64,000 nucleotides of DNA from an uncultured Nitrospirales bacterium. Its GTDB lineage: Bacteria; UBA10199; JADGCS01. The notes under the pieces were generated by a model, which was not told the DNA's origin, did not search any database, and saw nothing but the letters and a program-made list of their open reading frames with translations. Shown here one piece after another: positions 1-64,000 of this stretch (positions are counted from its first letter, which is position 1; each line of letters begins with the position of its first letter). The position numbers and the translations under genes are program-made. The stretch spans positions 7,341 through 71,340 of the forward strand of contig CAZGMS010000072.1 of NCBI GenBank assembly GCA_964526915.1, given 5' to 3'.

Positions 1-114
1 AATCCCGTTTGAAACTTTTGCATTGTTATTAAAATAATCTCTCATAAAAACCCTTTCACTTTTTTATCAGTATTTTTCAACTATTACCTTTTGCCTTTGA
101 CCTTACGCCTTTAG

Positions 115-130
115 CCCTGCGCCTTACGCC
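115..130. repeat. 16-nt motif copy 1 (CCCTGCGCCTTACGCC), directly abutting the ATPase stop codon
   Basis: Read directly from the sequence. It matches 1413-1428 at 15/16 positions. The sub-motif CCTTACGC also occurs at 101-108 and 7102-7109. Confidence 0.6.
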
Positions 131-1276
131 CTACACCAACTCTCCAGCCCAAAGCTGATCAAGAAAATTACGCCACGGTAAAACTAGATGCTGCTTACCC
201 ACACGCCGCGGTTCAGACTCTAAACTGACAACAAGTGTTTTTTTTACGGGGCCATCTTCCAGTAATTTGTCCATAGCCAGCAGATCGCCATCATGCACTC
301 TACGACTGGCTTTGATTTCCAGCGCCAGGGCCTTGTCGTTGATGACAAAATCCACTTCGTCTCCATTGCTGGTTCTCCAGAACGTGATCTGCATTTCTGG
401 CTGACGATAGGCGCGATACGCCATCAACTCCATCAATATATAATGTTCAAAAGATTTTCCAAACTCTGGTGTGCCCACTTGGGGTGTACGTCCTGTAAGA
501 AAATTTGCCACACCGATATCAAAAAAATAAAATTTTTCAGTTTCGATCAACCGCCTATTTTTTGATTTGGTCCACGGTGGCACGCGATAACCCAAATACG
601 TATCCTCCAACACATCAAAATACGATCTCACCACTTTGGGCGACACACCAGTTTCGCGCCCAACATTGGCATAATTGATAAGTTCACTGCTTGTCAGTGC
701 TGCCACCTGCAAAAATTCATGAAAAGCGGGCAAGTTTGTTACCAGTGCCTCTGCGGCAATCTCTTCTTTTAAATAATCCGCCAGATAAGCCCTCAGCTCC
801 TCTTTGGGATCTGGTGACAGGTAATGAGGCGGCAGTAGCCCGCTAACCATAATCTTTTCTAAATCAAAACCTGTTACTTCGGTATAGGAAAGTGGCGTCA
901 TGTGCCGGCGCCACGCTCTACCTCCCAGCAAATTAGCCGCCCCGTGTTTCAGTTTGCGCGCGCTGGATCCTGTCAATAAAAACGACGAGGAACTGTTTTC
1001 TATCAGCCAATGAACTTCGTCCAACAACGCTGGAATTTTTTGCACTTCATCGATAACGACCAAACCTTCACTATCTTTTAAACGCTCGATCAGCAAACCT
1101 GGTCTGGTGGAATAAGAGAGAAACTCTTGCGGCAACAGCAAATCAATCAGACGGCACTGTTTCATATTCTGTTTGATCCAGTAGGACTTGCCTGTTTTTC
1201 TGGGCCCCCACAAGAACGCCGATTTGCCCTTTGGCAGATTCAATTCAAAGATTCTTTTGGAAATTGTCGTTTTCAT
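131..1276 (-). CDS. Stand-alone AAA+ ATPase (AAA_14/DUF4143-type ATP-binding protein)
   Basis: 381-aa ORF. Walker A GPRKTGKS near the N-terminus and Walker B-like LVVIDEVQ. Separated from the glycan genes by a 165-nt gap. Confidence 0.8.
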   Translation of the reverse strand: MKTTISKRIFELNLPKGKSAFLWGPRKTGKSYWIKQNMKQCRLIDLLLPQEFLSYSTRPGLLIERLKDSEGLVVIDEVQKIPALLDEVHWLIENSSSSFLLTGSSARKLKHGAANLLGGRAWRRHMTPLSYTEVTGFDLEKIMVSGLLPPHYLSPDPKEELRAYLADYLKEEIAAEALVTNLPAFHEFLQVAALTSSELINYANVGRETGVSPKVVRSYFDVLEDTYLGYRVPPWTKSKNRRLIETEKFYFFDIGVANFLTGRTPQVGTPEFGKSFEHYILMELMAYRAYRQPEMQITFWRTSNGDEVDFVINDKALALEIKASRRVHDGDLLAMDKLLEDGPVKKTLVVSLESEPRRVGKQHLVLPWRNFLDQLWAGELV

Positions 1277-1342
1277 TTTCTGTCAGCAGCTTACCACAAA
1301 AATTCCGCATCTTCAAGCATGATTATCTTCCCAAACAGGTGT

Positions 1343-1358
1343 GTTTATCCAGATAAAC
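1343..1358. promoter_or_regulatory. Perfect 7-2-7 palindrome GTTTATC-CA-GATAAAC upstream of the ATPase gene (candidate operator)
   Basis: Read directly from the sequence, 67-82 nt upstream of the ATPase ATG. Flanked by two copies of GATTATCTTC (1321-1330, 1374-1383). Function is not established. Confidence 0.3.
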
Positions 1359-1412
1359 CTACCTAATTGTGCCGATTATCTTCTTGCCACACCTTGGGCT
1401 TCTCACCTGACA

Positions 1413-1428
1413 CCCTGCGCCTTAGGCC
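1413..1428. repeat. 16-nt motif copy 2 (CCCTGCGCCTTAGGCC), 13 nt 3' of the CapD/PglF-like stop codon
   Basis: Read directly from the sequence. Same orientation as copy 1. The two copies bracket the ATPase gene. Confidence 0.6.
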
Positions 1429-1441
1429 ATTATTCATAAAT

Positions 1442-3328
1442 TCACACATTTTTTTCTTTGATTACCTCATCACACAGCGATGGGGCTAGTTGGTAGGTGG
1501 TCACAACCCGTTTGAGCAATTTATACAATTCGCTCATCTTACCGTCTTGTTTCGAAAGGGCCGCACATTCATTAATGTTTTTCAACAGTGAAGCAGAATC
1601 ATCGATTGATCCAATAGCCATGTTTATTTTTGGATGCTTGGTTGGACAAACTTTTTCTGTTTCATCGTACAGTTCTTCATAAAGTTTTTCACCTGGCCGC
1701 AAACCACAAAACTCAATCTTGATATCTGTGTTTGGCTCAAAACCGCAAAGTCTGATCATATTCACTGCCAAGTCCATGATTTTGACCTGCTTGCCCATAT
1801 CCAAAACAAAAATTTCGCCGCCGTTTCCCAACACACTGGCAAACAAAACGAGTTGCACGGCCTCGGGGATCATCATAAAATAGCGTTTGATGTCTGGGTG
1901 TGTCACCGTAATTGGCCCGCCCTGTTGAATCTGTTTAGTGAAAAGAGGGATCACCGAACCCTGACTGCCAATCACATTGCCAAAGCGCACGGCAATAAAT
2001 TTTGTTTTTGAATTTTCCTGAAAAACCTTGCACAGCAATTCAGCCATCCTCTTGGTCACACCCAAAATATTTGTGGGATTGACAGCCTTATCTGTTGAAA
2101 TAAAAACAAACCGTTCAACACCGTGCTCCTTTGATAACTCCGCCAGCTTTTTTGTGCCTTCAACATTGACAGAAATTGCCTGATAAATATTATCTTCTAA
2201 AATTGGCACATGTTTATAAGCCGCTGCGTGCAAAACGATTTGTGGCTGTGCCTGTTTAAAAAAACGACCCAGCGCCCAGTGATCAGTAATGTCACAAAGC
2301 ATGGGCACAAATTCCACATTGGGAAATTTTACCTGACATTCGCGGAACAAAAAATACAAAGGTGATTCTGCCTGATCTAGCAAATACACAATCGCTGGGC
2401 CCATTTGCGCCACCTGCTTTACCAATTCTTCACCAATGGAGCCTGCGGCCCCAGTCACCAGCACGCGTTTATTAACGTAAGTTTTGCGAACTGATGAGAG
2501 ATCTTCGATGATGGGTTCTCTGGCCAACAAATCTTCCAGTTTAAGATTCCTGATTTCAAACGTAGCAGAATTCTCAGAAAGTTCTGAAAGGCTGGGCATG
2601 ATTTTGACTTGGGCTTTGGCTTCAAAACATTTTTCAGCCAAACTTCTGAGCAGTGCTGGCCCAGCAGAGGGAATGGCAATCACAACCTCGTTCACCTCGT
2701 TGGCTTGGACAATCTCCACTATCTGATGGGTTGCCCCCAAAACCTTGACACCATGAATCTCATGATTTTTCTTCCAAGGATCGTCATCCAAAAAGCCCAC
2801 TACCTCATACTGTGTGGTGTCGTGTTTGACGCGCCGACAGGCAATGTCACCACCGTCACCGGCCCCCACAATCAGTACCCTTTTAAGTGTTGAGGGCACG
2901 GGGCCCACGTTCCTGTACAACCTAACCAATAAACGCAAACCACCAAAACTCAAAACAAACAACATGTGGTCCACCAGCAAAATGCGCAAGGCATCATGCC
3001 CCAAGCCCGTCACGAGCATGCTGACAATATTCAATGCGAAACTGACCGCCGCCACTTTGACGATCAGTATCAGATCGGAAATGCTCGAATACTTCCAAAT
3101 GCCGCGATTGACACCAAAAAGGTAAGCCAGCCCCAACTGGGACGCCACAATGATGAACCCAAAAAGGCCAGAAAACACTACCTTGCCGGGATACACCAGA
3201 TAATCTGAAAGCAGAAGATTGAAGACGATCAAGCCACAAAAGGCAGACAAGACCAATAAAAACCGGCCCCTATTGTTTCTCACAATTCTGTCGGTCAGGG
3301 TTTTAAAAAATAAGATTCGTTTTCTCAT
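1442..3328 (-). CDS. Membrane-bound UDP-HexNAc 4,6-dehydratase (CapD/WbpM/PglF-family polysaccharide biosynthesis protein)
   Basis: 628-aa ORF. Hydrophobic N-terminal helices are followed by two Rossmann motifs (VLIVGAGDGG, VLVTGAAGSIGEEL) and ISTDKAVNPTNILGVTKR. This architecture is typical of CapD/WbpM. Confidence 0.9.
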   Translation of the reverse strand: MRKRILFFKTLTDRIVRNNRGRFLLVLSAFCGLIVFNLLLSDYLVYPGKVVFSGLFGFIIVASQLGLAYLFGVNRGIWKYSSISDLILIVKVAAVSFALNIVSMLVTGLGHDALRILLVDHMLFVLSFGGLRLLVRLYRNVGPVPSTLKRVLIVGAGDGGDIACRRVKHDTTQYEVVGFLDDDPWKKNHEIHGVKVLGATHQIVEIVQANEVNEVVIAIPSAGPALLRSLAEKCFEAKAQVKIMPSLSELSENSATFEIRNLKLEDLLAREPIIEDLSSVRKTYVNKRVLVTGAAGSIGEELVKQVAQMGPAIVYLLDQAESPLYFLFRECQVKFPNVEFVPMLCDITDHWALGRFFKQAQPQIVLHAAAYKHVPILEDNIYQAISVNVEGTKKLAELSKEHGVERFVFISTDKAVNPTNILGVTKRMAELLCKVFQENSKTKFIAVRFGNVIGSQGSVIPLFTKQIQQGGPITVTHPDIKRYFMMIPEAVQLVLFASVLGNGGEIFVLDMGKQVKIMDLAVNMIRLCGFEPNTDIKIEFCGLRPGEKLYEELYDETEKVCPTKHPKINMAIGSIDDSASLLKNINECAALSKQDGKMSELYKLLKRVVTTYQLAPSLCDEVIKEKNV

Positions 3329-3418
3329 GAGTGCCTCACAGAGCGGGCGGTATAATCATAAGCGAAAAGGGATGCAATCAAAAGATAGATTGGAGCATCA
3401 AATAGTCAGATGCGGTGG

Positions 3419-4546
3419 TTAAGCTTGCTCCAAAGCTTTCATGCGGGTAATGTATTCACGAAAAAAGGCCACAAAAACAGAGATAAACAAGGCCCCCATG
3501 AAAGAAATGATGCAAATCTGCGCTCTTTTGGGTGCAAATTTTTCCTCGGGAGGGATCGCGGGATCAATGACTGTAAACGAAATATCTTCTTTGGCCTCCT
3601 GTATTTTGGCCATTTCGTATTGTCCGGCAAGCGTCATCTGCACCTGCAAGAGCAGTTGGTGTTGTGCCATCAAGTTTTCCAAAAGAACAGATAATGGCAC
3701 CTTACCATTTGACTTTGATTCAGCAATTTTGCGTTCGTTTTCTGCCTTTTCTTTGAGAAGTTTTTCAACATCAACAGCATCAACACCACTCACAGTCTGT
3801 ACTGTCGTAGACACAGCTGGCAATAACGGCAAGACGCCAGTCCCAACGTTTCTTGAAAAATCATTGATCTCCATCCCGTTTTTCAAGCGGTCTTCCTTGT
3901 TTTGCGCCATTTGTTGTTCCAAGAATATCCGGTTTCGCTTGGCAGAAGTGAGTGTCTGTTTTCCCAAGAAAACCTGAAGTTCCCGCAAATAGGCGTTTGC
4001 AATTCTGGCCGAAAGCTGTGGATCCGTGGTTGCAACACTTACAGAAATCGAGCCCTCTTTTATATCCTCTATTACCGAAACCATTCCACTCATTAATAGT
4101 GTCACGGCTTTCTGTAATGTTGGCATTTCTTCTGGCGTTGTGGTCATCCATTGATTGGTCGTGTTATCCCAATAATCCATGAACAACACCTTCATTAGCT
4201 GTTCTTTTTCAATCACGGCCTCCGCGACTGAACGACTTTTTAATATCATTACTAATTTAGTGGTACTACTGGTTCCAGCACTCACCCCTGCAAGAGATGC
4301 CAGGCCACCAAATTGTGCTAAAAGAGAAGAAAAGCCTCCCATGGACTCATTAGCACTTACAGGAAAAATAACCGCTGTCGATCGATATTGTTTGTCCATC
4401 AGGCCACTACCAATAACCGCCACAACAGACACAATGAGAAGGGCAAGAAAGATCATGAGCTTGTTCTTGTTGACTACCCTCAAAATATCCAGGATATTTG
4501 TTTCTCCACTATGCCCCTTGGCAGTTGTACCAACATTTTCTGTCAT
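3419..4546 (-). CDS. wzz: Polysaccharide chain-length determinant (Wzz/PCP-1-like, no kinase domain)
   Basis: 375 aa. One TM helix near each end (LMIFLALLIVSVVAVIGSGL; ICIISFMGALFISVFVAFF) flanks a long polar, helix-rich middle. Located in an O-unit locus. Confidence 0.7.
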   Translation of the reverse strand: MTENVGTTAKGHSGETNILDILRVVNKNKLMIFLALLIVSVVAVIGSGLMDKQYRSTAVIFPVSANESMGGFSSLLAQFGGLASLAGVSAGTSSTTKLVMILKSRSVAEAVIEKEQLMKVLFMDYWDNTTNQWMTTTPEEMPTLQKAVTLLMSGMVSVIEDIKEGSISVSVATTDPQLSARIANAYLRELQVFLGKQTLTSAKRNRIFLEQQMAQNKEDRLKNGMEINDFSRNVGTGVLPLLPAVSTTVQTVSGVDAVDVEKLLKEKAENERKIAESKSNGKVPLSVLLENLMAQHQLLLQVQMTLAGQYEMAKIQEAKEDISFTVIDPAIPPEEKFAPKRAQICIISFMGALFISVFVAFFREYITRMKALEQA

Positions 4547-4591
4547 AATGATCAGTGCCTCAATTTTAGGATATTAGTCAAACATCAGCCA

Positions 4592-5794
4592 CTAGCGTGT
4601 AGCCTTTGATACAACATCAGTCAATGTAGAACAAGTCCTATGTAACTCATTTTGCGTTAAGGTTGGATGAACAACAAACATCACACTGGTTTCGCCAAGC
4701 TGTTTTGCCAGTGCAAGACGTTTTTCTGGCCGCAGCCCTGTAACGTCAAAAGCTTTTTCCAGATAAATCTCTGAACACGAACCCGTGTAACAGGGAACCC
4801 CCTGCTTGTTGATTTCGGCTACGATACGATCTCGTGACCACCCCGAAGACAATGCTTCGGGCCTCACATACACATAACACTTATACCAAGCATGTTCTAT
4901 ATGAGAAGGAACTTCAGGAACTCTCAATGCAGGACATTGTCTTGCCGCGGCCAAGATTGCCTGTGCATTTGCTCTGCGCGCTAAATGCCACTGATCTAGT
5001 TTTTTTAATTGAATTCTTCCAATCGCCGCCTGCATTTCAATCATGCGCCAGTTGGTACCAATGGAGTGATGCACCCACTTAAAACAATTGCCTTCTTCAC
5101 CATTATTCATCGCTTGATACGATTTCCCATGATCCTTATAAGACCAGGCATAATTCCAAACCTCTCCATCGTTTGTCGTGAGCATCCCTCCCTCACCACC
5201 TGTGGTCATGATTTTATCCTGACAAAACGACCAAGCACCCACATGGCCGATACTTCCCACTTTTTTCCCATTGTACTCTGCCCCATGGGCCTGAGCACAA
5301 TCCTCGATCACAAAAAGCCCGTGGTCTTTCGCAAGTGTTATGATTGCATCCATCTCACAAGGCCAACCAGCAAGATGCACAGGGATAATCGCCCTGGTTT
5401 TTTTTGTTAATACCTTCGCAATTGAATCGGCTGTGATGTTGCCACTATCCGGATCAACATCAGCAAATACAGGCTTCGCACCGACTGTGATCACACAACC
5501 TACGGAGGCAATAAAACTACGAGGCGTCACCACCACCTCATCACCGGGCCCCACTCCCAGTGCCTTAAGTGCAAGTTCCAGGGCCACCGTCCCATTCGCC
5601 AGAGCCACAGCATGCTTTACACCAGTATAGCCAGCAAACTCTTCCTCGAACCTCCTGCACTCTGCTCCAGTCCAATAATTTATTTTGCCAGATCGCAAGA
5701 CCTGCGAAACAACATCAATTTCGCCTTGTTCAAAACATGGCCAACAAGAACTTAAACTGTTATCTGATAACATTATGTTTTGTTTGGTTTTCAT
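4592..5794 (-). CDS. DegT/DnrJ/EryC1/StrS-family sugar aminotransferase (PglE/WbpE-like)
   Basis: Motifs GTVALELALKALGVGPGDEVVV, VIEDCAQAHGAEYNGKKVGSIG and SFCQDKIMTTGGEGG. The longest ORF starts at 5833, but the Met at 5794 gives an ATGA overlap with the upstream stop (tcat at 5791-5794). Confidence 0.85.
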   Translation of the reverse strand: MKTKQNIMLSDNSLSSCWPCFEQGEIDVVSQVLRSGKINYWTGAECRRFEEEFAGYTGVKHAVALANGTVALELALKALGVGPGDEVVVTPRSFIASVGCVITVGAKPVFADVDPDSGNITADSIAKVLTKKTRAIIPVHLAGWPCEMDAIITLAKDHGLFVIEDCAQAHGAEYNGKKVGSIGHVGAWSFCQDKIMTTGGEGGMLTTNDGEVWNYAWSYKDHGKSYQAMNNGEEGNCFKWVHHSIGTNWRMIEMQAAIGRIQLKKLDQWHLARRANAQAILAAARQCPALRVPEVPSHIEHAWYKCYVYVRPEALSSGWSRDRIVAEINKQGVPCYTGSCSEIYLEKAFDVTGLRPEKRLALAKQLGETSVMFVVHPTLTQNELHRTCSTLTDVVSKATR

Positions 5795-6429
5795 TTGCTT
5801 GTTGCTTTTGTTATTCTGGCTGGCACGCCACATGCTGTAACAGAATCTGGCAGATCAGAAATCACAACGCCCCCCGCTCCAACTATTGAATTCTCACCAA
5901 TGACCAATCCCGGAATCGCCACACTGCCAATTCCCATAAAAACTCTATTACCAACTTTCACATTCCCTGCCAATTTTGCTCCGGGACCGATATGAACATA
6001 ATCACCAATGATACAATCATGGTCAATCACAGCGCCAGTATTAACGATACAATGTTTGCCTACAACAGCACCTGGTTGAATAACTGCTCCCGCAAAGATC
6101 ACAGTGCCACAACCAATTTTAACAGAAGGATGCACATAGGCACTTGGGTGAACAACTGTCACCCAAGTGTTATTCATTAATTCTTTAGCAATTTTTTCTC
6201 GAAATCGATTGTCGCCAAACGCCATGAGCAAAGAACATTCCTTGTTTTTGGCCATTTCACTTAAAGGGCCTACAACATTAACACCTAAAACAGTTTTGTT
6301 TCTCTTTGATTCATCGTCATCATATAGGCATTCAACTTTAAACCCACTATCAAGCAAAGTGGCCACGACAACTTTCGCATGCCCACCTGCACCCAAAATA
6401 TAGACCGGATCATTTTGCTTCATCAACAC
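5791..6429 (-). CDS. Hexapeptide-repeat amino-sugar N-acetyltransferase (PglD/NeuD family)
   Basis: 212 aa. N-terminal VYILGAGGHAKVV domain followed by left-handed beta-helix repeats (IGDYVHIGPGAKLAGNVKVGNRVFMGIGSV). Confidence 0.85.
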   Translation of the reverse strand: MLMKQNDPVYILGAGGHAKVVVATLLDSGFKVECLYDDDESKRNKTVLGVNVVGPLSEMAKNKECSLLMAFGDNRFREKIAKELMNNTWVTVVHPSAYVHPSVKIGCGTVIFAGAVIQPGAVVGKHCIVNTGAVIDHDCIIGDYVHIGPGAKLAGNVKVGNRVFMGIGSVAIPGLVIGENSIVGAGGVVISDLPDSVTACGVPARITKATSK

Positions 6430-7042
6430 CCCTCTTGATTGAGCCTGTAAATTTTGGCATGGTCACATGCCCCTCAGCATTGATGCCTTTTCTTTGAAAC
6501 AAACGCACTATGGTGATAAATAATATTTTGATATCCAGCAAAATACTTTGATGATCAACATACCAAACATCCAGCTTGAATCTCTCTTCCCACGAAATGG
6601 CATTACGCCCATTAATCTGCGCCCAGCCAGTGATCCCTGGTTTAACCACATGCCGCCTTGTCTGTTCAGGACTGTAAAGCGGCACATACTCCGGAAGAAG
6701 AGGCCGTGGCCCCACAAAACTCATGTCGCCTTTCAATACATTCCACAACTCTGGCAGTTCGTCTAAACTCATTTTTCGCAAAAAAATACCAACTGCAGTC
6801 AATCTCTCTTCATCTGACAATAAATTGCCCTTCATATCACATTGAGTTTTCATTGTTCTAAACTTATACAACACAAATTTTCTTGTGTTCATGCCAACAC
6901 GTTGTTGTTTGAATAACATGTTACCTGGTAAAGTGACCAGCAAGACAAAGGAAATAAATACCAATAATGGAGCACAAAAAACCAAACCAAAAAAGGAAAG
7001 AAAGAAATCTGACGCTCTCTTAAATTTATAACTCTGTACCAT
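6410..7042 (-). CDS. Small monotopic phosphoglycosyl transferase (PglC-type 'bacterial sugar transferase'); initiating enzyme no. 1
   Basis: 210 aa. N-terminal re-entrant helix, then KFRTM, SLDELPELWNVLKGDMSFVGPRP and PGITGWAQ motifs. Confidence 0.9.
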   Translation of the reverse strand: MVQSYKFKRASDFFLSFFGLVFCAPLLVFISFVLLVTLPGNMLFKQQRVGMNTRKFVLYKFRTMKTQCDMKGNLLSDEERLTAVGIFLRKMSLDELPELWNVLKGDMSFVGPRPLLPEYVPLYSPEQTRRHVVKPGITGWAQINGRNAISWEERFKLDVWYVDHQSILLDIKILFITIVRLFQRKGINAEGHVTMPKFTGSIKRGVDEAK

Positions 7043-7152
7043 AGTACCACAAAACAGAAGTTGTTTTATCTAATAAAACACAAGACTATTTTTTCACGCA
7101 ACCTTACGCTAGAAAAAAGTGTGTCAAATAGCAACAAAGTAAGTGACTGGCA

Positions 7153-8406
7153 CTACACTGATATTGACTCAAGCCACTTAACCATTCTTGGGTAAACAAC
7201 ATCTGCTGATAATTCCTTGTTATAAAATGACATGGCTTGCTCAGACATTTTTTTTATCACGTCCGGTTGACTATAAAATTCAAAAAGAACATCGTACAAT
7301 TTATGTTCGTCCTTGTAATCATAGATAACACCACATCTGTTCTGCTGAAGAACATTTCCTATCACGCCATCAATTCCAGCGACTACTGGAAGCCCTGCAG
7401 AAAAATACTCCCCTATTTTATTTGGCAACGACATAAGAAAATCTATTGTCGGTTGATAAGGGGCCAAACCTATGTAAGAATAATTCAATAAATATTGAAT
7501 TTGGGCCCCATCAAGCCTGCCAGGAAACACAATGTTTGAGCAATCTGTAGTTTTTTTTCTTAGCCCCTCCAAAAACTCTCCGTTTCCACACATGACAAAA
7601 TAATAATCAGTTACATTTTTTAATTTTCTGGCAACATTAATGATGGTATCAAAATCAAATTGCCGACTCATTGAACCAATAAAACAAATCACTTTTTTAT
7701 GAAAGCCCGGTCCAACGCCATACCGTGCCCAAAAGTCTCTTGTCTCTTTTGATTCTTGATATTGATATTTTTTACAAGCCAAATAAAAAGGTTGATCGTT
7801 CTTACAGGTTTTTCTTCCTGATAATTTCAAGCCCCAATCTATAACCTGTTGCGTAATCCCTGTCACCGCAGTAGCTGATCTTATGGCTTGTTTTAATTGC
7901 CTATAATAAGGCCACATTATTTTTTTACAAATTGGCCTCAAACCTTTTGAAAAAGATCTTAAAAAAATATCTGGCCATAAATCTCTCAGGTCAAGAACAA
8001 CAGGCACATTGTTCAAGCGCCCATATCTTATAGCTTCTCTAGCCAACTCTATTGTTGGCATGGAACATAAAATTAGATCTGGGGGAGCAAAGAATGAAGC
8101 CATTTTTTTAAATTTTTTGGCAATCAAACAATGATCAAGGAGCCGTCTCACTGAAACACTTTTTGAATATCCCATAGAATTCATCAACACAAGCTGGCAG
8201 CAATCCTTCAAGTTAATCACTTGATCTTTATCAAATCGATGCTTTCTCTGAAAGTGATCAAAATCAGAGGCCCACCAAACCACTTCGTGACCTTGTTCAA
8301 TAAGATAATTTGCCAGCATGCCCATGCGATAAAGCCTAGGATTTTCACCATCAATGGGCAAAACCTCACCAATTTTTATCAACCATACTCTCATACGACT
8401 TTTCAA
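7153..8406 (-). CDS. Glycosyltransferase, GT-B fold (GT4-like)
   Basis: 417 aa. N-terminus MRVWLIKIGE...GHEVVWW; C-terminal donor-binding region NKIGEYFSAGLPVVAG. AT-rich gene within the GT/Wzy/Wzx block. Confidence 0.7.
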   Translation of the reverse strand: MKSRMRVWLIKIGEVLPIDGENPRLYRMGMLANYLIEQGHEVVWWASDFDHFQRKHRFDKDQVINLKDCCQLVLMNSMGYSKSVSVRRLLDHCLIAKKFKKMASFFAPPDLILCSMPTIELAREAIRYGRLNNVPVVLDLRDLWPDIFLRSFSKGLRPICKKIMWPYYRQLKQAIRSATAVTGITQQVIDWGLKLSGRKTCKNDQPFYLACKKYQYQESKETRDFWARYGVGPGFHKKVICFIGSMSRQFDFDTIINVARKLKNVTDYYFVMCGNGEFLEGLRKKTTDCSNIVFPGRLDGAQIQYLLNYSYIGLAPYQPTIDFLMSLPNKIGEYFSAGLPVVAGIDGVIGNVLQQNRCGVIYDYKDEHKLYDVLFEFYSQPDVIKKMSEQAMSFYNKELSADVVYPRMVKWLESISV

Positions 8407-9230
8407 ACAATTTTATAATCATTATCGTTAGCCCGAATCTCTTTTATAGCTTCTTCATATGTACAAAAACAAATGTTTTGATTCTTAATATATTCTATGA
8501 GCCAAACATACCATTTTTTCCACATCATAAAATCAGGGCCAAAATATCTATCATGAAAAATAACGCTCAAAAATGGTTGGTTTTCATTTTCTGCTTTCTC
8601 GATAAGTTGAATGGTTGTTTTCTGTATTGCATTAAAATCTTTTCTCTGCCAACGAGTCCTTTTAGAATTCATCAAATCTGAATCCATGACTTGAACTGGA
8701 AAAGAATAAAAATCACCAATGGCTGTTATTTCACTTCCTCTGACACTCGCCGTGTAGAGATAACCTAATTCAGCAAGCCAGACTAGTGTGTTTGAAGAAT
8801 GCCTCAAGTAATGCATCCGAATCCCAAAATCCTGAAGACCTGATAATTCTGAAAACAATCTGTGCTCATTCTTCATTTGTGTATAATCATCAAAAGCAAT
8901 GCCATGCACACCAACTCGAAAACCCTTATTAAGAACCCTTCTTATCCAATAGACTGCACGTTTATGAGAATAAGACAGTCCCAATCCTTTGGCCACTCCT
9001 ATATAAAATGTGGATGGAATTTTGTGTTTTCGGTCAAATTCCATCAAATCGTCAATGTTATTCCACTGATTACGCATTGAATAATAAAATCTAAGAAAAC
9101 ACTCCTTAATAGAAATTATTCCTAAAACTGTTTCAATGATTGTTCTGATAATAAATTTAGGAATGATCATATCCTTCCAATGCTCCAAAAAACTGATATG
9201 ATCGACGTCATGTGACACAATAACTTTCAT
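8403..9230 (-). CDS. Putative polysaccharide deacetylase-fold protein (divergent CE4-like)
   Basis: 275 aa. N-terminal VSHDVDH, then GVHG and RMHYLRHS...PVQVMDSDL. The same pattern recurs in ORF 42431-43795. Family assignment is by motif resemblance only. Confidence 0.4.
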   Translation of the reverse strand: MKVIVSHDVDHISFLEHWKDMIIPKFIIRTIIETVLGIISIKECFLRFYYSMRNQWNNIDDLMEFDRKHKIPSTFYIGVAKGLGLSYSHKRAVYWIRRVLNKGFRVGVHGIAFDDYTQMKNEHRLFSELSGLQDFGIRMHYLRHSSNTLVWLAELGYLYTASVRGSEITAIGDFYSFPVQVMDSDLMNSKRTRWQRKDFNAIQKTTIQLIEKAENENQPFLSVIFHDRYFGPDFMMWKKWYVWLIEYIKNQNICFCTYEEAIKEIRANDNDYKIV

Positions 9231-10348
9231 TCTGTTATCTGCTCTTGTTTAAATAACTTATCATACAAAGATATGAGTGCTTTCTCCTCATTAGCCCAAT
9301 TATACTTTGCCAGCACTGCCCTTTGTCCATTTTGCCCCATCTGATGAGCCTCTTCTGGATGCTCAATGATCCACTTGATTGCTCGAGCAATTTCTCTCAC
9401 ATCCAAAGGATTAACACAAATTCCACAATGGTGCTCATCAACAATTTTTTTCCACAAAGGAAAATCTGATGCAATAACCGGTAGACCGACTAACATATAC
9501 TCAAACATCTTAACGGGCAAACTGTCTGCATGTTGACCCTGGGGGTGCAAAACAACAAAGCCTGCGCATGAACCACCTAACACTTTCATGACTTCTTCTC
9601 GGCCTAAGAAACCCATATAATTAGTTTTTTTCCATCCAGACATATTCATTACGTTTTTTCTTAATTCTTTTGAATCAAATTTTCCCGCTAAATCAAAACG
9701 TGCATCTGCCATATCGATGGCTTGAATCATCTCAGTAATACCTCGTGCTTTTGTGACAGCCCCCACATAACAAACAGTATTTGCGGATTTTGTTATATCA
9801 CTTTTTTCAACAAGTTTTTTTTCGTCAAGAATGGGATAATTACACACCAAAACAACTTGTGGGTGAAACTTGGCAAACCGCTCTTGAATCGTTTCAGTTG
9901 CACAAACGACAGCATGAAATTTTTTTGCGGCAATATTTTCAAATTTTTCCACACATTTTGCCAACAAGCCACGAACAACCATAGGAATCCACGTTTTAAC
10001 CAACATTTGCCGAGGCAAATCTTCATGCACATCATAAATAATTTTTTTTCCTCTTTTTTTAAGCTTCAAAGCATAAGGGATCATTTCAGGATCGTGAATA
10101 TGGTAACAATGAGCATTGACCTGTATCGCTTGTTTATATACCTGATGCGTTGAAATAAGAAACCGATGCCACCGACTTTTTGGTTTTGTAATCGTAATGA
10201 TTTTAACTTGAGTTCTTGGAACATTTTTGTTTTCTAAAGCAACATATGAAACATGGTACCCTTCGTTGAGTAAGGAACAACACTCTTTATGAAGTATCCT
10301 CACGCTATTTGTGGAATGACCCGAACTTAAGTGACAAACCTTTATCAT
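9227..10348 (-). CDS. Glycosyltransferase family 4
   Basis: 373 aa. MIKVCHLSSGHSTNSVRILHKE N-terminus and LPVKMFEYMLVGLPVIASDF C-terminal motif. ATGA overlap with the downstream gene. Confidence 0.75.
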   Translation of the reverse strand: MIKVCHLSSGHSTNSVRILHKECCSLLNEGYHVSYVALENKNVPRTQVKIITITKPKSRWHRFLISTHQVYKQAIQVNAHCYHIHDPEMIPYALKLKKRGKKIIYDVHEDLPRQMLVKTWIPMVVRGLLAKCVEKFENIAAKKFHAVVCATETIQERFAKFHPQVVLVCNYPILDEKKLVEKSDITKSANTVCYVGAVTKARGITEMIQAIDMADARFDLAGKFDSKELRKNVMNMSGWKKTNYMGFLGREEVMKVLGGSCAGFVVLHPQGQHADSLPVKMFEYMLVGLPVIASDFPLWKKIVDEHHCGICVNPLDVREIARAIKWIIEHPEEAHQMGQNGQRAVLAKYNWANEEKALISLYDKLFKQEQITE

Positions 10349-10391
10349 GGCAAAATTTCAATGCAAATTTCTAAGAGAGCATCAAAAGCTC

Positions 10392-11753
10392 TCAATTCAA
10401 ACACCCTTCATTGCGAAACAAAACCCTTTTCGTTGGTAATAGAACCAAAAGAATTAAAGCCACAAGAATTCCATGTGTCAACAGAGCCGTCGGCAAATCA
10501 GAGCCGGAAAACATTGCAAAAAAAGGAATGACAATAATTGCTGTCACAATATTTTTATTCCTGTTTTGAGCCAAAGCATCTGTGATACCCAATAATAGGG
10601 AAATCAGACCTGCGTAAAGAGCCATTCCCCAATAACCTGCCTGCATAAATCCTGAGCCAATCCAACCTGTATTGGCACTACAATCAAAATTACCATAATA
10701 ATAATATCCCATCGTAAAAGGTCCGCTGAGACTATATGGCTGTTGTAGCATCCCAAGCGTAAAGGAACTATTTGACCATAACAACTGAGGTGATTGTGAA
10801 AAAAAATCATAATACTGGTAGTTGATCAACGCAGGCACAAAAAACACACGACGCATAAACCAACTTACAAGTACTTCCGCTATTCCTCCTAAAAGAAGAT
10901 GCATTCCTTGTATAAACAATAGCATTCCTATAAAATACAAAAGTAATTTACCTATCACATTTTTTTTGTGAATTAGATGAAATAAAAACATTACAACCCA
11001 AGGATAAAAGAATACTGACTTATGATTGCACAAACCAAACAACATGATACTACTGAACAAAAGGCTGAGAACACACCACCAACGTCTATTGACAATAGCT
11101 AAAATTAATGAAAAAGGTAACACCACCTTTGTTGTGACCGGAATAATGTAAGATAATAAACCGGGCCGAGAAGCACCCGCAGCCCTCCGGGTCTCATAAA
11201 CCAACGATAAATCAAAATTAAAATAGGCCATTCCACCAAAAGCAACAATCAACAGGATTGTTGCAATAACCCAAGCTAACGATATCTGCTGTAGAAACCC
11301 ATAGGACACAGAAAAACCAGTAGCCGAATTAAACAAACGAATTCTACTCAAAATAATTATCGCAATAAATAAAGCGACTATATAAAAAGTAAAGAATCTT
11401 GACAAATCCATAGCCCCATAAAGAACTAACATGGGCAAAATAGGGAAAAAAAATTGTGTGTGAAGCAAAATATCCGATGGTTTTTTGTAACTCTTTGGCA
11501 AAAAGAAAACAACCAACAAAATTGCTACAATACTTTCAAGAAATCTACTTGAATCAGGATACCAATAAAAACCATAATAACGCCAAACATTCGATATATA
11601 GTAATAATATCCATAAACAAATAAAACATAAATCATCAAATAGGCAATCATCATGATAAGCCACTGACTCATCACATGAAGCCTGTGATCTTCGCGATCC
11701 TCTATAACAATAGGAAATATTTTATCTAGAAATTTTACTTTCACGTTTATCAA
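10392..11753 (-). CDS. wzy: Polytopic membrane protein, O-unit polymerase (Wzy)-like
   Basis: 453 aa. Almost entirely hydrophobic and aromatic-rich segments, about 10 or more TM helices by eye. No catalytic soluble domain. Sits between a GT and Wzx; AT-rich. The call rests on context and topology only. Confidence 0.5.
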   Translation of the reverse strand: MINVKVKFLDKIFPIVIEDREDHRLHVMSQWLIMMIAYLMIYVLFVYGYYYYISNVWRYYGFYWYPDSSRFLESIVAILLVVFFLPKSYKKPSDILLHTQFFFPILPMLVLYGAMDLSRFFTFYIVALFIAIIILSRIRLFNSATGFSVSYGFLQQISLAWVIATILLIVAFGGMAYFNFDLSLVYETRRAAGASRPGLLSYIIPVTTKVVLPFSLILAIVNRRWWCVLSLLFSSIMLFGLCNHKSVFFYPWVVMFLFHLIHKKNVIGKLLLYFIGMLLFIQGMHLLLGGIAEVLVSWFMRRVFFVPALINYQYYDFFSQSPQLLWSNSSFTLGMLQQPYSLSGPFTMGYYYYGNFDCSANTGWIGSGFMQAGYWGMALYAGLISLLLGITDALAQNRNKNIVTAIIVIPFFAMFSGSDLPTALLTHGILVALILLVLLPTKRVLFRNEGCLN

Positions 11754-11868
11754 TTCTCTATCTATTTCAAAGCTCCACCACTTTTATATAACAACCCCAA
11801 TATTGTACATTGAAAAATCTGTTTTATGCCCTAGCAACATAGCTGTTGAATCGTAGATTAATTCGAGA

Positions 11869-13338
11869 TCATCTTTTACAGATTGATTTTAGTAAGAATA
11901 CTATTTTGGATAATCTTGAAGGTAACACGATCTTCAATACAAGATAATATAATGCAAACCAAACAATAATCAAAAATGCCACAACCGCCACCCTCCAATT
12001 TAGTGAGTGGTGAACTCCAATAATATGATAGAGAAAAAAAACTAATGCTGATGGAATACTATTTACAAAAAAAACAACACCTGAAATTTTTATGAATTTA
12101 TAAATAGAAAAAGAATAGTAATGAGTCACCAACAATTGACCAAACAACCTATCAACAAAACCGTAAAGGCCAAAAGACAAGGCCACTCCAGTCAAATGCC
12201 ACATACTCCCAAAGCAAATAAAAGCTGGCATCACCACCACTCTGAATAGATTGAGCACTGTTTTAATGTGAGGTTTTCCGCTACTGAAGACCAAACTACT
12301 GATTATTCCGCCCCCACAAGTTATAAAAATTGAATAAATCGACATCAGACGAACTAACACAGTAATATTTGACCATTTTTGACCAAAAAATAACAAAACA
12401 ATAAAATCTGCAAAAATGATAACCAAAATTGGAAAAGGCAGAGATACTAAAGATGTTATCATCAGGGACTCCCAAAAATTATCTTCAATCTTTGCCTTGT
12501 TATCTTGTGATCTTGAATAAATAGGAAATAACACTTTATCGTACACACCATTGAGTAATGCAGGAAAAAATGTGACCATTCTGTGGGCTAGGTTGAAAGC
12601 ACCAACAGACGACATATCAAGAATTTTTCCAATAAAGAAAGTGTCAAACCTTGCCGACGAGGTAGCAAGAACTCGTCCAACTGATACCCAAATGCCAAAA
12701 GCTAATAGTTGTTTTGCCTCGAGAAATGATCCAAAACTTTTTGGAAGATATCGTGTGAACTGATAGCCAATAATTAGTGACAAGACTGAAGCAACAATTT
12801 TTCCAAAAATAATGCTGTGTGGTCCATAATGTTTCACCGCAAATATCACTGTAACAAATCCATAAACAAGGTGATTGCAAACATTGATAAAAGAAATTTG
12901 TTTAAACTTAAGAGACCTTTGCAATAAACAAGTCTGCAACGATGATAGTCCGATAAACACATAAGTAACAGCTGACCACCTCATCAAACCAAGTAATTGC
13001 TCTGTATTATAGAAACTTGCTAAAAAGGGAGCCAAAAAGAAAATTAGTAACGAAACAAACATTGTAAAAAACACAACGCAACTGAATGCGCTATCAATAA
13101 CAGTATCGTTGATGTCTTTTCTTTGAACAATAGCGATGGAAACTCCAAACTCAGAAAACACCTGCAAAATCACCTGTATGGCCAACACTACCATCACCAC
13201 ACCAAAATCAGCAGGCGTTAACAATCTTGCTAAAACAATACTCAGAATGAGAAGTATACCATTTTGAATTGAAGAACTTGAAAAAAACCAAAAAGCCCCT
13301 TTGACGGCGATTTGTGAATTATTTACTTTCATATACAC
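11869..13338 (-). CDS. wzx: Wzx-type O-unit flippase (MOP superfamily, Polysacc_synt family); flippase no. 1
   Basis: 489 aa and polytopic. N-terminal region GILLILSIVLARLLTPADFGVVMVVLAIQVIL...IVQRKD is typical of lipopolysaccharide biosynthesis/Wzx proteins. Confidence 0.8.
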   Translation of the reverse strand: MYMKVNNSQIAVKGAFWFFSSSSIQNGILLILSIVLARLLTPADFGVVMVVLAIQVILQVFSEFGVSIAIVQRKDINDTVIDSAFSCVVFFTMFVSLLIFFLAPFLASFYNTEQLLGLMRWSAVTYVFIGLSSLQTCLLQRSLKFKQISFINVCNHLVYGFVTVIFAVKHYGPHSIIFGKIVASVLSLIIGYQFTRYLPKSFGSFLEAKQLLAFGIWVSVGRVLATSSARFDTFFIGKILDMSSVGAFNLAHRMVTFFPALLNGVYDKVLFPIYSRSQDNKAKIEDNFWESLMITSLVSLPFPILVIIFADFIVLLFFGQKWSNITVLVRLMSIYSIFITCGGGIISSLVFSSGKPHIKTVLNLFRVVVMPAFICFGSMWHLTGVALSFGLYGFVDRLFGQLLVTHYYSFSIYKFIKISGVVFFVNSIPSALVFFLYHIIGVHHSLNWRVAVVAFLIIVWFALYYLVLKIVLPSRLSKIVFLLKSICKR

Positions 13339-13512
13339 TCAATATCCTTAGTAATCAGGACTTGTATGGTAAAAGAAATAGCAAGGCAAAACGTGTCTTG
13401 TTCTCTCCCCGCCAGTTTTTGTGAAATACGACATGATGAAAATTGTCTGTTTAGCTCCGAGAAAACGATCCCTTCACCGAAAGTGGCTAAGATCATGGTC
13501 GTGGAGAAATAA

Positions 13513-14706
13513 TCACCTAACGATCTTTTTCAATCCTTTAAAAAGGGGACTTATTATGGAGAAAATGAACGGATAAGGATCGCGCCAAGACATTGGTTCA
13601 ATTGTATAGCCTCGTCCCATCAGGCTTTTTATATAACCAAAAGGTCTCAGATATTCCTTGTTTTTTATAATGGCTATGAGATCACCAGCCAAATACCACC
13701 AGAGAATCTTATCAGGGTATTCCTGTCTGAATTTCGTTAATACAGGCAAGAAACCCTGTAGAGCCTCTTGGTACATCAAATAAGGCAGATTGATGCCACA
13801 TCTAATGGCAAGGCTATTTGACATACTCATGCGTCCATTAATTTCCATGAGTTTGAATTGACCATCGCGGGGATCTAATTTGAACTGAGTTCCCGCATAT
13901 CCATAATAGCCAATTTTACGCACGAGTTTGAGACTATAATCTAATAAGGTATCGTTCCAGGTTGTTTCTACTAAAGTGCCTGATAAAAATTTTCCCTGGG
14001 ATCTCTTTTTGTAATTGATCAATAACCCTGTCGGTTGACTGTTCTTGTTAAGTGTCATTAACACAGTCTCGATCCTCTCAAACTCTCCAGGAATAAGATC
14101 TTGCAGTAGTAATTCTCCACCAAATCCATCAAAGTGCTTATAATTTCCTAGCAATTCTCCTTCATGATTACAGATAACTCCTTTTGTCCCATAATGGCTC
14201 AACAACGTACTGGAATGCTCTGCCTTCATGAATAAAGGATAGCTGAGTTTCTCTTCCTTGGAATTCAGCAGACTTTCCAACTCAGATTGGCAAGTAATAT
14301 AATGTGTTTTTGGTATGGGAACACCTAATTCCTCAGCAATTTTGTAAGTGCGCCTCTTTTCCCGCACCAACTTTACTGTTTCCCAATCGGGAAAAGTTGT
14401 CTTCATTTCAGCTTTTAGTTCATTATGTCTTTTTGCCAAAACATCCAAATAACTGTCATTACCAGCTACAATCAATACAGATTCTACGCCAATTTCTCGA
14501 TCAAACCACTTGTTCAGTTTTTCGATGAAATCGACATCCTTTGAATCCAATTGCAATATTTTTTTTACAAAACGGGATTTTGTACACAAACCTTTACCAT
14601 CTGGAGAAACCATGTAAATTGGAATATCATATTTGCATAGACCTCTTATCGCACCAAAAGCCGAAATATGATCACCAAAGATGATTACGGGGGGTGTGTT
14701 TTTCAT
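13513..14706 (-). CDS. ATP-grasp carboxylate-amine ligase
   Basis: 397 aa. Pre-ATP-grasp N-terminus VIIFGDHISAFGAIRGLCKYDIPIYMVS and C-terminal GYAGTQFKLDPRDGQFKLMEINGRMS. ATGA overlap with the upstream decarboxylase gene. Confidence 0.75.
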   Translation of the reverse strand: MKNTPPVIIFGDHISAFGAIRGLCKYDIPIYMVSPDGKGLCTKSRFVKKILQLDSKDVDFIEKLNKWFDREIGVESVLIVAGNDSYLDVLAKRHNELKAEMKTTFPDWETVKLVREKRRTYKIAEELGVPIPKTHYITCQSELESLLNSKEEKLSYPLFMKAEHSSTLLSHYGTKGVICNHEGELLGNYKHFDGFGGELLLQDLIPGEFERIETVLMTLNKNSQPTGLLINYKKRSQGKFLSGTLVETTWNDTLLDYSLKLVRKIGYYGYAGTQFKLDPRDGQFKLMEINGRMSMSNSLAIRCGINLPYLMYQEALQGFLPVLTKFRQEYPDKILWWYLAGDLIAIIKNKEYLRPFGYIKSLMGRGYTIEPMSWRDPYPFIFSIISPLFKGLKKIVR

Positions 14707-15866
14707 CGAATGCCATCCTCAGTTAATAATTTCATGAATGCTTCCTTTTGTTCCCTAAGGTTGAAGTCCAGTGAACCAAGGTCACTCCGAATGCCTTTTC
14801 TGACGCGAATGTCAATAAAAGCAGAACCTTCAGTTGATAATAACGTTTTGATTGCATCGCGAAGAGCTTGTTCCGTTTCAACCGCCGCACCAACAGTCTT
14901 ATAACCCGAATTGTTGGCAATAGCTGTCAAATTTGCCACAAAACCAGCTGAGGGCTGGCCACCAACAGATTCGTGAGCACCATTATTCAAAACCACATGT
15001 AAAAAGTTCGGCAACTTGAGTTTTCCTGCCGTCGTCAAAGAACCCAAATGCATGATAGCCGCCGCATCTCCATCCAAACAAACAACAAGTCTCTTTTTTT
15101 GTGCCAAGGCAATACCAGAAGCAATTGAGCTGGTATGGCCCATAGCACCCACATTTAGAAAATCCTGATTGTGACCAACCCCGCTCAAGTTGCGTAAGCC
15201 GTAAAGCTCGCGTGTCGCTCTGCCTGTTGTTGCAACAAATATCGCTTCTTTCGGCACACACTGAAGAACACACTCAATCGCATTTTCCCGAGTCATGTTG
15301 TAAATACTATCTGAACCCTCCTCTTCTTTTTTCTTTCCTTTTTCAAACATCCCTTTCTTAGCAAGAAGCGCAACAGGGCCACATATCTTTTGAGCAGTGC
15401 GAACCGCCCACCTGGCGGCATCAAACGACCCCTCACCATCATTCTCTATTATTCTGAAGGGAATATCCATAGCCTCCAGTAATAAGGGCGTCAGTTCGCC
15501 CTGCTTTTTATGCTGTGCATGATCTGTAACGCCTGGATCACCGCGCCAGCCAATCAGCAATATCATTGGTATACCATACACCTCTTTGTTGGTGAGCGAA
15601 AGCAAGGGGTTCATGGCATTGCCTATTCCAGAATTTTGCATATATACCAGGGGCACGGTGCCCGTGGCAAAATGATAACCCGCGGCAAGTGCAACAGCAT
15701 TACCTTCGTTCGCCGCGATGACATGACGCTCACTGGGCAAATGAGCTTCGACATACTTGCAGAATTCATTAAGAAGTGAATCCGGCACGCCTGTTATAAA
15801 CGCAACCCCCTCATTTTGCAGGCACTCATAAAATGCTTTCTGATCGATCATAATCAATGTCCTCAC
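14703..15866 (-). CDS. ThDP-dependent 3-substituted-pyruvate decarboxylase (phosphonopyruvate/sulfopyruvate decarboxylase, fused alpha-beta type)
   Basis: 387 aa. N-terminus QKAFYECLQNEGVAFITGVPDSLLNEFCKYV is typical of Ppd/ComDE. ThDP motif CLDGDAAAIMHLG...NNGAHESVGGQ. Confidence 0.8.
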   Translation of the reverse strand: MRTLIMIDQKAFYECLQNEGVAFITGVPDSLLNEFCKYVEAHLPSERHVIAANEGNAVALAAGYHFATGTVPLVYMQNSGIGNAMNPLLSLTNKEVYGIPMILLIGWRGDPGVTDHAQHKKQGELTPLLLEAMDIPFRIIENDGEGSFDAARWAVRTAQKICGPVALLAKKGMFEKGKKKEEEGSDSIYNMTRENAIECVLQCVPKEAIFVATTGRATRELYGLRNLSGVGHNQDFLNVGAMGHTSSIASGIALAQKKRLVVCLDGDAAAIMHLGSLTTAGKLKLPNFLHVVLNNGAHESVGGQPSAGFVANLTAIANNSGYKTVGAAVETEQALRDAIKTLLSTEGSAFIDIRVRKGIRSDLGSLDFNLREQKEAFMKLLTEDGIR

Positions 15867-17215
15867 AACAAACGAAATAGACTATGGAAGTCTCTTTGTA
15901 CATTCCACACAATCTTTATGATTTCACGGCTTTCTTCCCCGGATTTATTTCCATACGCAGACAACGTGATAAACTTCTCTTTGATTTCATCATCTGAAAG
16001 CGGATTTTCAGGTTCTCCTTTGGGGAAATCAACTCTTTCAGTGTAAGATGCTCCATGACAAGTCTCAATTGTAACGATGGCGGCACGCTTTTGCGGCACT
16101 AGGGCTGTGATTTTCTCATCAGCGCAAACAACTATTCTTTTTGCTAGTGAAATGATCTCCGCATTGTTCACATTTTCTGCTGTAAACTCATCAAGGCCAG
16201 ATTTACCTTTCACAATGGCAACGGCCACACTGTATGGAATGCTCATTTTTGCTGAAGAGATGCCTCTGATTTCCGTGTGATCATGTTTGCCTATAACCCC
16301 TTTGTAAGTGGTCACCTTGATGCTTTTGATGTCAGAGACACAAAGACCATGGTTCAATTTGATCTTCAGTGTGGCTTCTATAGCTGGATGCGTGTGCCGA
16401 CAAGAAGCATATGACTTGAAATAAACTTTTTCGATCGAAAAAGGATCTCTATCATTTCTTTCCAAATGAGCCAAATCATGCTCTTTGGCCATCATCGATA
16501 AAAACCCTGTAGGGCCAGCGAGCACGTCATCAAGCCCCTTAAAACATGCTCTGCCCATGATTGATGATAACAAGCCAACCAGCGCAGCACGGCCTACATT
16601 AAATGGTTTTAAATCAGATCCATCTTCAATCACCTTAAGCATTCCTGATGCAGAAATTGCGGCCGCAGACAAGGCATCTTTCAGTTGAGTTTTGGTAAAA
16701 CTCAACATGGCCCCAATGCCCACGGCTGCCCCAAGGGAACCACAAGTGGCCGTAGGATGATAGCCACAATTGTAATGAGCCGGTTGCATGGCACTGGCAA
16801 TGCTAATTGCAGCTTCATAACCAATAATAACACCTTTAAGTAAAGCAGTGCCCTCGACTTTTTCTTTCTCAGCAACAGGTAACAGAGCCGATATAATGGG
16901 TGAACCTGGATGCAAAACACCAAAACGCACGCCATCGTCTAATTCAGCAATATGAGCACTAAGACCATTCATCAAAACAGCATTGATAAGACTCGCTTTT
17001 CTGTTAAAACCAATCACTGTGGCATCACTTTGAGTGTCATTCAAATATTTTAATAGCTCGTCACCTTTTTCTTTCATCATCCGTGCCCCAGCAAAAGTGG
17101 CACCCAGATAATCCAGCAAACACCTTTTCGCTTGTAACACAACAATATCGGGAAAATCCGTATGGCTCAAATGATAGAGAGTATCGATGAATTTATCAGT
17201 AAGGTTATCGGTCAT
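15863..17215 (-). CDS. MmgE/PrpD-family protein (2-methylcitrate dehydratase / cis-aconitate decarboxylase superfamily)
   Basis: 450 aa. N-terminus FPDIVVLQAKRCLLDYLGATFAGARMM and overall length fit PrpD-family proteins. Confidence 0.8.
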   Translation of the reverse strand: MTDNLTDKFIDTLYHLSHTDFPDIVVLQAKRCLLDYLGATFAGARMMKEKGDELLKYLNDTQSDATVIGFNRKASLINAVLMNGLSAHIAELDDGVRFGVLHPGSPIISALLPVAEKEKVEGTALLKGVIIGYEAAISIASAMQPAHYNCGYHPTATCGSLGAAVGIGAMLSFTKTQLKDALSAAAISASGMLKVIEDGSDLKPFNVGRAALVGLLSSIMGRACFKGLDDVLAGPTGFLSMMAKEHDLAHLERNDRDPFSIEKVYFKSYASCRHTHPAIEATLKIKLNHGLCVSDIKSIKVTTYKGVIGKHDHTEIRGISSAKMSIPYSVAVAIVKGKSGLDEFTAENVNNAEIISLAKRIVVCADEKITALVPQKRAAIVTIETCHGASYTERVDFPKGEPENPLSDDEIKEKFITLSAYGNKSGEESREIIKIVWNVQRDFHSLFRLL

Positions 17216-17226
17216 GTATTATTATT

Positions 17227-18183
17227 TTATCGGAAATAAAACTGGAAATAGCTGGGGCATTCTGATTTTGTATCTTCCCATGCCGCAGTAAACGCACTCA
17301 CTATTGTTTCAGGTAGAGGTCCTTTTTTGACTGCAAAAAGATTCTGCTTTAACTGGTCCCTATTTGAAGCACCTATTATCATTCCATCACCTTCGCTTTT
17401 GTCAAGGAGTGAATGAAAAGCAAGCCACCGATAGGCCGCTTCAGCGGTCTCTATTCCTGATTTTCGGCATGCTATTGTAAGAACATTGACTGCCTCAAAA
17501 TAGGATTTTTTCCAATACCTGTCACGATAACTCTGAAGTCGCGCAAAGCGACCAGACATGGGCTTTTCGTCAAAATTGATGTGTTTTCCTGACAACATGC
17601 CACCAGCCAGAGGATTGAATGCGTAAAAACGCATGCCCAACTTTCTTAAAGCGGGAAACAACTCGCCCTCAACGTTGCGGGTCAATCCGTTATACATCCC
17701 CTGATACACACTTGGCCTGAGCCAGCCACGTTCTTTGCAAAGATGCCATATGTCCACAACCATCCAGGCGGGAAAATTACTTAATCCCAGTTCCTTAATT
17801 TTCCCCTGTTCATGGAGGTTTGCACACGCTTCCAAGGCCCCCTCAATGGGGGTTTGAGCATCTGGAAAATGAAGATACAAAATATCAACCGAATCACGGC
17901 ACAGGCGGCGCAGTGATTCTTCAAACTGCATGATCACCGCAACACCATCAAGTTTGCCCGTAACCCGGGGATGAACTTTGGTCGCAAGACAAAGAGAATC
18001 TTCCGTAAACTCATTCAGAAAAGTGCCAAGAATTTTTTCGGTTTCGCCTTCGTTATATACGTAAGCCGTGTCCAATTCATGGTAACCTGCTTCAATGAAG
18101 CATTTCACCATGGCACGACTACCCTCGGTATCCACCTGAGGACCAAAAGTCATTGTTCCCAATATCAGTTTCATCATATCCAT
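17227..18183 (-). CDS. Aldo-keto reductase
   Basis: 318 aa. LGTMTFGPQVD and ELDTAYVYNEGETEKILG match the AKR catalytic Asp/Tyr region. Confidence 0.85.
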   Translation of the reverse strand: MDMMKLILGTMTFGPQVDTEGSRAMVKCFIEAGYHELDTAYVYNEGETEKILGTFLNEFTEDSLCLATKVHPRVTGKLDGVAVIMQFEESLRRLCRDSVDILYLHFPDAQTPIEGALEACANLHEQGKIKELGLSNFPAWMVVDIWHLCKERGWLRPSVYQGMYNGLTRNVEGELFPALRKLGMRFYAFNPLAGGMLSGKHINFDEKPMSGRFARLQSYRDRYWKKSYFEAVNVLTIACRKSGIETAEAAYRWLAFHSLLDKSEGDGMIIGASNRDQLKQNLFAVKKGPLPETIVSAFTAAWEDTKSECPSYFQFYFR

Positions 18184-18198
18184 TGGAGGTGCCCTTTA

Positions 18199-19089
18199 CT
18201 AAATTGACCCTTTTGCTGAGCACAAAGCATCGCTATCATAACTGTCAATAACTCGTTTGACAAGATTGACCTGCTTGGCTCGCTTTTTTGCCTCAGCCAC
18301 AGTCGTTTCCCAACCATGCGTTTTGGCAACTGAGCCTCCTGTTTTAAGATATATAGGGGAACCCACCCGTATCATTTCTGGCACTTCATAATGGCGAATA
18401 AAACCACCGGACGACGCGGGATTTTCTGTATGAATATCGATCGGGATGCTGATGGCTTGCCTTATAGCGGCAAGCATTTGCAGTTGAATGTCCCTGACCG
18501 GGTTGATCGAATTTGCTCCTACATTTTCCAGAAGTTTGGCGGAACAAGGATTGCCATGACCGCAATGGGCAGATATTTTGAATTTACAATCAGAAGGAAG
18601 CTCACCTTGCTTGCGCATTTCATCTAACACCCACAAAAGTCCTTCATCATAAATCAAAAAACCTCTACACCCCAATTTGCCAGCACGTTTAACATCCTCG
18701 ATGGCACGAACGATTTGTTCCTGCCCACGGAGCCGGAGCCCCATTTTTTGACCTTCCTCCGTGTGAACTGATGCGCTCGTATCGTAAGTTGCCCGCGGAC
18801 CGATGGCCAGCACGAGTTCCACCTGCCATTGTTTTGCCAACGCCACCATTTCATTTATTTCATCATCAGTCAGAATCATGATGCCCTTTGTTTGCGTAAC
18901 GCGGTGGATAACGGCACCAAAGGTATCCAATTCTTCAAGCAAAGCCTTCATTGAGCCGGGTCCCTGTATACCAGGCACCTCAAACCTGTACTGCGCGCCA
19001 TCCGCGAATCGCTTTGCAGACGATGGCAGATCATACGCATCTCCTGATGGTAATCCTATTTTATTAAGAAACAACCTGGTCTCTTTCAT
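18199..19089 (-). CDS. Conserved-looking hypothetical enzyme, family not recognised (possible alpha/beta-barrel)
   Basis: 296-aa ORF with tight operon spacing (15 and 40 nt). Alternating beta/alpha-like pattern with KISAHCGHG and IPIDIHTENP. It is not a PEP mutase by motif, and it lacks the Cys signature of U32 proteins. Confidence 0.45.
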   Translation of the reverse strand: MKETRLFLNKIGLPSGDAYDLPSSAKRFADGAQYRFEVPGIQGPGSMKALLEELDTFGAVIHRVTQTKGIMILTDDEINEMVALAKQWQVELVLAIGPRATYDTSASVHTEEGQKMGLRLRGQEQIVRAIEDVKRAGKLGCRGFLIYDEGLLWVLDEMRKQGELPSDCKFKISAHCGHGNPCSAKLLENVGANSINPVRDIQLQMLAAIRQAISIPIDIHTENPASSGGFIRHYEVPEMIRVGSPIYLKTGGSVAKTHGWETTVAEAKKRAKQVNLVKRVIDSYDSDALCSAKGSI

Positions 19090-19129
19090 TTTTTCATCCC
19101 CCTAATGGTTCATCCATCTGTTTTCTTGT

Positions 19130-20005
19130 CTACCCCAGAACAATACTATTTTTTCTTGGATCGTAGCAACATCCCATCCGCAGGCTGACAATGCGCACAC
19201 CGCTTGCCCTTTGTGGCCCAATTTCTACAAATGAATTTAATGCCGTAATGCTACCCCCAATCCCCAGCGGCCCACAAAAAGTATTGTTCAGTGTTGCCGT
19301 AATCAATGCTTCAATCTCGTTTTCGTTTCCAAAAGTCTTGTTTGCCATAGCATCGAGCATGAGGCAAGTCGCTTCATAATGTGTTCTTCCTATCCCAACA
19401 GCAGGAACGCAGGGTGTACATCCAAGCAAACCTACCATTTCTACTGCCCAACCGGCAATTTCCGTGCTGATTCGAGAAGAATCGTGGTGGTGAAATACTC
19501 TATAGGTGCGGGATCGTATTTCCGGCCCCCCTCCAAGCATCATCACAGTCAAACGAAGCTGACTGCCTTTGATTGTTTTCATTCTAATCGGGGCAGATGT
19601 CAACATTCCCGAATCTTCGTAAAGCCCCTTTGTTTGTACGAGCCTTTCCATATCATTGCCACACACAGCCATCGGACGGCCTGGTAAAGCTCGCAAACCT
19701 GCTACAATACCATTATCGACAATTTCTAAAAGTTTTCCAACATTGCCTTCAATGTCAGCCTCATCACCTACCTCAAGCAAAACATGGGGCACCCCTGTAT
19801 CGTTGCATAAAGGTAATTTGTTTTTTTCTGCGACGATCGCATTTTCTAATATCATCTCAAGAATCCACTTCGCTTTCTGCTCTGTTTCCCTCGCAATGGC
19901 ATTCTCATAGGCCAGACGCTGATCATGACGAAAACTTGTGCTCGCTTTTATCAATGCCTCGGCAGACGCTTCTAGAATTTCAGATAGTTTTATTGCCACG
20001 CACAC
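19130..20005 (-). CDS. Fe-S hydro-lyase, tartrate/fumarate subfamily, alpha subunit
   Basis: 291 aa. LPLCNDTGVPHVLLEVG corresponds to the (Q/C)DTG motif of class I fumarase/TtdA. Additional Cys residues are available as cluster ligands. Confidence 0.75.
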   Translation of the reverse strand: MCVAIKLSEILEASAEALIKASTSFRHDQRLAYENAIARETEQKAKWILEMILENAIVAEKNKLPLCNDTGVPHVLLEVGDEADIEGNVGKLLEIVDNGIVAGLRALPGRPMAVCGNDMERLVQTKGLYEDSGMLTSAPIRMKTIKGSQLRLTVMMLGGGPEIRSRTYRVFHHHDSSRISTEIAGWAVEMVGLLGCTPCVPAVGIGRTHYEATCLMLDAMANKTFGNENEIEALITATLNNTFCGPLGIGGSITALNSFVEIGPQRASGVRIVSLRMGCCYDPRKNSIVLG

Positions 20006-20020
20006 CCTTTTTAGTTCTGT

Positions 20021-20551
20021 TCATTTGACATGAAAAATTGATTCCCCGTTGGCCGCGGCTATGATGCCGGGCAAGCCACGAATCGTTAATTCATGCAACG
20101 CTTCCATGCCCTCTTCTTCAAACGCTATCACCCTTTTAGAAATCAATCGACTCTGAAAAAGAGCTGATGTCGGCGGCACAACAATAAAAATGGCCCCATG
20201 TCTGGATATATCTTTGACTGTTTGCTTTTTAAGAACACCTTTTCCGATATGCAACCGAACACCCGCTTCAGACAGAATACCCATCGTTCCTTCGATTTCT
20301 TCTTTATTGCTTGAGGTTGGGCCAAAACCGGCTGGGCTAAAAGCGGCATGCATAAAAGCCGCACCTTCCATGGTAATCGGTAGTTCCGTTATCGTGCCAT
20401 CTTTTATCATTTTAGCAATCTTCGGCAATATGGCATCTCTGGCGGTATAAACCACACCGTGTATTTCCACACGACTACCGACTAGCACATTCGACAAATC
20501 AGTCCTCACAGGTGTTTCAATTTTAAGAAGCAAATTAACACATCCTCTCAT
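20021..20551 (-). CDS. Fe-S hydro-lyase, tartrate/fumarate subfamily, beta subunit
   Basis: 176 aa. GVVYTARDAILPKIAKMIKDG matches the G-x-I-Y-T-x-RDAAH-type motif of class I fumarase C-terminal domain/TtdB. Adjacent to the alpha subunit. Confidence 0.75.
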   Translation of the reverse strand: MRGCVNLLLKIETPVRTDLSNVLVGSRVEIHGVVYTARDAILPKIAKMIKDGTITELPITMEGAAFMHAAFSPAGFGPTSSNKEEIEGTMGILSEAGVRLHIGKGVLKKQTVKDISRHGAIFIVVPPTSALFQSRLISKRVIAFEEEGMEALHELTIRGLPGIIAAANGESIFHVK

Positions 20552-20593
20552 GGCATATTAGGCATCTTGAAAATACAGATTAAAGCACGGCTA

Positions 20594-21736
20594 TTATTTT
20601 AAGATGAGTTTTAAGTAGGTTGCTTCATTTTCAATAACTCCGTATGCTTTTGCCCGACTGATGATTTTTTTCGCCCAGTGTTTGTGTGGGTTTATTTCAT
20701 TCATTTTATTGGCCTTCACACTTTTAACCACACCTCCTGGTGTTTCTAATATTTGTAGGGCATCCTCAAATTCTTCCCTGATCACCGTCTGCATGGCATT
20801 GACATATTTGGCGTGCGAGGGGTGAATGATTGTTTTACCGACAAATCCATTGGCCTTATCAAGAATAACTTCCCTCATCAAGCCATCAACCGCTTCATTT
20901 AAGATCGGACTTCTGGTCAACAAAGAACGATGAATATCATCGGCCAATAAATTATCAAGATTATCCCCTTTGTGCACCAAAAAATACTCCCACACTGGTC
21001 CAGACACCGTGTAGTTATCTTCCTCTCTGCTGAAAAAATTCAACACATCAGACAAACAATCTTTGACTGTCAAGATATCATAAATGGAGTAGTTGATCCC
21101 TCGCCTCACTCCAAACATCGATGAAATATCAGTTCCTCCAATCCTGATATTCAGAACAAGTTTTTTAAAAGGCTCCATCATTGTTCTGATCTGACTCAAC
21201 TCATCAGTTCTCAATTCCTTATACGCTATTGTTTTTCCCTCAAGAATGGGCATGCCATACAAAGAAACTTTTAATTTACTATTCAGAGATTCAAGACAAT
21301 TGAAGTACTCTTGACAATTATGACTACAGAACTTGGGGAACGCAAATCCAGACAAAACGTTAGATTGTTCGCTCGTTAACTTCTCAACAAACCCCTTGAA
21401 TTGCTCTGGATGACGCACGCGCAGAAAGATTAATGGTATTTCATCGTGTGTGATCGCCCCTAAAGCCAAGGCTTCTGCAATTTTGTTCAATTGACTTAAC
21501 ACACTGTTCTCGGCCACTGGCAAGATCATTTCATCAACAGCATCTTCAAAGTCCATGACAATCGATGTTGCCTCAAGCACATCCTTTTTTAATAATTTAT
21601 CAACAATATTTTGCGTGCCCGGCATATAGAGTGTGGCGCCTAGACAATACTGCAACAAATCTTTATCAGTGAATTTGTTAAATTCTATTGGTTCCAAAAA
21701 AAATTGGGTGTTTGGATGATATCTGTGGTGCTTCAT
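20594..21736 (-). CDS. HpcH/HpaI aldolase / citrate lyase beta (CitE)-like lyase, long form
   Basis: 380 aa. Motifs GATLYMPG, IVMDFEDAV, IFLRVRHP and GFVGKTIIHPSHAKYVN parallel the CitE family motifs. Confidence 0.7.
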   Translation of the reverse strand: MKHHRYHPNTQFFLEPIEFNKFTDKDLLQYCLGATLYMPGTQNIVDKLLKKDVLEATSIVMDFEDAVDEMILPVAENSVLSQLNKIAEALALGAITHDEIPLIFLRVRHPEQFKGFVEKLTSEQSNVLSGFAFPKFCSHNCQEYFNCLESLNSKLKVSLYGMPILEGKTIAYKELRTDELSQIRTMMEPFKKLVLNIRIGGTDISSMFGVRRGINYSIYDILTVKDCLSDVLNFFSREEDNYTVSGPVWEYFLVHKGDNLDNLLADDIHRSLLTRSPILNEAVDGLMREVILDKANGFVGKTIIHPSHAKYVNAMQTVIREEFEDALQILETPGGVVKSVKANKMNEINPHKHWAKKIISRAKAYGVIENEATYLKLILK

Positions 21737-21824
21737 TTTTTTATTCCCGTAAAGACCTTGCCAAGACGATAGATTTCGCTTGCCACGCCATATTATTAAT
21801 TTTCAAAACGATGTTCACACAAAA

Positions 21825-22901
21825 TCACAATACAGTGCCATATTTCATGGCTCGATACCTCACACAATAAAAATATAGCGAATAACTGATAAGGATAATG
21901 GTGAAAATAATAATGACTATACTGTTACTAAGTGTTTTAATATAATAAAAAGCCAGTGCGGCCAATATGATAGTCTGCAAATAATAAAAAAGTGTTATCG
22001 ACTTCACCTCCCAACCCATCATGTGAAGCAACTGATACGGATGCATCCTGTGCGCCTGATATATTTTATGCCCCTGACACAGCCGCCAAATGACGGTAAA
22101 CAATGTTTCCATTATAAAATTAGCAAATAAAATGGGCGTGATCAAAAAAGGTGTGTGTGATTGATCATAGTTAGCCGCCAAGATGGCAATGGCACCAAAA
22201 GAAAATCCCAAAAAAGTACTGCCCACATCGCCCATAAATATGGTGCCTTTGGGAAAATTGAATATCAAAAAACCTAAAGCAGCGGCCGCCAACATATAAC
22301 TCACATGAAACACAAAACCACTACCCATCATGAACGTAATCAGTGTAAAACCCAGCCCCACCAGCACAGCCGTACCTGCAGCCAAACCATTGATCCCATC
22401 CATAAAGTTAAAGGCGTTTGTGATGCCCACAATCCATAAAATGGTCAGCGGATAACCCCATATTCCCAACTCTACATTTCCGAAATAAGGAATGGTGAGC
22501 TTTTTGATTGTGAGGCCAAAGGCCATCAGTATGATCACGCCAACAAACTGACTGAGGAACTTATAGGCAAAGGCCTTATTAGTGATGTCATCATACAAAC
22601 TGACAACAGCAATCATGAGAGATGATAAAAACAAACCCCAGTATGGCTTGGCGCCCACAAAATTATCATTCTGCAAAACATAGTAGAGCAAAATGCCTAT
22701 GCAATACGATACGACAATGGCAATTCCTCCACTACGAGGTATAGCACCCGTGTGAGAACTTCTTGCACACGCTGTATCCATGATCCTGACATATTTACGG
22801 CAAAGATATGTAAAGCATGCTGACAAAAATACCAGCATGATAAAAAAAGCGGTATTCGAAACATAAAACATGCTATGATTTTTCAAAAGTTCTGTCAGCA
22901 T
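21825..22901 (-). CDS. Polyprenyl-phosphate HexNAc-1-phosphate transferase (MraY/WecA/WbpL family); initiating enzyme no. 2
   Basis: 358 aa and polytopic. Motifs YDDITNK, NAFNFMDGINGLAAG and IFMGDVGSTFLGF. Confidence 0.9.
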   Translation of the reverse strand: MLTELLKNHSMFYVSNTAFFIMLVFLSACFTYLCRKYVRIMDTACARSSHTGAIPRSGGIAIVVSYCIGILLYYVLQNDNFVGAKPYWGLFLSSLMIAVVSLYDDITNKAFAYKFLSQFVGVIILMAFGLTIKKLTIPYFGNVELGIWGYPLTILWIVGITNAFNFMDGINGLAAGTAVLVGLGFTLITFMMGSGFVFHVSYMLAAAALGFLIFNFPKGTIFMGDVGSTFLGFSFGAIAILAANYDQSHTPFLITPILFANFIMETLFTVIWRLCQGHKIYQAHRMHPYQLLHMMGWEVKSITLFYYLQTIILAALAFYYIKTLSNSIVIIIFTIILISYSLYFYCVRYRAMKYGTVL

Positions 22902-23854
22902 ATCGCCTTATTGTTATACCATGTCACTGTTTCTTTTAGTGCGTCGTTCATAGAGCATGGTGGTTTCCATCCCAACAATCGAGTGGACTTTGATCGGTCA
23001 ATTTCGAGCGAACAACACAATCGTTGATAAAGCCCTTTTTTCCCAAGCAAAAAAGCTCCTCGCCTCACAATCGCCTTATCTATGTTGAAAATACGCGCAG
23101 GTCTGCCCATATTATGAGCAATCATCTTAATCAAGTCGGGAACAGTCACAGATTCCGCATCAGAAGCCAGAAATACATTCCCACCTGCTTTTGCATTTGT
23201 CAGGCAATGCACTATCAAATCGCATAGATTTCCCACACTAATCATGTGGCGCACATTCTGAAAACGCCCCAGAGGAAGCGGAACACCCTTTTGAGCAAGC
23301 CACAACAGCCTGAGAAAATTACCCTTCACACCAGGGCCATAAACCAAAGGTGTACGGATGATCACAACCCCCATTTTCGTTTCGGCCTGAATGCGCAATA
23401 GTGCCTGCTCTGCTTTGAACTTGGACTTGGCATAGGCACCTTCTGGCTTAGGATCATCTTCTTCTGTAAATGGCTTTTCAAAGGTTTCTTCACCATTTAC
23501 TTTTATTGTGCTTAAAAAAACAAACTTTTTTACCCCATGTCCTGCCGCCGCCTGCGCAAATTTTTCTGTAACGACTGCATTAACCAAGTCATATTCATCT
23601 TTATTGTCAGTTTTTTCAATTTCATGAACTTTGGCCGCTAAATGAACAATCACTTCACAGTCTTTTAAATACCGATCCCAGTCATCAACGGCCTGGGCAT
23701 CGGACACTTGGATATAATCCACCACATCGGACAAAGTCGTTTGCCTTTTCGGAAGCCTTCCCATCCCTCTCACCAAAAATCCATTATCAACCAGATGGCG
23801 AGCCAAATGTTGTCCCACAAAACCAGAAATACCTGTCACCAATACCTTTTTCAT
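22895..23854 (-). CDS. NAD-dependent nucleotide-sugar epimerase/dehydratase (SDR, WbjF/WbpK-like)
   Basis: MKKVLVTGISGFVGQHL Rossmann start and YAKSKFKAEQ (YxxxK). The longest ORF (to 23989) adds 45 low-complexity residues. The Met at 23854 gives an ATGA overlap (tcat at 23851-23854). Confidence 0.8.
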   Translation of the reverse strand: MKKVLVTGISGFVGQHLARHLVDNGFLVRGMGRLPKRQTTLSDVVDYIQVSDAQAVDDWDRYLKDCEVIVHLAAKVHEIEKTDNKDEYDLVNAVVTEKFAQAAAGHGVKKFVFLSTIKVNGEETFEKPFTEEDDPKPEGAYAKSKFKAEQALLRIQAETKMGVVIIRTPLVYGPGVKGNFLRLLWLAQKGVPLPLGRFQNVRHMISVGNLCDLIVHCLTNAKAGGNVFLASDAESVTVPDLIKMIAHNMGRPARIFNIDKAIVRRGAFLLGKKGLYQRLCCSLEIDRSKSTRLLGWKPPCSMNDALKETVTWYNNKAIC

Positions 23855-25104
23855 TGCTCTACTACTGCCTGAATTCCTTTTTGACCCAGAACCAGCGGTT
23901 CCAACACAGCGACCATTTTTTTTGCCTGTTCTTCTCGTGTGTGTGTCTTGGCCGCCATCAGACTTTGTTTTGCATATTGAAGTCGCCATTCGTTATTTTC
24001 AAATAAACGCACTACAGCGCAACTCAGAGCAACAGCATCTTCAGGCAAAACACAAACACCAACTTTTTCTGAATCTATAATATGACTGAGCTCTCCCTTT
24101 GGCCCTGCAAATAAAATAGGCAACCCCATACCCATGGCTTCAAAAACCTTCGAAGGGATTACTGTTTCAAAAACAGGAGTGTTTTTTAGGCTCACCAACG
24201 CCACATCACATAAGCTCCAGAATCTTGGCATTTCAGATTTGGGTTGGGCCGCAAGAAACGTCACATTGGTCAGTCCCATCTGTGCTGTTTTTTCCTGCAG
24301 TCCTTTCTTTGTAGCACCATCTCCAACGAACAAAAAATGAATAGACGGTTTATCTTCCATCTTTTTGGCTGTCTCTAAAATTGTTTCCAAAGCATGTGCC
24401 AAACCATGTGTACCCAGATAACCTACAATAAATTTTTGGTTTAGTGAATATTGTTTGAGAAGTTCTTTATCTTTTCCTCTGGGAGAATAGCGACTCAAAT
24501 CCACACCATTGATCACCACTGAAATCTTGTTTTCGGGAATTCTCCTTTTAACCAAATCGTCTTTAAAGGCATTTGTCAACGCCACCACAGCCGCCGCTTT
24601 GTGATACAAAAACAACTCAACTTTTTCGATCATCCGTAAAACAAGTCCTTGTTTCATAGCACCCACCGCGGCGATAGAAGCAGGCCACAAATCACCTAAC
24701 TCAAAGACAAAAGGCACTCTTTTGCAGAATGCCGCCGCCCACCCACCCACTGCTGCAAAAAACTGTGGGGATGTAGCAATGATCAAATCTGGTTTTTTTT
24801 GAAATAAAGCCACCCCAAAAGCCATAAACATATACGATATAAAATCCAGAGTTCTTAAAAGAAAACCTTCGTTTGCAGAAATATATGTTTTCACCCGAAT
24901 GACTCTAATACCTGACATCATTTCTGTCTGATACCATTTGTTTTTATAACCAGCATATACTTTTCCCTGCGGAAAATTGGGGGCACACGAAATAACAGTC
25001 ACTTGGTGACCCCAACGCACCCAATAGCAGGCCCGCTCAAAAACACGCGAGGCAGAAGCGTTGACTTCAGGAGGAAAATTGTCTGAAAAGAAAAGAATGT
25101 TCAT
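23851..25104 (-). CDS. Glycosyltransferase family 4, WbuB-like
   Basis: MNILFFSDNFPPEVNASASRVFE...GHQVTVISCAPNFPQGKVY is typical of the WbuB/WbjE type. C-terminal IPSKVFEAMGMGLPILFAG. The Met at 25104 gives an ATGA overlap. Confidence 0.8.
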   Translation of the reverse strand: MNILFFSDNFPPEVNASASRVFERACYWVRWGHQVTVISCAPNFPQGKVYAGYKNKWYQTEMMSGIRVIRVKTYISANEGFLLRTLDFISYMFMAFGVALFQKKPDLIIATSPQFFAAVGGWAAAFCKRVPFVFELGDLWPASIAAVGAMKQGLVLRMIEKVELFLYHKAAAVVALTNAFKDDLVKRRIPENKISVVINGVDLSRYSPRGKDKELLKQYSLNQKFIVGYLGTHGLAHALETILETAKKMEDKPSIHFLFVGDGATKKGLQEKTAQMGLTNVTFLAAQPKSEMPRFWSLCDVALVSLKNTPVFETVIPSKVFEAMGMGLPILFAGPKGELSHIIDSEKVGVCVLPEDAVALSCAVVRLFENNEWRLQYAKQSLMAAKTHTREEQAKKMVAVLEPLVLGQKGIQAVVEQ

Positions 25105-26225
25105 ACGCCACAAGGCACGCTCACAAAGAGGTGTTTTAGCACATCAACAATGCGTTCTCCAGACTTGCCATCCCACAAATCAGGAATACGGCCTTTTTTC
25201 CACTGCCCAGCGAGTATCTGATCAACGGCATGGATAATACGAGTGGGATCACTCCCCACAATCTCATTGGTCCCCACAGTCACCGTCACAGGGCGCTCAG
25301 TATTCCCTCTCATGGTGATACAGGGAATCCCCAAAACGGTAGTTTCTTCCTGAACACCACCCGAATCAGTCAATACAAATTTGGCGGCCGCGGTGAGCCT
25401 GATCATCTCATGATACGATACAGGCTCCAACTGGTGAATATTTTTCAATTGCTCCCATTGCGGAGCCAAACCAAATTGGTCAATCATCTTGATCGTTCTG
25501 GGATGAACAGGAAAAACAATTTTTATCCGATTCTGAATGTGAGCAAAAGCCTTTAGCAAGCCTTTTAGTACCATGGCATGATCAACATTAGATGGTCTGT
25601 GAAGTGTCATGAGGCAATACTGGCCTTTTTGAATATGGAGTCGTTCCAAAATATCAGATGTTTGGGCCTGAGGAAAATTTCTGAGCAAGGTGTCAATCAT
25701 GACATTGCCCACAAAATATATTTTGTGAGAAGGAACTCCTTCACGTAGCAAATTGTCTTGAGCTTCCTGTTCCGTTACAAAAAAATAATCACTAATGGCA
25801 TCAGTCACCTTGCGATTGATTTCCTCAGGCATTTCATCATCGTAACTCCTGAGCCCCGCTTCGACATGAGCCACTGGAACAGAGAGCTTCTTGGCTGTAA
25901 TTGCACAGGCCATCGTGGAATTAACATCGCCAACAACAAGCACCAAAGCAGGCTTCTGTTTGAGAAGCATCTCTTCAAAACGAACCATGATGTTTGCTGT
26001 CTGTACAGCGTGCGTGCCGGAGCCCACTTCCAGATGAACATCCGGCTGGGGCAGACCCAACTCCTCAAAGAATCGCCCAGACATTCTCTGATCATAGTGC
26101 TGGCCGGTGTGAACCAACAGTGGAGTCATGCCTGTGACGCAAGCTTTCATGGAGGTCACAAGAGAAGCCACTTTCATAAAATTGGGGCGCGCCCCACAAA
26201 CGATCGCAATTTTTTTTGTTATCAC
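25101..26225 (-). CDS. wecB: UDP-N-acetylglucosamine 2-epimerase (non-hydrolysing)
   Basis: 374 aa. IAIVCGARPNFMKVASL and VLTDSGGVQEETTVLGIPCITMRGNTERP. Apparent GTG start in a GTGA overlap with the upstream stop. Confidence 0.85.
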   Translation of the reverse strand: MITKKIAIVCGARPNFMKVASLVTSMKACVTGMTPLLVHTGQHYDQRMSGRFFEELGLPQPDVHLEVGSGTHAVQTANIMVRFEEMLLKQKPALVLVVGDVNSTMACAITAKKLSVPVAHVEAGLRSYDDEMPEEINRKVTDAISDYFFVTEQEAQDNLLREGVPSHKIYFVGNVMIDTLLRNFPQAQTSDILERLHIQKGQYCLMTLHRPSNVDHAMVLKGLLKAFAHIQNRIKIVFPVHPRTIKMIDQFGLAPQWEQLKNIHQLEPVSYHEMIRLTAAAKFVLTDSGGVQEETTVLGIPCITMRGNTERPVTVTVGTNEIVGSDPTRIIHAVDQILAGQWKKGRIPDLWDGKSGERIVDVLKHLFVSVPCGV

Positions 26226-27595
26226 ACAACCACACCTTTCAAAATAATGTCGCCTGGCTTCCTAAACACTTTATCATATAACCAGACCAAAGCTGCCGCA
26301 TCCAAGATTAAAATAGCAAAATACGCCGCAAACATATAACGTTGCTCGTAATGCGTGGGTAAATGAATGGCTATTTTATACAAATACAATAACAACAGAA
26401 TTGATATTTGTCGAAACTCCTTCCGATAAAAAATCAAAGCCAACATGACCAATAAAAACATAACAATAACAATCGCTGTAAAACAAACATGAATAAAAGC
26501 CTTAGCCGTAAATGATTCTGATGTTGCAGCATCTAACAACATCATTGATACTAATCTTTTAAGCAAAACTTTTGCATAATATTCCGGGTGCGCCTTAACG
26601 ACTTGCATGGCATCGTCCATCAAGAGATCCGATGACTCCTTGACCCACCGTGGGCCATCATATCCCAGCTCATGTAATCTCTTTTGACCGGCATCATCAG
26701 AGTTTTCAAAACCATAGGAATTTGGATACTCACCCAACCCTTCCCAAAAGCCTTCCCCTGTATTGGACCAATAATCATAATGCCCTGTGCTTTTTTGATA
26801 CAAAATTGAAAACGGAGCACCAAAGAAAACCACAACAATAAGAAACATCGATACTGAATTAGCAAAACTAACAAACAATGTTTTCTTTTGAAGCAATAAA
26901 TAGACAAAATACACACCTGGCAAAAATATGATGAATGGTCTAAACCAACAAAAAAATGCAATGGATACGCCTGACAAAACAACCCACACAAGAGATCTTT
27001 CACTATGAAATATTTTTAATGAGAAATAAGTTGCTGTAATCATTCCCCACAATTCAAAAACATCACGACTAGCCACAGAGGACAGTAAAATAAATGGTAC
27101 AAATAATATATACAAGACTGAAGAAAGGTATGCTATGGATGAACGCATAAAAATAAGTTCAGCGATCAAAAACACAAGCACAGCCATAAATGAATCAAAG
27201 ATAATTTGAATAATCTGCAGTGGCAGAAAACTTTTTGGAAATATTTTCCAGAAGATCCCAAGAACAATTGCATAACCTGGAACATCTGTTAGAAGCGGGA
27301 AGGTATAATCACTGTTGGTTTTATTGAGAATTGCCTCCCTTTGAAAATAATCCACATTGATTCTCTTTTCCTTCATATTCAAAAGATTTTTGTAGGCCTG
27401 AGAATCTGGATCTTTAGGGCTCTTCCAATCTAATTCTCCGCCTGACTTAAAACCAATTCCATCGGCAATATTGCTTGCAATAGTATATTGTTCGCCCATA
27501 CGACCAGAATCGAAATAGAGATCATGAAAGACAAATAAACCAACAACCCTTACCGCAAGAGCTATGAGAAACAATATAAGTAATGTATTTTTCAT
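26222..27595 (-). CDS. GT-C fold membrane glycosyltransferase (ArnT/PMT_2-like)
   Basis: Polytopic protein of about 457 aa. N-terminus MKNTLLILFLIALAVRVVGLFVF, then a first loop YFDSGRMGEQYTIASNIADG resembling the GT-C Asp/Glu loop. The Met at 27595 avoids overlap with the upstream gene. Confidence 0.55.
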   Translation of the reverse strand: MKNTLLILFLIALAVRVVGLFVFHDLYFDSGRMGEQYTIASNIADGIGFKSGGELDWKSPKDPDSQAYKNLLNMKEKRINVDYFQREAILNKTNSDYTFPLLTDVPGYAIVLGIFWKIFPKSFLPLQIIQIIFDSFMAVLVFLIAELIFMRSSIAYLSSVLYILFVPFILLSSVASRDVFELWGMITATYFSLKIFHSERSLVWVVLSGVSIAFFCWFRPFIIFLPGVYFVYLLLQKKTLFVSFANSVSMFLIVVVFFGAPFSILYQKSTGHYDYWSNTGEGFWEGLGEYPNSYGFENSDDAGQKRLHELGYDGPRWVKESSDLLMDDAMQVVKAHPEYYAKVLLKRLVSMMLLDAATSESFTAKAFIHVCFTAIVIVMFLLVMLALIFYRKEFRQISILLLLYLYKIAIHLPTHYEQRYMFAAYFAILILDAAALVWLYDKVFRKPGDIILKGVVV

Positions 27596-27599
27596 CGTT

Positions 27600-28727
27600 C
27601 TATACAAAGAAACCGGAAACTCCATTGATCACCTGATCTATAAGGGGATCCAAACCTGCCCATAAAGGAAGTCTTAAAATGCGTTCACTTGTATGTTCTG
27701 TGTTCATCATTGTTCCAAAACACCTGGCATATTTAGACCCATAAGGAGAGCTGTGTAATGGCACATAATGTGATACGGCATTGATACCCATTTCTTTGAG
27801 ATGTGACATGATATCTGATCTTGTTCTAGAATCTTCGAGCAACAAATAATACATATGAGCGTTGTGTACACATCTGGCAGAAATCATTGGCCGTCTCAAA
27901 ACACCTTTCTGTTCTAAAACCAAAAAGGCGTCATGATATCGTTGCCAAAGACACATTCGATTATCAGTTATTTTCTTTGCCTCATCAAGCTGTGCATAAA
28001 GAAATGCCGCCACCATTTCACCTGGTAAAAAGGAAGACCCCAAATCCTGCCATGAATATTTATCAACCTCACCTCTTAAGAACTGCTTTCGATTCGTTCC
28101 CTTCTGCCAAATAATTTCCGCTCTCCGCACAAAACGTTCATCATTCATTAACAATGCACCGCCCTCACCGGAAGAAATATTTTTTGTGTCGTGAAAACTG
28201 AGACATCCCATCTGTCCAATCGTTCCAAGATATTGGTTGTTATATTGAGACATGATAGCCTGTGCGGCATCTTCGATAACCAACAGATGATGTCTTTTCG
28301 CTATGGATGTGATGGTTTCCATTTCACAACCAACGCCCGCATAGTGGACGGGAACGATGGCTTTTGTTTTTGGGGTGATCGCATCCTCTATGATCTTTTC
28401 ATCGATGTTCAAGGTGTCTGACCTGATATCAACAAAGACAGGGACTCCACCACGCAGAACAAATGCATTGGCTGTAGAAACAAATGTGAATGAGGGCATG
28501 ATGATCTCATCACCTTGCTGAATATCGGCTAATAAAGCGGCCATTTCCAACGCGCCCGTGCATGAATGCGTCAGCAGAACCTTTTGACATCCAAGTTTTT
28601 TTTCCAACCATTCATGACATTTTTTTGTGAAGAGACCATCACCAGACAAACGCCGATCCTCTAACACCTTTTGAATATACTTGATTTCATGACCTGTAAT
28701 GAATGGCTTATTGAATGGTATTTTCAT
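27600..28727 (-). CDS. wecE: dTDP-4-keto-6-deoxyhexose 4-aminotransferase (WecE/RffA-type)
   Basis: Long collinear matches to E. coli WecE as I recall it: MKIPFNKPF, SCTGALEMAALLADIQQGDEIIMPSFTFVSTANAFVLRGGVPVFVDIR, SFHDTKNISSGEGGALL. Confidence 0.85.
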   Translation of the reverse strand: MKIPFNKPFITGHEIKYIQKVLEDRRLSGDGLFTKKCHEWLEKKLGCQKVLLTHSCTGALEMAALLADIQQGDEIIMPSFTFVSTANAFVLRGGVPVFVDIRSDTLNIDEKIIEDAITPKTKAIVPVHYAGVGCEMETITSIAKRHHLLVIEDAAQAIMSQYNNQYLGTIGQMGCLSFHDTKNISSGEGGALLMNDERFVRRAEIIWQKGTNRKQFLRGEVDKYSWQDLGSSFLPGEMVAAFLYAQLDEAKKITDNRMCLWQRYHDAFLVLEQKGVLRRPMISARCVHNAHMYYLLLEDSRTRSDIMSHLKEMGINAVSHYVPLHSSPYGSKYARCFGTMMNTEHTSERILRLPLWAGLDPLIDQVINGVSGFFV

Positions 28728-29505
28728 CATTGATTTTTTCGGCCACACAGACCAGGGAACCTCCAAAGGGGAATGACAAACCGTAAGCGATCATCAACAT
28801 TTCAACATCACAAACCCGTTCGAAGATCCAATTGATCCATCGTGCAATTTTGAATTCAGAAAGAATGTCCTGAGTTGAATTCGATTTTAAACTCTTTTTC
28901 AACCAGATTCTAGAAACAAACATGAACGGCAACAAGAGGGCCATGAAAGACGAAACCCAAACCATTCTGAACCCGCTTTTTTTTAGTTTGATGGTAAGTT
29001 CTTCACAAGTGTACCTTCGTTTATGGCAAGCAACCTCATCCTGAGAACTCCACAACCAAGCATGTTGCGGCACAGTCAGAATAAGCCCCCCACCCTTTTT
29101 CAGACCCTGATGAAATTGATTCAAGACACACTCATCTTCCAGAACATGTTCCAGAACATCAAACGCCCCAATAACATCATATTCTTCCCTATACGGCATT
29201 TGCCGCGCGTCCATTTGGAACAGTGACGCATTTTTGAGTCTCTTCTTTGCAAAGCTCAAACCCTCAGAAAACAAATCGCTCCCTGAAATCTGAGTCTCTG
29301 GAAATGACTTTTCGATGGCCGACAAAACAAAGCCAGTTCCACAACCCACCTCAAGAAAAGATTTCATCTGTGGGAAAAATTTTTTAAGAGCCCACAAAAT
29401 CAGGCGGTTTCTTGAACAGAACCAGAAGTTCCGAGATTCTAGTTTCTGGATTTGCCAAAAATAGTCACTATCAAAACCTTGTGAAAGATTAACTGCGCCT
29501 ATCAT
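28708..29505 (-). CDS. Class I SAM-dependent methyltransferase
   Basis: 265 aa. Motif I FLEVGCGTGFVLSAI and post-II IGAFDVLEHV. Confidence 0.8.
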   Translation of the reverse strand: MIGAVNLSQGFDSDYFWQIQKLESRNFWFCSRNRLILWALKKFFPQMKSFLEVGCGTGFVLSAIEKSFPETQISGSDLFSEGLSFAKKRLKNASLFQMDARQMPYREEYDVIGAFDVLEHVLEDECVLNQFHQGLKKGGGLILTVPQHAWLWSSQDEVACHKRRYTCEELTIKLKKSGFRMVWVSSFMALLLPFMFVSRIWLKKSLKSNSTQDILSEFKIARWINWIFERVCDVEMLMIAYGLSFPFGGSLVCVAEKINDENTIQ

Positions 29506-29523
29506 AAAAAATGTCGAAACGAA

Positions 29524-30321
29524 TTATTGCTTTTCGAAAACAAACAATTTCTGAGTACCATAATCACCCACAGAGGGCATTTGTGCAAACCAGCGATTGA
29601 TTTCCATATTGGGATTGGCAACAAGTTGCTCCAGTTCTGCGCATTTCGCCAATATTGGTTTGATCACTCTAGTACCAACAAAATAAGTGCTGGAAAAATT
29701 TTCTATTTTTTTCAATTTCAAACACGCGGGCAAATGCTTCAGTAGCTCGTTTTCATCAAGATACGTGTTAAAAGCAGGCATTGAAATGGCCTCTAACCCC
29801 CATTCAGCACGGAAACAGTTCAATTTATTCCACCCCTGCTTTGTGGCTTCAGATAGCAAAAGCAAACCTCCGGGCATCAACACCCTTGCGCATTCCTCAA
29901 GTGCTTTCACCTGTTTATTAAGTTCAAGCAGATTAATTAATACCCTAACAACAAAAACCTGATCATATGAGTTATCACATTCTTTTAATTGCGTAATGTC
30001 ACCAACATTAAAAGAAAGTCTTTCTTGTAAACCAGGGTTAAGGGTAGCAACTCTTTTGTTGGCTTCTTCAATCATTTTTGGAATATAATCAATGCCCTTT
30101 ATTACTACCTTTTTTTTCATGGCCACAGAAACTGCTGTGTATCCATTTGCACAGCCTGCATCCAATATCTTGGCACCATCCTTTGTATATTTTAGAAGTT
30201 CCCTGATCTCAATTTCAATAGCCTCCCGATCAGACCATGACACCGATGGCTCTTGGCCATACATATGGGCCTGTTGATTCCAATAATCATAAACCTGTTC
30301 TGCATTAAACTTTTCTTTCAT
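29524..30321 (-). CDS. Class I SAM-dependent methyltransferase
   Basis: 265 aa. Motif I ILDAGCANGYTAVSVA followed by VFVVRVLINL. Confidence 0.75.
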   Translation of the reverse strand: MKEKFNAEQVYDYWNQQAHMYGQEPSVSWSDREAIEIEIRELLKYTKDGAKILDAGCANGYTAVSVAMKKKVVIKGIDYIPKMIEEANKRVATLNPGLQERLSFNVGDITQLKECDNSYDQVFVVRVLINLLELNKQVKALEECARVLMPGGLLLLSEATKQGWNKLNCFRAEWGLEAISMPAFNTYLDENELLKHLPACLKLKKIENFSSTYFVGTRVIKPILAKCAELEQLVANPNMEINRWFAQMPSVGDYGTQKLFVFEKQ

Positions 30322-31256
30322 GAATCACCTCTTTGAATTATTCTCATATCTCCCCTGACAACATAAGATGGTTTGCCCATTGTCTTAAAATGAACACGGG
30401 CCAAATACTCACCTATGATACCTAAGGAAAATAATTGCGCCCCAGAAAAAATGGCGATAATTGAAGCTAAGAATGTAAAACCATGCACAGAACTCCCTCG
30501 AATCAAATAGCTAATCAAAATATAACTCAAAATACAGATGCCAAATATTGTAAAAACAAATCCTATCAGACTCGCAATTTGCAACGGAACAACACTATAA
30601 CCAGTTGCCATATTTAACGAGTACGTTACCAACTTCAAAAAAGTGTATTGTGATTTCCCAAATGCCCTTTTTGAATGTTGCACATTCACACTAGAAAATC
30701 TGTTCGTCCCCCACGTTAACAATACATCAATTGACACAAATGGACTGTAATAATTGATAAATGCTTCTAGAATTTCCCTTCTGAAGGCACGAAATGCACT
30801 CACTTTTCTCGCCACATCGTATCCCATCACACTCTGTAAAGTTATGCGAGTAATCTGAGAAGCCAATTTTCTCCATATGTTCTGACTGACTTTTTGGGAC
30901 GTCCCATACACCACATCATAATTTTTGTTCAACGCATGCAATAAACACGGTATCTCTTCAGGTGGGTGTTGCAAATCATCATCCATGGTCACTATAATTT
31001 CATATTGGGCCTGTCTGATACCACAAAGTACAGCGTTGTGCTGACCATAATTTCTTCTCAATTGGATTGCCTTGACCTTGGGATCAAACAGAGCAATCTC
31101 AGAAATGATTTTCCACGAATCATCCGTTCCACAATCTTCAACCAAAATGATTTCATAGTTATCGGCCATCGAAGCCAATTGACAACTCAAACGTTCATAT
31201 AGTGCCCGAATACTCCCCGCACAATTGTATGCCGGTATCACAACTGAAATGCTCAT
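30318..31256 (-). CDS. GT2 polyprenyl-phosphate glycosyltransferase (ArnC/GtrB/DPM1-like)
   Basis: ISVVIPAYNCAGSI, ILVEDCGTDDS and IVTMDDDLQHPPEEI, plus two C-terminal TM helices (VVPLQIASLIGFVFTIFGICIL; FLASIIAIFSGAQLFSLGIIGEYL). Start taken at Met 31256. Confidence 0.8.
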   Translation of the reverse strand: MSISVVIPAYNCAGSIRALYERLSCQLASMADNYEIILVEDCGTDDSWKIISEIALFDPKVKAIQLRRNYGQHNAVLCGIRQAQYEIIVTMDDDLQHPPEEIPCLLHALNKNYDVVYGTSQKVSQNIWRKLASQITRITLQSVMGYDVARKVSAFRAFRREILEAFINYYSPFVSIDVLLTWGTNRFSSVNVQHSKRAFGKSQYTFLKLVTYSLNMATGYSVVPLQIASLIGFVFTIFGICILSYILISYLIRGSSVHGFTFLASIIAIFSGAQLFSLGIIGEYLARVHFKTMGKPSYVVRGDMRIIQRGDS

Positions 31257-31266
31257 GTGATGATCT

Positions 31267-32340
31267 TTACCCTCTATTGTACTGCTTGTCATAAAACTCC
31301 AAATATTTTAGATTTCGAACATCATCAGTCCATTTTTTGTGTTCGTGGTACCAACGAACTAATGCGGAAATTTCATTCTCAAAGAGTCGCCTTGGCTTCC
31401 AAAACAACTCTTTTCGAAGCTTTGAGCTGTCCAGAGCATACCGTCTATCATGCCCTGGACGATCAGCGACGTACCGCATGAGTTTTTGTGATGTGCCCAG
31501 AGCTCTTCCCATCAATCGGTCCACGACATCACAAATCGTTGTCACGATATGAATATTACTCCTCTCTGTCTCTCCGGAAATCGCATATGTTTCACCTATC
31601 TTTCCTTGTTCTAAAATGGCCTGCAAAGCCTCACAGTGATCGAGGACATGAATCCAATCACGTACGTAAAGTCCGTCACCATAAACAGGCAGTTCTTTGT
31701 CTTCAAAAGCATTTAAGATCATCAATGGAATCAGTTTCTCTGGAAATTGCCAAGGGCCATAATTGTTCGAACAATTACTGATTATCACTGGCAAGCCATA
31801 GGTCCTGTGCCAAGCCCGCGCCAGATGGTCAGAAGCAGCCTTTGATGCAGAATATGGGCTATTGGGTTTGTAAGGTGAATTTTCGTTAAACGGTGGTGAT
31901 GTAAGATCCAGAGCACCAAAGACTTCATCTGTCGAAACATGCAAAAACAACTTGTCGTCAGAATCTACCCAGAGCTTTTGTGCAGATTCGAGCAACGTGA
32001 ACGTACCCTCAATATTTGTTTTTATGAACGGAGTCGCACCAAGAATGGAGCGATCAACGTGACTTTCGGCCGCAAAATGAACGATCGTGTCAATTTCGTA
32101 TTTAGATAAGATATCGCGAATGTTTGCACCATCACAAATATCGATTTTTTCAAAAAAGTACCTTTTGTCAGCAAATTCTGCATGGACATCTTTCAAATTT
32201 TCAAGATTCCCTGCGTACGTCAGATTGTCAACATTGACAACAAGACCCCGAAAATCCGCCTTCTTGAGAAGAGAACGAATAAAATTGGAGCCGATGAACC
32301 CCGCGCCTCCAGTCACCATGATGTTTTTTAGTTTTCTCAT
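31267..32340 (-). CDS. rmlB: dTDP-glucose 4,6-dehydratase
   Basis: 357 aa. [23 protein letters not shown] and [11 protein letters not shown]. Confidence 0.95.
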
Positions 32341-33206
32341 GTATTTTCCAAAACCCTCAATAGATATTCACCGTAACCAGATTTTAACAATGGCTGCGCA
32401 AGTTGCCTGAGTTGCTTGGCAGAAATGAATCCCATTCTGTAGGCGATTTCTTCTATGCAGGCAATTTTCAGACCCTGTCGATCTTCAATAGTTTTTATAA
32501 ACATCGCTGCATCGGCCAAAGAAGCATGAGTGCCCGTATCTAACCAGGCAAAACCTCGCCCCAACATGCGCACATTCAGTTTGCCTTGGGCCAAATAGGC
32601 AGTATTGACGTCTGTGATTTCCAGTTCCCCCCGAGGAGAAGGCTTGATTGTTTTTGCAATTTTAGCGGCCACATTGTCATAAAAATACAATCCCACAACG
32701 GCATAATTTGATTTGGGTTGCTCCGGCTTTTCCTGCAAAGAAATGGCTTTCATATTTTTGTCAAATTCAACTACTCCATAGTTCTGAGGATTGTTGACAT
32801 AATAGCCAAATATTGTTGCGCCGTTCACGTTCACTGAAACATTTTTCAGCAATCCCTGAAGCCCATCGCTGTAAAATATGTTATCTCCCAAAATCAGGCA
32901 AACAGAATCACCTGCAATAAAATTTTCACCCAAAATAAGAGCCTCCGCCAAACCACGCGGCTGTTCTTGAACTTTGTAGTTAAAAGAAAGTCCCAATTTA
33001 CTGCCGTCACCAAAAAGCATCTTAAATCGGGGAAGATCTTCTGGTGTGCTGATGATGAGAATTTCACGAATGCCAGCAAGCATAAGTGTGGAAAGAGGGT
33101 AATAGATGAGCGGTTTGTCGTACACCGGTAACAGCTGTTTACACGCTACTTGCGTTATTGGATACAACCTGGTTCCAGAGCCACCTGCTAAGATAATGCC
33201 TTTCAT
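32337..33206 (-). CDS. rmlA: Glucose-1-phosphate thymidylyltransferase
   Basis: 289 aa. [18 protein letters not shown] and LGDNIFY. ATGA overlaps on both sides. Confidence 0.95.
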
Positions 33207-34816
33207 AAATTTTCTCCTCTATATGAAACCTCATACTCAAGCACATCACGAAACTGATATTGTAAAACTTGATTCTTAATTTTTTTTCCAAATTCAGGAC
33301 AATACCAGTTCTGAAGGAACTTCGGAGCACACAGAGAACGGATACAAACCCTCACGCCCTTATAAAAAATATTCACCTCGCTGTCAGCAATAGTAATCTG
33401 AGCCTCGGGCACAGCATGTAGGTATGAGGCGCAACAATATTGGTTAGCTGAAATAACAGCATCTCTAATGACAAGCGCATTTTCATTCATAAGGATCCTT
33501 CTTGTTACCAATGGTTTTCCCAAAAGGTAACAGTACCCCGTATGCGCCGCCTCAATCATAACCGAAGAATTTTCTTCTACAATAGAAGTTTCCAAAGGAT
33601 AACCTCTTCGCCCCACCCTGTGGGCCGCCCATATCTCTGCTTGTTCCTGGTCATCAACAGTCACCGTGTTATGAGCAGAAGTTGATCGGCAATACTGCCG
33701 CATGGCTGATGGTAAATATTCATAGTTGCCACTGTCAACGATCACAGGGACACCATCAATCCACAAACAAAAAGAAAGCATATCACAATGGGCATGACCA
33801 GGCTGATGATCAGGACCAATTTTTCCCACATCTTGAATCAGCGTAAACCTACCTTTTTTGACGACAACATAACCCGAATCCTTTAGCCACGTCACTTCAC
33901 CATCTTCCTCCGGGCAATGCCACCCCAATAGATCCTGTCCATATTCAAACAGGTCATCCGCCTGAGGGGCACCCTCATACCCTGCATCCCCAAACAGAGC
34001 GAATTTTCCATCAACACTCATGTGCCACAACCAATTCAAACCCTTATGTGCCACATCAATCAACTTGCCATAAACGTTTTGCGAAAGGGGACGGTTGCGG
34101 GTCAAATTGAGGATATCAAGAATGCGTTCCAGCAAAATGGCATGATACATTGGCGACAATTCATAATGCCCGCCATCAGCCAAAAACTGTGCATCGATTT
34201 CTTTGACCAACTGATCATAAATAATTTGTTGTTGTGATGTTTTGCAACAGACGTGGCTCACCAAATACAAAGCGAAAAGATTTTCCAATAAGTGATTGCC
34301 CAAAAGATGGTACTCTCGTCGTGCATAAAGAACGGATGCCTGCTGTGCCAGCGACAACCGTATCTTGGCAGAGTCTGAGAGTCGCCCTTGAGCCAACAAC
34401 TTGATCCATGTGACCATACGGAGTGAGATGGGATAAGCCTCCCAGCCATTACCCTTAAATGGAGAGTTGTCATCAATCCATTTGTTTACCCAATCGTCAA
34501 CGGGACAATCGTCCTCCAGTAACCAATCCTGATAGTGCAAACGATAACTCCAGAGCTTGTCATTTTTTACAAAATCCCAATCACGACCCACCAAAGTATT
34601 TTGTTTGTTGTTGAAAAGAAATGCTCCACTGCCAAGATAATGTTTGCGATTAGCCACTGGGAAAGACAACTCCGGTTTTAGAGAACACGATGAAATAATA
34701 AATATCTTCTTTGGACATAATGGCATCACAGCATAATATAGCCTGTAAAATATTTGAGATGCTTTCAAATGTTTCAGTGTTCTAAAATATCTGCTCATGT
34801 AACCAAAACAATTCAT
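33203..34816 (-). CDS. Heparinase II/III-family protein (biosynthetic-locus type)
   Basis: 537 aa. [14 protein letters not shown] and [27 protein letters not shown] resemble heparinase II/III-like C-terminal motifs. Confidence 0.65.
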
Positions 34817-36966
34817 TGTGTTATTAGTAAAGTTTCTCTGGTTTTGATGGCTTCACTTACCAAAAAAGTCGCCTCTGTTGTGACAAAGATTTCATCAAGA
34901 GGGATAGGGTGTTGGTGCTTGTTGATCACAGCAGAGAAAAAAGCCAAAAACTCCTCCTGAAACCCCTTGCTTTGTTTGCCTTTCAGTTTTTTTCGGCCCA
35001 ATTTCCCAAAACATTCTGTACTCACAAAATCCTTCATTAAACACACAGACTCATCCACAAATATCTCGCCCTGTTCTTTGGGATGGTCACGAGATCCAAA
35101 CGATGTGTAAATAAAATTAGCCAGAGAACCATCTGAATACTCAATATTGATCGAAACATTGTCGGCGGCCTGTCGCTCTGCATTATCACCACCAACAGAG
35201 CAAGCTTGCACTGTCCGCGGCATAGCAGACAAAATATAACTGACAAAATCAATAAAATGACAAACTTCACCAATGATACGCCCTCCCCCCTTAATGGGAT
35301 CATGAACCCAGGAGTCATAAGGAATGTGCCCCGCATTGATGCGATAATTTACCACCGCGGGCGATGTTTTTTTCGCCAAATAGTCTCTCAAAAGCTTGGC
35401 ATGTGGCGAAAAACGCCTGTTAAACCCTACAGTCAATATTCCAGAGTGAATTTGAACAGCTTGTTTGATGGCTTCCAATTCGTCCCTGTTCAACGCAAGG
35501 GGTTTTTCTACAAAAACATTTTTTCCCGCCTCTAGAGCCTTTACAACCAATCCGGCATGAGAATCATGACGGGTCGCAATCACAACGGTATTGATTCGTG
35601 GGTCAGCAAAAAGTTCGGCAGAATCCGTCGTGACGTACTCAAATCCTGTTTTTTTTGCGACTGCCGTGATATCAATTCCTGTTGTGGCACAAAGACATCT
35701 GAGTGAAATGTGATTTTGTTTTTGCAAAGCAGGCAACAACACAGCTTTTGCAAAATTGCCCATGCCAATCATACCCACGACACAATCGGTTACCTGATGG
35801 TTCTGTCCACAAATCACTTTGCGTTCTGGGACTCTCGTCGTTCCGTCAGATTTGCCATAACCAATCACAATACCCAAATACTCACTTTTTTCCCTGCCCA
35901 ACAACAAATCGTAGGCCTTGAGTCCTTCGGCAATATCATACTCATGTGTGATCATCTTGGAAGGAGTCACATGGCCATCGGCAATCAAATCCAAAAAGAA
36001 CTCAATGTTTCGTTGTTCAGTCCAACGCACATAGCCATAAGGATAATCATGCCCCTTTTCTTCATAATTGGTATCATAGCGTCCGGGCCCGTAAGACATG
36101 CTCAGTTTGAAATCCAGTTCCTTTTTGTAAAACACATCCCTGGGTATGTTCATTCCAACCATGCCCGTCACCACCACTTTGCCCTTATGACGCGCAATCT
36201 GGCCTGCCAGCTCAACAGGCTCATTGGAATTCGTTGCCGCTGTGATGAGAACGCCATCAACACCATTTCCCTTTGAAAAAGCATCGCATGTGGCCACAAG
36301 ATTGTCCTTAACCACAGAATCAGCCCCAAGCTCTTGCGCCAATGAACAGCGTCGTGCATCAGGGTCAAAACCCACCACTTTGGCACCACTGGCTTTCAAA
36401 ATTTGTACAGCAAAAAGCCCAAGCAAACCCAATCCCATCACACAAACAGTTTCACCTACCCTCACATCACATTGCCTGACACCCTGCAGGGCAATCGCAC
36501 CCACCGTTGCACAGGACGCATCCCTAAAAGAAACCTTGTCGGGAATTTTGACCAGCAGATTTTTTGGTACATAATTGAACTCCGCATGGTTCGCATAACC
36601 TGCCCCTGCGCAGGCCACACGATCACCATTCACCAACCCCTTGACCCCTTGTCCAACCTCCACCACCACACCAGCACACGAATAGCCCAAAGGAATAGGC
36701 TGATCGAGTTTGGCCTGTACCTTTTCCCAGGTTTCAAACAATCCCTCAGTCTTAATTTTTTGAATCACTTTTTTGACCTGATCAGGCATGGCACAGGCCT
36801 TGCCCAATAAATTTTTCTGGGCAAACGACACCAACATTTTTTCGGTACCTGATGAAATAAACGAATGATGTGTTTCAACCACAACGCCTTCCGGTTTGAG
36901 TATGGGTACAGGCACGTCCGCCAACCAGATTTCTCCTGTTTTGAATGACTGAATAATTTGTTTCAT
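34813..36966 (-). CDS. Bi-domain oxidoreductase: N-terminal MDR zinc-type alcohol dehydrogenase fused to C-terminal Gfo/Idh/MocA
   Basis: N-terminal half has GYSCAGVVVEVG and VMGLGLLGLFAVQIL. C-terminal half has VGMIGMGNFAKAVLLPAL, VVIATRHDSHAGL and VFVEKPLAL. Start taken at Met 36966 (MKQIIQSF). Confidence 0.8.
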   Translation of the reverse strand: MKQIIQSFKTGEIWLADVPVPILKPEGVVVETHHSFISSGTEKMLVSFAQKNLLGKACAMPDQVKKVIQKIKTEGLFETWEKVQAKLDQPIPLGYSCAGVVVEVGQGVKGLVNGDRVACAGAGYANHAEFNYVPKNLLVKIPDKVSFRDASCATVGAIALQGVRQCDVRVGETVCVMGLGLLGLFAVQILKASGAKVVGFDPDARRCSLAQELGADSVVKDNLVATCDAFSKGNGVDGVLITAATNSNEPVELAGQIARHKGKVVVTGMVGMNIPRDVFYKKELDFKLSMSYGPGRYDTNYEEKGHDYPYGYVRWTEQRNIEFFLDLIADGHVTPSKMITHEYDIAEGLKAYDLLLGREKSEYLGIVIGYGKSDGTTRVPERKVICGQNHQVTDCVVGMIGMGNFAKAVLLPALQKQNHISLRCLCATTGIDITAVAKKTGFEYVTTDSAELFADPRINTVVIATRHDSHAGLVVKALEAGKNVFVEKPLALNRDELEAIKQAVQIHSGILTVGFNRRFSPHAKLLRDYLAKKTSPAVVNYRINAGHIPYDSWVHDPIKGGGRIIGEVCHFIDFVSYILSAMPRTVQACSVGGDNAERQAADNVSINIEYSDGSLANFIYTSFGSRDHPKEQGEIFVDESVCLMKDFVSTECFGKLGRKKLKGKQSKGFQEEFLAFFSAVINKHQHPIPLDEIFVTTEATFLVSEAIKTRETLLITQ

Positions 36967-36968
36967 AG

Positions 36969-38132
36969 TCACGATTTCCTTGTCATTACAGGTTGTACAA
37001 ACGACAAACAATCCACCCACCCCTGAACATAAGTGTGAATGTTGTATCTGTTATTAATGATATCCTGAGCATGGCTTTTCAGACGTTGTTTGTACGGCTG
37101 ATCCTCACACATTTTTTTCAAATAACCACACAGGCGTTCTTCATTCAGGTCTTCGTCAAGAACGCCATTATTTTTATTGATCAGATCAACCTCACACCCA
37201 TCTCCCGCCGTTGCAATGACCGGTACCCCATGTAGCAATGCGTCAGATATGGCCAATCCTCCCAATCCAGGCAAAACCATTACATCGGCCTTGAAAAAAT
37301 ATTGTGAAACCCCATCCCTCTGTTCTCCAACAAATTGAATATTCCTGATGTTCCATTCACGCGCCAAAGAGCGTAACCTGGCATCGTCCTCTCCCTTGCC
37401 AACAATCAACAAGCACACTTCTTGAGACACAAATTTTTCCAGTTCCGCAAAGGCCTTCAACAAAACATCCACTTTTTTCTCTTTCGTAAGAACCCCAACA
37501 TACAACACCACAAAATCAAACCGAGAATGAATGTCTCTGTAAAGAAGGGAACGGTCAAAACAAGCCATATCCTTGAGTCGTTGCTCGGTATCCACAACAT
37601 TCAACGCCACAAAGATTTTATGGGAATCAATACCAAGGCGTTCATAATACGCTTTGCCCACAGAACTGTAAGTCAAACAGGCCTCTGAACGACGCTCTAA
37701 AAAGTGAATGATCGGATCCATGACTCTACGATGCCATGATTTTTTGCGCTTGCTGATTTCACCCAGACTCCACTGAACAACTTTGCGTCTGAACAGCCAA
37801 GCATAAAATTGGGCTTGCATGCCATTGAGAAAATTGGAGGCCCCCTTTACAACAACCACATCGGGTGAGAACCTGAGAAGTTCAATAAACACAAACGGAC
37901 TGAATGACGAGTAACCTTTTCCATTTGATGTGCTGATCCGAATGGGTATTGAAAACATTTCTTTTGATGCAAAGCTATGCGATTTTTTTGAATTAACAAG
38001 CTTAGTGCCTTTCACATCACAGCCATGAAATACTTTGATGTGCAAACTTTCAACCTGACTCAAGCGTTCGTAAACTGAGACCCGGTAATCTTGAATGACA
38101 CGAGGCAATATGGCAACACGCATTTTTGTCAT
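36969..38132 (-). CDS. Glycosyltransferase family 4 (GT-B)
   Basis: 387 aa. C-terminal VLPGLGGLAISDALLHGVPVIAT donor-binding motif. Confidence 0.75.
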   Translation of the reverse strand: MTKMRVAILPRVIQDYRVSVYERLSQVESLHIKVFHGCDVKGTKLVNSKKSHSFASKEMFSIPIRISTSNGKGYSSFSPFVFIELLRFSPDVVVVKGASNFLNGMQAQFYAWLFRRKVVQWSLGEISKRKKSWHRRVMDPIIHFLERRSEACLTYSSVGKAYYERLGIDSHKIFVALNVVDTEQRLKDMACFDRSLLYRDIHSRFDFVVLYVGVLTKEKKVDVLLKAFAELEKFVSQEVCLLIVGKGEDDARLRSLAREWNIRNIQFVGEQRDGVSQYFFKADVMVLPGLGGLAISDALLHGVPVIATAGDGCEVDLINKNNGVLDEDLNEERLCGYLKKMCEDQPYKQRLKSHAQDIINNRYNIHTYVQGWVDCLSFVQPVMTRKS

Positions 38133-39124
38133 GCAGACACTATCCTTTTAACGTCAGAAAAAGATAATGTCTTTGTTTCCAAAAGCAGGGTTTTTAACGC
38201 CTGATGAGTCTTTGCTGTCCACAACTTGGGATGATGCACCCACACTTGAAATAACCGTTTTTTTTGTCTGCCTTTTTTGAGTTGTTTCATGACCAAATCA
38301 ACACTAGCCAAATCAAGGGTAGATGACCTCAATTCAGACAATAGTAATCGTAAAATTTGTTTTGCCAACGGCTTGGGCTTACGCAATCCCTGACCATCAC
38401 CACAACGAGCGCTCCTGCGCATTTGGAAATAATTTTTTAACAAGGTCCTTCCTGAAATCTTCACCGAAGTCATGGGTACTTCAAAAAACTTACCCAGTTC
38501 TTGTGGCAAACACGGATCATTTTCAAAACGCCAGTAATCTTTTTCCTGCGGTGCTTTTGTAAAATCATATGCTGCTTGCTCGTTATCATTGTTTGCAATC
38601 CCTGGCCGCACACTAAAATCATAGTGCAAACCCTGTGATAACATGTGATTCTTCAGTTCTTGAAACGGCTGAACACACCAGCCACCAGCCCTGAAGGCCT
38701 GCACTTTGTATGCTGGACAAACTTGCTGGACAATCTCTTCAATCATCTCCTTGCCACTTGCAATCAAAGCACCTCTCTCGCGCTCACCCAAGGATTGTAA
38801 CCGGTATCTCTCGTGAGTCTTGAATGTCCACTCGTTACCATTTAGCGGTACAGCATCAAGCCATTGTGGATGCAAATGCAAACCAAAATCATGGCCCGCT
38901 TTTGCCATCTCAATGATTTGTGCCCTGACTTTTTCAAAATCAGGGTGTCGTTGTGCAACAAGATGCAAAAGGTAGCTGGCATCAATAAAGAAGATGCCTG
39001 TCGCATTGTGTTCTTTCAATATCTGTAAAATAGCAGATGTCGGTTCAAGGAGACATTTCTGTGCTGTCCCGCTATGAGCACCCAAAAAAAGCTCATAATC
39101 AAATGTGAGAACAATCTGATTCAT
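38129..39124 (-). CDS. Polysaccharide deacetylase family protein (CE4-like)
   Basis: 331 aa. IVLTFDYELFLG and GHDFGLHLHPQW. It resembles the deacetylase that accompanies FemAB-like genes in EPS loci. Confidence 0.7.
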   Translation of the reverse strand: MNQIVLTFDYELFLGAHSGTAQKCLLEPTSAILQILKEHNATGIFFIDASYLLHLVAQRHPDFEKVRAQIIEMAKAGHDFGLHLHPQWLDAVPLNGNEWTFKTHERYRLQSLGERERGALIASGKEMIEEIVQQVCPAYKVQAFRAGGWCVQPFQELKNHMLSQGLHYDFSVRPGIANNDNEQAAYDFTKAPQEKDYWRFENDPCLPQELGKFFEVPMTSVKISGRTLLKNYFQMRRSARCGDGQGLRKPKPLAKQILRLLLSELRSSTLDLASVDLVMKQLKKGRQKKRLFQVWVHHPKLWTAKTHQALKTLLLETKTLSFSDVKRIVSA

Positions 39125-40118
39125 GTGATCGTGCTCTTTCTTGATCGATAATGTCGCCTGTATATTTCAACCCCCTGGCATAGGCATTCAGTTTGGCCGT
39201 GGCTGTGAACAACTTATAGCGCAAGGGTTTCAAAGGGTATTTCCACAAATAGCCCACCTTCAGCTGGCCTCCAAAACGCGATTTGAACCGCTGAATACTT
39301 TCCTGCCTGGAGCCTGGTAGCGGCGACATTCTGGCACCCATAAAATCATACACAAGCACTCCGTGCGCCTTCATGTCCAACATGATCTTCCACTGCAAAT
39401 AATTCATTGCTCCCAAACTTGGTCCTTCAATACTGCCACCATGCAAATAATATGCAGAGCTCCCTGCTTTCCAAATCACAACGGCACAACCCTGACTTTT
39501 ACCATTTTTTTTTGCCACATAAAATGAAACTTGGTCTCCCAACTCGGCGGCCAACCTCATTAATTCACCTTTCCTTGCCCACGGGAGGGATTGTCGTTGC
39601 ATGGTCTGTTGTATCAAACGTGCACATTCATCCAGATATTCAGTCCCTGATACAATTTGCACTCCCTCCGCCATTGCCTTTCTGATGACATTTCTATGTT
39701 TGTGATGGAGCCCGGCAAACAAATCACTTTCCTGTGCTGTCAAATCAACTTGGAATGAACTGAACTGGCAATGAATGGAGTTTTGAGGACACGCACGAAA
39801 AACGGCGGAGGTATGCGGCTGATAGATAAAATCAACATTCAGTTGTTTTGACAACTCAACGACCTCACCTAAAAAGAGTCTCTCCGCCTCTGCTGATACC
39901 GGCTCCACAAACACAGTAGCGGAAGGAAAAACCAGTCTGTTAAAAAAAGCCCTGCGCTCAACAACATAGGGCAGTATCATTTGGTCAGACACAAACCAGC
40001 CGTATTCACCCGATGAACGAGCCTTCAAATAGCCCTCTGTGGCCACAATAGGAAGAGGCGTCAATAAGACAGGTTCTGTTTTTTCAATTTTGATCAACAA
40101 AGTTCTCAACTTTTGCAA
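39099..40118 (-). CDS. FemAB-family / GNAT-fold aminoacyl transferase-like protein
   Basis: 339 aa. SSAYYLHGGS and RFKSRFGG motifs are characteristic of FemA/FemB/FemX-like proteins. Confidence 0.65.
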   Translation of the reverse strand: MQKLRTLLIKIEKTEPVLLTPLPIVATEGYLKARSSGEYGWFVSDQMILPYVVERRAFFNRLVFPSATVFVEPVSAEAERLFLGEVVELSKQLNVDFIYQPHTSAVFRACPQNSIHCQFSSFQVDLTAQESDLFAGLHHKHRNVIRKAMAEGVQIVSGTEYLDECARLIQQTMQRQSLPWARKGELMRLAAELGDQVSFYVAKKNGKSQGCAVVIWKAGSSAYYLHGGSIEGPSLGAMNYLQWKIMLDMKAHGVLVYDFMGARMSPLPGSRQESIQRFKSRFGGQLKVGYLWKYPLKPLRYKLFTATAKLNAYARGLKYTGDIIDQERARSHESDCSHI

Positions 40119-41172
40119 ACAAATACTTCATGCGCTCGGAATGGTCTTCGATGGGCAGTTCCACAACACAACCTGATATTTTTTCGGCACACGGAAAATT
40201 TGAAGTGTCTTCGGTCAACAAAGCATAACCCATACCGACATGAATCTGCATGGCCAGCATGTATCTATAAAAACTTTGTGCCACCTGCCTGGTCTCAAAA
40301 CAAAGAACGATTTTATGCGGTGCAGACTGACCCCGAATAGCCTTGATGATTCTGAATTTCTTGCCATCAGAAAATTTGTTCATAAATGCATCGTGATATT
40401 TTTTTCGAAAAGCAAATGCTCCTCCCAACATACCGTGTACAGTCCCTCCCAAAAAACATTCCTCAAAAGAACCAAAACCATCATTGTAAAGAAAATGGGC
40501 GCGTTCCAAAAAAACATTCAATATATTCAGAATCCAAAGACAACAGGACCAATAACTCCAAAAAAAATCTTTTTGCCTTCCATACCTAAACAGCAACCAT
40601 CTCACAAAATGCACCAATGGGTGATGAGTCAGTTTCCAATCATAATCCAAATTATCTGTCCAAAAGAAGCCCCCCATGGCACCGGGAGTGGCCTTGCCGG
40701 GACCAATAGAAAACAATCCTGCATTGCCAAATGTTCCGAGAAAGCGACCATCCAACACAGCACCAAAACTCTGCGCTGAGTCATCAATCAGAAACGCCCC
40801 ATTCCCTTTACAAATCAATTCAATGTCACTCATGCTGGCGGGATTGCCATACAAACTGGGAGCTACCAACGCTGATACATCGTTTTCCTGCAAACATTTT
40901 TTGATGCTTGCCACTGATGGGTTGAGATCCTCCTCGTCGCAATCAAAAAAAATGGGGGTTAATCCCAGACGTCTGAGAGGAACTAATAATGACCCACAAG
41001 CGTACGCGGGCAAAGCAACATTGCCCTTTGCCGAAAAAGACCTCAGAGCATGATAAATACCAGCTTTGCCACTTGCGGCATAATGCCAATCCTTACCCGT
41101 TATCTGATTGAGTTTTGGTAAATCAAGGGGGCACTCATCAACAAAAGGCGGCCTAAACTTGGCTATTTTCAT
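40084..41172 (-). CDS. Divergent DegT/DnrJ/EryC1-family PLP aminotransferase
   Basis: 362 aa. LIDDSAQSFGAVLDGRFLGTFG and FSIGPGKATPG (candidate PLP Lys). Confidence 0.6.
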   Translation of the reverse strand: MKIAKFRPPFVDECPLDLPKLNQITGKDWHYAASGKAGIYHALRSFSAKGNVALPAYACGSLLVPLRRLGLTPIFFDCDEEDLNPSVASIKKCLQENDVSALVAPSLYGNPASMSDIELICKGNGAFLIDDSAQSFGAVLDGRFLGTFGNAGLFSIGPGKATPGAMGGFFWTDNLDYDWKLTHHPLVHFVRWLLFRYGRQKDFFWSYWSCCLWILNILNVFLERAHFLYNDGFGSFEECFLGGTVHGMLGGAFAFRKKYHDAFMNKFSDGKKFRIIKAIRGQSAPHKIVLCFETRQVAQSFYRYMLAMQIHVGMGYALLTEDTSNFPCAEKISGCVVELPIEDHSERMKYLFAKVENFVDQN

Positions 41173-42419
41173 AAAAACAGTTCTTCGTACCTTTGAGTCA
41201 AGTGAGGGATATCAAAGTTGTCAAAATCGCATGATGGCATTTTTGCAGACAAATAATCTTCTTTCATTTGTTTGAGGGTCTTAATGATATCATCTACATC
41301 ATAGCGGGCCACATAATGCCCCTTCACCTTCAGCAATTCATACAATTCACCACCATTTGAAATCAGGAATATTTTTCTTCGAGTGGCCATGTAATCAAAG
41401 ACTTTTGTTCCAAAGGCATAGGGATACATTTCGGCATTAATACTCAAACCAAAACTGTAAGTTGGCATATTGGCCGAGATTTGCTTCAAGGGGGTTTCTG
41501 AATAACGGTGAAAATATTTACTGAACACGGCTGAGTCTCTCATTACGCTGTACAGTGCATCCTGGTCTTTGCCAAAGATATCCACCGTAAAATTATTTTG
41601 AAAATATTCATCTTGCATCTTATTCAGGGCAGAACACAAAAGGGTAAATGCGGGTATTCGCGAATCCGGGATATTGCCTATGTAAATCATTTTAAAGTCT
41701 GCCAAGCCCGGGTTTATGATGGCACAGCCATAATCATCAACATCATAACCATTGTGAATACAGACAAACTTTTTTGAAAAAGATCCATAGGTTTTCTTCA
41801 TTCTATGCAAAATGTCATTTGTGGGAAATACGATGACATCCGAATAAATCATCGATACAATTTCCATATAAACTGATTTTTCCTTCTGCCAAAAATAATT
41901 CAATTTTTTTAAATACTGGTAATCAACATCATCGTTCCAGGAATCACGATAATCTTGAATCAAATGAATCTCTGGATTTTCAATTTTAAGAAATGCGCTG
42001 GTATAATGAAGAGAACTCGGAGGCCCTGTGACCACAACGTTTTTAATGTGGTGTTCTTTGATGACGGCCCGGGCACAGGGAATCAGTTTTGAGCCCCATC
42101 TTTGGGCAGGATCCAAGTAGTACATCGTCTTCATGAGAACAAACCGTAAAAATTTTCGAAAATACCTTCCCAAAATATTTTTTGATGATGATGACAACAG
42201 CCACATAGGGTAATTGGCTGAAATCCTGTGAACATGAATATTTTCGTGTTGAACATCTGTTCCCCAATTTACATTCCCTTTTTTTGAACATTTGGTTGTA
42301 ATCACATGGACCACATAGCCCCTTTGGGCCAAATATTTAGAGAATTTTGCCCAACGGCGCGTACCCACACCCCCCATAGGGGGGAATTTAAACGCAATCA
42401 CTAGTAATTGTTTTTTCAT
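41169..42419 (-). CDS. Glycosyltransferase, GT4-like
   Basis: 416 aa. N-terminus LLVIAFKFPPMGGVGTRRWAKFSKYLAQRGYVVHVIT is typical of the GT4 N-terminal domain. Confidence 0.6.
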   Translation of the reverse strand: MKKQLLVIAFKFPPMGGVGTRRWAKFSKYLAQRGYVVHVITTKCSKKGNVNWGTDVQHENIHVHRISANYPMWLLSSSSKNILGRYFRKFLRFVLMKTMYYLDPAQRWGSKLIPCARAVIKEHHIKNVVVTGPPSSLHYTSAFLKIENPEIHLIQDYRDSWNDDVDYQYLKKLNYFWQKEKSVYMEIVSMIYSDVIVFPTNDILHRMKKTYGSFSKKFVCIHNGYDVDDYGCAIINPGLADFKMIYIGNIPDSRIPAFTLLCSALNKMQDEYFQNNFTVDIFGKDQDALYSVMRDSAVFSKYFHRYSETPLKQISANMPTYSFGLSINAEMYPYAFGTKVFDYMATRRKIFLISNGGELYELLKVKGHYVARYDVDDIIKTLKQMKEDYLSAKMPSCDFDNFDIPHLTQRYEELFL

Positions 42420-42430
42420 TTTCCCACGTT

Positions 42431-43795
42431 TTATGTTGCTGTTAAGATATTTTCAAAACATTCCTTCCATCCTGGCCACCCCAAATCTGAAAACATTGTA
42501 TTATGAGAAAGAAGGGTAAAAATCCCCTGGTACTTTTTAACCTGCTCTTTTAACTTGCTAAGACCACCATGCACGACTTCCATATCACGCATACCCTGAT
42601 ATTTGTAAAATGCCCCATCCATTGCTACCAAGGGCAACTCTCTTAAGCGAAGTTTTTTTTGCGATAGGATATTGAAAACTGGGTAATCCTGACACACACC
42701 GCACCTGAACCCAGCCATCTCAGGGTATCCTAACGTGGAATCAACTGCCATCCCATTATCTTCCCAAATCTGCCACGTTGTGGGCACCTCAAATTTCAAA
42801 TAGTGCTGTCTCCCAGATTGAACGCCCTCCCAGCCCTGATTTGCCAAGACTTGATTCAATCTCTGCTTTTCGATTTTCCACTTGTTTCCATCATTACATG
42901 TATCATAGCCCGGGTGAAATCCAATCACATGTTCATTCTCCCTGATTATCCTCAAATTGTGCTCGGCAAACACGGTATCCAATCTATATCCCGAATCACG
43001 CCTGCTTTTGACAGCAGACATGAAATTAAATTGGATGGTCGCATCACATCGCCTTCCCATATCGACCAATTCAGAGTAAAGATCATAGGGATCCTTGTTG
43101 CCAAAATGTCTACAAGACAAACTGCCCACCATACTCTTTGAAGCCGCTCTCAGACTTTTATTAAGAAGAAGATCACCGCCTACTCTACGAATCAGACCCC
43201 AGACATCTTGGGGATAATAGGTCAATATATCCACATCAATACTGGGAGCCATACGATAACGACTGTGCTTTTTCTGTGCCTGCCCATCCAAATGATGAAT
43301 CATCCGAAACAACATTTGAGCATATTCATGCACTATGGGCCGTTCCAAGAAACCCTGTTTGACTGCAAGCGACTGATCTGCAGGAAATCGGCCATGAATA
43401 TCGCGAATGAGATTAACGTGTTCCTCCCACCTCGTCAGCATGAAAAAAGATGACGCAAAGACATCGACACCACAGATGATTCGGTCTGACGACACAGAAC
43501 ACTCATCAGTACCAAAAATAGTGGGCAAAGGAGCCTTATCAACAAACTGGTTATCAACAAATGAGGTGCGAGAAGGGATGTTGCGATTATCCAAATAGGT
43601 AACATCAGAACAAAACTGGTTGAAAAAGTTATCCCTCACTACAATGATTTTTCGATTTTCCAATACAATTTCATAATCCTTGATTGGTCTGGCACAGACA
43701 CAGACATCAATCCCCAATAATTCCCTAAAAAGAACCTCAATAACATATTCCCGTTCGGCTACATGGTTGTCCGGAATGTTGATAACAATACCCAT
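42431..43795 (-). CDS. Putative polysaccharide deacetylase-fold protein with an extra N-terminal domain
   Basis: 454 aa. C-terminal half has VIGFHPGYDT, GRQHYLKFEVP and VDSTLGYPEMAGFRCGV...LPLVAMDG. The pattern is shared with ORF 8403-9230. Confidence 0.4.
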   Translation of the reverse strand: MGIVINIPDNHVAEREYVIEVLFRELLGIDVCVCARPIKDYEIVLENRKIIVVRDNFFNQFCSDVTYLDNRNIPSRTSFVDNQFVDKAPLPTIFGTDECSVSSDRIICGVDVFASSFFMLTRWEEHVNLIRDIHGRFPADQSLAVKQGFLERPIVHEYAQMLFRMIHHLDGQAQKKHSRYRMAPSIDVDILTYYPQDVWGLIRRVGGDLLLNKSLRAASKSMVGSLSCRHFGNKDPYDLYSELVDMGRRCDATIQFNFMSAVKSRRDSGYRLDTVFAEHNLRIIRENEHVIGFHPGYDTCNDGNKWKIEKQRLNQVLANQGWEGVQSGRQHYLKFEVPTTWQIWEDNGMAVDSTLGYPEMAGFRCGVCQDYPVFNILSQKKLRLRELPLVAMDGAFYKYQGMRDMEVVHGGLSKLKEQVKKYQGIFTLLSHNTMFSDLGWPGWKECFENILTAT

Positions 43796-43796
43796 T

Positions 43797-44522
43797 CTAA
43801 ATTCTTTCTCTCCTAGAACCCGATAACCAACGACTTAGTAGTAACCGACTTTGTCTGGCTATTTTGATACAAGTTCTTCTTTTGATGGCCTTGATCAATT
43901 GTGATTTATCAATATCACTCATCAATGTTTTTTTTGATTTGATCATGACCATACCGCCCGTTTTCACTGCACTCAGAAACTCGCCGTGTTGATTCAAAAC
44001 AACAATGCAATTTTCCAACTCATTCAAAGAATGAGCATCACCCGCATAACACATACCCTTGCCGTGTTTTTTGGCCAAATCCATTGCCCGTATATTGTCG
44101 ACATTTCGACATCTTGCATTAAACACCTCAATCATATCCACATCTTCCGCAAGCTGATTGATATTTTTATGACCTACATACGGGTGTGGCAACAACAATA
44201 ACCCTCCTTGCTCCCGAACTTCTCGAACAAATGCAGCATATTTGCGAGACTCAATTTCTTTATGAATTCCCATGGCAATCACATCACCATATTCTGTTTG
44301 ATATTCGGCAGAAAGAGGCACTTCAATATTGAGATGATTTTCATTGCAATGCTTCTTGAGTGCCAGCGAACCTTGGATGCTGTCGTGATCCGTCAATACT
44401 AAGAAATCGAGTTTCTGCGCATTGGCCCAGCGAGCCAACCGGGGAATCGACATCACAGAATCATACGAATAGGCTGAATGACAATGAAAAATACCCTTAC
44501 GATTCATACTGGCCATGCACAC
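43797..44522 (-). CDS. PHP-domain metal-dependent phosphoesterase
   Basis: 241 aa. GIFHCHSAYSYDS, DFLVLTDHDS and LLLLPHPY give the His/Asp pattern of the PHP family. Confidence 0.75.
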   Translation of the reverse strand: MCMASMNRKGIFHCHSAYSYDSVMSIPRLARWANAQKLDFLVLTDHDSIQGSLALKKHCNENHLNIEVPLSAEYQTEYGDVIAMGIHKEIESRKYAAFVREVREQGGLLLLPHPYVGHKNINQLAEDVDMIEVFNARCRNVDNIRAMDLAKKHGKGMCYAGDAHSLNELENCIVVLNQHGEFLSAVKTGGMVMIKSKKTLMSDIDKSQLIKAIKRRTCIKIARQSRLLLSRWLSGSRRERI

Positions 44523-45648
44523 AATACTTCACAAATGTTTTGGCAAAGTGCCCTGCCATTTTTATAGTGGGGCGAATATCCGACAGTTGACAGTTATTTT
44601 TTACACGCAAACACAGAGTATCTTTGATCACCCCACACATGGCCTTTGGTCTGAGCATACCGTACATGATGTCGCCATTGAATGGCCAAGTGTACCTGAG
44701 TTTGGATTTTCTGCAAACATCGATCGCAGGTTGCTTACCCAAATGCAGATCCACCATCATTTGCGGGAAATTCACCCCCGCAGAAATGGCAAGCTCAATA
44801 GATCCCCAGAGTTTGGCGTTAATTTCCATCAAAAAGGGACGACCTGATTCATCGACCTTGAATTCGACCATGGCCAAACCATGCCACTGCAAAGCATCCA
44901 AAATTTGTTTTCCGTACTCTGCCACCAATGGATTGAAACCAGTTTCAGCCGCCACACTGCGGCCTCCGCTGGGTGGCATTTCACGAATTCTGCGGTGCTG
45001 AAATGTCACACAACATTTGCCATGATCATACAACGCAAAAAAACCACACCCGTATCCCTTTATGTATTCCTGTAACATCGGTAACAAAGACCCTTCCAAG
45101 TTGTGCTTTTCACACAGCGCATGATACTTGCCCAAAAGATCCCTGTGATGCTCAACATAATCGATCACGTTAACACCCGCTTCCTGCTTTCCCTTGATCA
45201 CAAGGGGGAATTTCAGGGTAGCTCCCAATACTGAGATTTCTTCCCTGTTAAGCGGGTAAAAGGTTTTGGGATAAGGAACACCTATCTTTTCAGCAAGCGC
45301 GTACGTTTTTTCTTTTGACATGGCAACATCGATCTTTGATGCTTCAGCAATCACAATGTCAGAACACAGCCTGATCTCATCCTGCAATTCACTCATGATA
45401 CTGTTGGCCTTGGCACCAACAGGCATGACCATGTCTATCTGATATTGTTTTAAAATATCCAGAAAGGTTTGGTTAAACTCCGGCAGTTCATATTTGGGGA
45501 CAATAATTTCATCAGCGCAATATTTTGACAACGCCGCCAATGAACCGGGCCTATGACTCATCACATAGACTGTGTGGCATTCCTTACCCAAAGCCCTCAC
45601 CACGCCGAGCGTGTGTGTGTAGTTTCCATCTGAAACCAATATTTTCAT
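44497..45648 (-). CDS. ATP-grasp ligase (second copy)
   Basis: MKILVSDGNYTHTLGVVRALG and LAMVEFKVDESGRPFLMEINAKLWGS. The Met at 45648 gives an ATGA overlap (tcat at 45645-45648). Confidence 0.75.
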   Translation of the reverse strand: MKILVSDGNYTHTLGVVRALGKECHTVYVMSHRPGSLAALSKYCADEIIVPKYELPEFNQTFLDILKQYQIDMVMPVGAKANSIMSELQDEIRLCSDIVIAEASKIDVAMSKEKTYALAEKIGVPYPKTFYPLNREEISVLGATLKFPLVIKGKQEAGVNVIDYVEHHRDLLGKYHALCEKHNLEGSLLPMLQEYIKGYGCGFFALYDHGKCCVTFQHRRIREMPPSGGRSVAAETGFNPLVAEYGKQILDALQWHGLAMVEFKVDESGRPFLMEINAKLWGSIELAISAGVNFPQMMVDLHLGKQPAIDVCRKSKLRYTWPFNGDIMYGMLRPKAMCGVIKDTLCLRVKNNCQLSDIRPTIKMAGHFAKTFVKYCVHGQYES

Positions 45649-46406
45649 TTGTGAAGAATAAGAAAATAAAATGCTGAACAACGTGGAATCGCAGTTGCCA
45701 AAAATCTGTCCAGCTTATTGAATAGTGCAAATAAGCCACAACGACCTAACACGCGCAACACAGTACTCCAACACAAAAACAGACAAGTGCCATTTGTTTC
45801 CATAATCTTGAAACCCGCATTGCTTACAAGATTTTCGATATCGTGTGCTGAAAACTGCCAATGACAGAATGATTCCGGAGACACCTCTTTGCGATGTAGC
45901 TGTTTTTCGCGTCTCCAATATAAACTATTTTTATTGGGCATGGAAAAAATGATCTTACCATCATTTTTTAGGACACGGCGCAACTCATCTAAAGCCTTGG
46001 GTCTGTTTTCCACATGTTCAATCACTTCACTGCATATGATCAAGTCAACACTATCGCTCTCCAAAGGAATTTCTGTCAAATCTGCTATGACAATTTCTAT
46101 TTTATCCAAGAGTTCTGGATACTTTTCAAAATTCTTTCTCATCCGCACCACTTCTTCCCTTGAAGATTCAAGGGCCACAACACGAACAGCCACTTTACTT
46201 GCCAAATAAGTATTTGGCCCTTTTCCTGCCCCCGCATCCAGAACTGTCCTGGCAGGATATGTTTTCAGATACTGATTGATCAATGTGACCCGTTGACGAT
46301 GTTGATAGCGCCAAACGGAAAACTGATCACCGTAATCATGAAAATCATCCATGAAAGGCAACGGATAGGCATTGGCAATATCGTCAGATTGTGCAACATT
46401 CCACAT
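45645..46406 (-). CDS. Class I SAM-dependent methyltransferase
   Basis: 253 aa. VLDAGAGKGPNT and LIICSEVIEHV. Confidence 0.8.
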   Translation of the reverse strand: MWNVAQSDDIANAYPLPFMDDFHDYGDQFSVWRYQHRQRVTLINQYLKTYPARTVLDAGAGKGPNTYLASKVAVRVVALESSREEVVRMRKNFEKYPELLDKIEIVIADLTEIPLESDSVDLIICSEVIEHVENRPKALDELRRVLKNDGKIIFSMPNKNSLYWRREKQLHRKEVSPESFCHWQFSAHDIENLVSNAGFKIMETNGTCLFLCWSTVLRVLGRCGLFALFNKLDRFLATAIPRCSAFYFLILHK

Positions 46407-46414
46407 GGACTCTG

Positions 46415-47155
46415 TTATTCCCTTTTGATGATGATGGCGTGTCCATTCAAATTATGAATGACCACGCGATCATTTTTTTGCATCTGCTCATTCACATACT
46501 GTGTGATCCCCGAGCATCCACTAAAACCAAAATCATCGTAAACGATCATGCCACCGGGAACCAATCTGTCCCAGATCCAATCTACAACCCCTTTTGCTGA
46601 TTCGTACACATCAACATCTATGTGGCACAATCTAAATTTTTCATCTGCCACAAGAACTCCTGTCTGGTCCGGAAAAATTCCTTGAAGAACTTTTACATTG
46701 GCGTAGGAAGCCACCTTCTTTAATAAACATGTCACTAGTTCCTTCGATGTATCTGCATGCTCGCCACCTTTGTATGTGGTGTCATGGACCCCCGCTTTGA
46801 CCACACCGGAGAATGTATCACACAAATACACTTTTTCCCTGATGCCACAATCGGAGGCCCGTCTGGCCAAAAGAGCACCGGTCCCTCCACGCCACACACC
46901 AATCTCTATGATGCTTCCCCCACTCAATTTGGCACACTGGGCCACCAACGCGTACAATTCAAAACACCTATATTTGTCCACCAATGTGTGATCTTTGATC
47001 TGGCCATACAGTGTGATGAATTGTTGATCAGTATTCCAAGGGGCATAGGTAGCCTTGGGGATGATCGTTTCGTATTGGGCATCGCTGGTAGTCACAGTAC
47101 GAAGCATTCGAAATCCAAAATGATTTAGAATATTCTTAATGTGTGTTTTGAACAT
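46415..47155 (-). CDS. TylF/MycF-family (macrocin-type) O-methyltransferase
   Basis: 246 aa. IIEIGVWRGGTGALLA, CDTFSG and LCHIDVDVYES. Confidence 0.75.
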   Translation of the reverse strand: MFKTHIKNILNHFGFRMLRTVTTSDAQYETIIPKATYAPWNTDQQFITLYGQIKDHTLVDKYRCFELYALVAQCAKLSGGSIIEIGVWRGGTGALLARRASDCGIREKVYLCDTFSGVVKAGVHDTTYKGGEHADTSKELVTCLLKKVASYANVKVLQGIFPDQTGVLVADEKFRLCHIDVDVYESAKGVVDWIWDRLVPGGMIVYDDFGFSGCSGITQYVNEQMQKNDRVVIHNLNGHAIIIKRE

Positions 47156-47159
47156 GTCA

Positions 47160-49046
47160 TTACTCGCTAACAGACCAGACCTTTTTCCACAAATAAAGAG
47201 AATACAAACGGCTTACCAAAGACCAATCCTTGATCTTGTTTTGCGTATATTTTTGATAATATGCATATATTTTTTTATGATTCAAAAAAGAAAACAAGCC
47301 ATTCAGATGAATATCATTAAACACACTATCAAAATTCTCTTTCAAACCCGTTTTTTGCCACAGAATTTCTGGCAATTCAAAACCAGTTTTATCGCTTCTA
47401 TTTAGAATACTCTCAGGCACCTTGCCTTGTGCTATGGTTCTCAATATTTTTTTGGAAACACCTTCATGAATTTTTTTGTCATCACCAAGGGAAAATGCTT
47501 TCTCCACCAGACGATAGTCCAAAAAAGGCAGGCGACTTTCCAAGGAAAATCGCATGGAGTTGCGATCTTCGTATCTCAAGTATTCTCTCAAGGCTGACAC
47601 CACAAGGTTGTTCCATTGCTGATTCTTTAATCTGCTGGTATATTTTTTTTGCGTCTTGACACTCTCATAATTCGTAACAAAAATATCATGCTTGTTTTTT
47701 GGTCTATAAATATCTGACAAAATCTTCGTGAAGACATTCGCACAAGTACGCAGGCAAGATAGATTTCTTGTCGTGCAGTAGGCACGCAGTTCTCTCACAA
47801 AACTCCCAAACTTTAACCTCAAAAGCAAGTCTGACAAGTAGGTATAATGATATTCCGTATAGCCCGTAAAAATTTCATCAGCACCCTGTCCATTCAACAA
47901 GACTTTTACATGACTGTTCTTTTTAATGTATTCATAAATCAGATATTGGGAATAAACAGCCAGGCCTCTCCACGGCTCTTCATGCACATACACCAGTTCA
48001 TTTAATTTTTCGATCAAACCTTCCGTTTGTGGATAAACAAAATGTTTTTCCAATTTGATGTTTCTTGTTTGAAACTCATCAATGTATTTTTTTTCACTAA
48101 AAGCCTCGTCGTCAAACACAACTGAAAATGTTTTAAATGCTCCAACATATTGTTCTGCATCAATCAGTCCCAAAATGGTGCTGGAATCAATGCCACCACT
48201 CAATAGTGAACCCACTTCCACATCTGACCGCAAACGCAATCGAATAGAATCTTTGAGAATGTTTTCTATTTCTAGTTGGGTGGCTTGAGGATGATCATGC
48301 ATTTTCCAATAGCTGTAAGTTGTTAATCCTGCTCTTGAAAACTCACAATATGTGCCTGGCTCAATTTGCAAAACATCCCTAAACATCGTCTGCTGAGTGT
48401 GATCCGAATAGCTGTACCTCAAATACTGACACACCATCTCACGATTGACATATAGTTTATCGAAAAACGACGATATAAACTTGATTTCACTTCCAAAGAT
48501 CAGATTATCATCAACAAAGGAATAATAAAGCGGCTTTATTCCAAATCTATCACGCGTAAGTGTGAGTTGATCTTTTTGGCTATCGTAAATAGCGGCCGCC
48601 CACATCCCGTTGAACCTGCAAAAAGCCTCCGTACCCCAACAATGAAAGGCCTTCAGGAACACCTCTGAATCAGCACTGGTGGTGAAACAATAACCTTGGG
48701 ATTTAAGCACTTCCCTGATTTCAATGTAGTTATATATCTCTCCATTATACACAAGACACAACCCTTCATAGCGATAAGGTTGGTGCCCCAAAGGAGTCAG
48801 ATCAATGATACTCAGCCTCCTGTGTCCCATAATGAGTCCGGACTTGTCTTTGTTAACAATGTGTTCATAACCAGCAAGTTCTTTGACGGTATCATCCCCT
48901 CTTAAGGCCTCAATAGTCTTATCATAGTTTTGATAAACAAATCCTTCATCATCAGGTCCCCTGTGTTTTAGTTTTAGGTGTGCCTGATAGAACCGTTTGG
49001 GATCAACTGTATTTTGATATGAAAAAAAACCAGATACGCCACACAT
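47160..49046 (-). CDS. Asparagine synthase (glutamine-hydrolysing)-family amidotransferase (AsnB/WbpS-like)
   Basis: 628 aa. N-terminal nucleophile MCGVSGFF and PP-loop LLSGGIDSS. Confidence 0.9.
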   Translation of the reverse strand: MCGVSGFFSYQNTVDPKRFYQAHLKLKHRGPDDEGFVYQNYDKTIEALRGDDTVKELAGYEHIVNKDKSGLIMGHRRLSIIDLTPLGHQPYRYEGLCLVYNGEIYNYIEIREVLKSQGYCFTTSADSEVFLKAFHCWGTEAFCRFNGMWAAAIYDSQKDQLTLTRDRFGIKPLYYSFVDDNLIFGSEIKFISSFFDKLYVNREMVCQYLRYSYSDHTQQTMFRDVLQIEPGTYCEFSRAGLTTYSYWKMHDHPQATQLEIENILKDSIRLRLRSDVEVGSLLSGGIDSSTILGLIDAEQYVGAFKTFSVVFDDEAFSEKKYIDEFQTRNIKLEKHFVYPQTEGLIEKLNELVYVHEEPWRGLAVYSQYLIYEYIKKNSHVKVLLNGQGADEIFTGYTEYHYTYLSDLLLRLKFGSFVRELRAYCTTRNLSCLRTCANVFTKILSDIYRPKNKHDIFVTNYESVKTQKKYTSRLKNQQWNNLVVSALREYLRYEDRNSMRFSLESRLPFLDYRLVEKAFSLGDDKKIHEGVSKKILRTIAQGKVPESILNRSDKTGFELPEILWQKTGLKENFDSVFNDIHLNGLFSFLNHKKIYAYYQKYTQNKIKDWSLVSRLYSLYLWKKVWSVSE

Positions 49047-49114
49047 AAATATTAACCGTCATTCCTTACCATAATGCATGTCATCGAAGAATTACTGTGC
49101 CGTTGTTACGCATC

Positions 49115-50425
49115 TTAGGCACAAAACAGACCCAGATTCACCATAAATATCAATAAGTACACAGAAAATACTGTCACTCTGTACCTACAACTCATATATT
49201 GTGCTGCTACGGATTGCATGATTAACGAATAAATAAAAAGTCCTGCGAAGCTTGCAAAGGCGGATCCAACAACACCATAGGGGAGTATCAAATACCAATT
49301 TAATAAAGCATTAACCCCAAAGGAAACAAAAGCTATCACAGGATAAATCCAAACTCTCTTATGATAACCCAATACAAGAGCAGGAATTTTATAAAAACCG
49401 CCCATCATAAATCCAGCCATAACAAATGGCATCACTGTTGCAGATTCAGAATATTTTTCATTTGAAATAAGTGCGACCAAAACAGGACTTAAAAATGAAA
49501 CAATAATTGTTATGACAATGAGCCCTGCATAATACAAGTAAGAAAATTTTTCTAATTCTGCCTTGGCTTTTACATAATCACTGATCATGTCATTAAATAC
49601 TTTTGGCAACATGGCCTGCGATACTGACTCATACACAATGGATAGACCTCTGCCGAGCATATATCCCAATGTGTAAATACCAACCGCTGTATTGCCGATG
49701 TAATGTTTCAGAAAAATTCTATCAAGGTACAGGAATGCAATGCCCTGTGTCATAGAAATCATCCCAGGCAACGACAACAAAAAAGTTTCCTTTGCCATCA
49801 ACCTGTTAAAAACCAATCTTATTTTAAATAAATTATTTTTTGCAAACTCTTTTAACAAAGAATAAATATTTACACCGTAACCAATGCCCTGCCCGCTTAT
49901 TCTGCCAAGGATACCTAAATTGAATACTGATATTAAAATAAATGATGTCGCATGATTAACAAGCGTTTGAAATATTGAATGCTTAAGAACAGATGTGGAC
50001 TTGTGTTCATTGTATAAAATTCTTGTAAAAAATGAAACATACACTGAGGCAATGCCAGTACCCAATGTCACCATATAAATTGTACGGGTTTTTATGGCTA
50101 TCCAATCAGAGATCAAGGGCATAAAAATCAATCCAATTATCAGTACCAATGCTGCTTGAAATGTGAGAAACCATAAAATCGTACTTAAATATTCATCGCG
50201 ATGCGTTTTTCTATAGTCAAAATAAAATCGGGTAGCACTGCTATCAAGATTCAACGATGCCAAGGTCTTGATGTACTCAAACATAACCAGGTACATCGCC
50301 AACACACCATAGTCGGCTGGTGTGAAAACGAACGTATAATATTTTGTCATGAGCACCGTGGCAACCGCCGCAATGAGTGATCCTGTAAAAAATTTTGGTG
50401 CGTGTTGAAAAACAACTTTGAACAT
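49115..50425 (-). CDS. wzx: Oligosaccharide flippase family protein (Wzx-like, MOP superfamily); flippase no. 2
   Basis: 436 aa and polytopic. N-terminus FTGSLIAAVATVLMTKYYTFVFTPADYGVLAMYL parallels Wzx no. 1. Confidence 0.7.
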   Translation of the reverse strand: MFKVVFQHAPKFFTGSLIAAVATVLMTKYYTFVFTPADYGVLAMYLVMFEYIKTLASLNLDSSATRFYFDYRKTHRDEYLSTILWFLTFQAALVLIIGLIFMPLISDWIAIKTRTIYMVTLGTGIASVYVSFFTRILYNEHKSTSVLKHSIFQTLVNHATSFILISVFNLGILGRISGQGIGYGVNIYSLLKEFAKNNLFKIRLVFNRLMAKETFLLSLPGMISMTQGIAFLYLDRIFLKHYIGNTAVGIYTLGYMLGRGLSIVYESVSQAMLPKVFNDMISDYVKAKAELEKFSYLYYAGLIVITIIVSFLSPVLVALISNEKYSESATVMPFVMAGFMMGGFYKIPALVLGYHKRVWIYPVIAFVSFGVNALLNWYLILPYGVVGSAFASFAGLFIYSLIMQSVAAQYMSCRYRVTVFSVYLLIFMVNLGLFCA

Positions 50426-50595
50426 TATTATTCTGAGATACCTTTATAGAATATCTTCGTGTCTTATTCCATCATAGACATATCCCTGATCGTCAATACT
50501 TAGAAATCCAAAATCCCAACATTCACTTCCTATAAATTTAAGAAATCATTTAAAAACCTTGTCTTTACCCTCTAAAATTTTTCACTAATAACTTT

Positions 50596-51675
50596 TTACT
50601 TGAAAGCCGTCGCTCGCACACCTCCAACACCCCAGGTTCTTATTGAACTAAATGCTGCTTCACTGGCCCATAATTCAATTTGTTGATGATTTGCCCCATT
50701 AACATATTGAGGCGTTATACAATCAAACGTATTGATAATGACATACTTCATCAGCAATTTCTTGTCGTGTGTACTTTCCCATAATTTACCATGGGGGTAA
50801 TCGCCAGCGTAGCCTTCCCTTGCATTAAAAAAGATATTCCTAGGATCAATTGGCTCAGTTGTTTTTCGTATTACTTTTGCCATAAAAGGCATTTTGAATT
50901 TGTAGAAAACCTTTTGTAAGCCATATTTCAAAGGAATAAAAACAGGTACAAACCAATTAATAAGTTTCCAGGATGTCTGTGGATGAATCCTTTGAATAAT
51001 CGGCAGAAACCAAGGTTTATAAACAGCAGCATAGGAGGTAAAAGCAATTTCACCATTCTTTTTGAGAAGTCGATACATTGTTTTCAAGGTATCCACGGGA
51101 CTTGGCGTGTGCTGCAACACCTGAAAAAGCCAAATCTTATCAAAAATTCCATTTTCGAAGATGGGTTTATTGATATCCCCCTGAACCACGTCAATGTTGG
51201 GCATCGTCAAAATATCTTCTGAGAAGGTATCGATTGCATTCGACATGTCTATTGATACCAAATGTGCCCCTGTCTTGATCAAATGCTCTGTACAACACCC
51301 TGTTCCTGGTCCCACTTCAAGAATCAACTGCCCTCGCAAATCTTTTGGCCATTCAAAACCAAAAGGACTATATCCATCTCTACCCTGCCCGTCTTGGCTG
51401 TACTTGCCATGTATAACATCATGGTAAAACGGAATGCCTGTATAACTGTCTAAAACAACTTGGCCTGTTTCCCGCCACAATTTTCCCCAGGAGTCAGAGT
51501 AATTGTAACCATCGATAAGCCTCGGGATATAATTGACAACGCGATACTCTGCCAAGCACAATGAGCAAAAAAGAATCGCAGAATATATTTCATCCTTTTT
51601 TTCGACACGTTCTTTGACGTTAAAATGACTGCCACACTTTGGACAGTGGATAAGATCGAGAACTCTTTCTTTCAT
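50596..51675 (-). CDS. Zinc-ribbon (Trm112-like) fused class I SAM methyltransferase
   Basis: 359 aa. CPKCGSHF...FCSLC four-Cys N-terminus, then ILEVGPGTGCCTEHL motif I. Confidence 0.7.
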   Translation of the reverse strand: MKERVLDLIHCPKCGSHFNVKERVEKKDEIYSAILFCSLCLAEYRVVNYIPRLIDGYNYSDSWGKLWRETGQVVLDSYTGIPFYHDVIHGKYSQDGQGRDGYSPFGFEWPKDLRGQLILEVGPGTGCCTEHLIKTGAHLVSIDMSNAIDTFSEDILTMPNIDVVQGDINKPIFENGIFDKIWLFQVLQHTPSPVDTLKTMYRLLKKNGEIAFTSYAAVYKPWFLPIIQRIHPQTSWKLINWFVPVFIPLKYGLQKVFYKFKMPFMAKVIRKTTEPIDPRNIFFNAREGYAGDYPHGKLWESTHDKKLLMKYVIINTFDCITPQYVNGANHQQIELWASEAAFSSIRTWGVGGVRATAFK

Positions 51676-51914
51676 AAACTCTCCCTACAATATTACATAC
51701 ATTTGTTTCGGTTGACTTATTAAAAAAACACGAGCGTCGACACACAACTATGAAATCACTTCGTCATTCTAAAGAAATTTCGCAAGACCCTCGTTTCTCA
51801 TAATATGAGAATTGTACTGGAATATTTCTGGGTGCTCCATAGAAAACATCATTTTTTGTTAATTTTTTATGAGACAACGTCACCCTGTTTAGAAGTTGTT
51901 TCTGTAACAATTAT

Positions 51915-53186
51915 TTAATGCAATTCATCTCTATAGTATTGGTCCAAAGTTTTTTGATATTCAATATACTGTCGGGTAAAAGCTTCGGGCTGATAATGGT
52001 CCCTCATTTGCGAACAACGCTTATTGTGCGAAAAAAAAGAAAAATGGTAAAAAAATCGGTTCACAAGCCCTCTGAAAAACAAATTCAGTGATACGCCGCA
52101 TTGCACAGATTTTTTTTCATCAAGATGCCGACTTATGTGTTCAGCAATAATTTTTGATGGGCTTTGATTTTGATTTCCAAAACAGGCTGTAATCAGCCTT
52201 TCTCTTTGCTCTCTCTTGGCTTCGAATTCTTTGATTGTTTTTGAAACAAACAACTCATCTAAATAATCCAGCAGTTGTTTGTTTGTTTGTGCAGAAATGG
52301 AAGACTCCCAAATTTCAACATATTCAGGATGATCCTGACATAGATGAATGGTTGTCTTGCCCTCCAACCACGCATCAACAGCCATTGTGGATTCATAAAC
52401 CAAAACAACATCTGCTAAGGCAATCAATTGATAAACGGGCATCTCATCATGAAGAATCAGCACATTATTGTATTGATCAAAATGATGAGAAATCTCCGTC
52501 TTTTCCTCATTTTCAGTAGCCGGATGGTATTTAAGAATCAAAAGTTTGTTGGGATACTGTTTTGCAACGGACTGCAAATAGTGTATGGTGGTTTCTTTTT
52601 GTTTGAGCAGGGCATCTCCCCGTACCCCTTGTTCATGTTGTCGTGCAACAATATCAAATGACCAACCTACATAAAAAATGATTCCATCGTATTGATCTCC
52701 AAGCAATTTACTACGATCAAACAAAACATTTTTAAAAATGTGGTATTTTTCGTGACCAGCACTACCCGAAACGCTCAGGATGTCCTTCAGATAAGGAAAC
52801 CGTTCCAAAGACCAGCGATACGAATCTTCATTCCATAGAAACCATTTGTCCACCGTAGGCTTTCGTTCACGATTATTACCCCAAAGATACAAGTCAGTTA
52901 ACTCTTTGCGAAATACTCCTTCTGCATGCAAGGCCACAGCATAAATACCGCGCTGTTGCGCATATTTTGTTACTTTGTAAATTGCATAGGCACCCGTACA
53001 ACAATTTGTTAGCAATACTTTCGGTTTCAACAAATCAATCGCTGTGTAATCAAAAATACTCCGCACTTCTACATGCAACTTGAATTTTTGACGTAACAAA
53101 TAGATGGTAGGAATCAGGGCTTGTACATCACGCCCGACCATCCCCCAGATCATCACCAACACATCACATTTGTTGATTTTTGCCAT
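51915..53186 (-). CDS. Hypothetical GT-B-like transferase (Capsule_synth/TagF-like C-terminal pattern)
   Basis: 423 aa. LLILKYHPATENE and DVVLVYESTMAVDAWLEGKTTI resemble the acceptor/donor motifs of KpsS/TagF-like GT-B enzymes. Weak, motif-only call. Confidence 0.35.
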   Translation of the reverse strand: MAKINKCDVLVMIWGMVGRDVQALIPTIYLLRQKFKLHVEVRSIFDYTAIDLLKPKVLLTNCCTGAYAIYKVTKYAQQRGIYAVALHAEGVFRKELTDLYLWGNNRERKPTVDKWFLWNEDSYRWSLERFPYLKDILSVSGSAGHEKYHIFKNVLFDRSKLLGDQYDGIIFYVGWSFDIVARQHEQGVRGDALLKQKETTIHYLQSVAKQYPNKLLILKYHPATENEEKTEISHHFDQYNNVLILHDEMPVYQLIALADVVLVYESTMAVDAWLEGKTTIHLCQDHPEYVEIWESSISAQTNKQLLDYLDELFVSKTIKEFEAKREQRERLITACFGNQNQSPSKIIAEHISRHLDEKKSVQCGVSLNLFFRGLVNRFFYHFSFFSHNKRCSQMRDHYQPEAFTRQYIEYQKTLDQYYRDELH

Positions 53187-53204
53187 CCGCTTTATACAAA
53201 ACGA

Positions 53205-54461
53205 TCACTTAGAATAGAAATGAGAAACCTTGAATAAGGCCTCTGCAATATCAGCAATGTCCTTTTCAGAATAGTTTTCGTGAATATTTAAATTGAAATG
53301 CGTATCAGTCACTTGTGTAATGTTATCAAATTTGAATACTGGTTGACGCTCACCATGATAATCTTTACACTGCCAAGGAAAACCACTTTTCCCAAACACA
53401 CTTTGATTTTTGAACCATGGATTTTCGCACGGAACATACCGATAAGTTTCTGTTACCGGCAACCCTTCGGCCTTGAGTGCCAAAGCAAATTCTTTTTTGG
53501 AACCATTTAGATTCTCAATGGGGACTTTCATGCGAAAAAACCAGAAGCTGGGTTCTACATCAACTTCAAATTGTCCAAAACACACAGAACCACAGCCTTG
53601 AAGTCTTTTATTAAGAGAATCTGCAAGCTGGCGTCTTTGCATGATGTGATAACTAAGTTTTTCCAGTTGAACAAACCCAATCGACGCCGGCAATTCACTT
53701 AAATTACAATTCAGACCAGCAACAGCATTGTGAACACCATCAATTTTACCTGTCTGATTAAAGGGTTTACCACGATCTGCAAATCGTTTTACTTTCCAAT
53801 ACAGTTCTTCATCTTTTGTATAGACGACCCCGCCCTGCCCCCCTGTGCAATGAAGCTTTGAAAACATTGTAGAAAATATTGCAATATCACCAAACGTCCC
53901 AACCTTTTGCCCTTGATACAAAGCACCATGAGATTGTGAACAATCTTCAATAACGTATAATCCATGTTTGTTAGCCACAGCCATCACAGGCTCCATATTC
54001 ACTGGTTCACCACCAATGTGTGCAACAATAATAGCCTTTACCCGCGGTGTGATCACACGCTCAATTTCTTCTGCGCACGTATTGTACGAATAAGTTGTGC
54101 TGTCTGCCATGATGGGGACACATCCTGCAAATAACACTGGCATCACTCCACCAGCATCAGTGATGGGTGGAACAATCACTTCGGATAACGCATCAAGTTC
54201 CAACGCTCCCAAAGCAACAAACAACGCATTTGTCCCTGAATTTACCCCATCGGCAAAGCCTCCACCCATCCACTCTGCAAAGGCTTTCTCGTAACGTTGC
54301 TCCCATTTCCCATTATAGCCAAATGCATCGCCCGATGTGATGGCTTCATCCAACACCTTAAGAACGACTTGTTTTTCCTTTTCAGTCATCAGATTCCTTT
54401 TGGGGAACGGCATTTTGCGGACAGGCTCACCACCATGAACAGCTAGTTTCATAATACTCAT
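53205..54461 (-). CDS. DegT/DnrJ/EryC1/StrS-family aminotransferase
   Basis: 418 aa. NSGTNALFVALGAL, VIEDCSQSHGALYQGQKVGTFG and FSKLHCTGGQGG. ATGA overlap with the upstream radical SAM gene. Confidence 0.85.
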   Translation of the reverse strand: MSIMKLAVHGGEPVRKMPFPKRNLMTEKEKQVVLKVLDEAITSGDAFGYNGKWEQRYEKAFAEWMGGGFADGVNSGTNALFVALGALELDALSEVIVPPITDAGGVMPVLFAGCVPIMADSTTYSYNTCAEEIERVITPRVKAIIVAHIGGEPVNMEPVMAVANKHGLYVIEDCSQSHGALYQGQKVGTFGDIAIFSTMFSKLHCTGGQGGVVYTKDEELYWKVKRFADRGKPFNQTGKIDGVHNAVAGLNCNLSELPASIGFVQLEKLSYHIMQRRQLADSLNKRLQGCGSVCFGQFEVDVEPSFWFFRMKVPIENLNGSKKEFALALKAEGLPVTETYRYVPCENPWFKNQSVFGKSGFPWQCKDYHGERQPVFKFDNITQVTDTHFNLNIHENYSEKDIADIAEALFKVSHFYSK

Positions 54462-55393
54462 ATTGATTTCTTTGAGTTGAAGTTATGTAGAACACTTTTT
54501 ATTTTCCAAAAAAATGGTACTTTTGGAAGGTTGCCATACCCAACATAATCACATACCCGACATAAATCGCTACAATTTCGATTTTGTCGAGACAGTTCTC
54601 TTCTCATTTTTTGAAACTTTGTCCCAAACCAGACTTCAAACAATGAAGCCTTGTTAAGATCTCCCATTTCATTCATATTATAAAAGTCATTGATACAAGA
54701 ACAAACCATTCCGCTAGGTTTAATATACATTATCTCATACACTTGATCACAGGGTGCTTGGCAGACCTCTTTATAAAATTGCTTTACATTCCCAGCGCGA
54801 CTCGTCCACGTTTCCTGATAGGTTCTATTGATATGTGTAATTTTCTTTACCAAACTATCATCCAATTGGGATAACATATTCAAGTTTCGCTCACAGGCCT
54901 TGTCATCATATGAATTTAAATATATATGATTCAAACCATCATGAAACAACTGAGAAACTCTGTGTGTTGTTAATAAATCACCATTTGTTGTAATAAATAT
55001 CCAAGCCCTGGGAAGTTTTTTTCGGGCATATTTTAAAAATTCATTAAATCGTTTATCGGTTAATGGCTCATTAATCTCATATAAGCTCAAAATCCCCGAA
55101 TATGAAATTGAAGCCAATTCATTAATAATACGTTTAAATAACTTCTCATTGATATTCTGCTTGACTGGCGACCTTTCCAGCCCATAATGACAAAAAGAAC
55201 ACTTTCGTGTGCACATATAATTGGTCTGAATTTTAATGTGCTTAAAAAGATCTTTGTCGGCTAATCCTTGTTTGCGCCTAAAAGACTGATAGGGATTCCG
55301 AATATTCCTAATATACCAATCTCTCAAAAAGACTTTCGTCCTGATACGTAAAGGAATATTATTTTTCCAATCATCACTCATAATAAGAAACAT
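54458..55393 (-). CDS. Radical SAM enzyme with Cys-rich SPASM/twitch-like C-terminus
   Basis: 311 aa. CX3CX2C in NYMCTRKCSFCHYG. C-terminal Cys cluster CQAPCDQ...VCSCIND...NCSDLCRVCDY. Confidence 0.8.
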   Translation of the reverse strand: MFLIMSDDWKNNIPLRIRTKVFLRDWYIRNIRNPYQSFRRKQGLADKDLFKHIKIQTNYMCTRKCSFCHYGLERSPVKQNINEKLFKRIINELASISYSGILSLYEINEPLTDKRFNEFLKYARKKLPRAWIFITTNGDLLTTHRVSQLFHDGLNHIYLNSYDDKACERNLNMLSQLDDSLVKKITHINRTYQETWTSRAGNVKQFYKEVCQAPCDQVYEIMYIKPSGMVCSCINDFYNMNEMGDLNKASLFEVWFGTKFQKMRRELSRQNRNCSDLCRVCDYVGYGNLPKVPFFWKIKSVLHNFNSKKSI

Positions 55394-55394
55394 T

Positions 55395-56645
55395 CTATCT
55401 CTTGATTACACTCGAAACCCAAAAATCATTGCCAAAATGATAATTATTGTTTTGTAAAAAAGAAACTTTTTGTGGAATATATTCGCTGGCTATCATAATA
55501 TACGGTTTAGAAGGAAACTCACTTCTATCCCGCAGTTGTTCTTGCAAATAACAACTTTTATTTAACAGTGTACATTTTTTTTCGGTCCGCTCACACTCTA
55601 TAAATCCAGAAACCTGAATACCACTTTTAACTAAGCGATCATAGAGAACAGTTGCCATTTTTTCTGTGCCCCATATCAACAAAGGTCTATCGGGATCATA
55701 AAAATCCATTTTAACATCCAAAATATCCATAATTTTCGGATAGGGTCGGTTGTTTATGAGATAGGGAATAGCCTGTTGCATACATTCTTTACAAAACGAC
55801 TGACATTTTTTTGCCTTCTTCATTTCCTCATAAGAGTAATCATAAAGATCACCAAAGGCATAACCCGACATCTCCTTTGTCATCATGCAACAGGTGAGCA
55901 GTCTGCTTTTCTCATCGATAAACAAAACCTCATGATAAGGACATGTGTATGATGGTGGCACTTGTTTTTTGACTTGCTCGGGATAATAGAATATCAGGTC
56001 CTGTGACAACTTTTTCAATTCATCATAGGGCATTTCATTTGCCAGATATGCCTTCAACCTCCTCAAATCGGCTATACCAGCGTATGTAGGAGAAACACAC
56101 AAATTCTGTTCCTTGGCAAAGGCCAGCATATCTGGTATCTCATCAATATTAAATTGATAGACATGATATCTGATTTCTGCTTTTCCACGAAAACCACAAC
56201 GCCGATAATTATCCAGCATCTGAACAATATTATCTTTTATTTTATGAAAACTGAATCCATGTATTCTGTCATAGGAGTTTTGAGAAAAACCTGACATGGA
56301 AAAAACCAAAGCCCTTAAATTTCTTAAAGCCTGTTCATTTTCAAAATACAGTGGGCGTGAGGCATTAGTGCTCACAATGTATTCGTGACCTTCATCATTT
56401 AAAAATGCTGCTATCTCTCCAAATTGTGGATTCAACATTGGTTCACCCCAATTGTACAAGAAAAAGTAGGCATCAGCAGTGATGACATTATTTTTTTTTA
56501 GATAAAAAACAGCTTTTTTAAATTCATCACAAGTAATATACTGCTTTGATGTATTGCTATTATCATGAGATTCAATCCCTGTCGCACACCAGGGGCAGAG
56601 GGCATTACATTTACCTGATATTTCAAAAACAACATGATTATACAT
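55395..56645 (-). CDS. Radical SAM enzyme (possible auxiliary-cluster domain)
   Basis: 416 aa. CX3CX2C in EISGKCNALCPWCATG. Later Cys groups YTCPYHE...LLTCCMM...KKCQSFCKECMQ. Confidence 0.75.
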   Translation of the reverse strand: MYNHVVFEISGKCNALCPWCATGIESHDNSNTSKQYITCDEFKKAVFYLKKNNVITADAYFFLYNWGEPMLNPQFGEIAAFLNDEGHEYIVSTNASRPLYFENEQALRNLRALVFSMSGFSQNSYDRIHGFSFHKIKDNIVQMLDNYRRCGFRGKAEIRYHVYQFNIDEIPDMLAFAKEQNLCVSPTYAGIADLRRLKAYLANEMPYDELKKLSQDLIFYYPEQVKKQVPPSYTCPYHEVLFIDEKSRLLTCCMMTKEMSGYAFGDLYDYSYEEMKKAKKCQSFCKECMQQAIPYLINNRPYPKIMDILDVKMDFYDPDRPLLIWGTEKMATVLYDRLVKSGIQVSGFIECERTEKKCTLLNKSCYLQEQLRDRSEFPSKPYIMIASEYIPQKVSFLQNNNYHFGNDFWVSSVIKR

Positions 56646-56667
56646 GGTAGCTTCCTCCTATGATGAT

Positions 56668-57489
56668 TTATCTCACCTTTCTCATCCGGGCCATGGCACA
56701 TCCATTTGACTGAGACAAGTTACTGGCAGATACATTTGATAATTTTTCAAATCCCGAAACTTCTTCCCAAAATTCGTGCTCGGTAAATTGGAAATATCTT
56801 TCTTCAACCAATTCAAAATCCTTATGCCTGATGATGTTCATCCAACTCTCTTGCTCATACTCCCACTGGACACAATAGTAGCCAAGACTATCCTGTATGA
56901 CAACAGGTCCGCCCTTACCCATAGGAACCGTGATAAATAATTCTCCCTGCTTTTTAAGGATTTGACTGGTCTTATCCATAACAAGTCTATCTGTATGGGG
57001 CGCGCGATCTGTACACACGTCTTGAATATTTTTCTTTCTGACAAATACGCTTTTGTCATCACCCTGGGACGAGACATCATAACCAATGTGTTCTATCACA
57101 GATATACAGGTAACCACGTCAAAATTATTTTTTGGCAATTGATAATATCGATAATCACCACAATATTGATTCAGAGCCATCACTGAGGGCCACCACTCTT
57201 GCGGATATCTGGATTTAACGGCATCAAGTTTCACAATATCTATGAAGTGCAAATCAAGCCCCAATATTTCTTTTGTAGCCAACAAAGTCCCCATATAGTC
57301 CAAACTGGATAACGCTGTGCCAATATCCAGCAACCGACAGCCCTGAAAATCTACCAGATGTGAGGTTAACCAAGGGACTTCTATGCATCTGGCTGAATGT
57401 GACTGTCTGATGTCTGTTTTCCCCCAGCACTGCTCTCGTCGTATGATGGCCACGCAATAATCTAATATTCGCTTTGTCGTTGTGTCCAC
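56668..57489 (-). CDS. Methyltransferase-fold protein (class I SAM-MTase-like)
   Basis: 273 aa. RLLDIGTALSSLDY (motif I-like) and DVVTCISVIEHIG (post-II-like). Confidence 0.5.
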   Translation of the reverse strand: MDTTTKRILDYCVAIIRREQCWGKTDIRQSHSARCIEVPWLTSHLVDFQGCRLLDIGTALSSLDYMGTLLATKEILGLDLHFIDIVKLDAVKSRYPQEWWPSVMALNQYCGDYRYYQLPKNNFDVVTCISVIEHIGYDVSSQGDDKSVFVRKKNIQDVCTDRAPHTDRLVMDKTSQILKKQGELFITVPMGKGGPVVIQDSLGYYCVQWEYEQESWMNIIRHKDFELVEERYFQFTEHEFWEEVSGFEKLSNVSASNLSQSNGCAMARMRKVR

Positions 57490-57518
57490 AGTTTACCTCT
57501 CCACTCTGATAGGGTTAA

Positions 57519-59147
57519 TCATTGAGAATAGCTTTCCATATCCACATGAAGTGTTTCCAAATAATAACGCCATTGAAACGAACCCTTTTCCAAGACCTTC
57601 TTCGCCCTTTGTACCAATTGTTGACAATCTTCTGTCAGGTTTCGAGTTTTCATGATTTGAGCAAGAGCCAATAGAGCAAATACATGGTCTGGCACCATAT
57701 CCAATACATATCGAAAATCGCGCTCTGCCTGTGCCAAAGATTCTTTTGTGTTCTGTTTCAGATTTCGATTGTTGATAAAATTATTTTTGAGGTTGGCCAT
57801 GTAACTTAAGTCACCAAGTTGCTTACTCGAATAATCAATGTGATCAAACTCCTGGGCAAAATAAAACTCTCCCGCCCCCTCGCTAAAACCATCTATCAGC
57901 CGCTGTTCAATACAGTCATCAAAGAGAGCTGCCCCGGGAAGAGGCTTAAAACAATAAAATCCCTTCCAGTCCGTATCGAGTGTTTCCGCAAAAGCCAGGG
58001 TGTTCTTAACACTCTTGAGATCCTCGAAGGGAAAACCGGTAATGAAAAAGGCATTTATAAATGCTGACCCGTTTTTCCTGATCAGTTTGACCACATTTAG
58101 TGTTTCTTCAACCGTGAGAGGCTTACGAATCTTCTTCAGTATTTCATTGGATCCAGACTCCGCCGCCAAATTAAAAAACGCAATCTTGCTGGCATACATT
58201 TTTTTTATTATCCGCTCATCATTGAGTGTGCGAATGGACAAGCCACCACTGGACAGCCAACTGACATCCAGTGTAGCAAGGGCATCCAGCAACTGTTCAA
58301 ACCATTTTTTGTCGACACTGATATTCTCATCATTAAAGATGATAATATTTACGTCGTAATTGTCTTTGAGGTATTGAATTTCATATACGATATTTTCTAC
58401 GTGACGTTTGCGCCATCTTCTACTCCAGAAACTGGGAGATGTACAAAAGGTGCATGCATTGGGACAGCCACGAGAAGCTGTAATCGATGCAGGTCTCCAC
58501 TCATGCTTATCCTTCAAACGGTACAACAAATTGCGACCTTCCCGAAAATAATATTTGAAATGAGTGTCTTCCCAGGGCAGTCGTTTGACATCACAATATC
58601 CGTCCCAGAATTTCTTACGTGGATTACGAATCACCTGATTCCCTTCGCGATGAACAATGCCTTCTATGTCACTCATCTGCCCGTTTGAATTCATAGCATC
58701 AATGAGATCAGACAAACCCAATTCACCTTCCGACAAGATGATATAGTCAACCAACTCATCTTCCATACATTTGGCTGTGAGATGATGAGGATAATGCCCG
58801 CCAAAAACTAGGACGATTTTCGGGTTAATCTTTTTTATCAACGAGGCCATTTTGTGAAAAACAGGTATGCCCTGATAATACAATGTGGCCATGGCTATCA
58901 TATCGGGCTGATATTCTAAAATGTACCTCTTCAGGATATCCTCAAGGGAGTCTCCTGTTAAGAATTTCATTTCAATATTGAGATCGACAAACAGGACACC
59001 AACATCCTGACGTTTCTTGATATAATCATACACGTACAGCAAGCCCAGTGGAGGCTCAAAATAGGCATATCCTGATTGTCTTCCCAATTTTAATACGGAA
59101 GGATCCGGCGGATTCAGAAACAAGATTTTATTGATAATTTTATTCAT
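57519..59147 (-). CDS. B12-binding (class B) radical SAM enzyme with a helical-repeat C-terminal tail
   Basis: 542 aa. N-terminal cobalamin-binding-type domain (ILFLNPP...LGLLYVYDYIKK) and cluster motif TASRGCPNACTFCTSP. The C-terminal ~90 aa look TPR-like (LAQAERDFRYVLDMVPDHVFALLALAQIM). Confidence 0.8.
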   Translation of the reverse strand: MNKIINKILFLNPPDPSVLKLGRQSGYAYFEPPLGLLYVYDYIKKRQDVGVLFVDLNIEMKFLTGDSLEDILKRYILEYQPDMIAMATLYYQGIPVFHKMASLIKKINPKIVLVFGGHYPHHLTAKCMEDELVDYIILSEGELGLSDLIDAMNSNGQMSDIEGIVHREGNQVIRNPRKKFWDGYCDVKRLPWEDTHFKYYFREGRNLLYRLKDKHEWRPASITASRGCPNACTFCTSPSFWSRRWRKRHVENIVYEIQYLKDNYDVNIIIFNDENISVDKKWFEQLLDALATLDVSWLSSGGLSIRTLNDERIIKKMYASKIAFFNLAAESGSNEILKKIRKPLTVEETLNVVKLIRKNGSAFINAFFITGFPFEDLKSVKNTLAFAETLDTDWKGFYCFKPLPGAALFDDCIEQRLIDGFSEGAGEFYFAQEFDHIDYSSKQLGDLSYMANLKNNFINNRNLKQNTKESLAQAERDFRYVLDMVPDHVFALLALAQIMKTRNLTEDCQQLVQRAKKVLEKGSFQWRYYLETLHVDMESYSQ

Positions 59148-59187
59148 CTTTTAACCACAATATTTATCAGTTATCCTGACAAGGAAA

Positions 59188-60594
59188 TCAGACAACCTGT
59201 GTTTTGAGATAATTTTTTAGCAAGACAATTTTCGACAATCTTTTTTCATACTCAAAACTGCGCACCAATAAATGCAAGTTCTTCAAGAAGAGAAATATTT
59301 TGTTGGGTGGCAATTTTAACAGCCAGAAAATCATTCTCTCAAAATAGGGATATTTAATGAGATAAAAGAACAATTTATCCAGATTAATAAATATTTTTTT
59401 CTCTTTAGACATGAGAAGTGAATCATTAAAATTCAATAAATGAATTTCTTCCAGTGTAGGTATCTTTTTGATATAACCCTTTTCAAAAGCGTAATGAGTC
59501 ACTCTGAGGCCAGGATAAAAAACCAGTACATTGGATGAATAGGAATCAGCCTTAATTTCACGGCACAGTCTTATGGTGTCCATGGCTTCTTCAAAGGTTT
59601 CACCTGGCCAGCCAAAAATGATATCAATACCAATCCGAATACCCTGCTCTTGAATCAGGCGACAGGCCCTAATAATCTGTTCGTTTGTGGTGAGGCGACC
59701 GGCGACTTCATGTCGCACACGATCATTTCCCGATTGAATACCAAAAGTGATCCGGTCGCATCCTGCTTTTTTTAAAAGCACGGCGGTTTCCGCATCAATA
59801 TTTTCAACCCGCAAATTACATAGAAACCCTGGCAGTCTGGCTTGCGCATAATCACGTAAAAACTCCTTAAACCACCTCTTATCCGCGTTGAGTGTTCCAT
59901 CCTGAAAATGAACCCATTCTATTCCATAAGTATTTTTTACGTATTTTATTTCCTCCAGCGTTTCCTGAATGGAACGCAATCGCCAGTATTTCTTTTTGAA
60001 ATGACGTGATAATTCTTTGTTGTAACAAAATGTACAACCATAGGGACAACCACGAGAGGCAATGAAGATTTTCACGGGACTTTCTTGAAGAACTTTATAT
60101 TTATAATACACGTCCCGATTGGGGAAACAATTTTCACTCACATCCACAAGATCACATTCTTCATTCTTATGTGCCTGGGCATGCGCATCTAAATAACACA
60201 GTCCCTTTATGGAATCTAACCCTTCACCCCTTTGGTGTTTTAAAATAAATTCTGGTAAGGATTTTTCTCCATCACCTCTAAAAACATAATCCACTGCTGG
60301 CCTGCTGATAATTTCTGGATATATCAGGGCAAAGGGCCCGCCCACCAACGTTACAGACTCTGGTAATACGGTTTTGATTTTCTTCAAATATTCAAAGGCA
60401 AAATTCTCTTCGCCAATAAATAAACTGTAGACAACATAATCGGGTTTGTAGGCTACAATTTTGACATAGAAATCTTTTTCTAGGTCATGAATAAAAACTT
60501 CACAGTGAATGTCTTTTTCCTTTAAACTCCCTGCCAAAAAATGAACACTGAGTTTTTCGTAGGCTTCTTTTTGTACGAAAGCGACTTTTACCAT
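59188..60594 (-). CDS. B12-binding (class B) radical SAM enzyme
   Basis: 468 aa. N-terminal B12-type domain (VAFVQKE...DYVVYSLF) and cluster motif IASRGCPYGCTFCYNKE. Confidence 0.8.
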   Translation of the reverse strand: MVKVAFVQKEAYEKLSVHFLAGSLKEKDIHCEVFIHDLEKDFYVKIVAYKPDYVVYSLFIGEENFAFEYLKKIKTVLPESVTLVGGPFALIYPEIISRPAVDYVFRGDGEKSLPEFILKHQRGEGLDSIKGLCYLDAHAQAHKNEECDLVDVSENCFPNRDVYYKYKVLQESPVKIFIASRGCPYGCTFCYNKELSRHFKKKYWRLRSIQETLEEIKYVKNTYGIEWVHFQDGTLNADKRWFKEFLRDYAQARLPGFLCNLRVENIDAETAVLLKKAGCDRITFGIQSGNDRVRHEVAGRLTTNEQIIRACRLIQEQGIRIGIDIIFGWPGETFEEAMDTIRLCREIKADSYSSNVLVFYPGLRVTHYAFEKGYIKKIPTLEEIHLLNFNDSLLMSKEKKIFINLDKLFFYLIKYPYFERMIFWLLKLPPNKIFLFLKNLHLLVRSFEYEKRLSKIVLLKNYLKTQVV

Positions 60595-60605
60595 AGTAAC
60601 ATCAG

Positions 60606-61508
60606 TTATCTTGTTTGATGTGGTACCGGTCTGTAAGCATCCAGTTTACGTGTCCCCCAGAGACTTGATACCACCAAACCACATAACCGTACCCAACCAT
60701 GAAGCACAAAATAAGGCACATATTTTACTTGATATTTCAATCCACAATAGACAGCTCTTTTGATAGGGTATGTATAAATCAAATGTTGTATCACGGCCCA
60801 GCGTCTCTCAGGATGTGCCATGATGAACTTGTAGTCCCCCGCCCCATAAGAAAGCCAACGACTAACCAATTCACCAAAATTATCTATGTATTTACGGTAT
60901 GTTTTACCTGTCCCCACGACAAAATGGCCGCCCTGTCTTTTCAGTCGATAGGCCAGATCAGAATCTTCAGAAGCGGAACCATAACGAACATCATTGTTTT
61001 TCATGGCTTCTATGAGGGCCCGTTTTTGATATAAAGCGGGCCGACCAACCATTTGAATATTTTGTTCTTTCTGCTTCTTATCCAAATCACGAATCACCTG
61101 CATGCTCATCCAAAAAGCCTGTTCCCAGTATTTTGATTTTTTTCCTGTTTTTTCCGATAAATCACAATGCCTGGCCTGTGTCGCCACGGCACCTGATCTT
61201 TCCAAATCCAGCATCAGGTCACGCAAACACCACCGATCCAACTGATCATCAGCATCAACAATGGCAACGTAAGAAGCCTCAGAAGAGGCGGCATAAACTC
61301 CTGTATTTCGTTGTATAACCAAACCTTTCTCTGATTCAATGACCTTAATAGCAGTAAACTCTCTGGCCAATAAGGTGGTGCGATCGACTGAACCACCATC
61401 GACTACAATGATCTCTAATGGGTCATTATCCAAACAAGACTGAATACAAGCAGAAATATTCTTTTCTTCGTTAACAGTGCGAATAATAACCGTAATCGGT
61501 AGAGACAT
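60606..61508 (-). CDS. Glycosyltransferase family 2
   Basis: 300 aa. ITVIIRTVNEEKNI, IIVVDGGSVDRT and AIVDADDQL (DXD). Confidence 0.8.
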   Translation of the reverse strand: MSLPITVIIRTVNEEKNISACIQSCLDNDPLEIIVVDGGSVDRTTLLAREFTAIKVIESEKGLVIQRNTGVYAASSEASYVAIVDADDQLDRWCLRDLMLDLERSGAVATQARHCDLSEKTGKKSKYWEQAFWMSMQVIRDLDKKQKEQNIQMVGRPALYQKRALIEAMKNNDVRYGSASEDSDLAYRLKRQGGHFVVGTGKTYRKYIDNFGELVSRWLSYGAGDYKFIMAHPERRWAVIQHLIYTYPIKRAVYCGLKYQVKYVPYFVLHGWVRLCGLVVSSLWGTRKLDAYRPVPHQTR

Positions 61509-62044
61509 TATGAATGGCTCCCGTGATCAGACAATATCGATAATATCCGCGAATCCCACCACCTGCCATCATAAAAATAATTATCTCTGAGCAACCCATC
61601 CAGTTTAAATCCCAACTGAGTATACAATTCATATTTCTTCACATCGAACTCGTATATTTCTGTCCAGATTTTGTGTAGATTTAACTCACCAAAGGCATAC
61701 TGGAACAGAACTTGGCAAGCATCTTCTGCAAAACCGGCATCATCAATATAGGAATTTTGCCAGCCAATGTAGAGCGATAAATCGGCATGACGATGCACCC
61801 AATTGATGTAACACAAACCACACACTCCAACCAGTTCATTGGTCTCAAGATCACGGACAGCAAACATCAAGGTCCGATCATCTGCCAACACTTTTTCGCG
61901 GTACCATTTATCCTGACTTTCGCGGTCCAACTCACGGTATTCCCTAAAATGCTTTCGAAACTCTTCGTTATTGCGCCACAGACGCATGGTCTCTAGATCC
62001 TCTTTTTCAACGGTGGTCAACGCCACTTTTTTTCCCTTTAACAT
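61508..62044 (-). CDS. GNAT N-acetyltransferase (PseH/RimL-like)
   Basis: 178 aa. DLETMRLWRNNEEFRKHF N-terminus and an acetyl-CoA region typical of PseH-like amino-sugar acetyltransferases. Adjacent to the NeuB-like gene. Confidence 0.7.
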   Translation of the reverse strand: MLKGKKVALTTVEKEDLETMRLWRNNEEFRKHFREYRELDRESQDKWYREKVLADDRTLMFAVRDLETNELVGVCGLCYINWVHRHADLSLYIGWQNSYIDDAGFAEDACQVLFQYAFGELNLHKIWTEIYEFDVKKYELYTQLGFKLDGLLRDNYFYDGRWWDSRILSILSDHGSHS

Positions 62045-63111
62045 AACTCAATATCTCCCACCATGACGGCCTCATCCTCCGCGACATCCCTTTTCAGCAC
62101 TTTGCCAATAAGTGTGTGGACGGCAAACGGTTGAACCCCTCCCTGCGTAAATGGTCGCAGTGGAAACAAATTTTCTTTCGTCAACACATGTCCTTTTTTC
62201 AGATCGCGCACATATCTTAGACCCCGTCTTTGCAAACAAACAGTATCATTCTCATTGGCCTCAACCCTTTTAACACCATCACCCAAGGCCAAATAGACTT
62301 CTTGAGCACGACAAACCATTTCCCTCCACGATTTGGGATTCATGGCAAACCTGTGATCGGGCCCTTCGCGCGAGTTATCATCAGTAAAATGTTTTTCAAA
62401 AACCACAGCTCCCAAAGCGACAGCACCCAACACAGTCGCGTGACCATGAGTGTGATCCGAAAGCCCCAACAAGACATTGGGATATCTTTTTTTGTAATCT
62501 TTCAAAACATTCAAATTGATGCATTTGAAATTTTCAGGACTTGCTGTATAATTTGTATTGCACTGCATGAGCACAATATCCTGAGTGTGCTTAAATAAAC
62601 AATGCATGGCTCTTTCCACATCTTCAATTGTGGAAGCCCCTGTCGCCAGCATCACAGGTTTACCTTTTTTGGCTATATACTCAATCATTTCCAACCAGGT
62701 TATATCTCCAGAACCGATCTTATAGACTGAAACATAGGGATCCACATGATCGACCGTTTCAAAGTCATAGGGACTTGTAAAATATTCTATCCCCACTTCA
62801 TCGCATTTATGTTTTAATTTTGCTGTCCATTCCCGGGGTAGACTCGCGTCTTGATACACCTCATAAACTGGCTTTTTCCATTTTGCTTGATGAGATAATT
62901 GACCACCCAATGACTCAAAACCATTCCGACTCACAATTTTTCTCGCAACAAAATTTTGAAATTTGGCCGCATCAGCCCCAGCTTCTTTGGCCAATTCAAT
63001 CAATTTGAGTGCCCGTTGCAAATCACCATCATGGTTCGCCGCAATATCGGCAATAAAATACAGATTTTCTCCTTCTCCAATTTTTCTTTTGCCTACAGTG
63101 ATCGTTTTCAT
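62038..63111 (-). CDS. Nonulosonic acid synthase (NeuB/PseI/LegI family) with C-terminal SAF domain
   Basis: 357 aa. YFIADIAANHDGDL, GADAAKFQNF and VFEKHFTDD. Which nonulosonate is made cannot be told from sequence by eye. Confidence 0.85.
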   Translation of the reverse strand: MKTITVGKRKIGEGENLYFIADIAANHDGDLQRALKLIELAKEAGADAAKFQNFVARKIVSRNGFESLGGQLSHQAKWKKPVYEVYQDASLPREWTAKLKHKCDEVGIEYFTSPYDFETVDHVDPYVSVYKIGSGDITWLEMIEYIAKKGKPVMLATGASTIEDVERAMHCLFKHTQDIVLMQCNTNYTASPENFKCINLNVLKDYKKRYPNVLLGLSDHTHGHATVLGAVALGAVVFEKHFTDDNSREGPDHRFAMNPKSWREMVCRAQEVYLALGDGVKRVEANENDTVCLQRRGLRYVRDLKKGHVLTKENLFPLRPFTQGGVQPFAVHTLIGKVLKRDVAEDEAVMVGDIELC

Positions 63112-64000
63112 GCAAATACCTTCCTGTAATCCTCAACAAGCGCCTTGATCCCTTCCTCAATAACGGGCACTGAGGTCACAAGAGACGTGAATTTGCTAAC
63201 ATCGAGCGTGGTATCACGAGGCCTTTTTGCCTTAAACAGCATGTGTTCACTGGTGGTCGAACGAATAAGAGATGTTGGCCTCATGCACTCACGGGCCAAC
63301 TTGATCAGAAAATCGTACTTGCTAAAATGATCCTGACTACCCACATGCAAAACTCCACGACAATCAGAAGACAATAACTGTTTAATGGTCCCAGCCAACT
63401 GCCTAATGTATAGGGCATTAAACATCACATCAGTGAACCCTCCAATGGATTCCCCTTTTAATAAATGCGTCAAAGCCCATTCCGCCAAGGATCCTCCGGG
63501 AGGGTTTTTGAAACCATAAATGTTTGTTCTTAAGACCAGTGGTTTTCGTGATTCCTGCAAAACCACTTGCTCCCCTGCCAACTTGGTGCGGGCGTAAACA
63601 TTGAGAGGCTTTGGCTCATCAGTTTCAGAATAATTACCCTGCTCCCCATCAAACACGGAATCTGTGGAGATGTAAACAAAGCTTGTTTGGGGACAATGAT
63701 GCGCCAACGTATATGTTATTCCCTCATGGACATCACCAGCAACCTGCGGGTGTGTTTCGCAATATTCAAGATCAACCAAAGCCAAACAGTGGATGATGAT
63801 GTCCGGTTCTATTCGATCCAAATACATTTTTAGCTGGTCGCTGTCTGTGAGATCAAAATGTTTTTGATGGGTCGCGTCTGCCCACAACGTCTGCAGGCGA
63901 TCACACGCATAGACTTCATAGTTCAAATCTTCCTGTAATATGGGCCCAACCGCGTTGGCCAGCATCCCGGCAGAACCCGTGATCAAAATGCGTTTTACAC
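63108..64000 (-). CDS. RmlD-substrate-binding-type NAD(P)-dependent sugar reductase/epimerase; 5' end at or beyond the window edge
   Basis: At least 292 aa. The frame stays open to the window edge (VKRILITGSAGMLANAVG Rossmann motif). YARTKLAGEQ (YxxxK). Confidence 0.7.
   Translation of the reverse strand, partial: VKRILITGSAGMLANAVGPILQEDLNYEVYACDRLQTLWADATHQKHFDLTDSDQLKMYLDRIEPDIIIHCLALVDLEYCETHPQVAGDVHEGITYTLAHHCPQTSFVYISTDSVFDGEQGNYSETDEPKPLNVYARTKLAGEQVVLQESRKPLVLRTNIYGFKNPPGGSLAEWALTHLLKGESIGGFTDVMFNALYIRQLAGTIKQLLSSDCRGVLHVGSQDHFSKYDFLIKLARECMRPTSLIRSTTSEHMLFKAKRPRDTTLDVSKFTSLVTSVPVIEEGIKALVEDYRKVFA

Follow-up and report, generated by a model that had tools for sequence, protein, structure and literature searches.

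A VimE-like deacetylase, an ATP-grasp ligase, and a PHP phosphatase form a widespread yet undescribed three-gene unit, recognizable by gene families, folds, conserved catalytic residues, gene linkage, fusions, and synteny. One copy lies in a seven-gene block of the 64,000-nucleotide stretch of uncultured Nitrospirales DNA analyzed here (the window). The likeliest role of this core module is to exchange the N-acetyl group on an amino sugar of a surface glycan for a different acyl group, which would make the block a variant Wbp/Vim-type cassette for an unusually N-acylated amino (uronic) sugar, a reading that we favor with moderate confidence from sequence comparison. The preliminary description had proposed amidation, methylation, dephosphorylation, and acylation of an amino or uronic sugar; that general idea and the gene families stand, while three points were missed or wrong.

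Layout of the block and its flanking genes

All seven block genes are real, with open reading frames matching their coordinates exactly on the minus strand, and each family named in the preliminary description was borne out by HMM searches. From the upstream end, they encode a WbpS-like AsnB-type glutamine amidotransferase (47160..49046; Pfam Asn_synthase, 7e-62; GATase_7, 4e-38), a TylF-family SAM-dependent O-methyltransferase (46415..47155; Pfam TylF, 3.7e-19; Methyltransf_24), a class I SAM methyltransferase (45645..46406; Methyltransf_11, 5.5e-21), an ATP-grasp carboxylate-amine ligase of the ATPgrasp_Ter/PRK12767 type (44497..45648; ATPgrasp_Ter, 1.3e-11; Pfam and NCBIfam matches), a PHP-family trinuclear metal phosphoesterase (43797..44507; Pfam PHP, 2.4e-8), a DUF7033/VimE-like de-N-acetylase (42431..43795; PF23019, 2e-27), and a GT4-type glycosyltransferase in the VimF position (41169..42419; Glyco_transf_4, 2.8e-7). 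Intergenic spacers are 4, 8, -4, -11, 1, and 11 nt, and the earlier figure of at most 8 nt thus holds for every junction except the last.

Tight packing continues far past the block, as far as rmlA at 32337. A Wzx-type flippase (49115..50425, minus strand; Polysacc_synt, 3.4e-16) lies 68 nt upstream, and in related loci Wzx is commonly found upstream of the DUF7033 cassette. The downstream part of the operon (38129..41172, minus strand; Pfam and NCBIfam matches), where start and stop codons overlap, encodes a divergent DegT-like PLP enzyme, a VimA-related FemAB/GNAT transferase matching TIGR03019 (pepcterm_femAB, 1.3e-11), and a classical Polysacc_deac_1 deacetylase. The last two are a second deacetylase/acyl-transfer pair of the same operon. 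The ATP-grasp gene had been called the window's second, which is correct: the first, at 13513-14706, is 23% identical to it.

The amidotransferase begins with MCGVSGFF, has the Cys2 nucleophile and an SGGIDSS PP-loop from residue 283, and scores 409 bits with TIGR01536. Its homologs (1e-75 to 1e-112) occur alongside DUF7033 cassettes in loci L004, L025, L034, L071, L089, L092, L093, and L113. By analogy with WbpS/PGN_1234 (PMC7468200), it is predicted to convert a uronic-acid carboxylate to a carboxamide. L092, L122, and L132 have TylF-like matches close to the triad. The class I methyltransferase gene shares 4 nt, at its stop, with the start of the ATP-grasp gene. It has homologs no more than 2.5 kb from the triad in L098, L109, L125, L148, and L163; it is functionally tied to the PHP phosphatase, and in one fusion protein (P0389, 3.9e-30) its homolog is joined to PHP.

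The DUF7033 protein had been described as a deacetylase-fold protein with an extra N-terminal domain. The fold stands, with a CE4-like catalytic domain following that extra domain, but the VimE homology and the Wbp/Vim synteny had been missed. Residues 49-440 match NCBIfam NF053580, [quoted passage not shown] (1.7e-42), which points to a homolog of VimE; the score of 145 bits, however, is far under the 440-bit equivalog cutoff and counts against the favored model. D187, D189, H289, H294, R329, H331, and H431 are invariant, and the CE4-like Asp/His motifs are kept across the family. VimE is itself a proposed de-N-acetylase of the Porphyromonas gingivalis Wbp/Vim pathway, its activity being described as putative (PMC7468200).

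A conserved deacetylase-ligase-phosphatase module

The ATP-grasp/PHP pair is no local oddity, a point that the preliminary description missed. Together with the deacetylase, it makes up a conserved deacetylase-ligase-phosphatase module that recurs across hundreds of loci, with repeated ligase-phosphatase fusions. PHP adjoins ATP-grasp in 51 of 80 related metagenome loci. Among the 21 ATP-grasp+PHP pairs flanked on either side by 1.3 kb or more, DUF7033 is adjacent in 18, and a classical CE4 gene (Polysacc_deac_1) lies immediately upstream in 2 more, for 20 pairs adjoining a deacetylase. Co-occurrence did not refute a role in glycan synthesis, as conservation mainly outside glycan loci was to have done: the pair is overwhelmingly in such loci, beside a deacetylase. 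ATP-grasp homologs from three unrelated genomes all adjoin PHP and DUF7033. The haloarchaeon Natribaculum luteum has the order deacetylase-PHP-ATP-grasp. As a clue to the substrate, cultured Xenorhabdus budapestensis has the triad within a WbpA-WbpB-WbpD-WbpE-Wzx-...-GT4-AsnB-like locus, and the L004 triad locus also encodes Epimerase_2, AsnB, DegT, a sugar dehydrogenase, and a GFO oxidoreductase. Most triad loci are without Wbp genes in cis, which counts against the favored model. L005 and L094 are stand-alone AsnB|DUF7033-ATPgrasp-PHP units.

Fusions occur in both orders, ATP-grasp::PHP and PHP::ATP-grasp (P0423, P0359, and P0446), and three ATP-grasp::DSP-PTPase fusions all occur without a separate PHP. 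Because the ligase is repeatedly fused to two unrelated phosphatase folds, the two activities probably work one after the other on a single molecule. Since the constant partner of the module is a deacetylase, the sugar would supply the amine. A ligase-phosphatase fusion in L006 lacks a deacetylase gene, and this locus encodes a PglF-like dehydratase and DegT, a pathway that yields a free sugar amine without deacetylation; this exception counts in favor of the model.

Synteny suggests what the ligase stands in for. Of 80 genome loci, about 28 have a VimA-like GNAT immediately upstream of DUF7033, and L025, L034, L071, and L086 carry the cassette AsnB-sulfotransferase-GNAT-DUF7033-GT4. Both the window and L007 (Wzx-sulfotransferases-ATPgrasp::DSP-DUF7033-GT4) are syntenic with these GNAT cassettes. 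In the general order AsnB-modifier-X-DUF7033-GT4, X is either a VimA-like GNAT or an ATP-grasp with its phosphatase, and the block's ATP-grasp occupies the VimA slot. In a neighbor-joining tree without support values, the window's DUF7033 protein groups with the GNAT-linked clade, outside the main ATP-grasp-linked clade, whereas the ATP-grasp is typical of its own family, a contrast best read as partner swapping. In 14 related loci, the gene right after DUF7033 encodes a GT4; homologs of the block's own GT4 occur in L007, L023, L037, and L049.

Predicted acyl exchange and alternative roles for the phosphatase

We infer each chemical step, the order of steps, the sugar, and the acyl donor as follows. 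The DUF7033 enzyme would take an N-acetyl group off an amino sugar carried on a nucleotide or lipid, leaving a free amine; homology suggests that this sugar is a 2,3-diacetamido-2,3-dideoxy-hexuronic acid. In the window, homology does not fix this substrate, because no WbpA homolog was found there and the WbpB match was weak only. The ATP-grasp, the candidate N-acylating enzyme, would then activate, at its carboxylate, a small phosphorylated compound of primary metabolism, most plausibly O-phospho-L-serine or a phosphoglycerate, and join it to the freed amine, standing in for the tRNA-dependent FemAB/GNAT transferase VimA. Because a FemAB-like gene lies two genes downstream, here it would add to a VimA-type enzyme and not plainly replace one. 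PHP is proposed to strip the phosphate "handle" from the ligase product, which would then be an amide bearing a hydroxyacyl or hydroxy-aminoacyl group. Methylation, of either the sugar or its new substituent, may be the work of the class I methyltransferase and perhaps also of the TylF enzyme. AsnB would amidate the carboxylate at C6, giving a carboxamide; the finished sugar would be transferred by the downstream GT4, and the unit exported by Wzx.

The AF2 model of the ATP-grasp (pLDDT 94) has the ATP-grasp fold, with 2pn1, biotin carboxylases, and the L-amino-acid ligase RizA as nearest PDB matches, and catalytic K152, E275, and N277 are invariant. The PHP model (pLDDT 96) has the PHP fold and a complete trinuclear metal site, with H8, H10, D16, D40, H41, E68, H108, D157, and H159 invariant; its nearest folds are RNase AM/TrpH, BVU_3505, TM0559, and Cv1693. 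Fold searches with both models returned generic ATP-grasp and PHP relatives only. The PHP subfamily comprises 908 representative clusters at E<=1e-30. The listed open reading frames for the ATP-grasp (394 aa from a TTG) and PHP (241 aa from a GTG) probably begin too far upstream; independently made gene calls for an identical contig yield 383 and 236 aa, respectively.

The ATP-grasp reaction itself needs no phosphatase, and PHP could act on something else, which counts against the favored model. The ligase might couple an ordinary amino acid, without a phosphate, to the freed amine, with PHP doing a separate job in the same pathway, for example trimming the phosphate of a lipid- or nucleotide-linked intermediate or hydrolyzing a by-product. 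More distant ATP-grasps do pair with DUF7033 without a phosphatase (L009, L021, L033, L035, L043, and L064), a distant PHP homolog in Haloterrigena beside a decaprenyl-phosphate phosphoribosyltransferase hints that a lipid-linked sugar phosphate is dephosphorylated, and the strongly cationic, amphipathic C-terminal tail of the block's PHP is consistent with membrane-surface binding. We nonetheless judge this quite unlikely, given the fusions to two phosphatase folds and a PHP that tracks the ATP-grasp, not glycosyltransferases or initiating transferases.

Gram-positive capsule loci encode CpsB, a PHP enzyme similar in size to that of the block, which raises the idea that the block's PHP is a regulatory protein-tyrosine phosphatase, or else a pAp phosphatase for sulfotransferases, and adjoins the ATP-grasp by coincidence alone. 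A weak match to the NCBIfam 3',5'-nucleoside bisphosphate phosphatase (2.4e-6) and the sulfotransferases of some related cassettes fit the latter. However, no CpsB structure appeared among the PHP fold matches at E<=0.05, sulfotransferase cassettes with a GNAT partner are without PHP, and Pfam and NCBIfam searches placed no sulfotransferase near the block in the window. ATP-grasp fusions and stand-alone modules without a Wzc kinase also speak against regulation, leaving this explanation highly improbable.

Relation to known acylation and amidation systems

The closest comparison for the favored acyl-exchange model is the linking-sugar pathway of P. gingivalis and Tannerella forsythia, which comprises WbpA/B/E/D, WbpS, VimE, VimA, and VimF (Veith et al. 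2020, PMC7468200; 2026, PMC13086638), with the gene order vimA-vimE-vimF (PMC13086638) and VimE/VimA deacetylating and then aminoacylating (PMC7468200). The block likewise has a VimE-homologous DUF7033 with a GT4 after it, at the place of VimF, plus an AsnB/WbpS-type amidotransferase, and it is proposed to share the overall logic of one N-acetyl out and a different N-acyl in; elsewhere, Wbp genes accompany the triad in Xenorhabdus and L004. Unlike that pathway, the block has ATP-grasp plus PHP and not FemAB/GNAT in the VimA position, a predicted tRNA-independent, ATP-dependent, phosphate-involving route, as well as two inserted methyltransferases, no WbpA in the window, a DUF7033 below the VimE cutoff, and no demonstrated link to T9SS or a sortase.

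The preliminary description knew of no described role for an ATP-grasp plus PHP in O-antigen synthesis, but a ligase-plus-phosphatase precedent exists in capsule synthesis. In Campylobacter jejuni HS:2, the amidoligase Cj1438 (C-terminal ATP-grasp, Cj1438C) ligates a phosphorylated building block that the phosphatase Cj1435 then dephosphorylates (PMC11800379). As proposed for the block, an ATP-grasp forms an amide on a glycan sugar with a phosphorylated cosubstrate, a dedicated phosphatase follows, and both genes lie in a polysaccharide locus. This direct biochemical precedent raises the alternative that the block's ATP-grasp amidates a uronic-acid C6 carboxylate with a phosphorylated amine (ethanolamine-P, serinol-P, or phosphoserine) before PHP dephosphorylates it, the deacetylase acting independently. 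The DegT-like PLP enzyme two genes downstream recalls Cj1436/1437, and Haloprofundus has distant ATP-grasp homologs beside WbpA/B/E/D with no deacetylase. Such uronamide decoration seems unlikely here: it needs no deacetylase, yet 20 of the 21 pairs adjoin one; AsnB, expected to act on the same carboxylate, travels with the module even in the stand-alone units; the ligase is in the VimA slot; and L006 has an amino-sugar pathway, with no uronic-acid pathway seen there. The enzymes are also not homologous members of the C. jejuni system, being an ATPgrasp_Ter-type ligase and PHP (or DSP) in place of a TupA-like ATP-grasp and a HAD phosphatase. Whereas the C. jejuni sugar gives the carboxylate, the deacetylase partner points to a sugar giving the amine.

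Loci associated with PEP-CTERM/exosortase combine FemAB, a polysaccharide deacetylase, and asparagine synthase (TIGR03019 and TIGR03108; discussed in PMC7468200). The block has the same functional trio of deacetylase, acyl/aminoacyl transferase, and AsnB-type amidotransferase, and the window also carries the FemAB and Polysacc_deac_1 pair (38129-40118). No exosortase or PEP-CTERM protein was found within the window, while the ATP-grasp/PHP locus L119 has exosortase EpsH two genes away. A difference is that acylation in the focal module is assigned, as a proposal, to an ATP-grasp. The L-amino-acid ligase RizA (PDB 4wd3) and PurD-type ATP-grasps have the fold and the catalytic Lys/Glu/Asn set in common with it, but only 13-16% sequence identity. 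Their chemistry, an acyl-phosphate intermediate followed by amine attack, resembles that predicted for the block's ligase, and in PurD it is glycine that acylates a sugar amine.

Gene content of the tailoring block

Glycan-biosynthesis genes fill the window as a single long array, all on the minus strand. Within it, the ORFs found for the tailoring block at positions 42431 to 49046 coincided exactly with those of the preliminary description, and HMM searches backed every one of its family calls. The block encodes an AsnB-type amidotransferase (47160 to 49046; Asn_synthase, 7e-62; GATase_7, 4e-38), a TylF-type methyltransferase (46415 to 47155; 3.7e-19), a class I methyltransferase (45645 to 46406; Methyltransf_11, 5.5e-21), an ATP-grasp ligase (44497 to 45648; ATPgrasp_Ter, 1.3e-11; PRK12767 "CPS-like," 3e-24), a PHP phosphoesterase (43797 to 44507; 2.4e-8), and a DUF7033 protein (42431 to 43795; 2e-27), followed by a GT4 glycosyltransferase (41169 to 42419; 2.8e-7). 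Starts giving 383 and 236 amino acids were used for the ATP-grasp and PHP proteins, after gene calls on the identical public contig. Spacers had been put at no more than 8 nt, which held for five junctions (4, 8, −4, −11, and 1 nt) and failed for the last (11 nt). Overlapping genes go on downstream (DegT-like, FemAB-like, Polysacc_deac_1, GT1, an ADH::GFO fusion, heparinase-II/III-like, and rmlA), and a consensus scan of 33 to 52 kb found no excess of promoter- or terminator-like sites over shuffled expectation. The AsnB motifs MCGVSGFF (from residue 1) and SGGIDSS (from residue 283) were both present; with its Asn_synthase and GATase_7 domains, Cys2 nucleophile, and PP-loop, this protein is WbpS-type by family membership only.

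The AF2 model of the ATP-grasp protein (pLDDT 94) matched 2pn1 and biotin carboxylases in Foldseek (E of 6e-21 to 1e-17), and K112, K152, E275, and N277, the ATP-binding Lys and Mg-binding Glu/Asn residues expected of the superfamily, were invariant. The modeled three-domain fold and these conserved residues place the protein in the ATP-grasp superfamily. The PHP model (pLDDT 96) was a TrpH/RNase-AM-like PHP barrel whose top Foldseek matches were PHP enzymes (E of 8e-12 to 1e-6), and H8, H10, D16, D40, H41, E68, H108, D157, and H159 were invariant in 39 sequences, so that all ligands of the trinuclear site are kept; metal-site ligands and predicted distorted TIM-barrel fold place the protein in the PHP superfamily. 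Searching PDB sequences with the three proteins (ATP-grasp, PHP, and DUF7033) produced no useful match (for PHP, none at 0.01). Foldseek searches of the PDB returned generic relatives from which no substrate could be inferred: biotin carboxylases, 2pn1, and RizA for the ATP-grasp protein, and RNase AM, TM0559, BVU_3505, PsfC, and Cv1693 for PHP. The PHP C-terminal tail (residues ~200 to 236; window 43797 to 43910) has two predicted helices with a charge of +5 to +7 per 18 residues, amphipathic with a hydrophobic moment of up to 0.57, and contains an S-Q-x-I-K motif conserved across the family. This tail may be a membrane-surface anchor that places the enzyme on lipid-linked intermediates.

NCBIfam model NF053580, [quoted passage not shown] matched residues 49 to 440 of the DUF7033 protein (1.7e-42). 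Because the score was 145 bits against a cutoff of 440, the protein is best classed by sequence as a VimE homologue and not an equivalog; DUF7033 homologues from both GNAT-linked and ATP-grasp-linked loci scored 175 to 180 bits. Residues D187, D189, H289, H294, R329, H331, and H431 were invariant in 25 DUF7033 homologues, in CE4-like order, and Pfam Polysacc_deac_1 did not match the window protein. The closest DUF7033 match in the GTDB genome set was 45% identical. [quoted passage not shown] 2020; PMC7468200), an activity still called "putative" there. The FemAB/GNAT-like VimA then adds serine, or glycine in Tannerella forsythia, as shown by between-species gene swap, and deletion showed that the AsnB homologue WbpS (PGN_1234) makes the uronamide (PMC7468200). 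VimF, encoded beside vimE, is the likely transferase of the linking sugar according to a 2026 follow-up (PMC13086638).

Other parts of the array encode further candidate sugar modifications. In the same operon, a FemAB/GNAT gene (TIGR03019 pepcterm_femAB, 1.3e-11) overlaps a classical Polysacc_deac_1 gene at 38129 to 40118, two to three genes downstream of the block. These genes form a second deacetylase-plus-acyl-transfer pair, arranged much as in the exosortase loci that Veith et al. 2020 (PMC7468200) discuss, so that two different N-acyl groups may be installed by this locus. A first ATP-grasp gene at 13513 to 14706, whose product is 23% identical to that of the block, adjoins a second Wzx gene (11869 to 13338). 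In the stretch from 13513 to 21736, this ligase gene is preceded by acid-metabolism genes for a short TPP-dependent decarboxylase-like enzyme, MmgE/PrpD, an aldo-keto reductase, class-I fumarase-like alpha and beta subunits, and a TIM-barrel "C-C bond lyase," together with an unknown gene; the region has the look of a separate cassette for the synthesis of an unusual acid and its ligation to a glycan. Of four radical-SAM genes at 54458 to 60594, two encode B12-binding domains and one a SPASM domain; the four lie beside genes for a DegT aminotransferase, a GT2, a GNAT, and a NeuB-type nonulosonic acid synthase (53205 to 63111), which suggests that a sugar is C-methylated or undergoes another kind of radical tailoring. 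At 33203 to 37020, a 735-amino-acid fusion of a zinc-type alcohol dehydrogenase with a Gfo/Idh/MocA oxidoreductase, possibly performing WbpB-like 3-oxidation, is followed by a heparinase-II/III-like protein; two Bacteroidales MAGs (loci L060 and L062) have a near-identical architecture (1e-166) ~10 kb away from DUF7033. At its downstream end (1442 to 7042), the array has genes for a PglF-like dehydratase, Wzz, DegT, a PglD-like acetyltransferase, and a PglC-like initiating transferase, which make up a predicted pathway to an initiating sugar of the di-N-acetylbacillosamine type. This pathway and the two Wzx genes suggest at least two glycan loci in tandem.

Distribution and neighborhoods of the module

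The preliminary description had one repeat-unit sugar amidated, methylated, possibly dephosphorylated, and acylated by these genes. That interpretation was supported in part: the block is better described as a variant Wbp/Vim-type amino-sugar tailoring cassette, built around a widespread three-gene deacetylase-ligase-phosphatase module.

Homologues of the ATP-grasp protein numbered 277 at E<1e-5, mostly from uncultured lineages, with a best full-length match of 46% identity. Three unrelated genomes had contiguous ATP-grasp, PHP, and DUF7033 genes: an Aminicenantes MAG; a genome of 2.9 Mb, in which Epimerase_2, GT4, AsnB, DegT, Bac_transf, sugar dehydrogenase, and GFO oxidoreductase genes follow; and a Bacteroidetes contig, where AsnB and DUF7033-ATPgrasp-PHP stand alone amid housekeeping genes. 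A metagenome scan with the ATP-grasp alignment yielded more than 585 relatives, from which 80 loci were kept, and PHP adjoined the ligase in 51 of these. For 21 ATP-grasp/PHP pairs, both flanks extended at least 1.3 kb; 18 of these pairs had DUF7033 adjacent, and two of the three exceptions had a classical Polysacc_deac_1 gene directly upstream of the ligase; therefore, 20 of 21 pairs were attached to some deacetylase. The third exception, locus L119, lacks a DUF7033 neighbor and has an exosortase EpsH gene (L119 11038 to 11943) two genes downstream of the pair, which hints at a link of the module to PEP-CTERM protein sorting. All 30 loci with the three genes had the order DUF7033-ATPgrasp-PHP (16 loci) or ATPgrasp-PHP-DUF7033 (14 loci).

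The module is also present in two cultured organisms. Xenorhabdus budapestensis (GCA_002632465.1, contig NIBS01000015.1) encodes WbpA-WbpB-WbpD-WbpE-Wzx-ATPgrasp-PHP-DUF7033-x-x-GT4-AsnB-like-GT1 between cpxRA and cysE, and a megaplasmid of the haloarchaeon Natribaculum luteum IBRC-M 10912 (NZ_CP095398.1, 716346 to 719009) encodes GT2-polysaccharide deacetylase-PHP-ATP-grasp, with matches to the window proteins at 1.7e-19 (PHP) and 4.3e-46 (ATP-grasp). Overall, the module ranges across Bacteroidota, Aminicenantes, Patescibacteria, Gammaproteobacteria, and Haloarchaea, and a profile of the PHP subfamily hit 908 representative clusters at E≤1e-30. Literature searches returned nothing for DUF7033, for an ATP-grasp, PHP, and deacetylase neighborhood, for N-acylation by ATP-grasp enzymes in O-antigens, or for the threonine-attaching enzyme MMP1084/AglU of Methanococcus maripaludis; as far as that literature shows, the module is undescribed so far. 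N-terminal extensions of some long ATP-grasp ORFs (L145 to L147) and the genes after L091 and L097 had no Pfam match. AAA_14/DUF4143 ATPase genes occur at the edges of or inside glycan loci (window 131 to 1276, L003 4046 to 5191, L009 2498 to 3748, and L012 9080 to 9742), in L009 between ATP-grasp and DUF7033, and an IS1595 transposase lies in the ATP-grasp/DUF7033 gap of L012. Both insertions point to surroundings of the module that are often rearranged.

Gene fusions link the ligase to a phosphatase. Three homologous proteins are ATP-grasp::PHP fusions (P0423, P0359, and P0480), one is a PHP::ATP-grasp fusion (P0446), and three are fusions of ATP-grasp to a DSP/PTP-type phosphatase (P0077, P0082, and an ORF of locus L138). 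Locus L007 contains no PHP gene, and DUF7033 and GT4 directly follow an ATP-grasp::DSP fusion. Finding two unrelated phosphatase folds in the same role argues that phosphomonoester hydrolysis is integral and comes next to ligation. Because PHP is fused to a homologue of the window class I methyltransferase in P0389 (3.9e-30), and related methyltransferase genes lie within 2.5 kb of the three-gene set in five other loci, that methyltransferase probably acts on the same substituent.

A genome scan with the DUF7033 alignment found 342 relatives, and neighbors were clustered in the 80 loci analyzed. An Acetyltransf_6 GNAT was the upstream partner in about 28 loci (position −1 in 23), and these GNATs match TIGR03019 weakly, like VimA. 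In 13 loci, the upstream gene encoded an ATP-grasp protein, and in 5 an Antibiotic_NAT acetyltransferase. A recurrent AsnB-sulfotransferase-GNAT-DUF7033-GT4 cassette (L025, L034, L071, and L086) is collinear with both L007 (Wzx-sulfotransferases-ATPgrasp::DSP-DUF7033-GT4) and the window, where Wzx (49115 to 50425) is followed by AsnB-TylF-methyltransferase-ATPgrasp-PHP-DUF7033-GT4. A neighbor-joining tree of 115 DUF7033 proteins, calculated without support values, contained one large clade that was exclusively ATP-grasp linked, mostly to ATP-grasp plus PHP, and placed the window, L003, and L088 proteins among GNAT-linked sequences. The window DUF7033 protein matched GNAT-linked homologues at better than 1e-100 and the ATP-grasp-linked clade at only 1e-18 to 1e-62; the window ATP-grasp protein matched all ligases of the three-gene set at 1e-77 to 1e-102. 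The pattern suggests modular partner swapping.

Proposed reactions and acyl donor

The most economical reading of these gene associations is that the deacetylase would expose a sugar amine, the ATP-grasp ligase would acylate it, and the phosphatase would take off a phosphate brought in by the acyl donor. Locus L006 encodes a ligase::DSP fusion and no deacetylase; its PglF-like dehydratase, DegT, and PglC-like transferase represent a pathway that yields a free sugar amine without deacetylation. Distant ATP-grasp genes beside DUF7033 have an opine-dehydrogenase-like gene upstream in L043 and L064 and a methyltransferase upstream in L009 and L035, which fits ligases attaching amino-acid-like acids to sugar amines. 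The octopine/nopaline-dehydrogenase-like genes directly precede the ligase gene (L043 5774 to 6838 and L064 6154 to 7188) and could provide amino sugars with N-acyl groups of the opine type (N-carboxyalkyl amino acid).

Because the Xenorhabdus locus has no special-acid gene, the donor should be a primary metabolite with both a carboxylate and a phosphate. With O-phosphoserine, the result would be an N-seryl group as in P. gingivalis, and a DSP phosphatase would have a natural substrate in the phosphoseryl amide; the second obvious choice would be phosphoglycerate. We infer that one of these two may serve as the donor.

In a rival explanation, the ligase takes plain amino acids, with PHP working at some other point of the pathway. 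Lipid-linked substrates are hinted at by the cationic amphipathic PHP tail and by a plasmid of Haloterrigena sp. KLK7 (L174; NZ_CP149788.1), where the gene for a distant PHP homologue (28% identity) comes straight after one for a decaprenyl-phosphate phosphoribosyltransferase (4026 to 5681), but the ligase-phosphatase fusions weigh against such a remote role. The Haloterrigena protein may be a phosphatase for lipid-linked 5-phosphoribose, analogous to mycobacterial Rv3807c. Synthesis of a free small molecule unrelated to glycans by the ATP-grasp/PHP pair and a role for PHP as a pAp phosphatase serving sulfotransferases were also considered and rejected.

To our knowledge, many N-acyl groups on the surface-glycan amino sugars of bacteria and archaea lack an explanation, and few of the enzymes responsible for them have been identified. 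If the deacetylation-acylation-dephosphorylation model holds, it would represent a new ATP-dependent re-acylation of sugar amines with a phosphorylated donor, provide a function for DUF7033 outside Porphyromonas, and explain a class of ligase-phosphatase fusion proteins.

Comparison with known systems

In Wbp/Vim loci, a VimA-type FemAB/GNAT gene lies directly upstream of vimE, whereas the window has PHP and ATP-grasp in that position. The FemAB-like gene of the window (39099 to 40118) is two genes downstream, and its product is distant to the GNATs preceding DUF7033 (one match, 9e-6). Searches of the window with the Xenorhabdus Wbp proteins gave no match for WbpA, only a weak one for WbpB (8e-5), and several to DegT genes; the missing genes may lie outside the window. 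WbpA or other Wbp genes were likewise absent in cis from most loci with the three-gene set. A product of the Wbp/Vim type would be expected to act as the acceptor for protein anchoring by T9SS PorU or another sortase; no sortase-type gene was present among the scanned window ORFs. It is improbable, in our estimate, that the module is a tRNA-independent route to an aminoacylated linking sugar (e.g., seryl via O-phosphoserine) whose amine anchors secreted proteins to surface glycans via T9SS PorU, exosortase, or other sortase-like systems. If it were, the P. gingivalis anchoring principle would extend to many phyla, Archaea included. A CpsB-like tyrosine phosphatase identity for PHP was rejected, since CpsB was absent from its fold matches and the gene follows ATP-grasp rather than kinases.

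In Campylobacter jejuni, glucuronate is joined to serinol-P or ethanolamine-P by the ligase Cj1438C, after which the phosphatase Cj1435 cleaves off the phosphate (PMC11800379). The main rival to acylation of a sugar amine takes its regiochemistry from this system, with the sugar carboxylate as the target. We rank it lower because it leaves the obligatory deacetylase unexplained, because AsnB, expected to claim the C6 carboxylate, co-travels with the module, and because the ligase positionally replaces VimA. The ligases also differ in family, since Cj1438C is TupA-like (PMC11800379) whereas the window protein matches Pfam ATPgrasp_Ter and PylC-like_N and no TupA-like family, and the phosphatase here has a PHP or DSP fold and is fused to the ligase in relatives. 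The proposed two-step logic, ligation of a phosphorylated donor followed by removal of the phosphate, nevertheless has its biochemically proven parallel in Cj1438C/Cj1435 (PMC11800379).

Follow-up and report, generated by a model that had tools for sequence, protein, structure and literature searches.

Four radical SAM genes within a putative NulO-type sugar operon of an uncultured Nitrospirales bacterium

Genes of the block and their neighbours

The window, by which we mean the whole 64,000-nt stretch of DNA analysed, carries on its minus strand (60594-54458) two radical SAM (rSAM) genes with B12-binding domains, a methyltransferase-fold gene and two further rSAM genes. In order of transcription these are rSAM A (59188..60594; 468 aa; motif ASRGCPYGCTFC), rSAM B (57519..59147; 542 aa; motif ASRGCPNACTFC), MT273 (56668..57489; 273 aa; class-I SAM-methyltransferase fold), rSAM C (55395..56645; 416 aa; motif SGKCNALCPWC) and rSAM D (54458..55393; 311 aa; motifs MCTRKCSFC and NCSDLCRVCDY). 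On re-measurement, the gene order and the intergenic gaps of 40, 29, 22 and 1 nt agreed exactly with those of an earlier sequence-only reading, and Pfam matched the neighbours it had named: a GT2, a PseH-like GNAT and a NeuB upstream, and a DegT aminotransferase downstream. The D and DegT genes share a 4-nt overlap, and gaps of at most 40 nt run all along from an RmlD-like gene to a BFO_1060-type transferase, both on the minus strand like every gene between them.

The RmlD-like SDR reductase gene (63108..64000) has its true start just past the window edge; the protein is 299 aa long in L087, one of the loci compared, which we designate by L numbers. It scored 158 bits against NCBIfam rmlD, below the 224 cut-off; the identical gene in L086/L087 matches Pfam RmlD_sub_bind/Epimerase. 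The NeuB-family nonulosonate synthase that follows (62038..63111) carries a SAF domain (Pfam NeuB 248 bits, SAF 36 bits). It is divergent and equidistant from PseI and NeuB, both in NCBIfam (NeuB 274 bits, cut-off 400; PseI 245 bits, cut-off 340) and in the PDB (PseI 160 bits, NeuB 155 bits, SpsE 144 bits). Five related loci (L004, L008, L090, L165 and L167) hold orthologues of the synthase (53-65% identical), with a counterpart of the RmlD-like gene (31-34% identical) directly before NeuB. Upstream of the window's NeuB, L087 gives the order CTP_transf_3, Aminotran_3, RmlD-like, NeuB; the organism's cytidylyltransferase and HemL-like aminotransferase genes thus lie just upstream of the window.

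Next comes the PseH-like GNAT N-acyltransferase (61508..62044; Pfam Acetyltransf_3/4; NCBIfam PseH 63 bits against a cut-off of 93), with orthologues in L089 (63% identical) and L167 (50%). The GT2-fold protein (60606..61508; Pfam Glycos_transf_2 82 bits) is a constant module member, with a homologue (21-43% identity) in 10 of the 12 tabulated related loci (L004, L007, L008, L088, L089, L090, L092, L165, L166 and L167); it may work as a transferase or take the place of the nucleotide-sugar hydrolase of PseG/NeuC type that is missing here. Downstream of the block lies the DegT-family PLP aminotransferase (53205..54461; Pfam DegT 230 bits), whose NCBIfam scores reach neither the LegC-family (152 bits) nor the PseC (149 bits) cut-off. 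It is followed by a glycosyltransferase of the BFO_1060 family (51915..53186), which passes the NCBIfam NF046086 cut-off of 200 with 224.8 bits. BFO_1060 itself comes from Tannerella forsythia 92A2 and is orthologous to Tanf_01245/TFUB4_00887, which genetic work showed to be necessary for attaching a Pse or Leg derivative to the O-glycan (PMC5420450); by family membership, the window's protein probably transfers the finished nonulosonate (NulO) derivative. AsnB, ATP-grasp and FemAB-like genes are also present in the window, which has many enzymes handling acyl or amino-acid groups.

A and B are cobalamin-domain enzymes of mixed kinship

In both A and B, a B12-binding domain (Pfam 37 and 53 bits, respectively) at the N-terminus precedes an rSAM core (Radical_SAM 91 and 73 bits). 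This domain content agrees with their initial assignment to the B12 class: both are class B radical SAM enzymes. Invariant across orthologues are the CX3CX2C cysteines C183/187/190 of A (orthologues 50-56% identical in L007, L088, L092, L101 and L102) and C228/232/235 of B (at least 46% identity; L004, L007, L088 and L091-L104). The helical C-terminal tail of B is conserved in sequence among orthologues; the match behind its description as TPR-like is weak (E 0.004-0.03).

Neither protein reached a curated class B family cut-off in NCBIfam, where the cut-offs are 251-600 bits and the best A and B scores 121-145 bits. For A the top matches were TIGR04013 (121 bits), PhpK (106), HpnJ (102) and AprD4 (55), and for B the Sden_1168 P-methyltransferase (145), BchE (141) and HpnJ (109). 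PDB matches were MgmA (9ccb, 2e-12), OxsB (4e-11) and AprD4 (1e-9) for A, and MgmA (6.5e-14) and TokK (2.6e-6) for B. The nearest families thus include the non-methylating BchE, HpnJ, OxsB and AprD4 together with methylases (PhpK type, MgmA), and functions among the nearest relatives range over methylases, cyclases, ring-contracting enzymes and dehydratases. Because of this mixture, and because all curated class B cut-offs lie above their scores, methylation by A and B is not established.

A tentative alternative, which we consider possible but on balance doubtful, is that A and B do not methylate and instead rearrange, deoxygenate or contract the ring of a sugar, with cobalamin or, like AprD4, independently of it. 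Scores for HpnJ, BchE, OxsB and AprD4 are comparable to those for the methylase families, and HpnJ, OxsB and AprD4 work on sugar-like substrates. The C-methylase MgmA, however, is the top PDB match for both proteins, and a P-methylase family is the top NCBIfam match for B. Furthermore, a TylCIII-type sugar C-methyltransferase gene lies near the position of A and B in L167, which has no rSAM gene, a hint that this sugar family includes C-methyl branches.

D resembles the alcohol dehydrogenase BtrN, and C has an added Rossmann-like domain

D matched Pfam Radical_SAM at 29.6 bits (cut-off 29.5) and SPASM at 36 bits. Against BtrN (4m7t) it aligned over residues 47-285 to 22-259 (E 7e-24), with the four auxiliary-cluster cysteines lined up, and C61/65/68 and C215/233/278/281 were invariant in 23 homologues. 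As a full-length BtrN homologue with all four auxiliary cysteines invariant, D is of the twitch alcohol dehydrogenase type: it belongs to the BtrN family of twitch radical SAM enzymes and is probably a secondary-alcohol dehydrogenase. Of the original label 'SPASM/twitch-like', the twitch part therefore stands; a full SPASM domain does not, with four rather than seven auxiliary cysteines.

This cysteine count and the full-length BtrN homology also speak against reading the rSAM enzymes as maturases of a peptide (RiPP) that merely adjoin sugar genes. Gaps of at most 40 nt leave no space for a precursor gene, family and fold searches gave no PqqD/RRE-type match, the top peptide-maturase model scored 16-33 bits against cut-offs of 300-625, and the orthologous loci are all composed of sugar genes. 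We regard peptide maturation as extremely improbable, and the assignment of the block to sugar rather than peptide metabolism is borne out.

In butirosin biosynthesis, BtrN is the twitch radical SAM 2-deoxy-scyllo-inosamine dehydrogenase and BtrS a DegT/StrS-family aminotransferase, a pair mirrored here by D translationally coupled to a DegT-family aminotransferase. Together with the resemblance of A to AprD4, this could indicate a separate aminocyclitol or aminoglycoside-like unit encoded by chance beside NulO genes. We consider this very unlikely, since 2-deoxy-scyllo-inosose synthase or other cyclitol synthases were absent from the scanned window genes and the called genes of related loci, and NeuB and CTP_transf_3 are linked across more than 15 loci in several phyla. 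In contrast to the butirosin system, D sits in a NeuB/CMP-synthetase glycan operon without a cyclitol synthase, which means that it must act on a sugar or nucleotide-sugar and not on an aminocyclitol. Only 49 homologues of D were found, and every context examined held the NeuB/CTP_transf_3 module. Unlike in BtrN/BtrS, the gene directly after D is a GFO/IDH/MocA oxidoreductase in L088, L089 and L100, and L008, L090 and L165 contain DegT orthologues (41-42% identical) along with D, but not next to it.

C matched Pfam Radical_SAM at 34 bits, and C13/17/20 and C235/252/285/288 are invariant across its orthologues; it founds a small, unnamed twitch-type rSAM family. The Cys-rich C-terminus first ascribed to C proved to be a twitch-like four-cysteine cluster, and a Rossmann-like nucleotide-binding domain behind it (residues ~315-416) had been missed. 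This tail is similar to the N-terminal domains with which PglD and WbpM bind nucleotide-sugars; in homologues from Firmicutes this same domain is N-terminal. MT273, which has an atypical motif I (LDIGxSLAS), is indeed present between the rSAM pairs, but belongs to the core pathway and not to the rSAM set.

The rSAM genes recur beside NeuB and CMP-sugar synthetase genes

Searches anchored independently on B, C, D and MT273 all recovered loci with NeuB and/or a CMP-sugar synthetase-type cytidylyltransferase, which supports the proposed link to neuB/pseI-type pathways. Loci found with C, D or MT273 usually also held a HemL-like aminotransferase, a GT2 and a PseB-like dehydratase. C orthologues occur in L004 (Desulfarculus baarsii, whose PseB scored 483 bits against a curated cut-off of 408), L007, L008 and L090, D homologues in NeuB/CTP_transf_3 context in L088, L089 and L090, and MT273 homologues in L165-L167. 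Where the B orthologues of L091-L103 had enough flank, CTP_transf_3 lay upstream in 10 of 10 loci, directly adjacent in 8, and NeuB was also present in 6. Cluster-binding cysteines, whose conservation had been left as a check, are invariant in orthologues of all four rSAM proteins. The arrangement of A-D and MT273 is more than chance, since unrelated genomes again have orthologues of these genes side by side in one locus.

The single four-rSAM block described at first exists in this window only, among the loci examined, and is not a fixed unit: C, D, and A with B are separable. L166 and L167 hold the core without any rSAM gene (in L167, NeuB is 65% and the GNAT 50% identical), which marks the rSAM genes as add-ons. 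Most of the host lineages are anaerobic (Desulfobacterota, Clostridia, anammox bacteria, methanogens), which fits the oxygen-independent chemistry suggested earlier.

The cytidylyltransferase aligns with positions 20-225 of the TIGR04321 'spiro-SPASM' profile, whose positions 232-332 are matched by D and C. This single profile covering both parts, along with a CTP_transf_3::Aminotran_3 fusion in L089, ties the cytidylyltransferase to such rSAM enzymes.

These data bear on whether the rSAM enzymes might act before NeuB on a UDP-hexose precursor, or on the sugar's N-acyl substituent, leaving the nine-carbon skeleton or CMP-linked sugar untouched. Distant C homologues (30-40% identity) lie in flagellin glycosylation islands without NeuB, e.g. 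in Clostridium tertium, where genes for DegT, ATP-grasp and pyruvyl transferase proteins accompany them; the wider family extends beyond NulO loci, and a hexose precursor is a possible substrate of C. The likeness of its tail to UDP-sugar-binding domains points the same way, and the AsnB, ATP-grasp and FemAB-like genes would suit action on an N-acyl group. Against action before NeuB, the CMP-synthetase gene directly precedes B orthologues in 8 loci, TIGR04321 joins the cytidylyltransferase and SPASM-rSAM parts, and close A-D orthologues were seen solely alongside NeuB and/or CTP_transf_3. We judge this alternative to have perhaps one chance in a few.

Proposed pathway

Our preferred reading, to which we give a probability of roughly 60%, is that the block encodes accessory enzymes which are attached to a NulO-type pathway and tailor a CMP-linked NulO-type sugar independently of oxygen. 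The core would consist of a PseB-type dehydratase, the HemL-like class III aminotransferase, the RmlD-like reductase, GNAT, GT2, NeuB-like synthase, CMP-sugar synthetase-type cytidylyltransferase and MT273, and would yield a CMP-activated nine-carbon 3-deoxy-2-ulosonic acid. The PseB step is placed from related loci (D. baarsii), as this organism's contigs reach as far as the cytidylyltransferase. No PseG-, NeuC- or LegG-type hydrolase accompanies the core, whose chemistry therefore departs from the canonical routes to Pse, Leg and Neu.

The rSAM enzymes would then remodel the NulO, most likely in its nucleotide-linked state. D may take an H atom from a secondary carbinol and feed the electron into its auxiliary cluster, and the coupled DegT aminotransferase could turn the resulting ketone into an amine, by BtrN/BtrS logic; because the partner gene of D varies, this ketone-to-amine step is only one possible outcome. 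C might hold the nucleotide handle with its Rossmann-like tail during a second radical step, and A and B could perform cobalamin-using C-methylation, or a skeletal rearrangement or deoxygenation. Finally, the BFO_1060-type NulO transferase would attach the product and the adjacent Wzx flip it. We infer the substrate, the order of steps and each reaction from gene content; the product may be a heavily modified, possibly new monosaccharide. The recurring pairing of rSAM and NulO genes in many anaerobes points to an undescribed oxygen-free remodelling of sialic-acid-like sugars: the literature searched does not connect rSAM enzymes with NulO synthesis, and describes no class B enzyme linked to CMP-sugar synthetase genes as A and B are.

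Comparison with known systems

A and B share their domain order with the methylases MgmA, TokK, PhpK, GenK and Fom3 and with the non-methylases BchE, HpnJ, OxsB and AprD4, MgmA being the nearest solved relative of both; the conserved helical tail is B's own among these enzymes. D keeps the CX3CX2C motif and all four auxiliary cysteines of BtrN over a near full-length match. C shows no sequence-level membership with DesII, BlsE or viperin, which act on sugar nucleotides or nucleosides; C has a four-cysteine auxiliary cluster, absent from DesII and viperin, and an extra Rossmann-like domain. TIGR04321 'spiro-SPASM' proteins join a cytidylyltransferase-like N-terminus and radical SAM/SPASM in one polypeptide, whereas here the genes are separate and score far below the 250-bit cut-off, and are thus not members.

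With the Pse/Leg pathways and the Tannerella forsythia Pse5Am7Gra locus (transferase Tanf_01245) the operon shares a BFO_1060-family transferase, here directly downstream, a CTP_transf_3 activating enzyme, a NeuB/PseI-like synthase, a PseH-like GNAT and, as seen in D. baarsii, a PseB-type dehydratase. However, matches to PseI, PseH, PseC and PseF all fall below equivalog cut-offs and PseG is absent. Beyond the parts of those pathways, the core has a class III aminotransferase (HemL-like), an RmlD-like reductase, an aldo-keto reductase and a GT2; modules of this type carry one to four rSAM enzymes on top.

Organization of the radical SAM block

The whole 64-kb window is a single minus-strand run of glycan genes. 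Within it, four radical SAM (rSAM) proteins and a methyltransferase-like protein are encoded consecutively on the minus strand, in the order A (60594-59188; 468 aa, motif ASRGCPYGCTFC), B (59147-57519; 542 aa, motif ASRGCPNACTFC), MT273 (57489-56668; the 273-aa methyltransferase-like protein), C (56645-55395; 416 aa, motif SGKCNALCPWC) and D (55393-54458; 311 aa, motifs MCTRKCSFC and NCSDLCRVCDY). The intergenic spacing is 40, 29, 22 and 1 nt, and D shares a 4-nt overlap with the downstream DegT gene. On its 5' side the block adjoins genes for a NeuB-like synthase, a PseH-like GNAT and a GT2. The five genes, their order, coordinates and spacers agree with the sequence-only reading, and the flanking genes it had named were matched by Pfam and NCBIfam. 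Because every gap between the RmlD-like gene at the edge of the window and position 51915 is 40 nt or shorter, this stretch is compatible with a single transcription unit. Promoter and terminator scans gave counts no better than chance, and an Rfam scan of the window returned no match, cobalamin riboswitches included.

Downstream of DegT, the next gene (53186-51915) scores 224.8 bits against the BFO_1060 family profile (NF046086; cut-off 200) and precedes genes for a methyltransferase, a Wzx flippase and AsnB-type amidotransferases. In Tannerella forsythia, BFO_1060 is orthologous to Tanf_01245/TFUB4_00887, deletion of which leaves the O-glycan without its terminal Pse or Leg derivative (PMC5420450). 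A CMP-sugar synthetase is absent from the window; upstream, identical metagenome contigs (L087) encode a CTP_transf_3 cytidylyltransferase (253 aa), a HemL-like class III aminotransferase (436 aa), the RmlD-like protein and NeuB.

A nonulosonic acid-type pathway outside the canonical routes

The window synthase combines a TIM barrel (PF03102, 248 bits) with a C-terminal SAF domain (PF08666, 36 bits) and matches the solved PseI, NeuB and SpsE structures over its full length, and by homology it is a NeuB-family nonulosonate synthase. For a canonical Pse pathway we required PseB, C, H, G, I and F each above its equivalog cut-off, with the PseG hydrolase present. The module differs from this: PseI (245 bits, cut-off 340), PseH (63, cut-off 93), PseC (149, cut-off 424) and PseF (28, cut-off 206) all fell short, the PseB cut-off was passed only by the dehydratase of Desulfarculus baarsii (483 versus 408 bits), and neither a PseG nor a NeuC homologue is found in the module. 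Since HemL-like aminotransferase, RmlD-like reductase and GT2 genes are in addition usual members of the core, the constant part is a nonulosonic acid (NulO)-type pathway distinct from the canonical Pse, Leg and Neu routes.

Classification of the radical SAM proteins

We assigned proteins to the rSAM superfamily by the CX3CX2C motif, which binds the SAM-cleaving [4Fe-4S] cluster, together with a PF04055 match above the gathering score, and to class B by a PF02310 Rossmann domain preceding the rSAM core. The sequence-only reading had made its proposal depend on cluster-binding cysteines that are kept in orthologues, and CX3CX2C is indeed present in all four proteins and invariant among the orthologues of each. 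PF04055 scores were 91, 73, 34 and 29.6 bits for A, B, C and D (cut-off 29.5); D is thus borderline on this profile, and its membership is secured by its homology to BtrN, described below.

A and B carry the B12-binding domain N-terminal to the rSAM core (37.2 and 53 bits; cut-off 32.1), and by this architecture they are class B enzymes, as had been proposed. At NCBIfam cut-offs neither matched a named class B equivalog (PhpK, Sden_1168, BchE, HpnJ, HpnR, AprD4, the MgmA-type TIGR04014 and others), the top scores being 121 bits for A (cut-off 251) and 145 bits for B (cut-off 575). Their nearest families are mixed and include the methylases PhpK, Sden_1168 and MgmA as well as the non-methylases BchE, HpnJ, OxsB and AprD4. 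We know of no universal sequence motif for cobalamin binding with methyl transfer, and AprD4 has a B12-binding domain yet is not a methylase. From sequence, either methylation or rearrangement is possible for A and B.

D residues 47-285 align with residues 22-259 of BtrN (4m7t; E 7e-24), a twitch rSAM enzyme that acts as 2-deoxy-scyllo-inosamine dehydrogenase, and on this alignment D is a clear, near full-length BtrN homologue. The rSAM cysteines align, and C215, C233, C278 and C281 of D align with the BtrN auxiliary-cluster cysteines. D also matches the Pfam Radical_SAM and SPASM families (SPASM 36 bits). A full SPASM domain would hold two auxiliary clusters and the seven-cysteine pattern CX9-15GX4C...CX2CX5CX3C...C (7-8 cysteines). 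Since only seven cysteines in total are invariant across 23 homologues of D, namely the rSAM triad and those four auxiliary residues, we rejected D as a full SPASM enzyme; of the SPASM/twitch-like cluster read from the sequence, the twitch part stands and the full SPASM part does not. BtrN homology and the coupled aminotransferase lead us to infer that D would oxidize a secondary alcohol to a ketone, which DegT would then convert to an amine, a sequence supported by the BtrN precedent and by the translational coupling of D to DegT. A fixed pairing of D with DegT holds only in part: in three loci (L088, L089, L100) a GFO/IDH/MocA oxidoreductase gene follows D, so that in these organisms the ketone made by D may instead be re-reduced, resulting in epimerization.

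C matched Radical_SAM in Pfam. A sequence search against solved structures yielded nothing useful (DesII, E 0.028), and a fold search gave class-level neighbours only. In an alignment of 22 family members, C13, C17 and C20 are invariant together with C235, C252, C285 and C288, and by these four invariant C-terminal cysteines C is twitch-like. Its Rossmann-like domain, spanning residues ~315-416 of C, is C-terminal in Desulfobacterota-type members, and since the domain is N-terminal in Firmicutes homologues, the alignment indicates that it is a mobile functional partner in this family. Some relatives lie within proteins of 600-1275 aa. The family is small, with 211 clusters at E<=1e-30 among 1.84 billion representatives, and appears undescribed.

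We also considered maturation of a RiPP, for which we looked for a precursor peptide gene alongside and an RRE/PqqD-like recognition domain. Context and architecture rule this out: with gaps no longer than 40 nt a precursor gene would not fit, family and fold searches gave no match to a PqqD/RRE-type domain, the best peptide-maturase models scored 16-33 bits against cut-offs of 300-625, and the orthologous loci are all sugar loci. The link to a peptide precursor that the sequence-only reading had set against its own proposal was not found, the related loci consisting of sugar genes.

MT273 has weak Pfam matches, and a profile search against solved structures gave no match. Motif I is atypical and the acidic SAM-binding positions are conserved; by its predicted Rossmann-like fold and these acidic residues MT273 is a class I SAM-dependent methyltransferase. 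For the GT2, locus L007, where formyltransferase, DegT and GT2 genes occur together, had suggested an ArnC-like polyprenyl-phosphate transferase, but this reading is not backed by any curated match.

Related loci and the modularity of the radical SAM genes

Context searches were anchored on C, D, B and MT273. Close, full-length orthologues of C were found in D. baarsii DSM 2075 (L004; CP002085, 1146623-1167867), in two contigs from metagenomes (L006/L007), in a MAG of the Desulfovibrionaceae (L008) and in L090. CTP_transf_3, the HemL-like aminotransferase, GT2 and MT273 are present in all four of L004, L007, L008 and L090; a NeuB 53-61% identical to that of the window, a PseB-like dehydratase and an aldo-keto reductase accompany them in L004, L008 and L090, the shorter L007 ending without NeuB. 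The search on D found only 49 homologues, and each of the three long contexts inspected (L088, L089, L090) contains the core, with NeuB fragmented in L089. For B we found fifteen orthologous metagenome loci. In ten of these the upstream sequence is usable; all ten have CTP_transf_3 upstream, eight carry the triad of DegT, CTP_transf_3 and B, and six have NeuB within about 10 kb. The MT273 anchor retrieved a Pseudodesulfovibrio genome (L165) with the D and C version. It also retrieved L166 (Ca. Kaiserbacteria) and L167, which have MT273 and the core with no rSAM gene, so that a fixed pair of C and MT273, true in the first seven loci, was rejected. The NeuB (65% identity) and GNAT (50%) of L167 are the closest to those of the window.

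The rSAM genes are therefore modular additions to a NulO-type pathway. Besides the window, C occurs in L004, L007, L008, L090 and L165; D in L008, L088, L089, L090 and L165; A and B together in L007, L088, L089, L092 and L101; and B alone in L004 and the triad loci. All four occur together only in the window among the loci compared. The neighbourhood survey that had been proposed thus confirmed rSAM genes beside NeuB and CTP_transf_3 elsewhere, and did not recover the full four-gene set outside the window. A separate aminocyclitol pathway, as the relationship of D to BtrN might bring to mind, is unlikely, as no cyclitol synthase was seen and the NeuB/CTP_transf_3 linkage is kept across phyla.

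Three related loci carry further variations. L089 encodes a 682-aa CTP_transf_3::Aminotran_3 fusion (1943-3991) of the core cytidylyltransferase and HemL-like aminotransferase, which suggests that these two enzymes handle one intermediate or two successive ones. In L166 an 804-aa protein (10936-13350) fuses an FAD amine-oxidase/GLF-like domain to a NeuB and SAF synthase; its neighbours are an MT273 homologue, CTP_transf_3, GT2 and a Capsule_synth-type transferase, with no rSAM gene. L167 has a Methyltransf_13/14 gene (5937-7205) for a TylCIII-type sugar C-methyltransferase between GNAT and GT2, approximately where A and B lie in the window. The presence of this gene at that position in a locus lacking rSAM genes hints weakly that this NulO sugar family includes C-methyl branches.

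Other glycan clusters in the window

A bacillosamine-type set (1442-7042, minus strand) encodes a 628-aa dehydratase resembling PglF/WbpM, DegT, a PglD-like acetyltransferase that carries a PglD_N domain, and an initiating transferase (Bac_transf) resembling PglC; its presence makes it probable that at least two glycan pathways are encoded in the window. A Wzz chain-length regulator is encoded at 3419-4546. An organic-acid-type module (13513-21736, minus strand), flanked by a second Wzx (11869-13338) and a WecA-like transferase (21825-22901), may supply an uncommon substituent of acyl or acid type; it encodes an ATP-grasp protein, a TPP enzyme with N and C domains, MmgE/PrpD, an aldo-keto reductase, the alpha and beta subunits of a class-I fumarase, a TIM barrel of the C-C_Bond_Lyase type and a 296-aa protein that matches no Pfam family. 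Another group of unusual decorating genes, the second in the window (38129-45681, minus strand), encodes a Ter-type ATP-grasp protein, a PHP-domain protein, DUF7033, GT4, a DegT that looks truncated, a FemAB-like transferase and a polysaccharide deacetylase, and this content suggests that a sugar is substituted with amino acids or peptides. The only non-sugar gene in the window, for an AAA_14/DUF4143 ATPase (131-1276, minus strand), is the last downstream minus-strand gene at the low-coordinate end.

Predicted substrate and chemistry

Several features suggest that the rSAM enzymes act on a nucleotide-activated sugar: the B gene adjoins the cytidylyltransferase gene, C carries a nucleotide-binding-type tail, and L089 fuses the cytidylyltransferase to an aminotransferase. 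The TIGR04321 'spiro-SPASM' profile, whose first half matches the module cytidylyltransferase and whose second half matches D and C, spans both parts and points the same way. With lower probability, the enzymes may act instead on hexose precursors or N-acyl groups, a view that draws on distant C-family members (30-40% identity) in flagellin glycosylation islands lacking NeuB, such as that of Clostridium tertium. The C. tertium island (L044, 101-16221), in which the C-family protein is 37% identical, runs FliD, flagellin, 1314-aa GT2/TPR, GT2/methyltransferase, rSAM, ATP-grasp, pyruvyl transferase, DegT and flagellin. Flagellin genes also adjoin other distant C-family members (L016, L028, L030, L032 and L036).

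We infer all reaction assignments for the block, and the tailoring proposed from the sequence keeps its general form as predicted chemistry, corrected in detail. A more far-reaching reading, to which we give a probability of about 35%, is that the block represents an undescribed, widespread NulO branch of anaerobes in which D, C, A and B rewrite the carbon skeleton or the functional groups of a CMP-activated sugar. D would be a twitch dehydrogenase, C a new nucleotide-binding twitch enzyme, and A and B cobalamin-dependent; the resulting nonulosonates, outside the known monosaccharides, would bear C-methyl branches, extended chains, additional amino groups or deoxygenated positions. If so, these would be the first rSAM enzymes in sialic-acid-like sugar metabolism, and C would found a new functional class of radical enzymes that act on sugar nucleotides. 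Remodelling of a CMP-nonulosonate would also widen the structural range of bacterial surface sugars, provide new substrates for class B and twitch rSAM families, and show how strict anaerobes perform O2-free oxidations and C-C chemistry on sugars. The question is directly testable, since the cultured D. baarsii DSM 2075 carries C, B, MT273 and the core; the system is thus conserved, apparently unreported and open to experiment in a cultured strain.

Comparison with known systems

Full-text literature searches found no relevant paper joining radical SAM with nonulosonic, pseudaminic or legionaminic acid or flagellin glycosylation. The sole trace is in Campylobacter fetus, where phase-variable, uncharacterized 'MoaA/NifB/PqqE/SkfB' rSAM genes are listed alongside genes for methyltransferases, short-chain dehydrogenases and formyltransferases (PMC6321876). 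The individual parts of the system described here belong to known superfamilies; rSAM tailoring of a NulO pathway as a combination appears undescribed, as does the HemL/GT2-type core. Nonulosonic acids, which include sialic, pseudaminic and legionaminic acids, are displayed on flagella, S-layers, capsules and LPS and influence how phages and the immune system recognize bacteria. To our knowledge, the known NulO routes and modifications are all NAD-, PLP-, acyl-CoA- or simple SAM-dependent steps, and several class B and twitch rSAM families have only aminoglycoside or peptide precedents. The closest such precedent for D is BtrN, with which it shares the rSAM cysteines and four cysteines for a single auxiliary [4Fe-4S] cluster.

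Follow-up and report, generated by a model that had tools for sequence, protein, structure and literature searches.

The window analyzed here is a 64,000-nt stretch of a contig from an uncultured Nitrospirales bacterium. On its minus strand, it encodes a BtrN-family twitch radical SAM (rSAM) enzyme (54458..55393; 311 aa, ATG start) immediately followed by a long-form DegT/DnrJ/EryC1/StrS PLP aminotransferase (53205..54461; 418 aa, ATG start). An earlier note on this DNA described the two genes as a translationally coupled pair that might oxidize and then transaminate a sugar without oxygen. The ORFs and their junction are as claimed there: plus-strand positions 54458..54461 read TCAT, hence ATGA on the coding (minus) strand, 4 nt in which the TGA that ends the rSAM ORF overlaps the ATG that opens the DegT ORF. 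However, the reading of this overlap as a sign of coupling was not borne out, because exact 4-nt overlaps occur at 13 of the 55 junctions between long minus-strand ORFs in the window (and spacings of 25 nt or less at 40 of the 55), which makes the overlap commonplace and a matter of operon packing rather than of a special link; nor is it conserved in homologous loci. The DegT ORF has a second in-frame ATG 9 nt downstream of the first (MSIM-KLAVHGG), the use of which would leave a 5-nt spacer and no overlap; the first ATG agrees with 28 homologs of 411-426 aa, whose N-terminal consensus is xxxxKLA..GG. No strong Shine-Dalgarno sequence was found ahead of either ATG.

The operon that includes the pair holds all three of the gene types for a nonulosonic acid synthase, a cytidylyltransferase, and a nonulosonic acid transferase. 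The NeuB-family synthase (62038..63111, minus strand, as are all genes in this paragraph for which coordinates are given) is at the head of the operon within the window, and a KdsB-like cytidylyltransferase is encoded past the window edge together with a class-III aminotransferase. The predicted transferase is a BFO_1060-family glycosyltransferase (51915..53186; NF046086, 224.8 bits against a cut-off of 200), the gene for which starts 18 nt downstream of the DegT gene; this family comprises Tannerella forsythia transferases of pseudaminic or legionaminic acid derivatives (PMC5420450). Also present are genes for an RmlD-like reductase (63108..63986), a PseH-like GNAT (61508..62044; 63 bits against the PseH cut-off of 93), a GT2 (60606..61508), two B12-binding rSAM enzymes (59188..60594 and 57519..59147), and a 273-aa methyltransferase-like protein (56668..57489) that has weak Pfam matches only and is conserved in related cassettes. 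A further rSAM enzyme, of 416 aa and with a Cys-rich C-terminal region (55395..56645), is encoded just upstream of the BtrN-like gene, with 1 nt between the two genes. We considered and rejected the possibility that this is a second BtrN-like enzyme: the two proteins are unrelated apart from the N-terminal cluster motif region (E 3e-4), and the best PDB match of the 416-aa protein is DesII (E 0.03). The NeuB-family protein scores 274 bits against the NeuB cut-off of 399.65 and 245 bits against the PseI cut-off of 340, and the cytidylyltransferase is nearer to KdsB than to PseF. Judged from these gene types, the operon is predicted to encode a non-canonical pathway related to those for pseudaminic, legionaminic, and neuraminic acids. 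Counts from a promoter and terminator scan of positions 49000..64000 were not above those for shuffled sequence and are therefore uninformative on the operon boundaries.

By both sequence and fold, BtrN is by far the closest solved protein to the 311-aa rSAM enzyme, in agreement with the BtrN-type identity suggested in the earlier note. The protein barely passes the Pfam Radical_SAM cut-off (29.6 bits against 29.5) and matches SPASM with 35.9 bits. In a phmmer search of the PDB, BtrN (4m7t) was the top match (E 7e-24, query residues 47-285; next match E 0.004); BLASTP gave 26% identity to BtrN (E 9e-28), and the family profile matched BtrN at E 3e-57, with the next PDB entry at 6e-7. In the AlphaFold model (pLDDT 93.6), the core consists of five strands and four helices; the BtrN fold is reportedly an abridged partial barrel plus a twitch hairpin. 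Foldseek ranked BtrN (4m7t) first for this model (TM 0.89, rmsd 2.5 Å, E 4e-21), and all other entries, including anSME, SuiB, SpeY, and DesII, reached a TM of 0.5 at most (0.4-0.5 for anSME, SuiB, and SkfB). Two helices, N-terminal residues 15-41 and C-terminal residues 294-308, have no counterpart in BtrN. The protein does not group with peptide-modifying SPASM enzymes: NCBIfam maturase models gave at most 48 bits, against cut-offs of 250-650.

The rSAM motif C61-x3-C65-x2-C68 aligns to BtrN C16/C20/C23; it is invariant in alignments of 27 and 42 sequences and is present in 143 of the 146 sequences of a wider set (144 divergent family representatives, the window protein, and BtrN). Cysteines C215/C233/C278/C281 align to the auxiliary [4Fe-4S] cluster ligands of BtrN, C169/C187/C232/C235, and are kept in 141 of the 146, and all seven cysteines in 139, such that the auxiliary-cluster ligands are clearly retained. 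The remaining C-terminal cysteines of the 311-aa protein (C211, C231, and C274) are not conserved, which supports one four-Cys cluster without ligands for a second, and thus a twitch rather than a SPASM domain; of the label “SPASM/twitch-like” given in the earlier note, the twitch part is upheld, whereas we rejected a full SPASM domain, and with it a peptide-maturase identity, in view of the cysteine conservation and the fold ranking. R199 is the alignment partner of BtrN Arg152, which reportedly sits beside the substrate hydroxyl, and is kept in 135 of the 146 sequences. The auxiliary cluster of BtrN is ligated by four cysteines and is the proposed electron acceptor in a two-electron oxidation (PMC9012708; PMC10337720).

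At about 25% identity, in a large family of which BtrN is the sole characterized member found (PDB, NCBIfam, and literature), function could have diverged. The 311-aa enzyme might thus catalyze a different radical reaction, such as C-H epimerization, C-C rearrangement, or ring contraction, with the DegT and GFO/IDH/MocA enzymes acting before it; the three other rSAM genes alongside suggest unusual chemistry in this operon. We consider such a reaction quite unlikely, given that, apart from the seven cluster ligands, the family alignments show no conserved Cys and nothing else that would obviously donate a hydrogen atom, that the arginine matching BtrN Arg152 is conserved, and that full ligation of the auxiliary cluster suits a role in electron transfer and not one in binding the substrate (PMC9012708).

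The 418-aa protein matches the Pfam family DegT_DnrJ_EryC1 (E 7e-68). Its PLP lysine K202, together with D173 and Q176, is invariant among 29 sequences; in the DegT family, the Asp binds the pyridine nitrogen, and replacement of the Schiff-base Lys by His would mark a dehydrase. By these residues, the protein is predicted to be a catalytically intact aminotransferase. Its model superposes on many DegT structures (TM 0.75-0.86). Enzymes with nucleotide-free substrates superpose over the full length (TMq 0.85 for Fic25, 0.81 for RbmB, and 0.78 for KdnA), and NDP-sugar enzymes of ~365 aa give less complete coverage (TMq ~0.75); the 418-aa protein has a conserved C-terminal extension at around residues 345-418. 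The top sequence match is 7l7x (Pcryo_0638), and WbpE is also among the matches. In NCBIfam, the protein stays below the cut-offs for the standard aminotransferases in legionaminic and pseudaminic acid synthesis, namely the LegC family (152 bits; cut-off 420) and PseC (149 bits; cut-off 423.5).

Because BtrN is the closest characterized homolog of the rSAM enzyme, and because BtrR and RbmB, both 2-deoxy-scyllo-inosose aminotransferases, are good matches to the DegT protein (E 1e-45, TMq 0.81), we considered whether the pair makes an aminocyclitol, such as a 2-deoxystreptamine-like unit as in butirosin, that is later attached to a glycan. This is very improbable, and we rejected it for the absence of cyclitol genes: our searches of the 56 long ORFs in the window and of related loci yielded none, whether for 2-deoxy-scyllo-inosose synthase, for inositol-phosphate synthase, or for another cyclitol enzyme. 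The conserved neighbors are instead NeuB, cytidylyltransferase, and glycosyltransferases, and BtrR is not the best DegT match, with several sugar aminotransferases at least as close.

Homologs of the rSAM enzyme were found at 10 loci, all in MAGs, by scanning a genome collection with a broader alignment (an alignment of close homologs gave no loci in that collection), and at 21 loci in a metagenome scan, many on short contigs; the family comprises at least 1,819 clusters at E 1e-30 or better. The hosts are MAGs of Desulfovibrionaceae, Nitrospirae, Omnitrophota, CPR bacteria, and Woesearchaeota, all largely anaerobic lineages, which fits an oxygen-sensitive rSAM enzyme. The same DegT type (58-69% identical) is encoded directly after the rSAM gene in L017, L018, L022, and L045, as in the window, and with a methyltransferase gene in between in L026 and on the P0003 contig. 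Conservation of the arrangement, a check proposed in the earlier note, was therefore found in part: of the close homologs, only about one in two has the DegT type downstream of its rSAM gene, and overlap is confined to the window, the two genes elsewhere being separated by 30 to 145 nt or by the methyltransferase gene and never overlapping.

In L001, L004, L020, L024, L025, and L028, the DegT slot is occupied by a GFO/IDH/MocA gene, often with a 4-8 nt overlap. Among clades of ~40% identity, GFO/IDH/MocA is encoded downstream of the rSAM gene (L010, L032, and L039), directly upstream of it (L009, L011, and L033), or upstream with a small ORF between (L029). DegT and GFO/IDH/MocA were never seen together beside the rSAM gene in the loci examined. 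Moreover, four proteins are rSAM-GFO/IDH/MocA fusions (P0177, P0178, P0184, and P0187, the last being L030 9950..11815); among 20 long family members there are fusions to GFO, GT1, GT2, PMT_2, and DUF6625, and none to DegT. GFO/IDH/MocA is the more frequent and the older partner of the rSAM enzyme. That an aminotransferase and an NAD(P) oxidoreductase are interchangeable points to a common type of substrate, the obvious one being a carbonyl. The PDB matches of the GFO partner in L001 are generic and point specifically to neither a reductase nor an oxidase. NeuB is encoded in most of the longer close-homolog loci (L001, L004 as a 92-aa fragment, L007, L017, L018, L019, and L045), and was not detected in L020. 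A class-III aminotransferase is encoded in every related locus examined, which implies a capacity for amination even where the DegT gene is missing.

The two enzymes of the window might nevertheless have separate jobs, with DegT aminating a keto sugar that comes from a conventional NAD(P)-dependent enzyme of the locus (such as an SDR 4,6-dehydratase, UDP-sugar dehydrogenase, or GFO-type oxidase) and the BtrN-like enzyme modifying a different position or intermediate. We regard this as a minor but real possibility. It would accommodate the generic and unconserved overlap, the half of the close rSAM homologs that lack this DegT type, and the PseB-like dehydratases and UDP-glucose-dehydrogenase-like genes encoded in related loci. 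In addition, the DegT family is far larger (>1,700 homologs) than the rSAM subclade and is mostly found without any rSAM gene, in catabolic-looking loci and typically near GFO/IDH/MocA genes; the DegT enzyme is therefore not dependent on the rSAM enzyme. Nevertheless, DegT and GFO/IDH/MocA alternate in one slot 3' of the rSAM gene, and GFO is fused to the rSAM enzyme in some organisms, which argues that the enzyme in this slot works on the substrate or product of the rSAM enzyme. The rSAM-linked DegT proteins also fall together in the DegT tree, where they form a basal, paraphyletic grade. Furthermore, each conventional dehydratase in the window has a nearer DegT gene: 4592..5833 for the PglF-like 4,6-dehydratase (1442..3328), and 27600..28766 for the 4,6-dehydratase RmlB (31267..32340). 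Other possible ketone sources in the window are an ADH+GFO fusion (34813..37020) and SDR dehydratases.

The GFO/IDH/MocA partners also bear on how a ketone would be formed. The rSAM enzyme could generate it by radical 1,2-diol dehydration, as in AprD4, or by a DesII-like elimination, in which case the GFO partner would yield a deoxy sugar and the DegT partner an amino-deoxy sugar. C3' deoxygenation by AprD4/AprD3 is known to proceed in this order, through an rSAM enzyme and then an NAD(P)H reductase (PMC5461906), and the commonest, sometimes fused, partner in this family is an NAD(P) oxidoreductase, for which a role as reductase is more obvious after a dehydratase than after a dehydrogenase; the ancestral pairing fits this dehydratase-plus-reductase logic and oxidation followed by reduction equally well. 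We nonetheless judge dehydration or elimination unlikely: the protein has the fold and all of the cluster ligands of BtrN, which catalyzes a two-electron dehydrogenation and has an auxiliary cluster bound by four cysteines (PMC9012708), DesII is a poor match to the model (TM ≤0.5), and the NCBIfam AprD4 model matched the two neighboring B12-type rSAM proteins rather than the 311-aa protein.

We therefore favor a dehydrogenase that forms a ketone, which would be transaminated in the window and reduced in the relatives, a scheme to which we give an even chance on the present analysis. The analysis establishes the homology to BtrN, the retained ligands, the modeled fold, the genomic neighborhood, the exchange of partners, and the fusions; that the enzyme is a dehydrogenase, which step comes first, and what the substrate is and where it is attacked are what we infer, as follows. 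SAM would be reductively cleaved at the C61/C65/C68 cluster, and the BtrN-like enzyme would abstract the carbinol hydrogen of a secondary alcohol. R199 would assist deprotonation of the hydroxyl, the second electron would pass to the fully Cys-ligated auxiliary [4Fe-4S] cluster (C215/C233/C278/C281), and the product would be a ketone. The substrate would be an intermediate of the nonulosonic-acid-type sugar of the operon, not a cyclitol, and most likely the nine-carbon acid itself or a hexose precursor. The DegT enzyme encoded immediately downstream would then transaminate the ketone, for a net conversion of a hydroxyl to an amino group without NAD(P) or oxygen; it is probable that the pair converts a sugar hydroxyl to an amino group. 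In the sister loci, GFO/IDH/MocA would reduce a similar ketone to give an epimer, or a deoxy sugar after dehydration. The rSAM enzyme would thus act as a ketone-forming hub, with the downstream gene setting the outcome.

More tentatively, and as something possible rather than likely, the operon may make a nonulosonic acid not described to date, with an extra amino group in place of a hydroxyl on the ring or side chain (e.g., at C4, C7, or C8), installed late and anaerobically by the BtrN-type rSAM enzyme and the long-form DegT. The rSAM family would then be a ketone hub that diversifies surface glycans, in which the exchange of the downstream partner (DegT or GFO/IDH/MocA, the latter sometimes fused) switches the product from an amino sugar to an epimer or deoxy sugar or back. 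Along with the fourth rSAM enzyme and the two that depend on B12, this would constitute an rSAM-based tailoring pathway for sialic-acid-like sugars of anaerobes.

A literature search found no paper tying BtrN-like or other rSAM enzymes to nonulosonic acid pathways, and none on a triamino nonulosonic acid. The characterized rSAM alcohol dehydrogenases for small-molecule sugars and cyclitols found in our searches, BtrN and SpeY, both belong to antibiotic pathways. The conversion of a hydroxyl to an amine by an rSAM enzyme and DegT would be a previously undescribed route in cell-surface glycan synthesis. Here, a clear relative of BtrN is encoded in a cell-surface nonulosonic acid operon, beside a predicted transferase for that sugar, and the family to which it belongs is large, coherent, and essentially unstudied, and keeps all of the BtrN cluster ligands. 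The alternation of partners, together with the GFO fusions, provides a testable rule linking gene content to sugar structure (amine versus epimer or deoxy sugar). If correct, it would give bacterial glycan biosynthesis a further means of amination that needs neither oxygen nor NAD, and would indicate new sialic-acid-like sugars in uncultured anaerobes. Because butirosin biosynthesis is a direct chemical precedent, we see this as a good lead rather than a surprise.

Among known systems, SpeY (7wzv, twitch) and anSME (4k36, SPASM) are also rSAM two-electron alcohol or thiol dehydrogenases with auxiliary clusters, but they are much more distant from the 311-aa protein (TM 0.4-0.5, 11-14% identity), and both were outside significance in the profile search (SpeY at E 0.028, anSME not listed); unlike the single-cluster 311-aa protein, anSME has two auxiliary clusters and a protein substrate. 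AprD4, a diol dehydratase, belongs to another rSAM branch and lacks a twitch domain. In apramycin and tobramycin C3' deoxygenation, the ketone formed by this enzyme is reduced by a dedicated NAD(P)H-dependent partner, AprD3 (PMC5461906), which parallels the rSAM-GFO pairs and fusions in the family of the 311-aa protein. WbpB/WbpE and related GFO/IDH/MocA-DegT pairs convert UDP-sugars to 3-keto and then 3-amino forms, the hydroxyl being oxidized before DegT aminates; the matches of the DegT protein to 7l7x (Pcryo_0638) and WbpE, and the GFO/IDH/MocA genes as alternative rSAM neighbors, recall these systems. However, a WbpB-type GFO is an NAD-dependent oxidant that works with DegT, whereas here GFO and DegT replace each other beside the rSAM gene.

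KdnB/KdnA, which make Kdo8N for Shewanella lipopolysaccharide by means of a Kdo 8-oxidase and then a DegT-family transaminase, offer an oxidize-then-transaminate sequence on an ulosonic acid for a cell-surface glycan, as proposed here, and the match of KdnA (5k8b) to the DegT family profile extends across the whole protein, C-terminal region included (E 4e-49), with a TMq of 0.78 in the structural comparison. In contrast to the window pair, KdnB is a member of the iron-type alcohol dehydrogenase/oxidase family and not an rSAM enzyme (PMC5125639), and it acts on the primary C8 hydroxyl of an eight-carbon acid. In butirosin biosynthesis in Bacillus circulans, the twitch rSAM 2-deoxy-scyllo-inosamine dehydrogenase BtrN is followed by a DegT-family aminotransferase (BtrS/BtrR). 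The window pair differs from this system in its low (~25%) identity to BtrN and its extra N- and C-terminal helices, in its location in a nonulosonic acid surface-glycan operon without cyclitol genes rather than in an antibiotic cluster, in a DegT for which several sugar aminotransferases are at least as close as BtrR, and in relatives that often use GFO/IDH/MocA. It shares with the BtrN system the fold (TM 0.89), the CX3CX2C motif, the four auxiliary cysteines, the equivalent of Arg152, an adjoining DegT-family gene and, as proposed, the logic of converting an alcohol to a ketone and then to an amine without NAD or oxygen.

The 311-amino acid (aa) radical SAM (rSAM) protein encoded at 54458..55393 on the minus strand matches the Pfam Radical_SAM and SPASM models, and its best match among all PDB sequences is the butirosin pathway alcohol dehydrogenase BtrN (4m7t, 4m7s; phmmer E 7e-24, residues 47–285), with the next match at E 0.004. 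A 42-member family profile also retrieved BtrN from the PDB (E 3e-57, 197 bits; next entry 6e-7), and the two proteins share ~25–26% pairwise identity (BLASTP E 9e-28). When an AlphaFold model built on the family alignment (mean pLDDT 93.6) was compared with the PDB using Foldseek, the top structure was BtrN with SAM and substrate (TM 0.89 normalized to BtrN, rmsd 2.5 Å, E 4e-21), versus TM ≤0.5 for anSME, SuiB, CteB, SpeY, SkfB, EpeE, DesII, PqqE, and MoaA. The BtrN-like identity guessed in the earlier note, which had named BtrN, anSME, and DesII for comparison, is thus unusually well supported by sequence and structure. [quoted passage not shown] The BtrN-like protein aligns C61, C65, and C68 with BtrN C16, C20, and C23, R199 with BtrN Arg152, and C215, C233, C278, and C281 with the auxiliary-cluster ligands C169, C187, C232, and C235. 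The remaining C-terminal cysteines (C211, C231, and C274) are not conserved among homologs, which supports a single auxiliary cluster and therefore a predicted twitch domain rather than SPASM; of the previous “SPASM/twitch-like” label, the twitch part stands on the four conserved auxiliary cysteines, but full SPASM does not. An NCBIfam scan found no curated model near its cut-off for this protein. The N-terminal part of one NCBIfam model, TIGR04321 (“spiro-SPASM protein”), is matched by the cytidylyltransferase encoded just beyond the right edge of the window (L044 60..821) and its rSAM part by the BtrN-like protein, so that a cytidylyltransferase–rSAM fusion family exists in other bacteria.

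A word-indexed search recovered 49 homologs of the BtrN-like protein, nearly all from metagenomic contigs and the best at 60% identity. An exhaustive profile search covering 1.84 billion cluster representatives recovered 1,819 at E ≤1e-30 and 15,547 at E ≤1e-10, with more than 150 scoring at least as high as BtrN itself against the same profile; the subclade of the window protein, above roughly 290 bits, is small. Of 146 sequences (the 144 top representatives, the window protein, and BtrN), 139 keep all seven cysteines and 135 keep the arginine. This conservation and the family size indicate that the protein is a member of a large, coherent, and essentially uncharacterized BtrN-like family. 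Four high-scoring representatives (P0177, P0178, P0184, and P0187; 557–623 aa) are natural fusions of an N-terminal rSAM domain with a C-terminal GFO/IDH/MocA oxidoreductase (GFO) domain, an order that matches the gene order in loci with the GFO gene 3′ of the rSAM gene; P0187 is a 621-aa ORF at 9950..11815 of locus L030. The rSAM domain is also fused to GT1, GT2, PMT_2, DUF6625, and a CoA_binding-type Rossmann domain (P0213, P0227, P0255, P0264, and P0287), including a BtrN-like domain–GT2 protein of 1,018 aa, and these fusions tie the wider family to glycan synthesis.

The adjoining gene at 53205..54461, also on the minus strand, encodes a 418-aa protein matching Pfam DegT_DnrJ_EryC1 (E 7e-68). 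All 29 homologs compared retain K202 (motif FSTMFSK), D173, and Q176, and the protein is therefore predicted to be a competent aminotransferase, not a Lys-to-His dehydrase. PseC or LegC identity was rejected (~150 bits versus cut-offs of ~420). Its top PDB sequence matches are Pcryo_0638 (7l7x), a metagenomic sugar transaminase (7b0m), and GDP-perosamine synthase; alignment over the full length, including a conserved C-terminal extension, was found with Fic25, KdnA, and the 2-deoxy-scyllo-inosose aminotransferases RbmB and BtrR. The best whole-length superpositions of the structural model (pLDDT 87.9) were with Fic25 (TMq 0.85), RbmB (0.81), and KdnA (0.78), the substrates of which lack a nucleotide handle, versus TMq ~0.75 for NDP-sugar enzymes of ~365 aa; this is a soft hint that the DegT substrate may be free of a nucleotide link. 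More than 1,700 homologs were found at E ≤1e-30, many from Planctomycetota and Lentisphaerota, and the two contexts sampled (L041/P0056 and L042/P0107) look catabolic, with GFO/IDH/MocA, LacI, amidohydrolase, and glycoside hydrolase genes and no rSAM gene. In a neighbor-joining tree, the rSAM-linked DegT proteins form a basal, paraphyletic grade of the DegT family. Also encoded in the window, at 39099..43795, are a DegT-like protein of 362 aa (Pfam match confined to the N-terminal half of the model), a FemAB-like acyltransferase, and a DUF7033 protein with similarity to the VimE deacetylase (145 bits versus a cut-off of 440); a distinct DegT of ~428 aa lies within a cytidylyltransferase–GFO module in L004 and L045.

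The 64-kb window is a gene array in a single orientation and one surface-polysaccharide region throughout, including genes for two flippases, Wzz, initiating transferases, many glycosyltransferases, RmlA/RmlB, and a PglDEF-like set. Numbered 5′ to 3′ on the minus strand, the operon encodes an RmlD-like reductase (1), a NeuB-family synthase (2; 62038..63111), a PseH-like GNAT (3), a GT2 (4), two B12-binding rSAM proteins (5 and 6), a methyltransferase-like protein (7), a 416-aa rSAM protein (8), the BtrN-like rSAM protein (9), the DegT protein (10), a BFO_1060-family glycosyltransferase (11), a methyltransferase (12), a flippase (13), and an asparagine-synthase-type amidotransferase (14). BFO_1060 is the Tannerella forsythia 92A2 ortholog of Tanf_01245 and TFUB4_00887, which experiments implicate as transferases of pseudaminic/legionaminic acid derivatives (PMC5420450). 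Upstream of the window, the operon continues on exact-match contigs (L044 60..2143) with genes for a KdsB-like cytidylyltransferase, which resembles KdsB more closely than PseF, and for a class-III aminotransferase similar to glutamate-semialdehyde aminomutase. The NeuB homolog reaches neither the NeuB nor the PseI curated cut-off; therefore, judged from sequence, the operon sugar would be nonulosonic-acid-like but non-canonical, and its pathway resembles a nonulosonic acid route other than the canonical ones. That the gene pair makes an aminocyclitol is very improbable, because no cyclitol-forming enzyme is encoded anywhere in the window. The three further rSAM genes (55395..60594), two of them B12-binding, lie directly upstream of the BtrN-like gene; the 416-aa protein has a cysteine-rich C-terminal region, and among PDB entries it resembles DesII alone, and that weakly (E 0.03). 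Elsewhere in the polysaccharide locus, a block of organic-acid-type enzymes at 13513..21736 (ATP-grasp, TPP-dependent enzyme, PrpD/MmgE, aldo-keto reductase, an unannotated protein, class-I fumarase alpha and beta subunits, and a TIM-barrel C–C bond lyase) may supply an unusual acyl or carboxy substituent, and at 33203..37020 a 735-aa zinc-type alcohol dehydrogenase–GFO/IDH/MocA fusion adjoins a heparinase II/III-like protein in this biosynthetic setting.

The BtrN-like stop and the DegT start overlap by 4 nt, as the earlier note claimed: TCAT on the plus strand at 54458–54461 is ATGA on the coding strand. The translational coupling that it drew from this is weakly argued, since exact 4-nt overlaps occur at 13 of the 55 junctions between long minus-strand ORFs of the window (with spacing of ≤25 nt at 40), and the ATGA overlap alone carries little weight. 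The DegT gene has another in-frame ATG 9 nt after the first, but homolog N-termini favor the first. We collected 45 loci and assigned the ORFs in them by BLAST comparison with the window proteins and a small set of reference neighbors. Among close homologs (48–61% identity to the BtrN-like protein), the same type of DegT (58–69% identical) is encoded directly 3′ of the rSAM gene in L017 (30-nt gap), L018 (~145 nt, DegT gene split), L022 (~90 nt), and L045 (83 nt), and the two genes are separated by a methyltransferase gene in L026 and on the P0003 contig. Adjacency of the pair is thus retained in a subset of loci, but the overlap occurs in the window only. The DegT slot is filled by a GFO gene (324–335 aa) in L001/L002/L003, L004, L020, L024, L025, and L028, usually with a 4–8-nt overlap or a gap of ~10 nt. 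In clades of ~40% identity, a GFO gene again adjoins the rSAM gene on a variable side: 3′ of it in L010, L032, and L039, immediately 5′ in L009, L011, and L033, and 5′ past a small ORF in L029. DegT and GFO partners were never found together beside one rSAM gene in the 45 loci (the GFO gene further along L045 is of a different type, 20% identical), and in a neighbor-joining rSAM tree the lineages with DegT partners and those with GFO partners are intermingled within the close clade. NeuB (fragmentary in L004, undetected in L020) is shared by most of the longer close loci, as are genes for a ~290-aa GT2 and B12-binding rSAM proteins. Two of the latter and the GT2 recur with the BtrN-like gene in the MAG loci L001, L004, L017, L018, L020, and L045, which, L020 excepted, also carry NeuB; the 416-aa rSAM homolog was found in L007 and L019 only. 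Distant family members adjoin Wzm/Wzt transporters, flippases, or glycosyltransferases.

The fusions, and an adjacency that is both tight and deep-rooted, argue that the enzyme encoded beside the rSAM gene works with the rSAM enzyme; it is unlikely that the two are independent operon neighbors, with DegT taking a ketone made by an NAD-dependent enzyme. Given that an NAD(P) oxidoreductase and a PLP aminotransferase are interchangeable, one obvious common substrate class is a carbonyl, and by analogy a BtrN-type enzyme would be expected to form a carbonyl from a secondary alcohol. From the homology, cluster ligands, fold, context, partner swap, and fusions, we infer a reaction, order, and substrate in which the rSAM enzyme would oxidize a hydroxyl of a nonulosonic-acid-type sugar or its precursor to a ketone, which DegT would convert to an amine in the window and the GFO would reduce in the sister loci; we give this scheme about an even chance. 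Radical diol dehydration of the AprD4/AprD3 kind (PMC5461906) as the source of the ketone would account for the reductase partner at least as naturally, and we assign it a small chance; some other radical chemistry of the rSAM enzyme has a slightly smaller one. Ketone formation by dehydrogenation followed by amination or reduction, as the best explanation, would agree with the oxidation and transamination proposed in the earlier note, and would add the pathway context and the partner rule.

The enzyme types and their chemistry are already known, and the underlying chemistry of the pair is no surprise; what is new is the pathway setting and the interchangeable partner. A literature search found no link between BtrN-like or other radical SAM enzymes and nonulosonic acid biosynthesis, and the pair is a well-defined lead, open to testing, on how radical SAM enzymes may tailor sialic-acid-like sugars in anaerobes. 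WbpB/WbpE represents the usual GFO-plus-DegT arrangement. The closest system in mechanism and fold is BtrN with BtrS/BtrR, and the closest in pathway logic on a similar substrate class is KdnB/KdnA, in which Kdo is oxidized and then transaminated for Shewanella lipopolysaccharide (PMC5125639; PDB 5k8b), although the oxidant there is not a radical enzyme.
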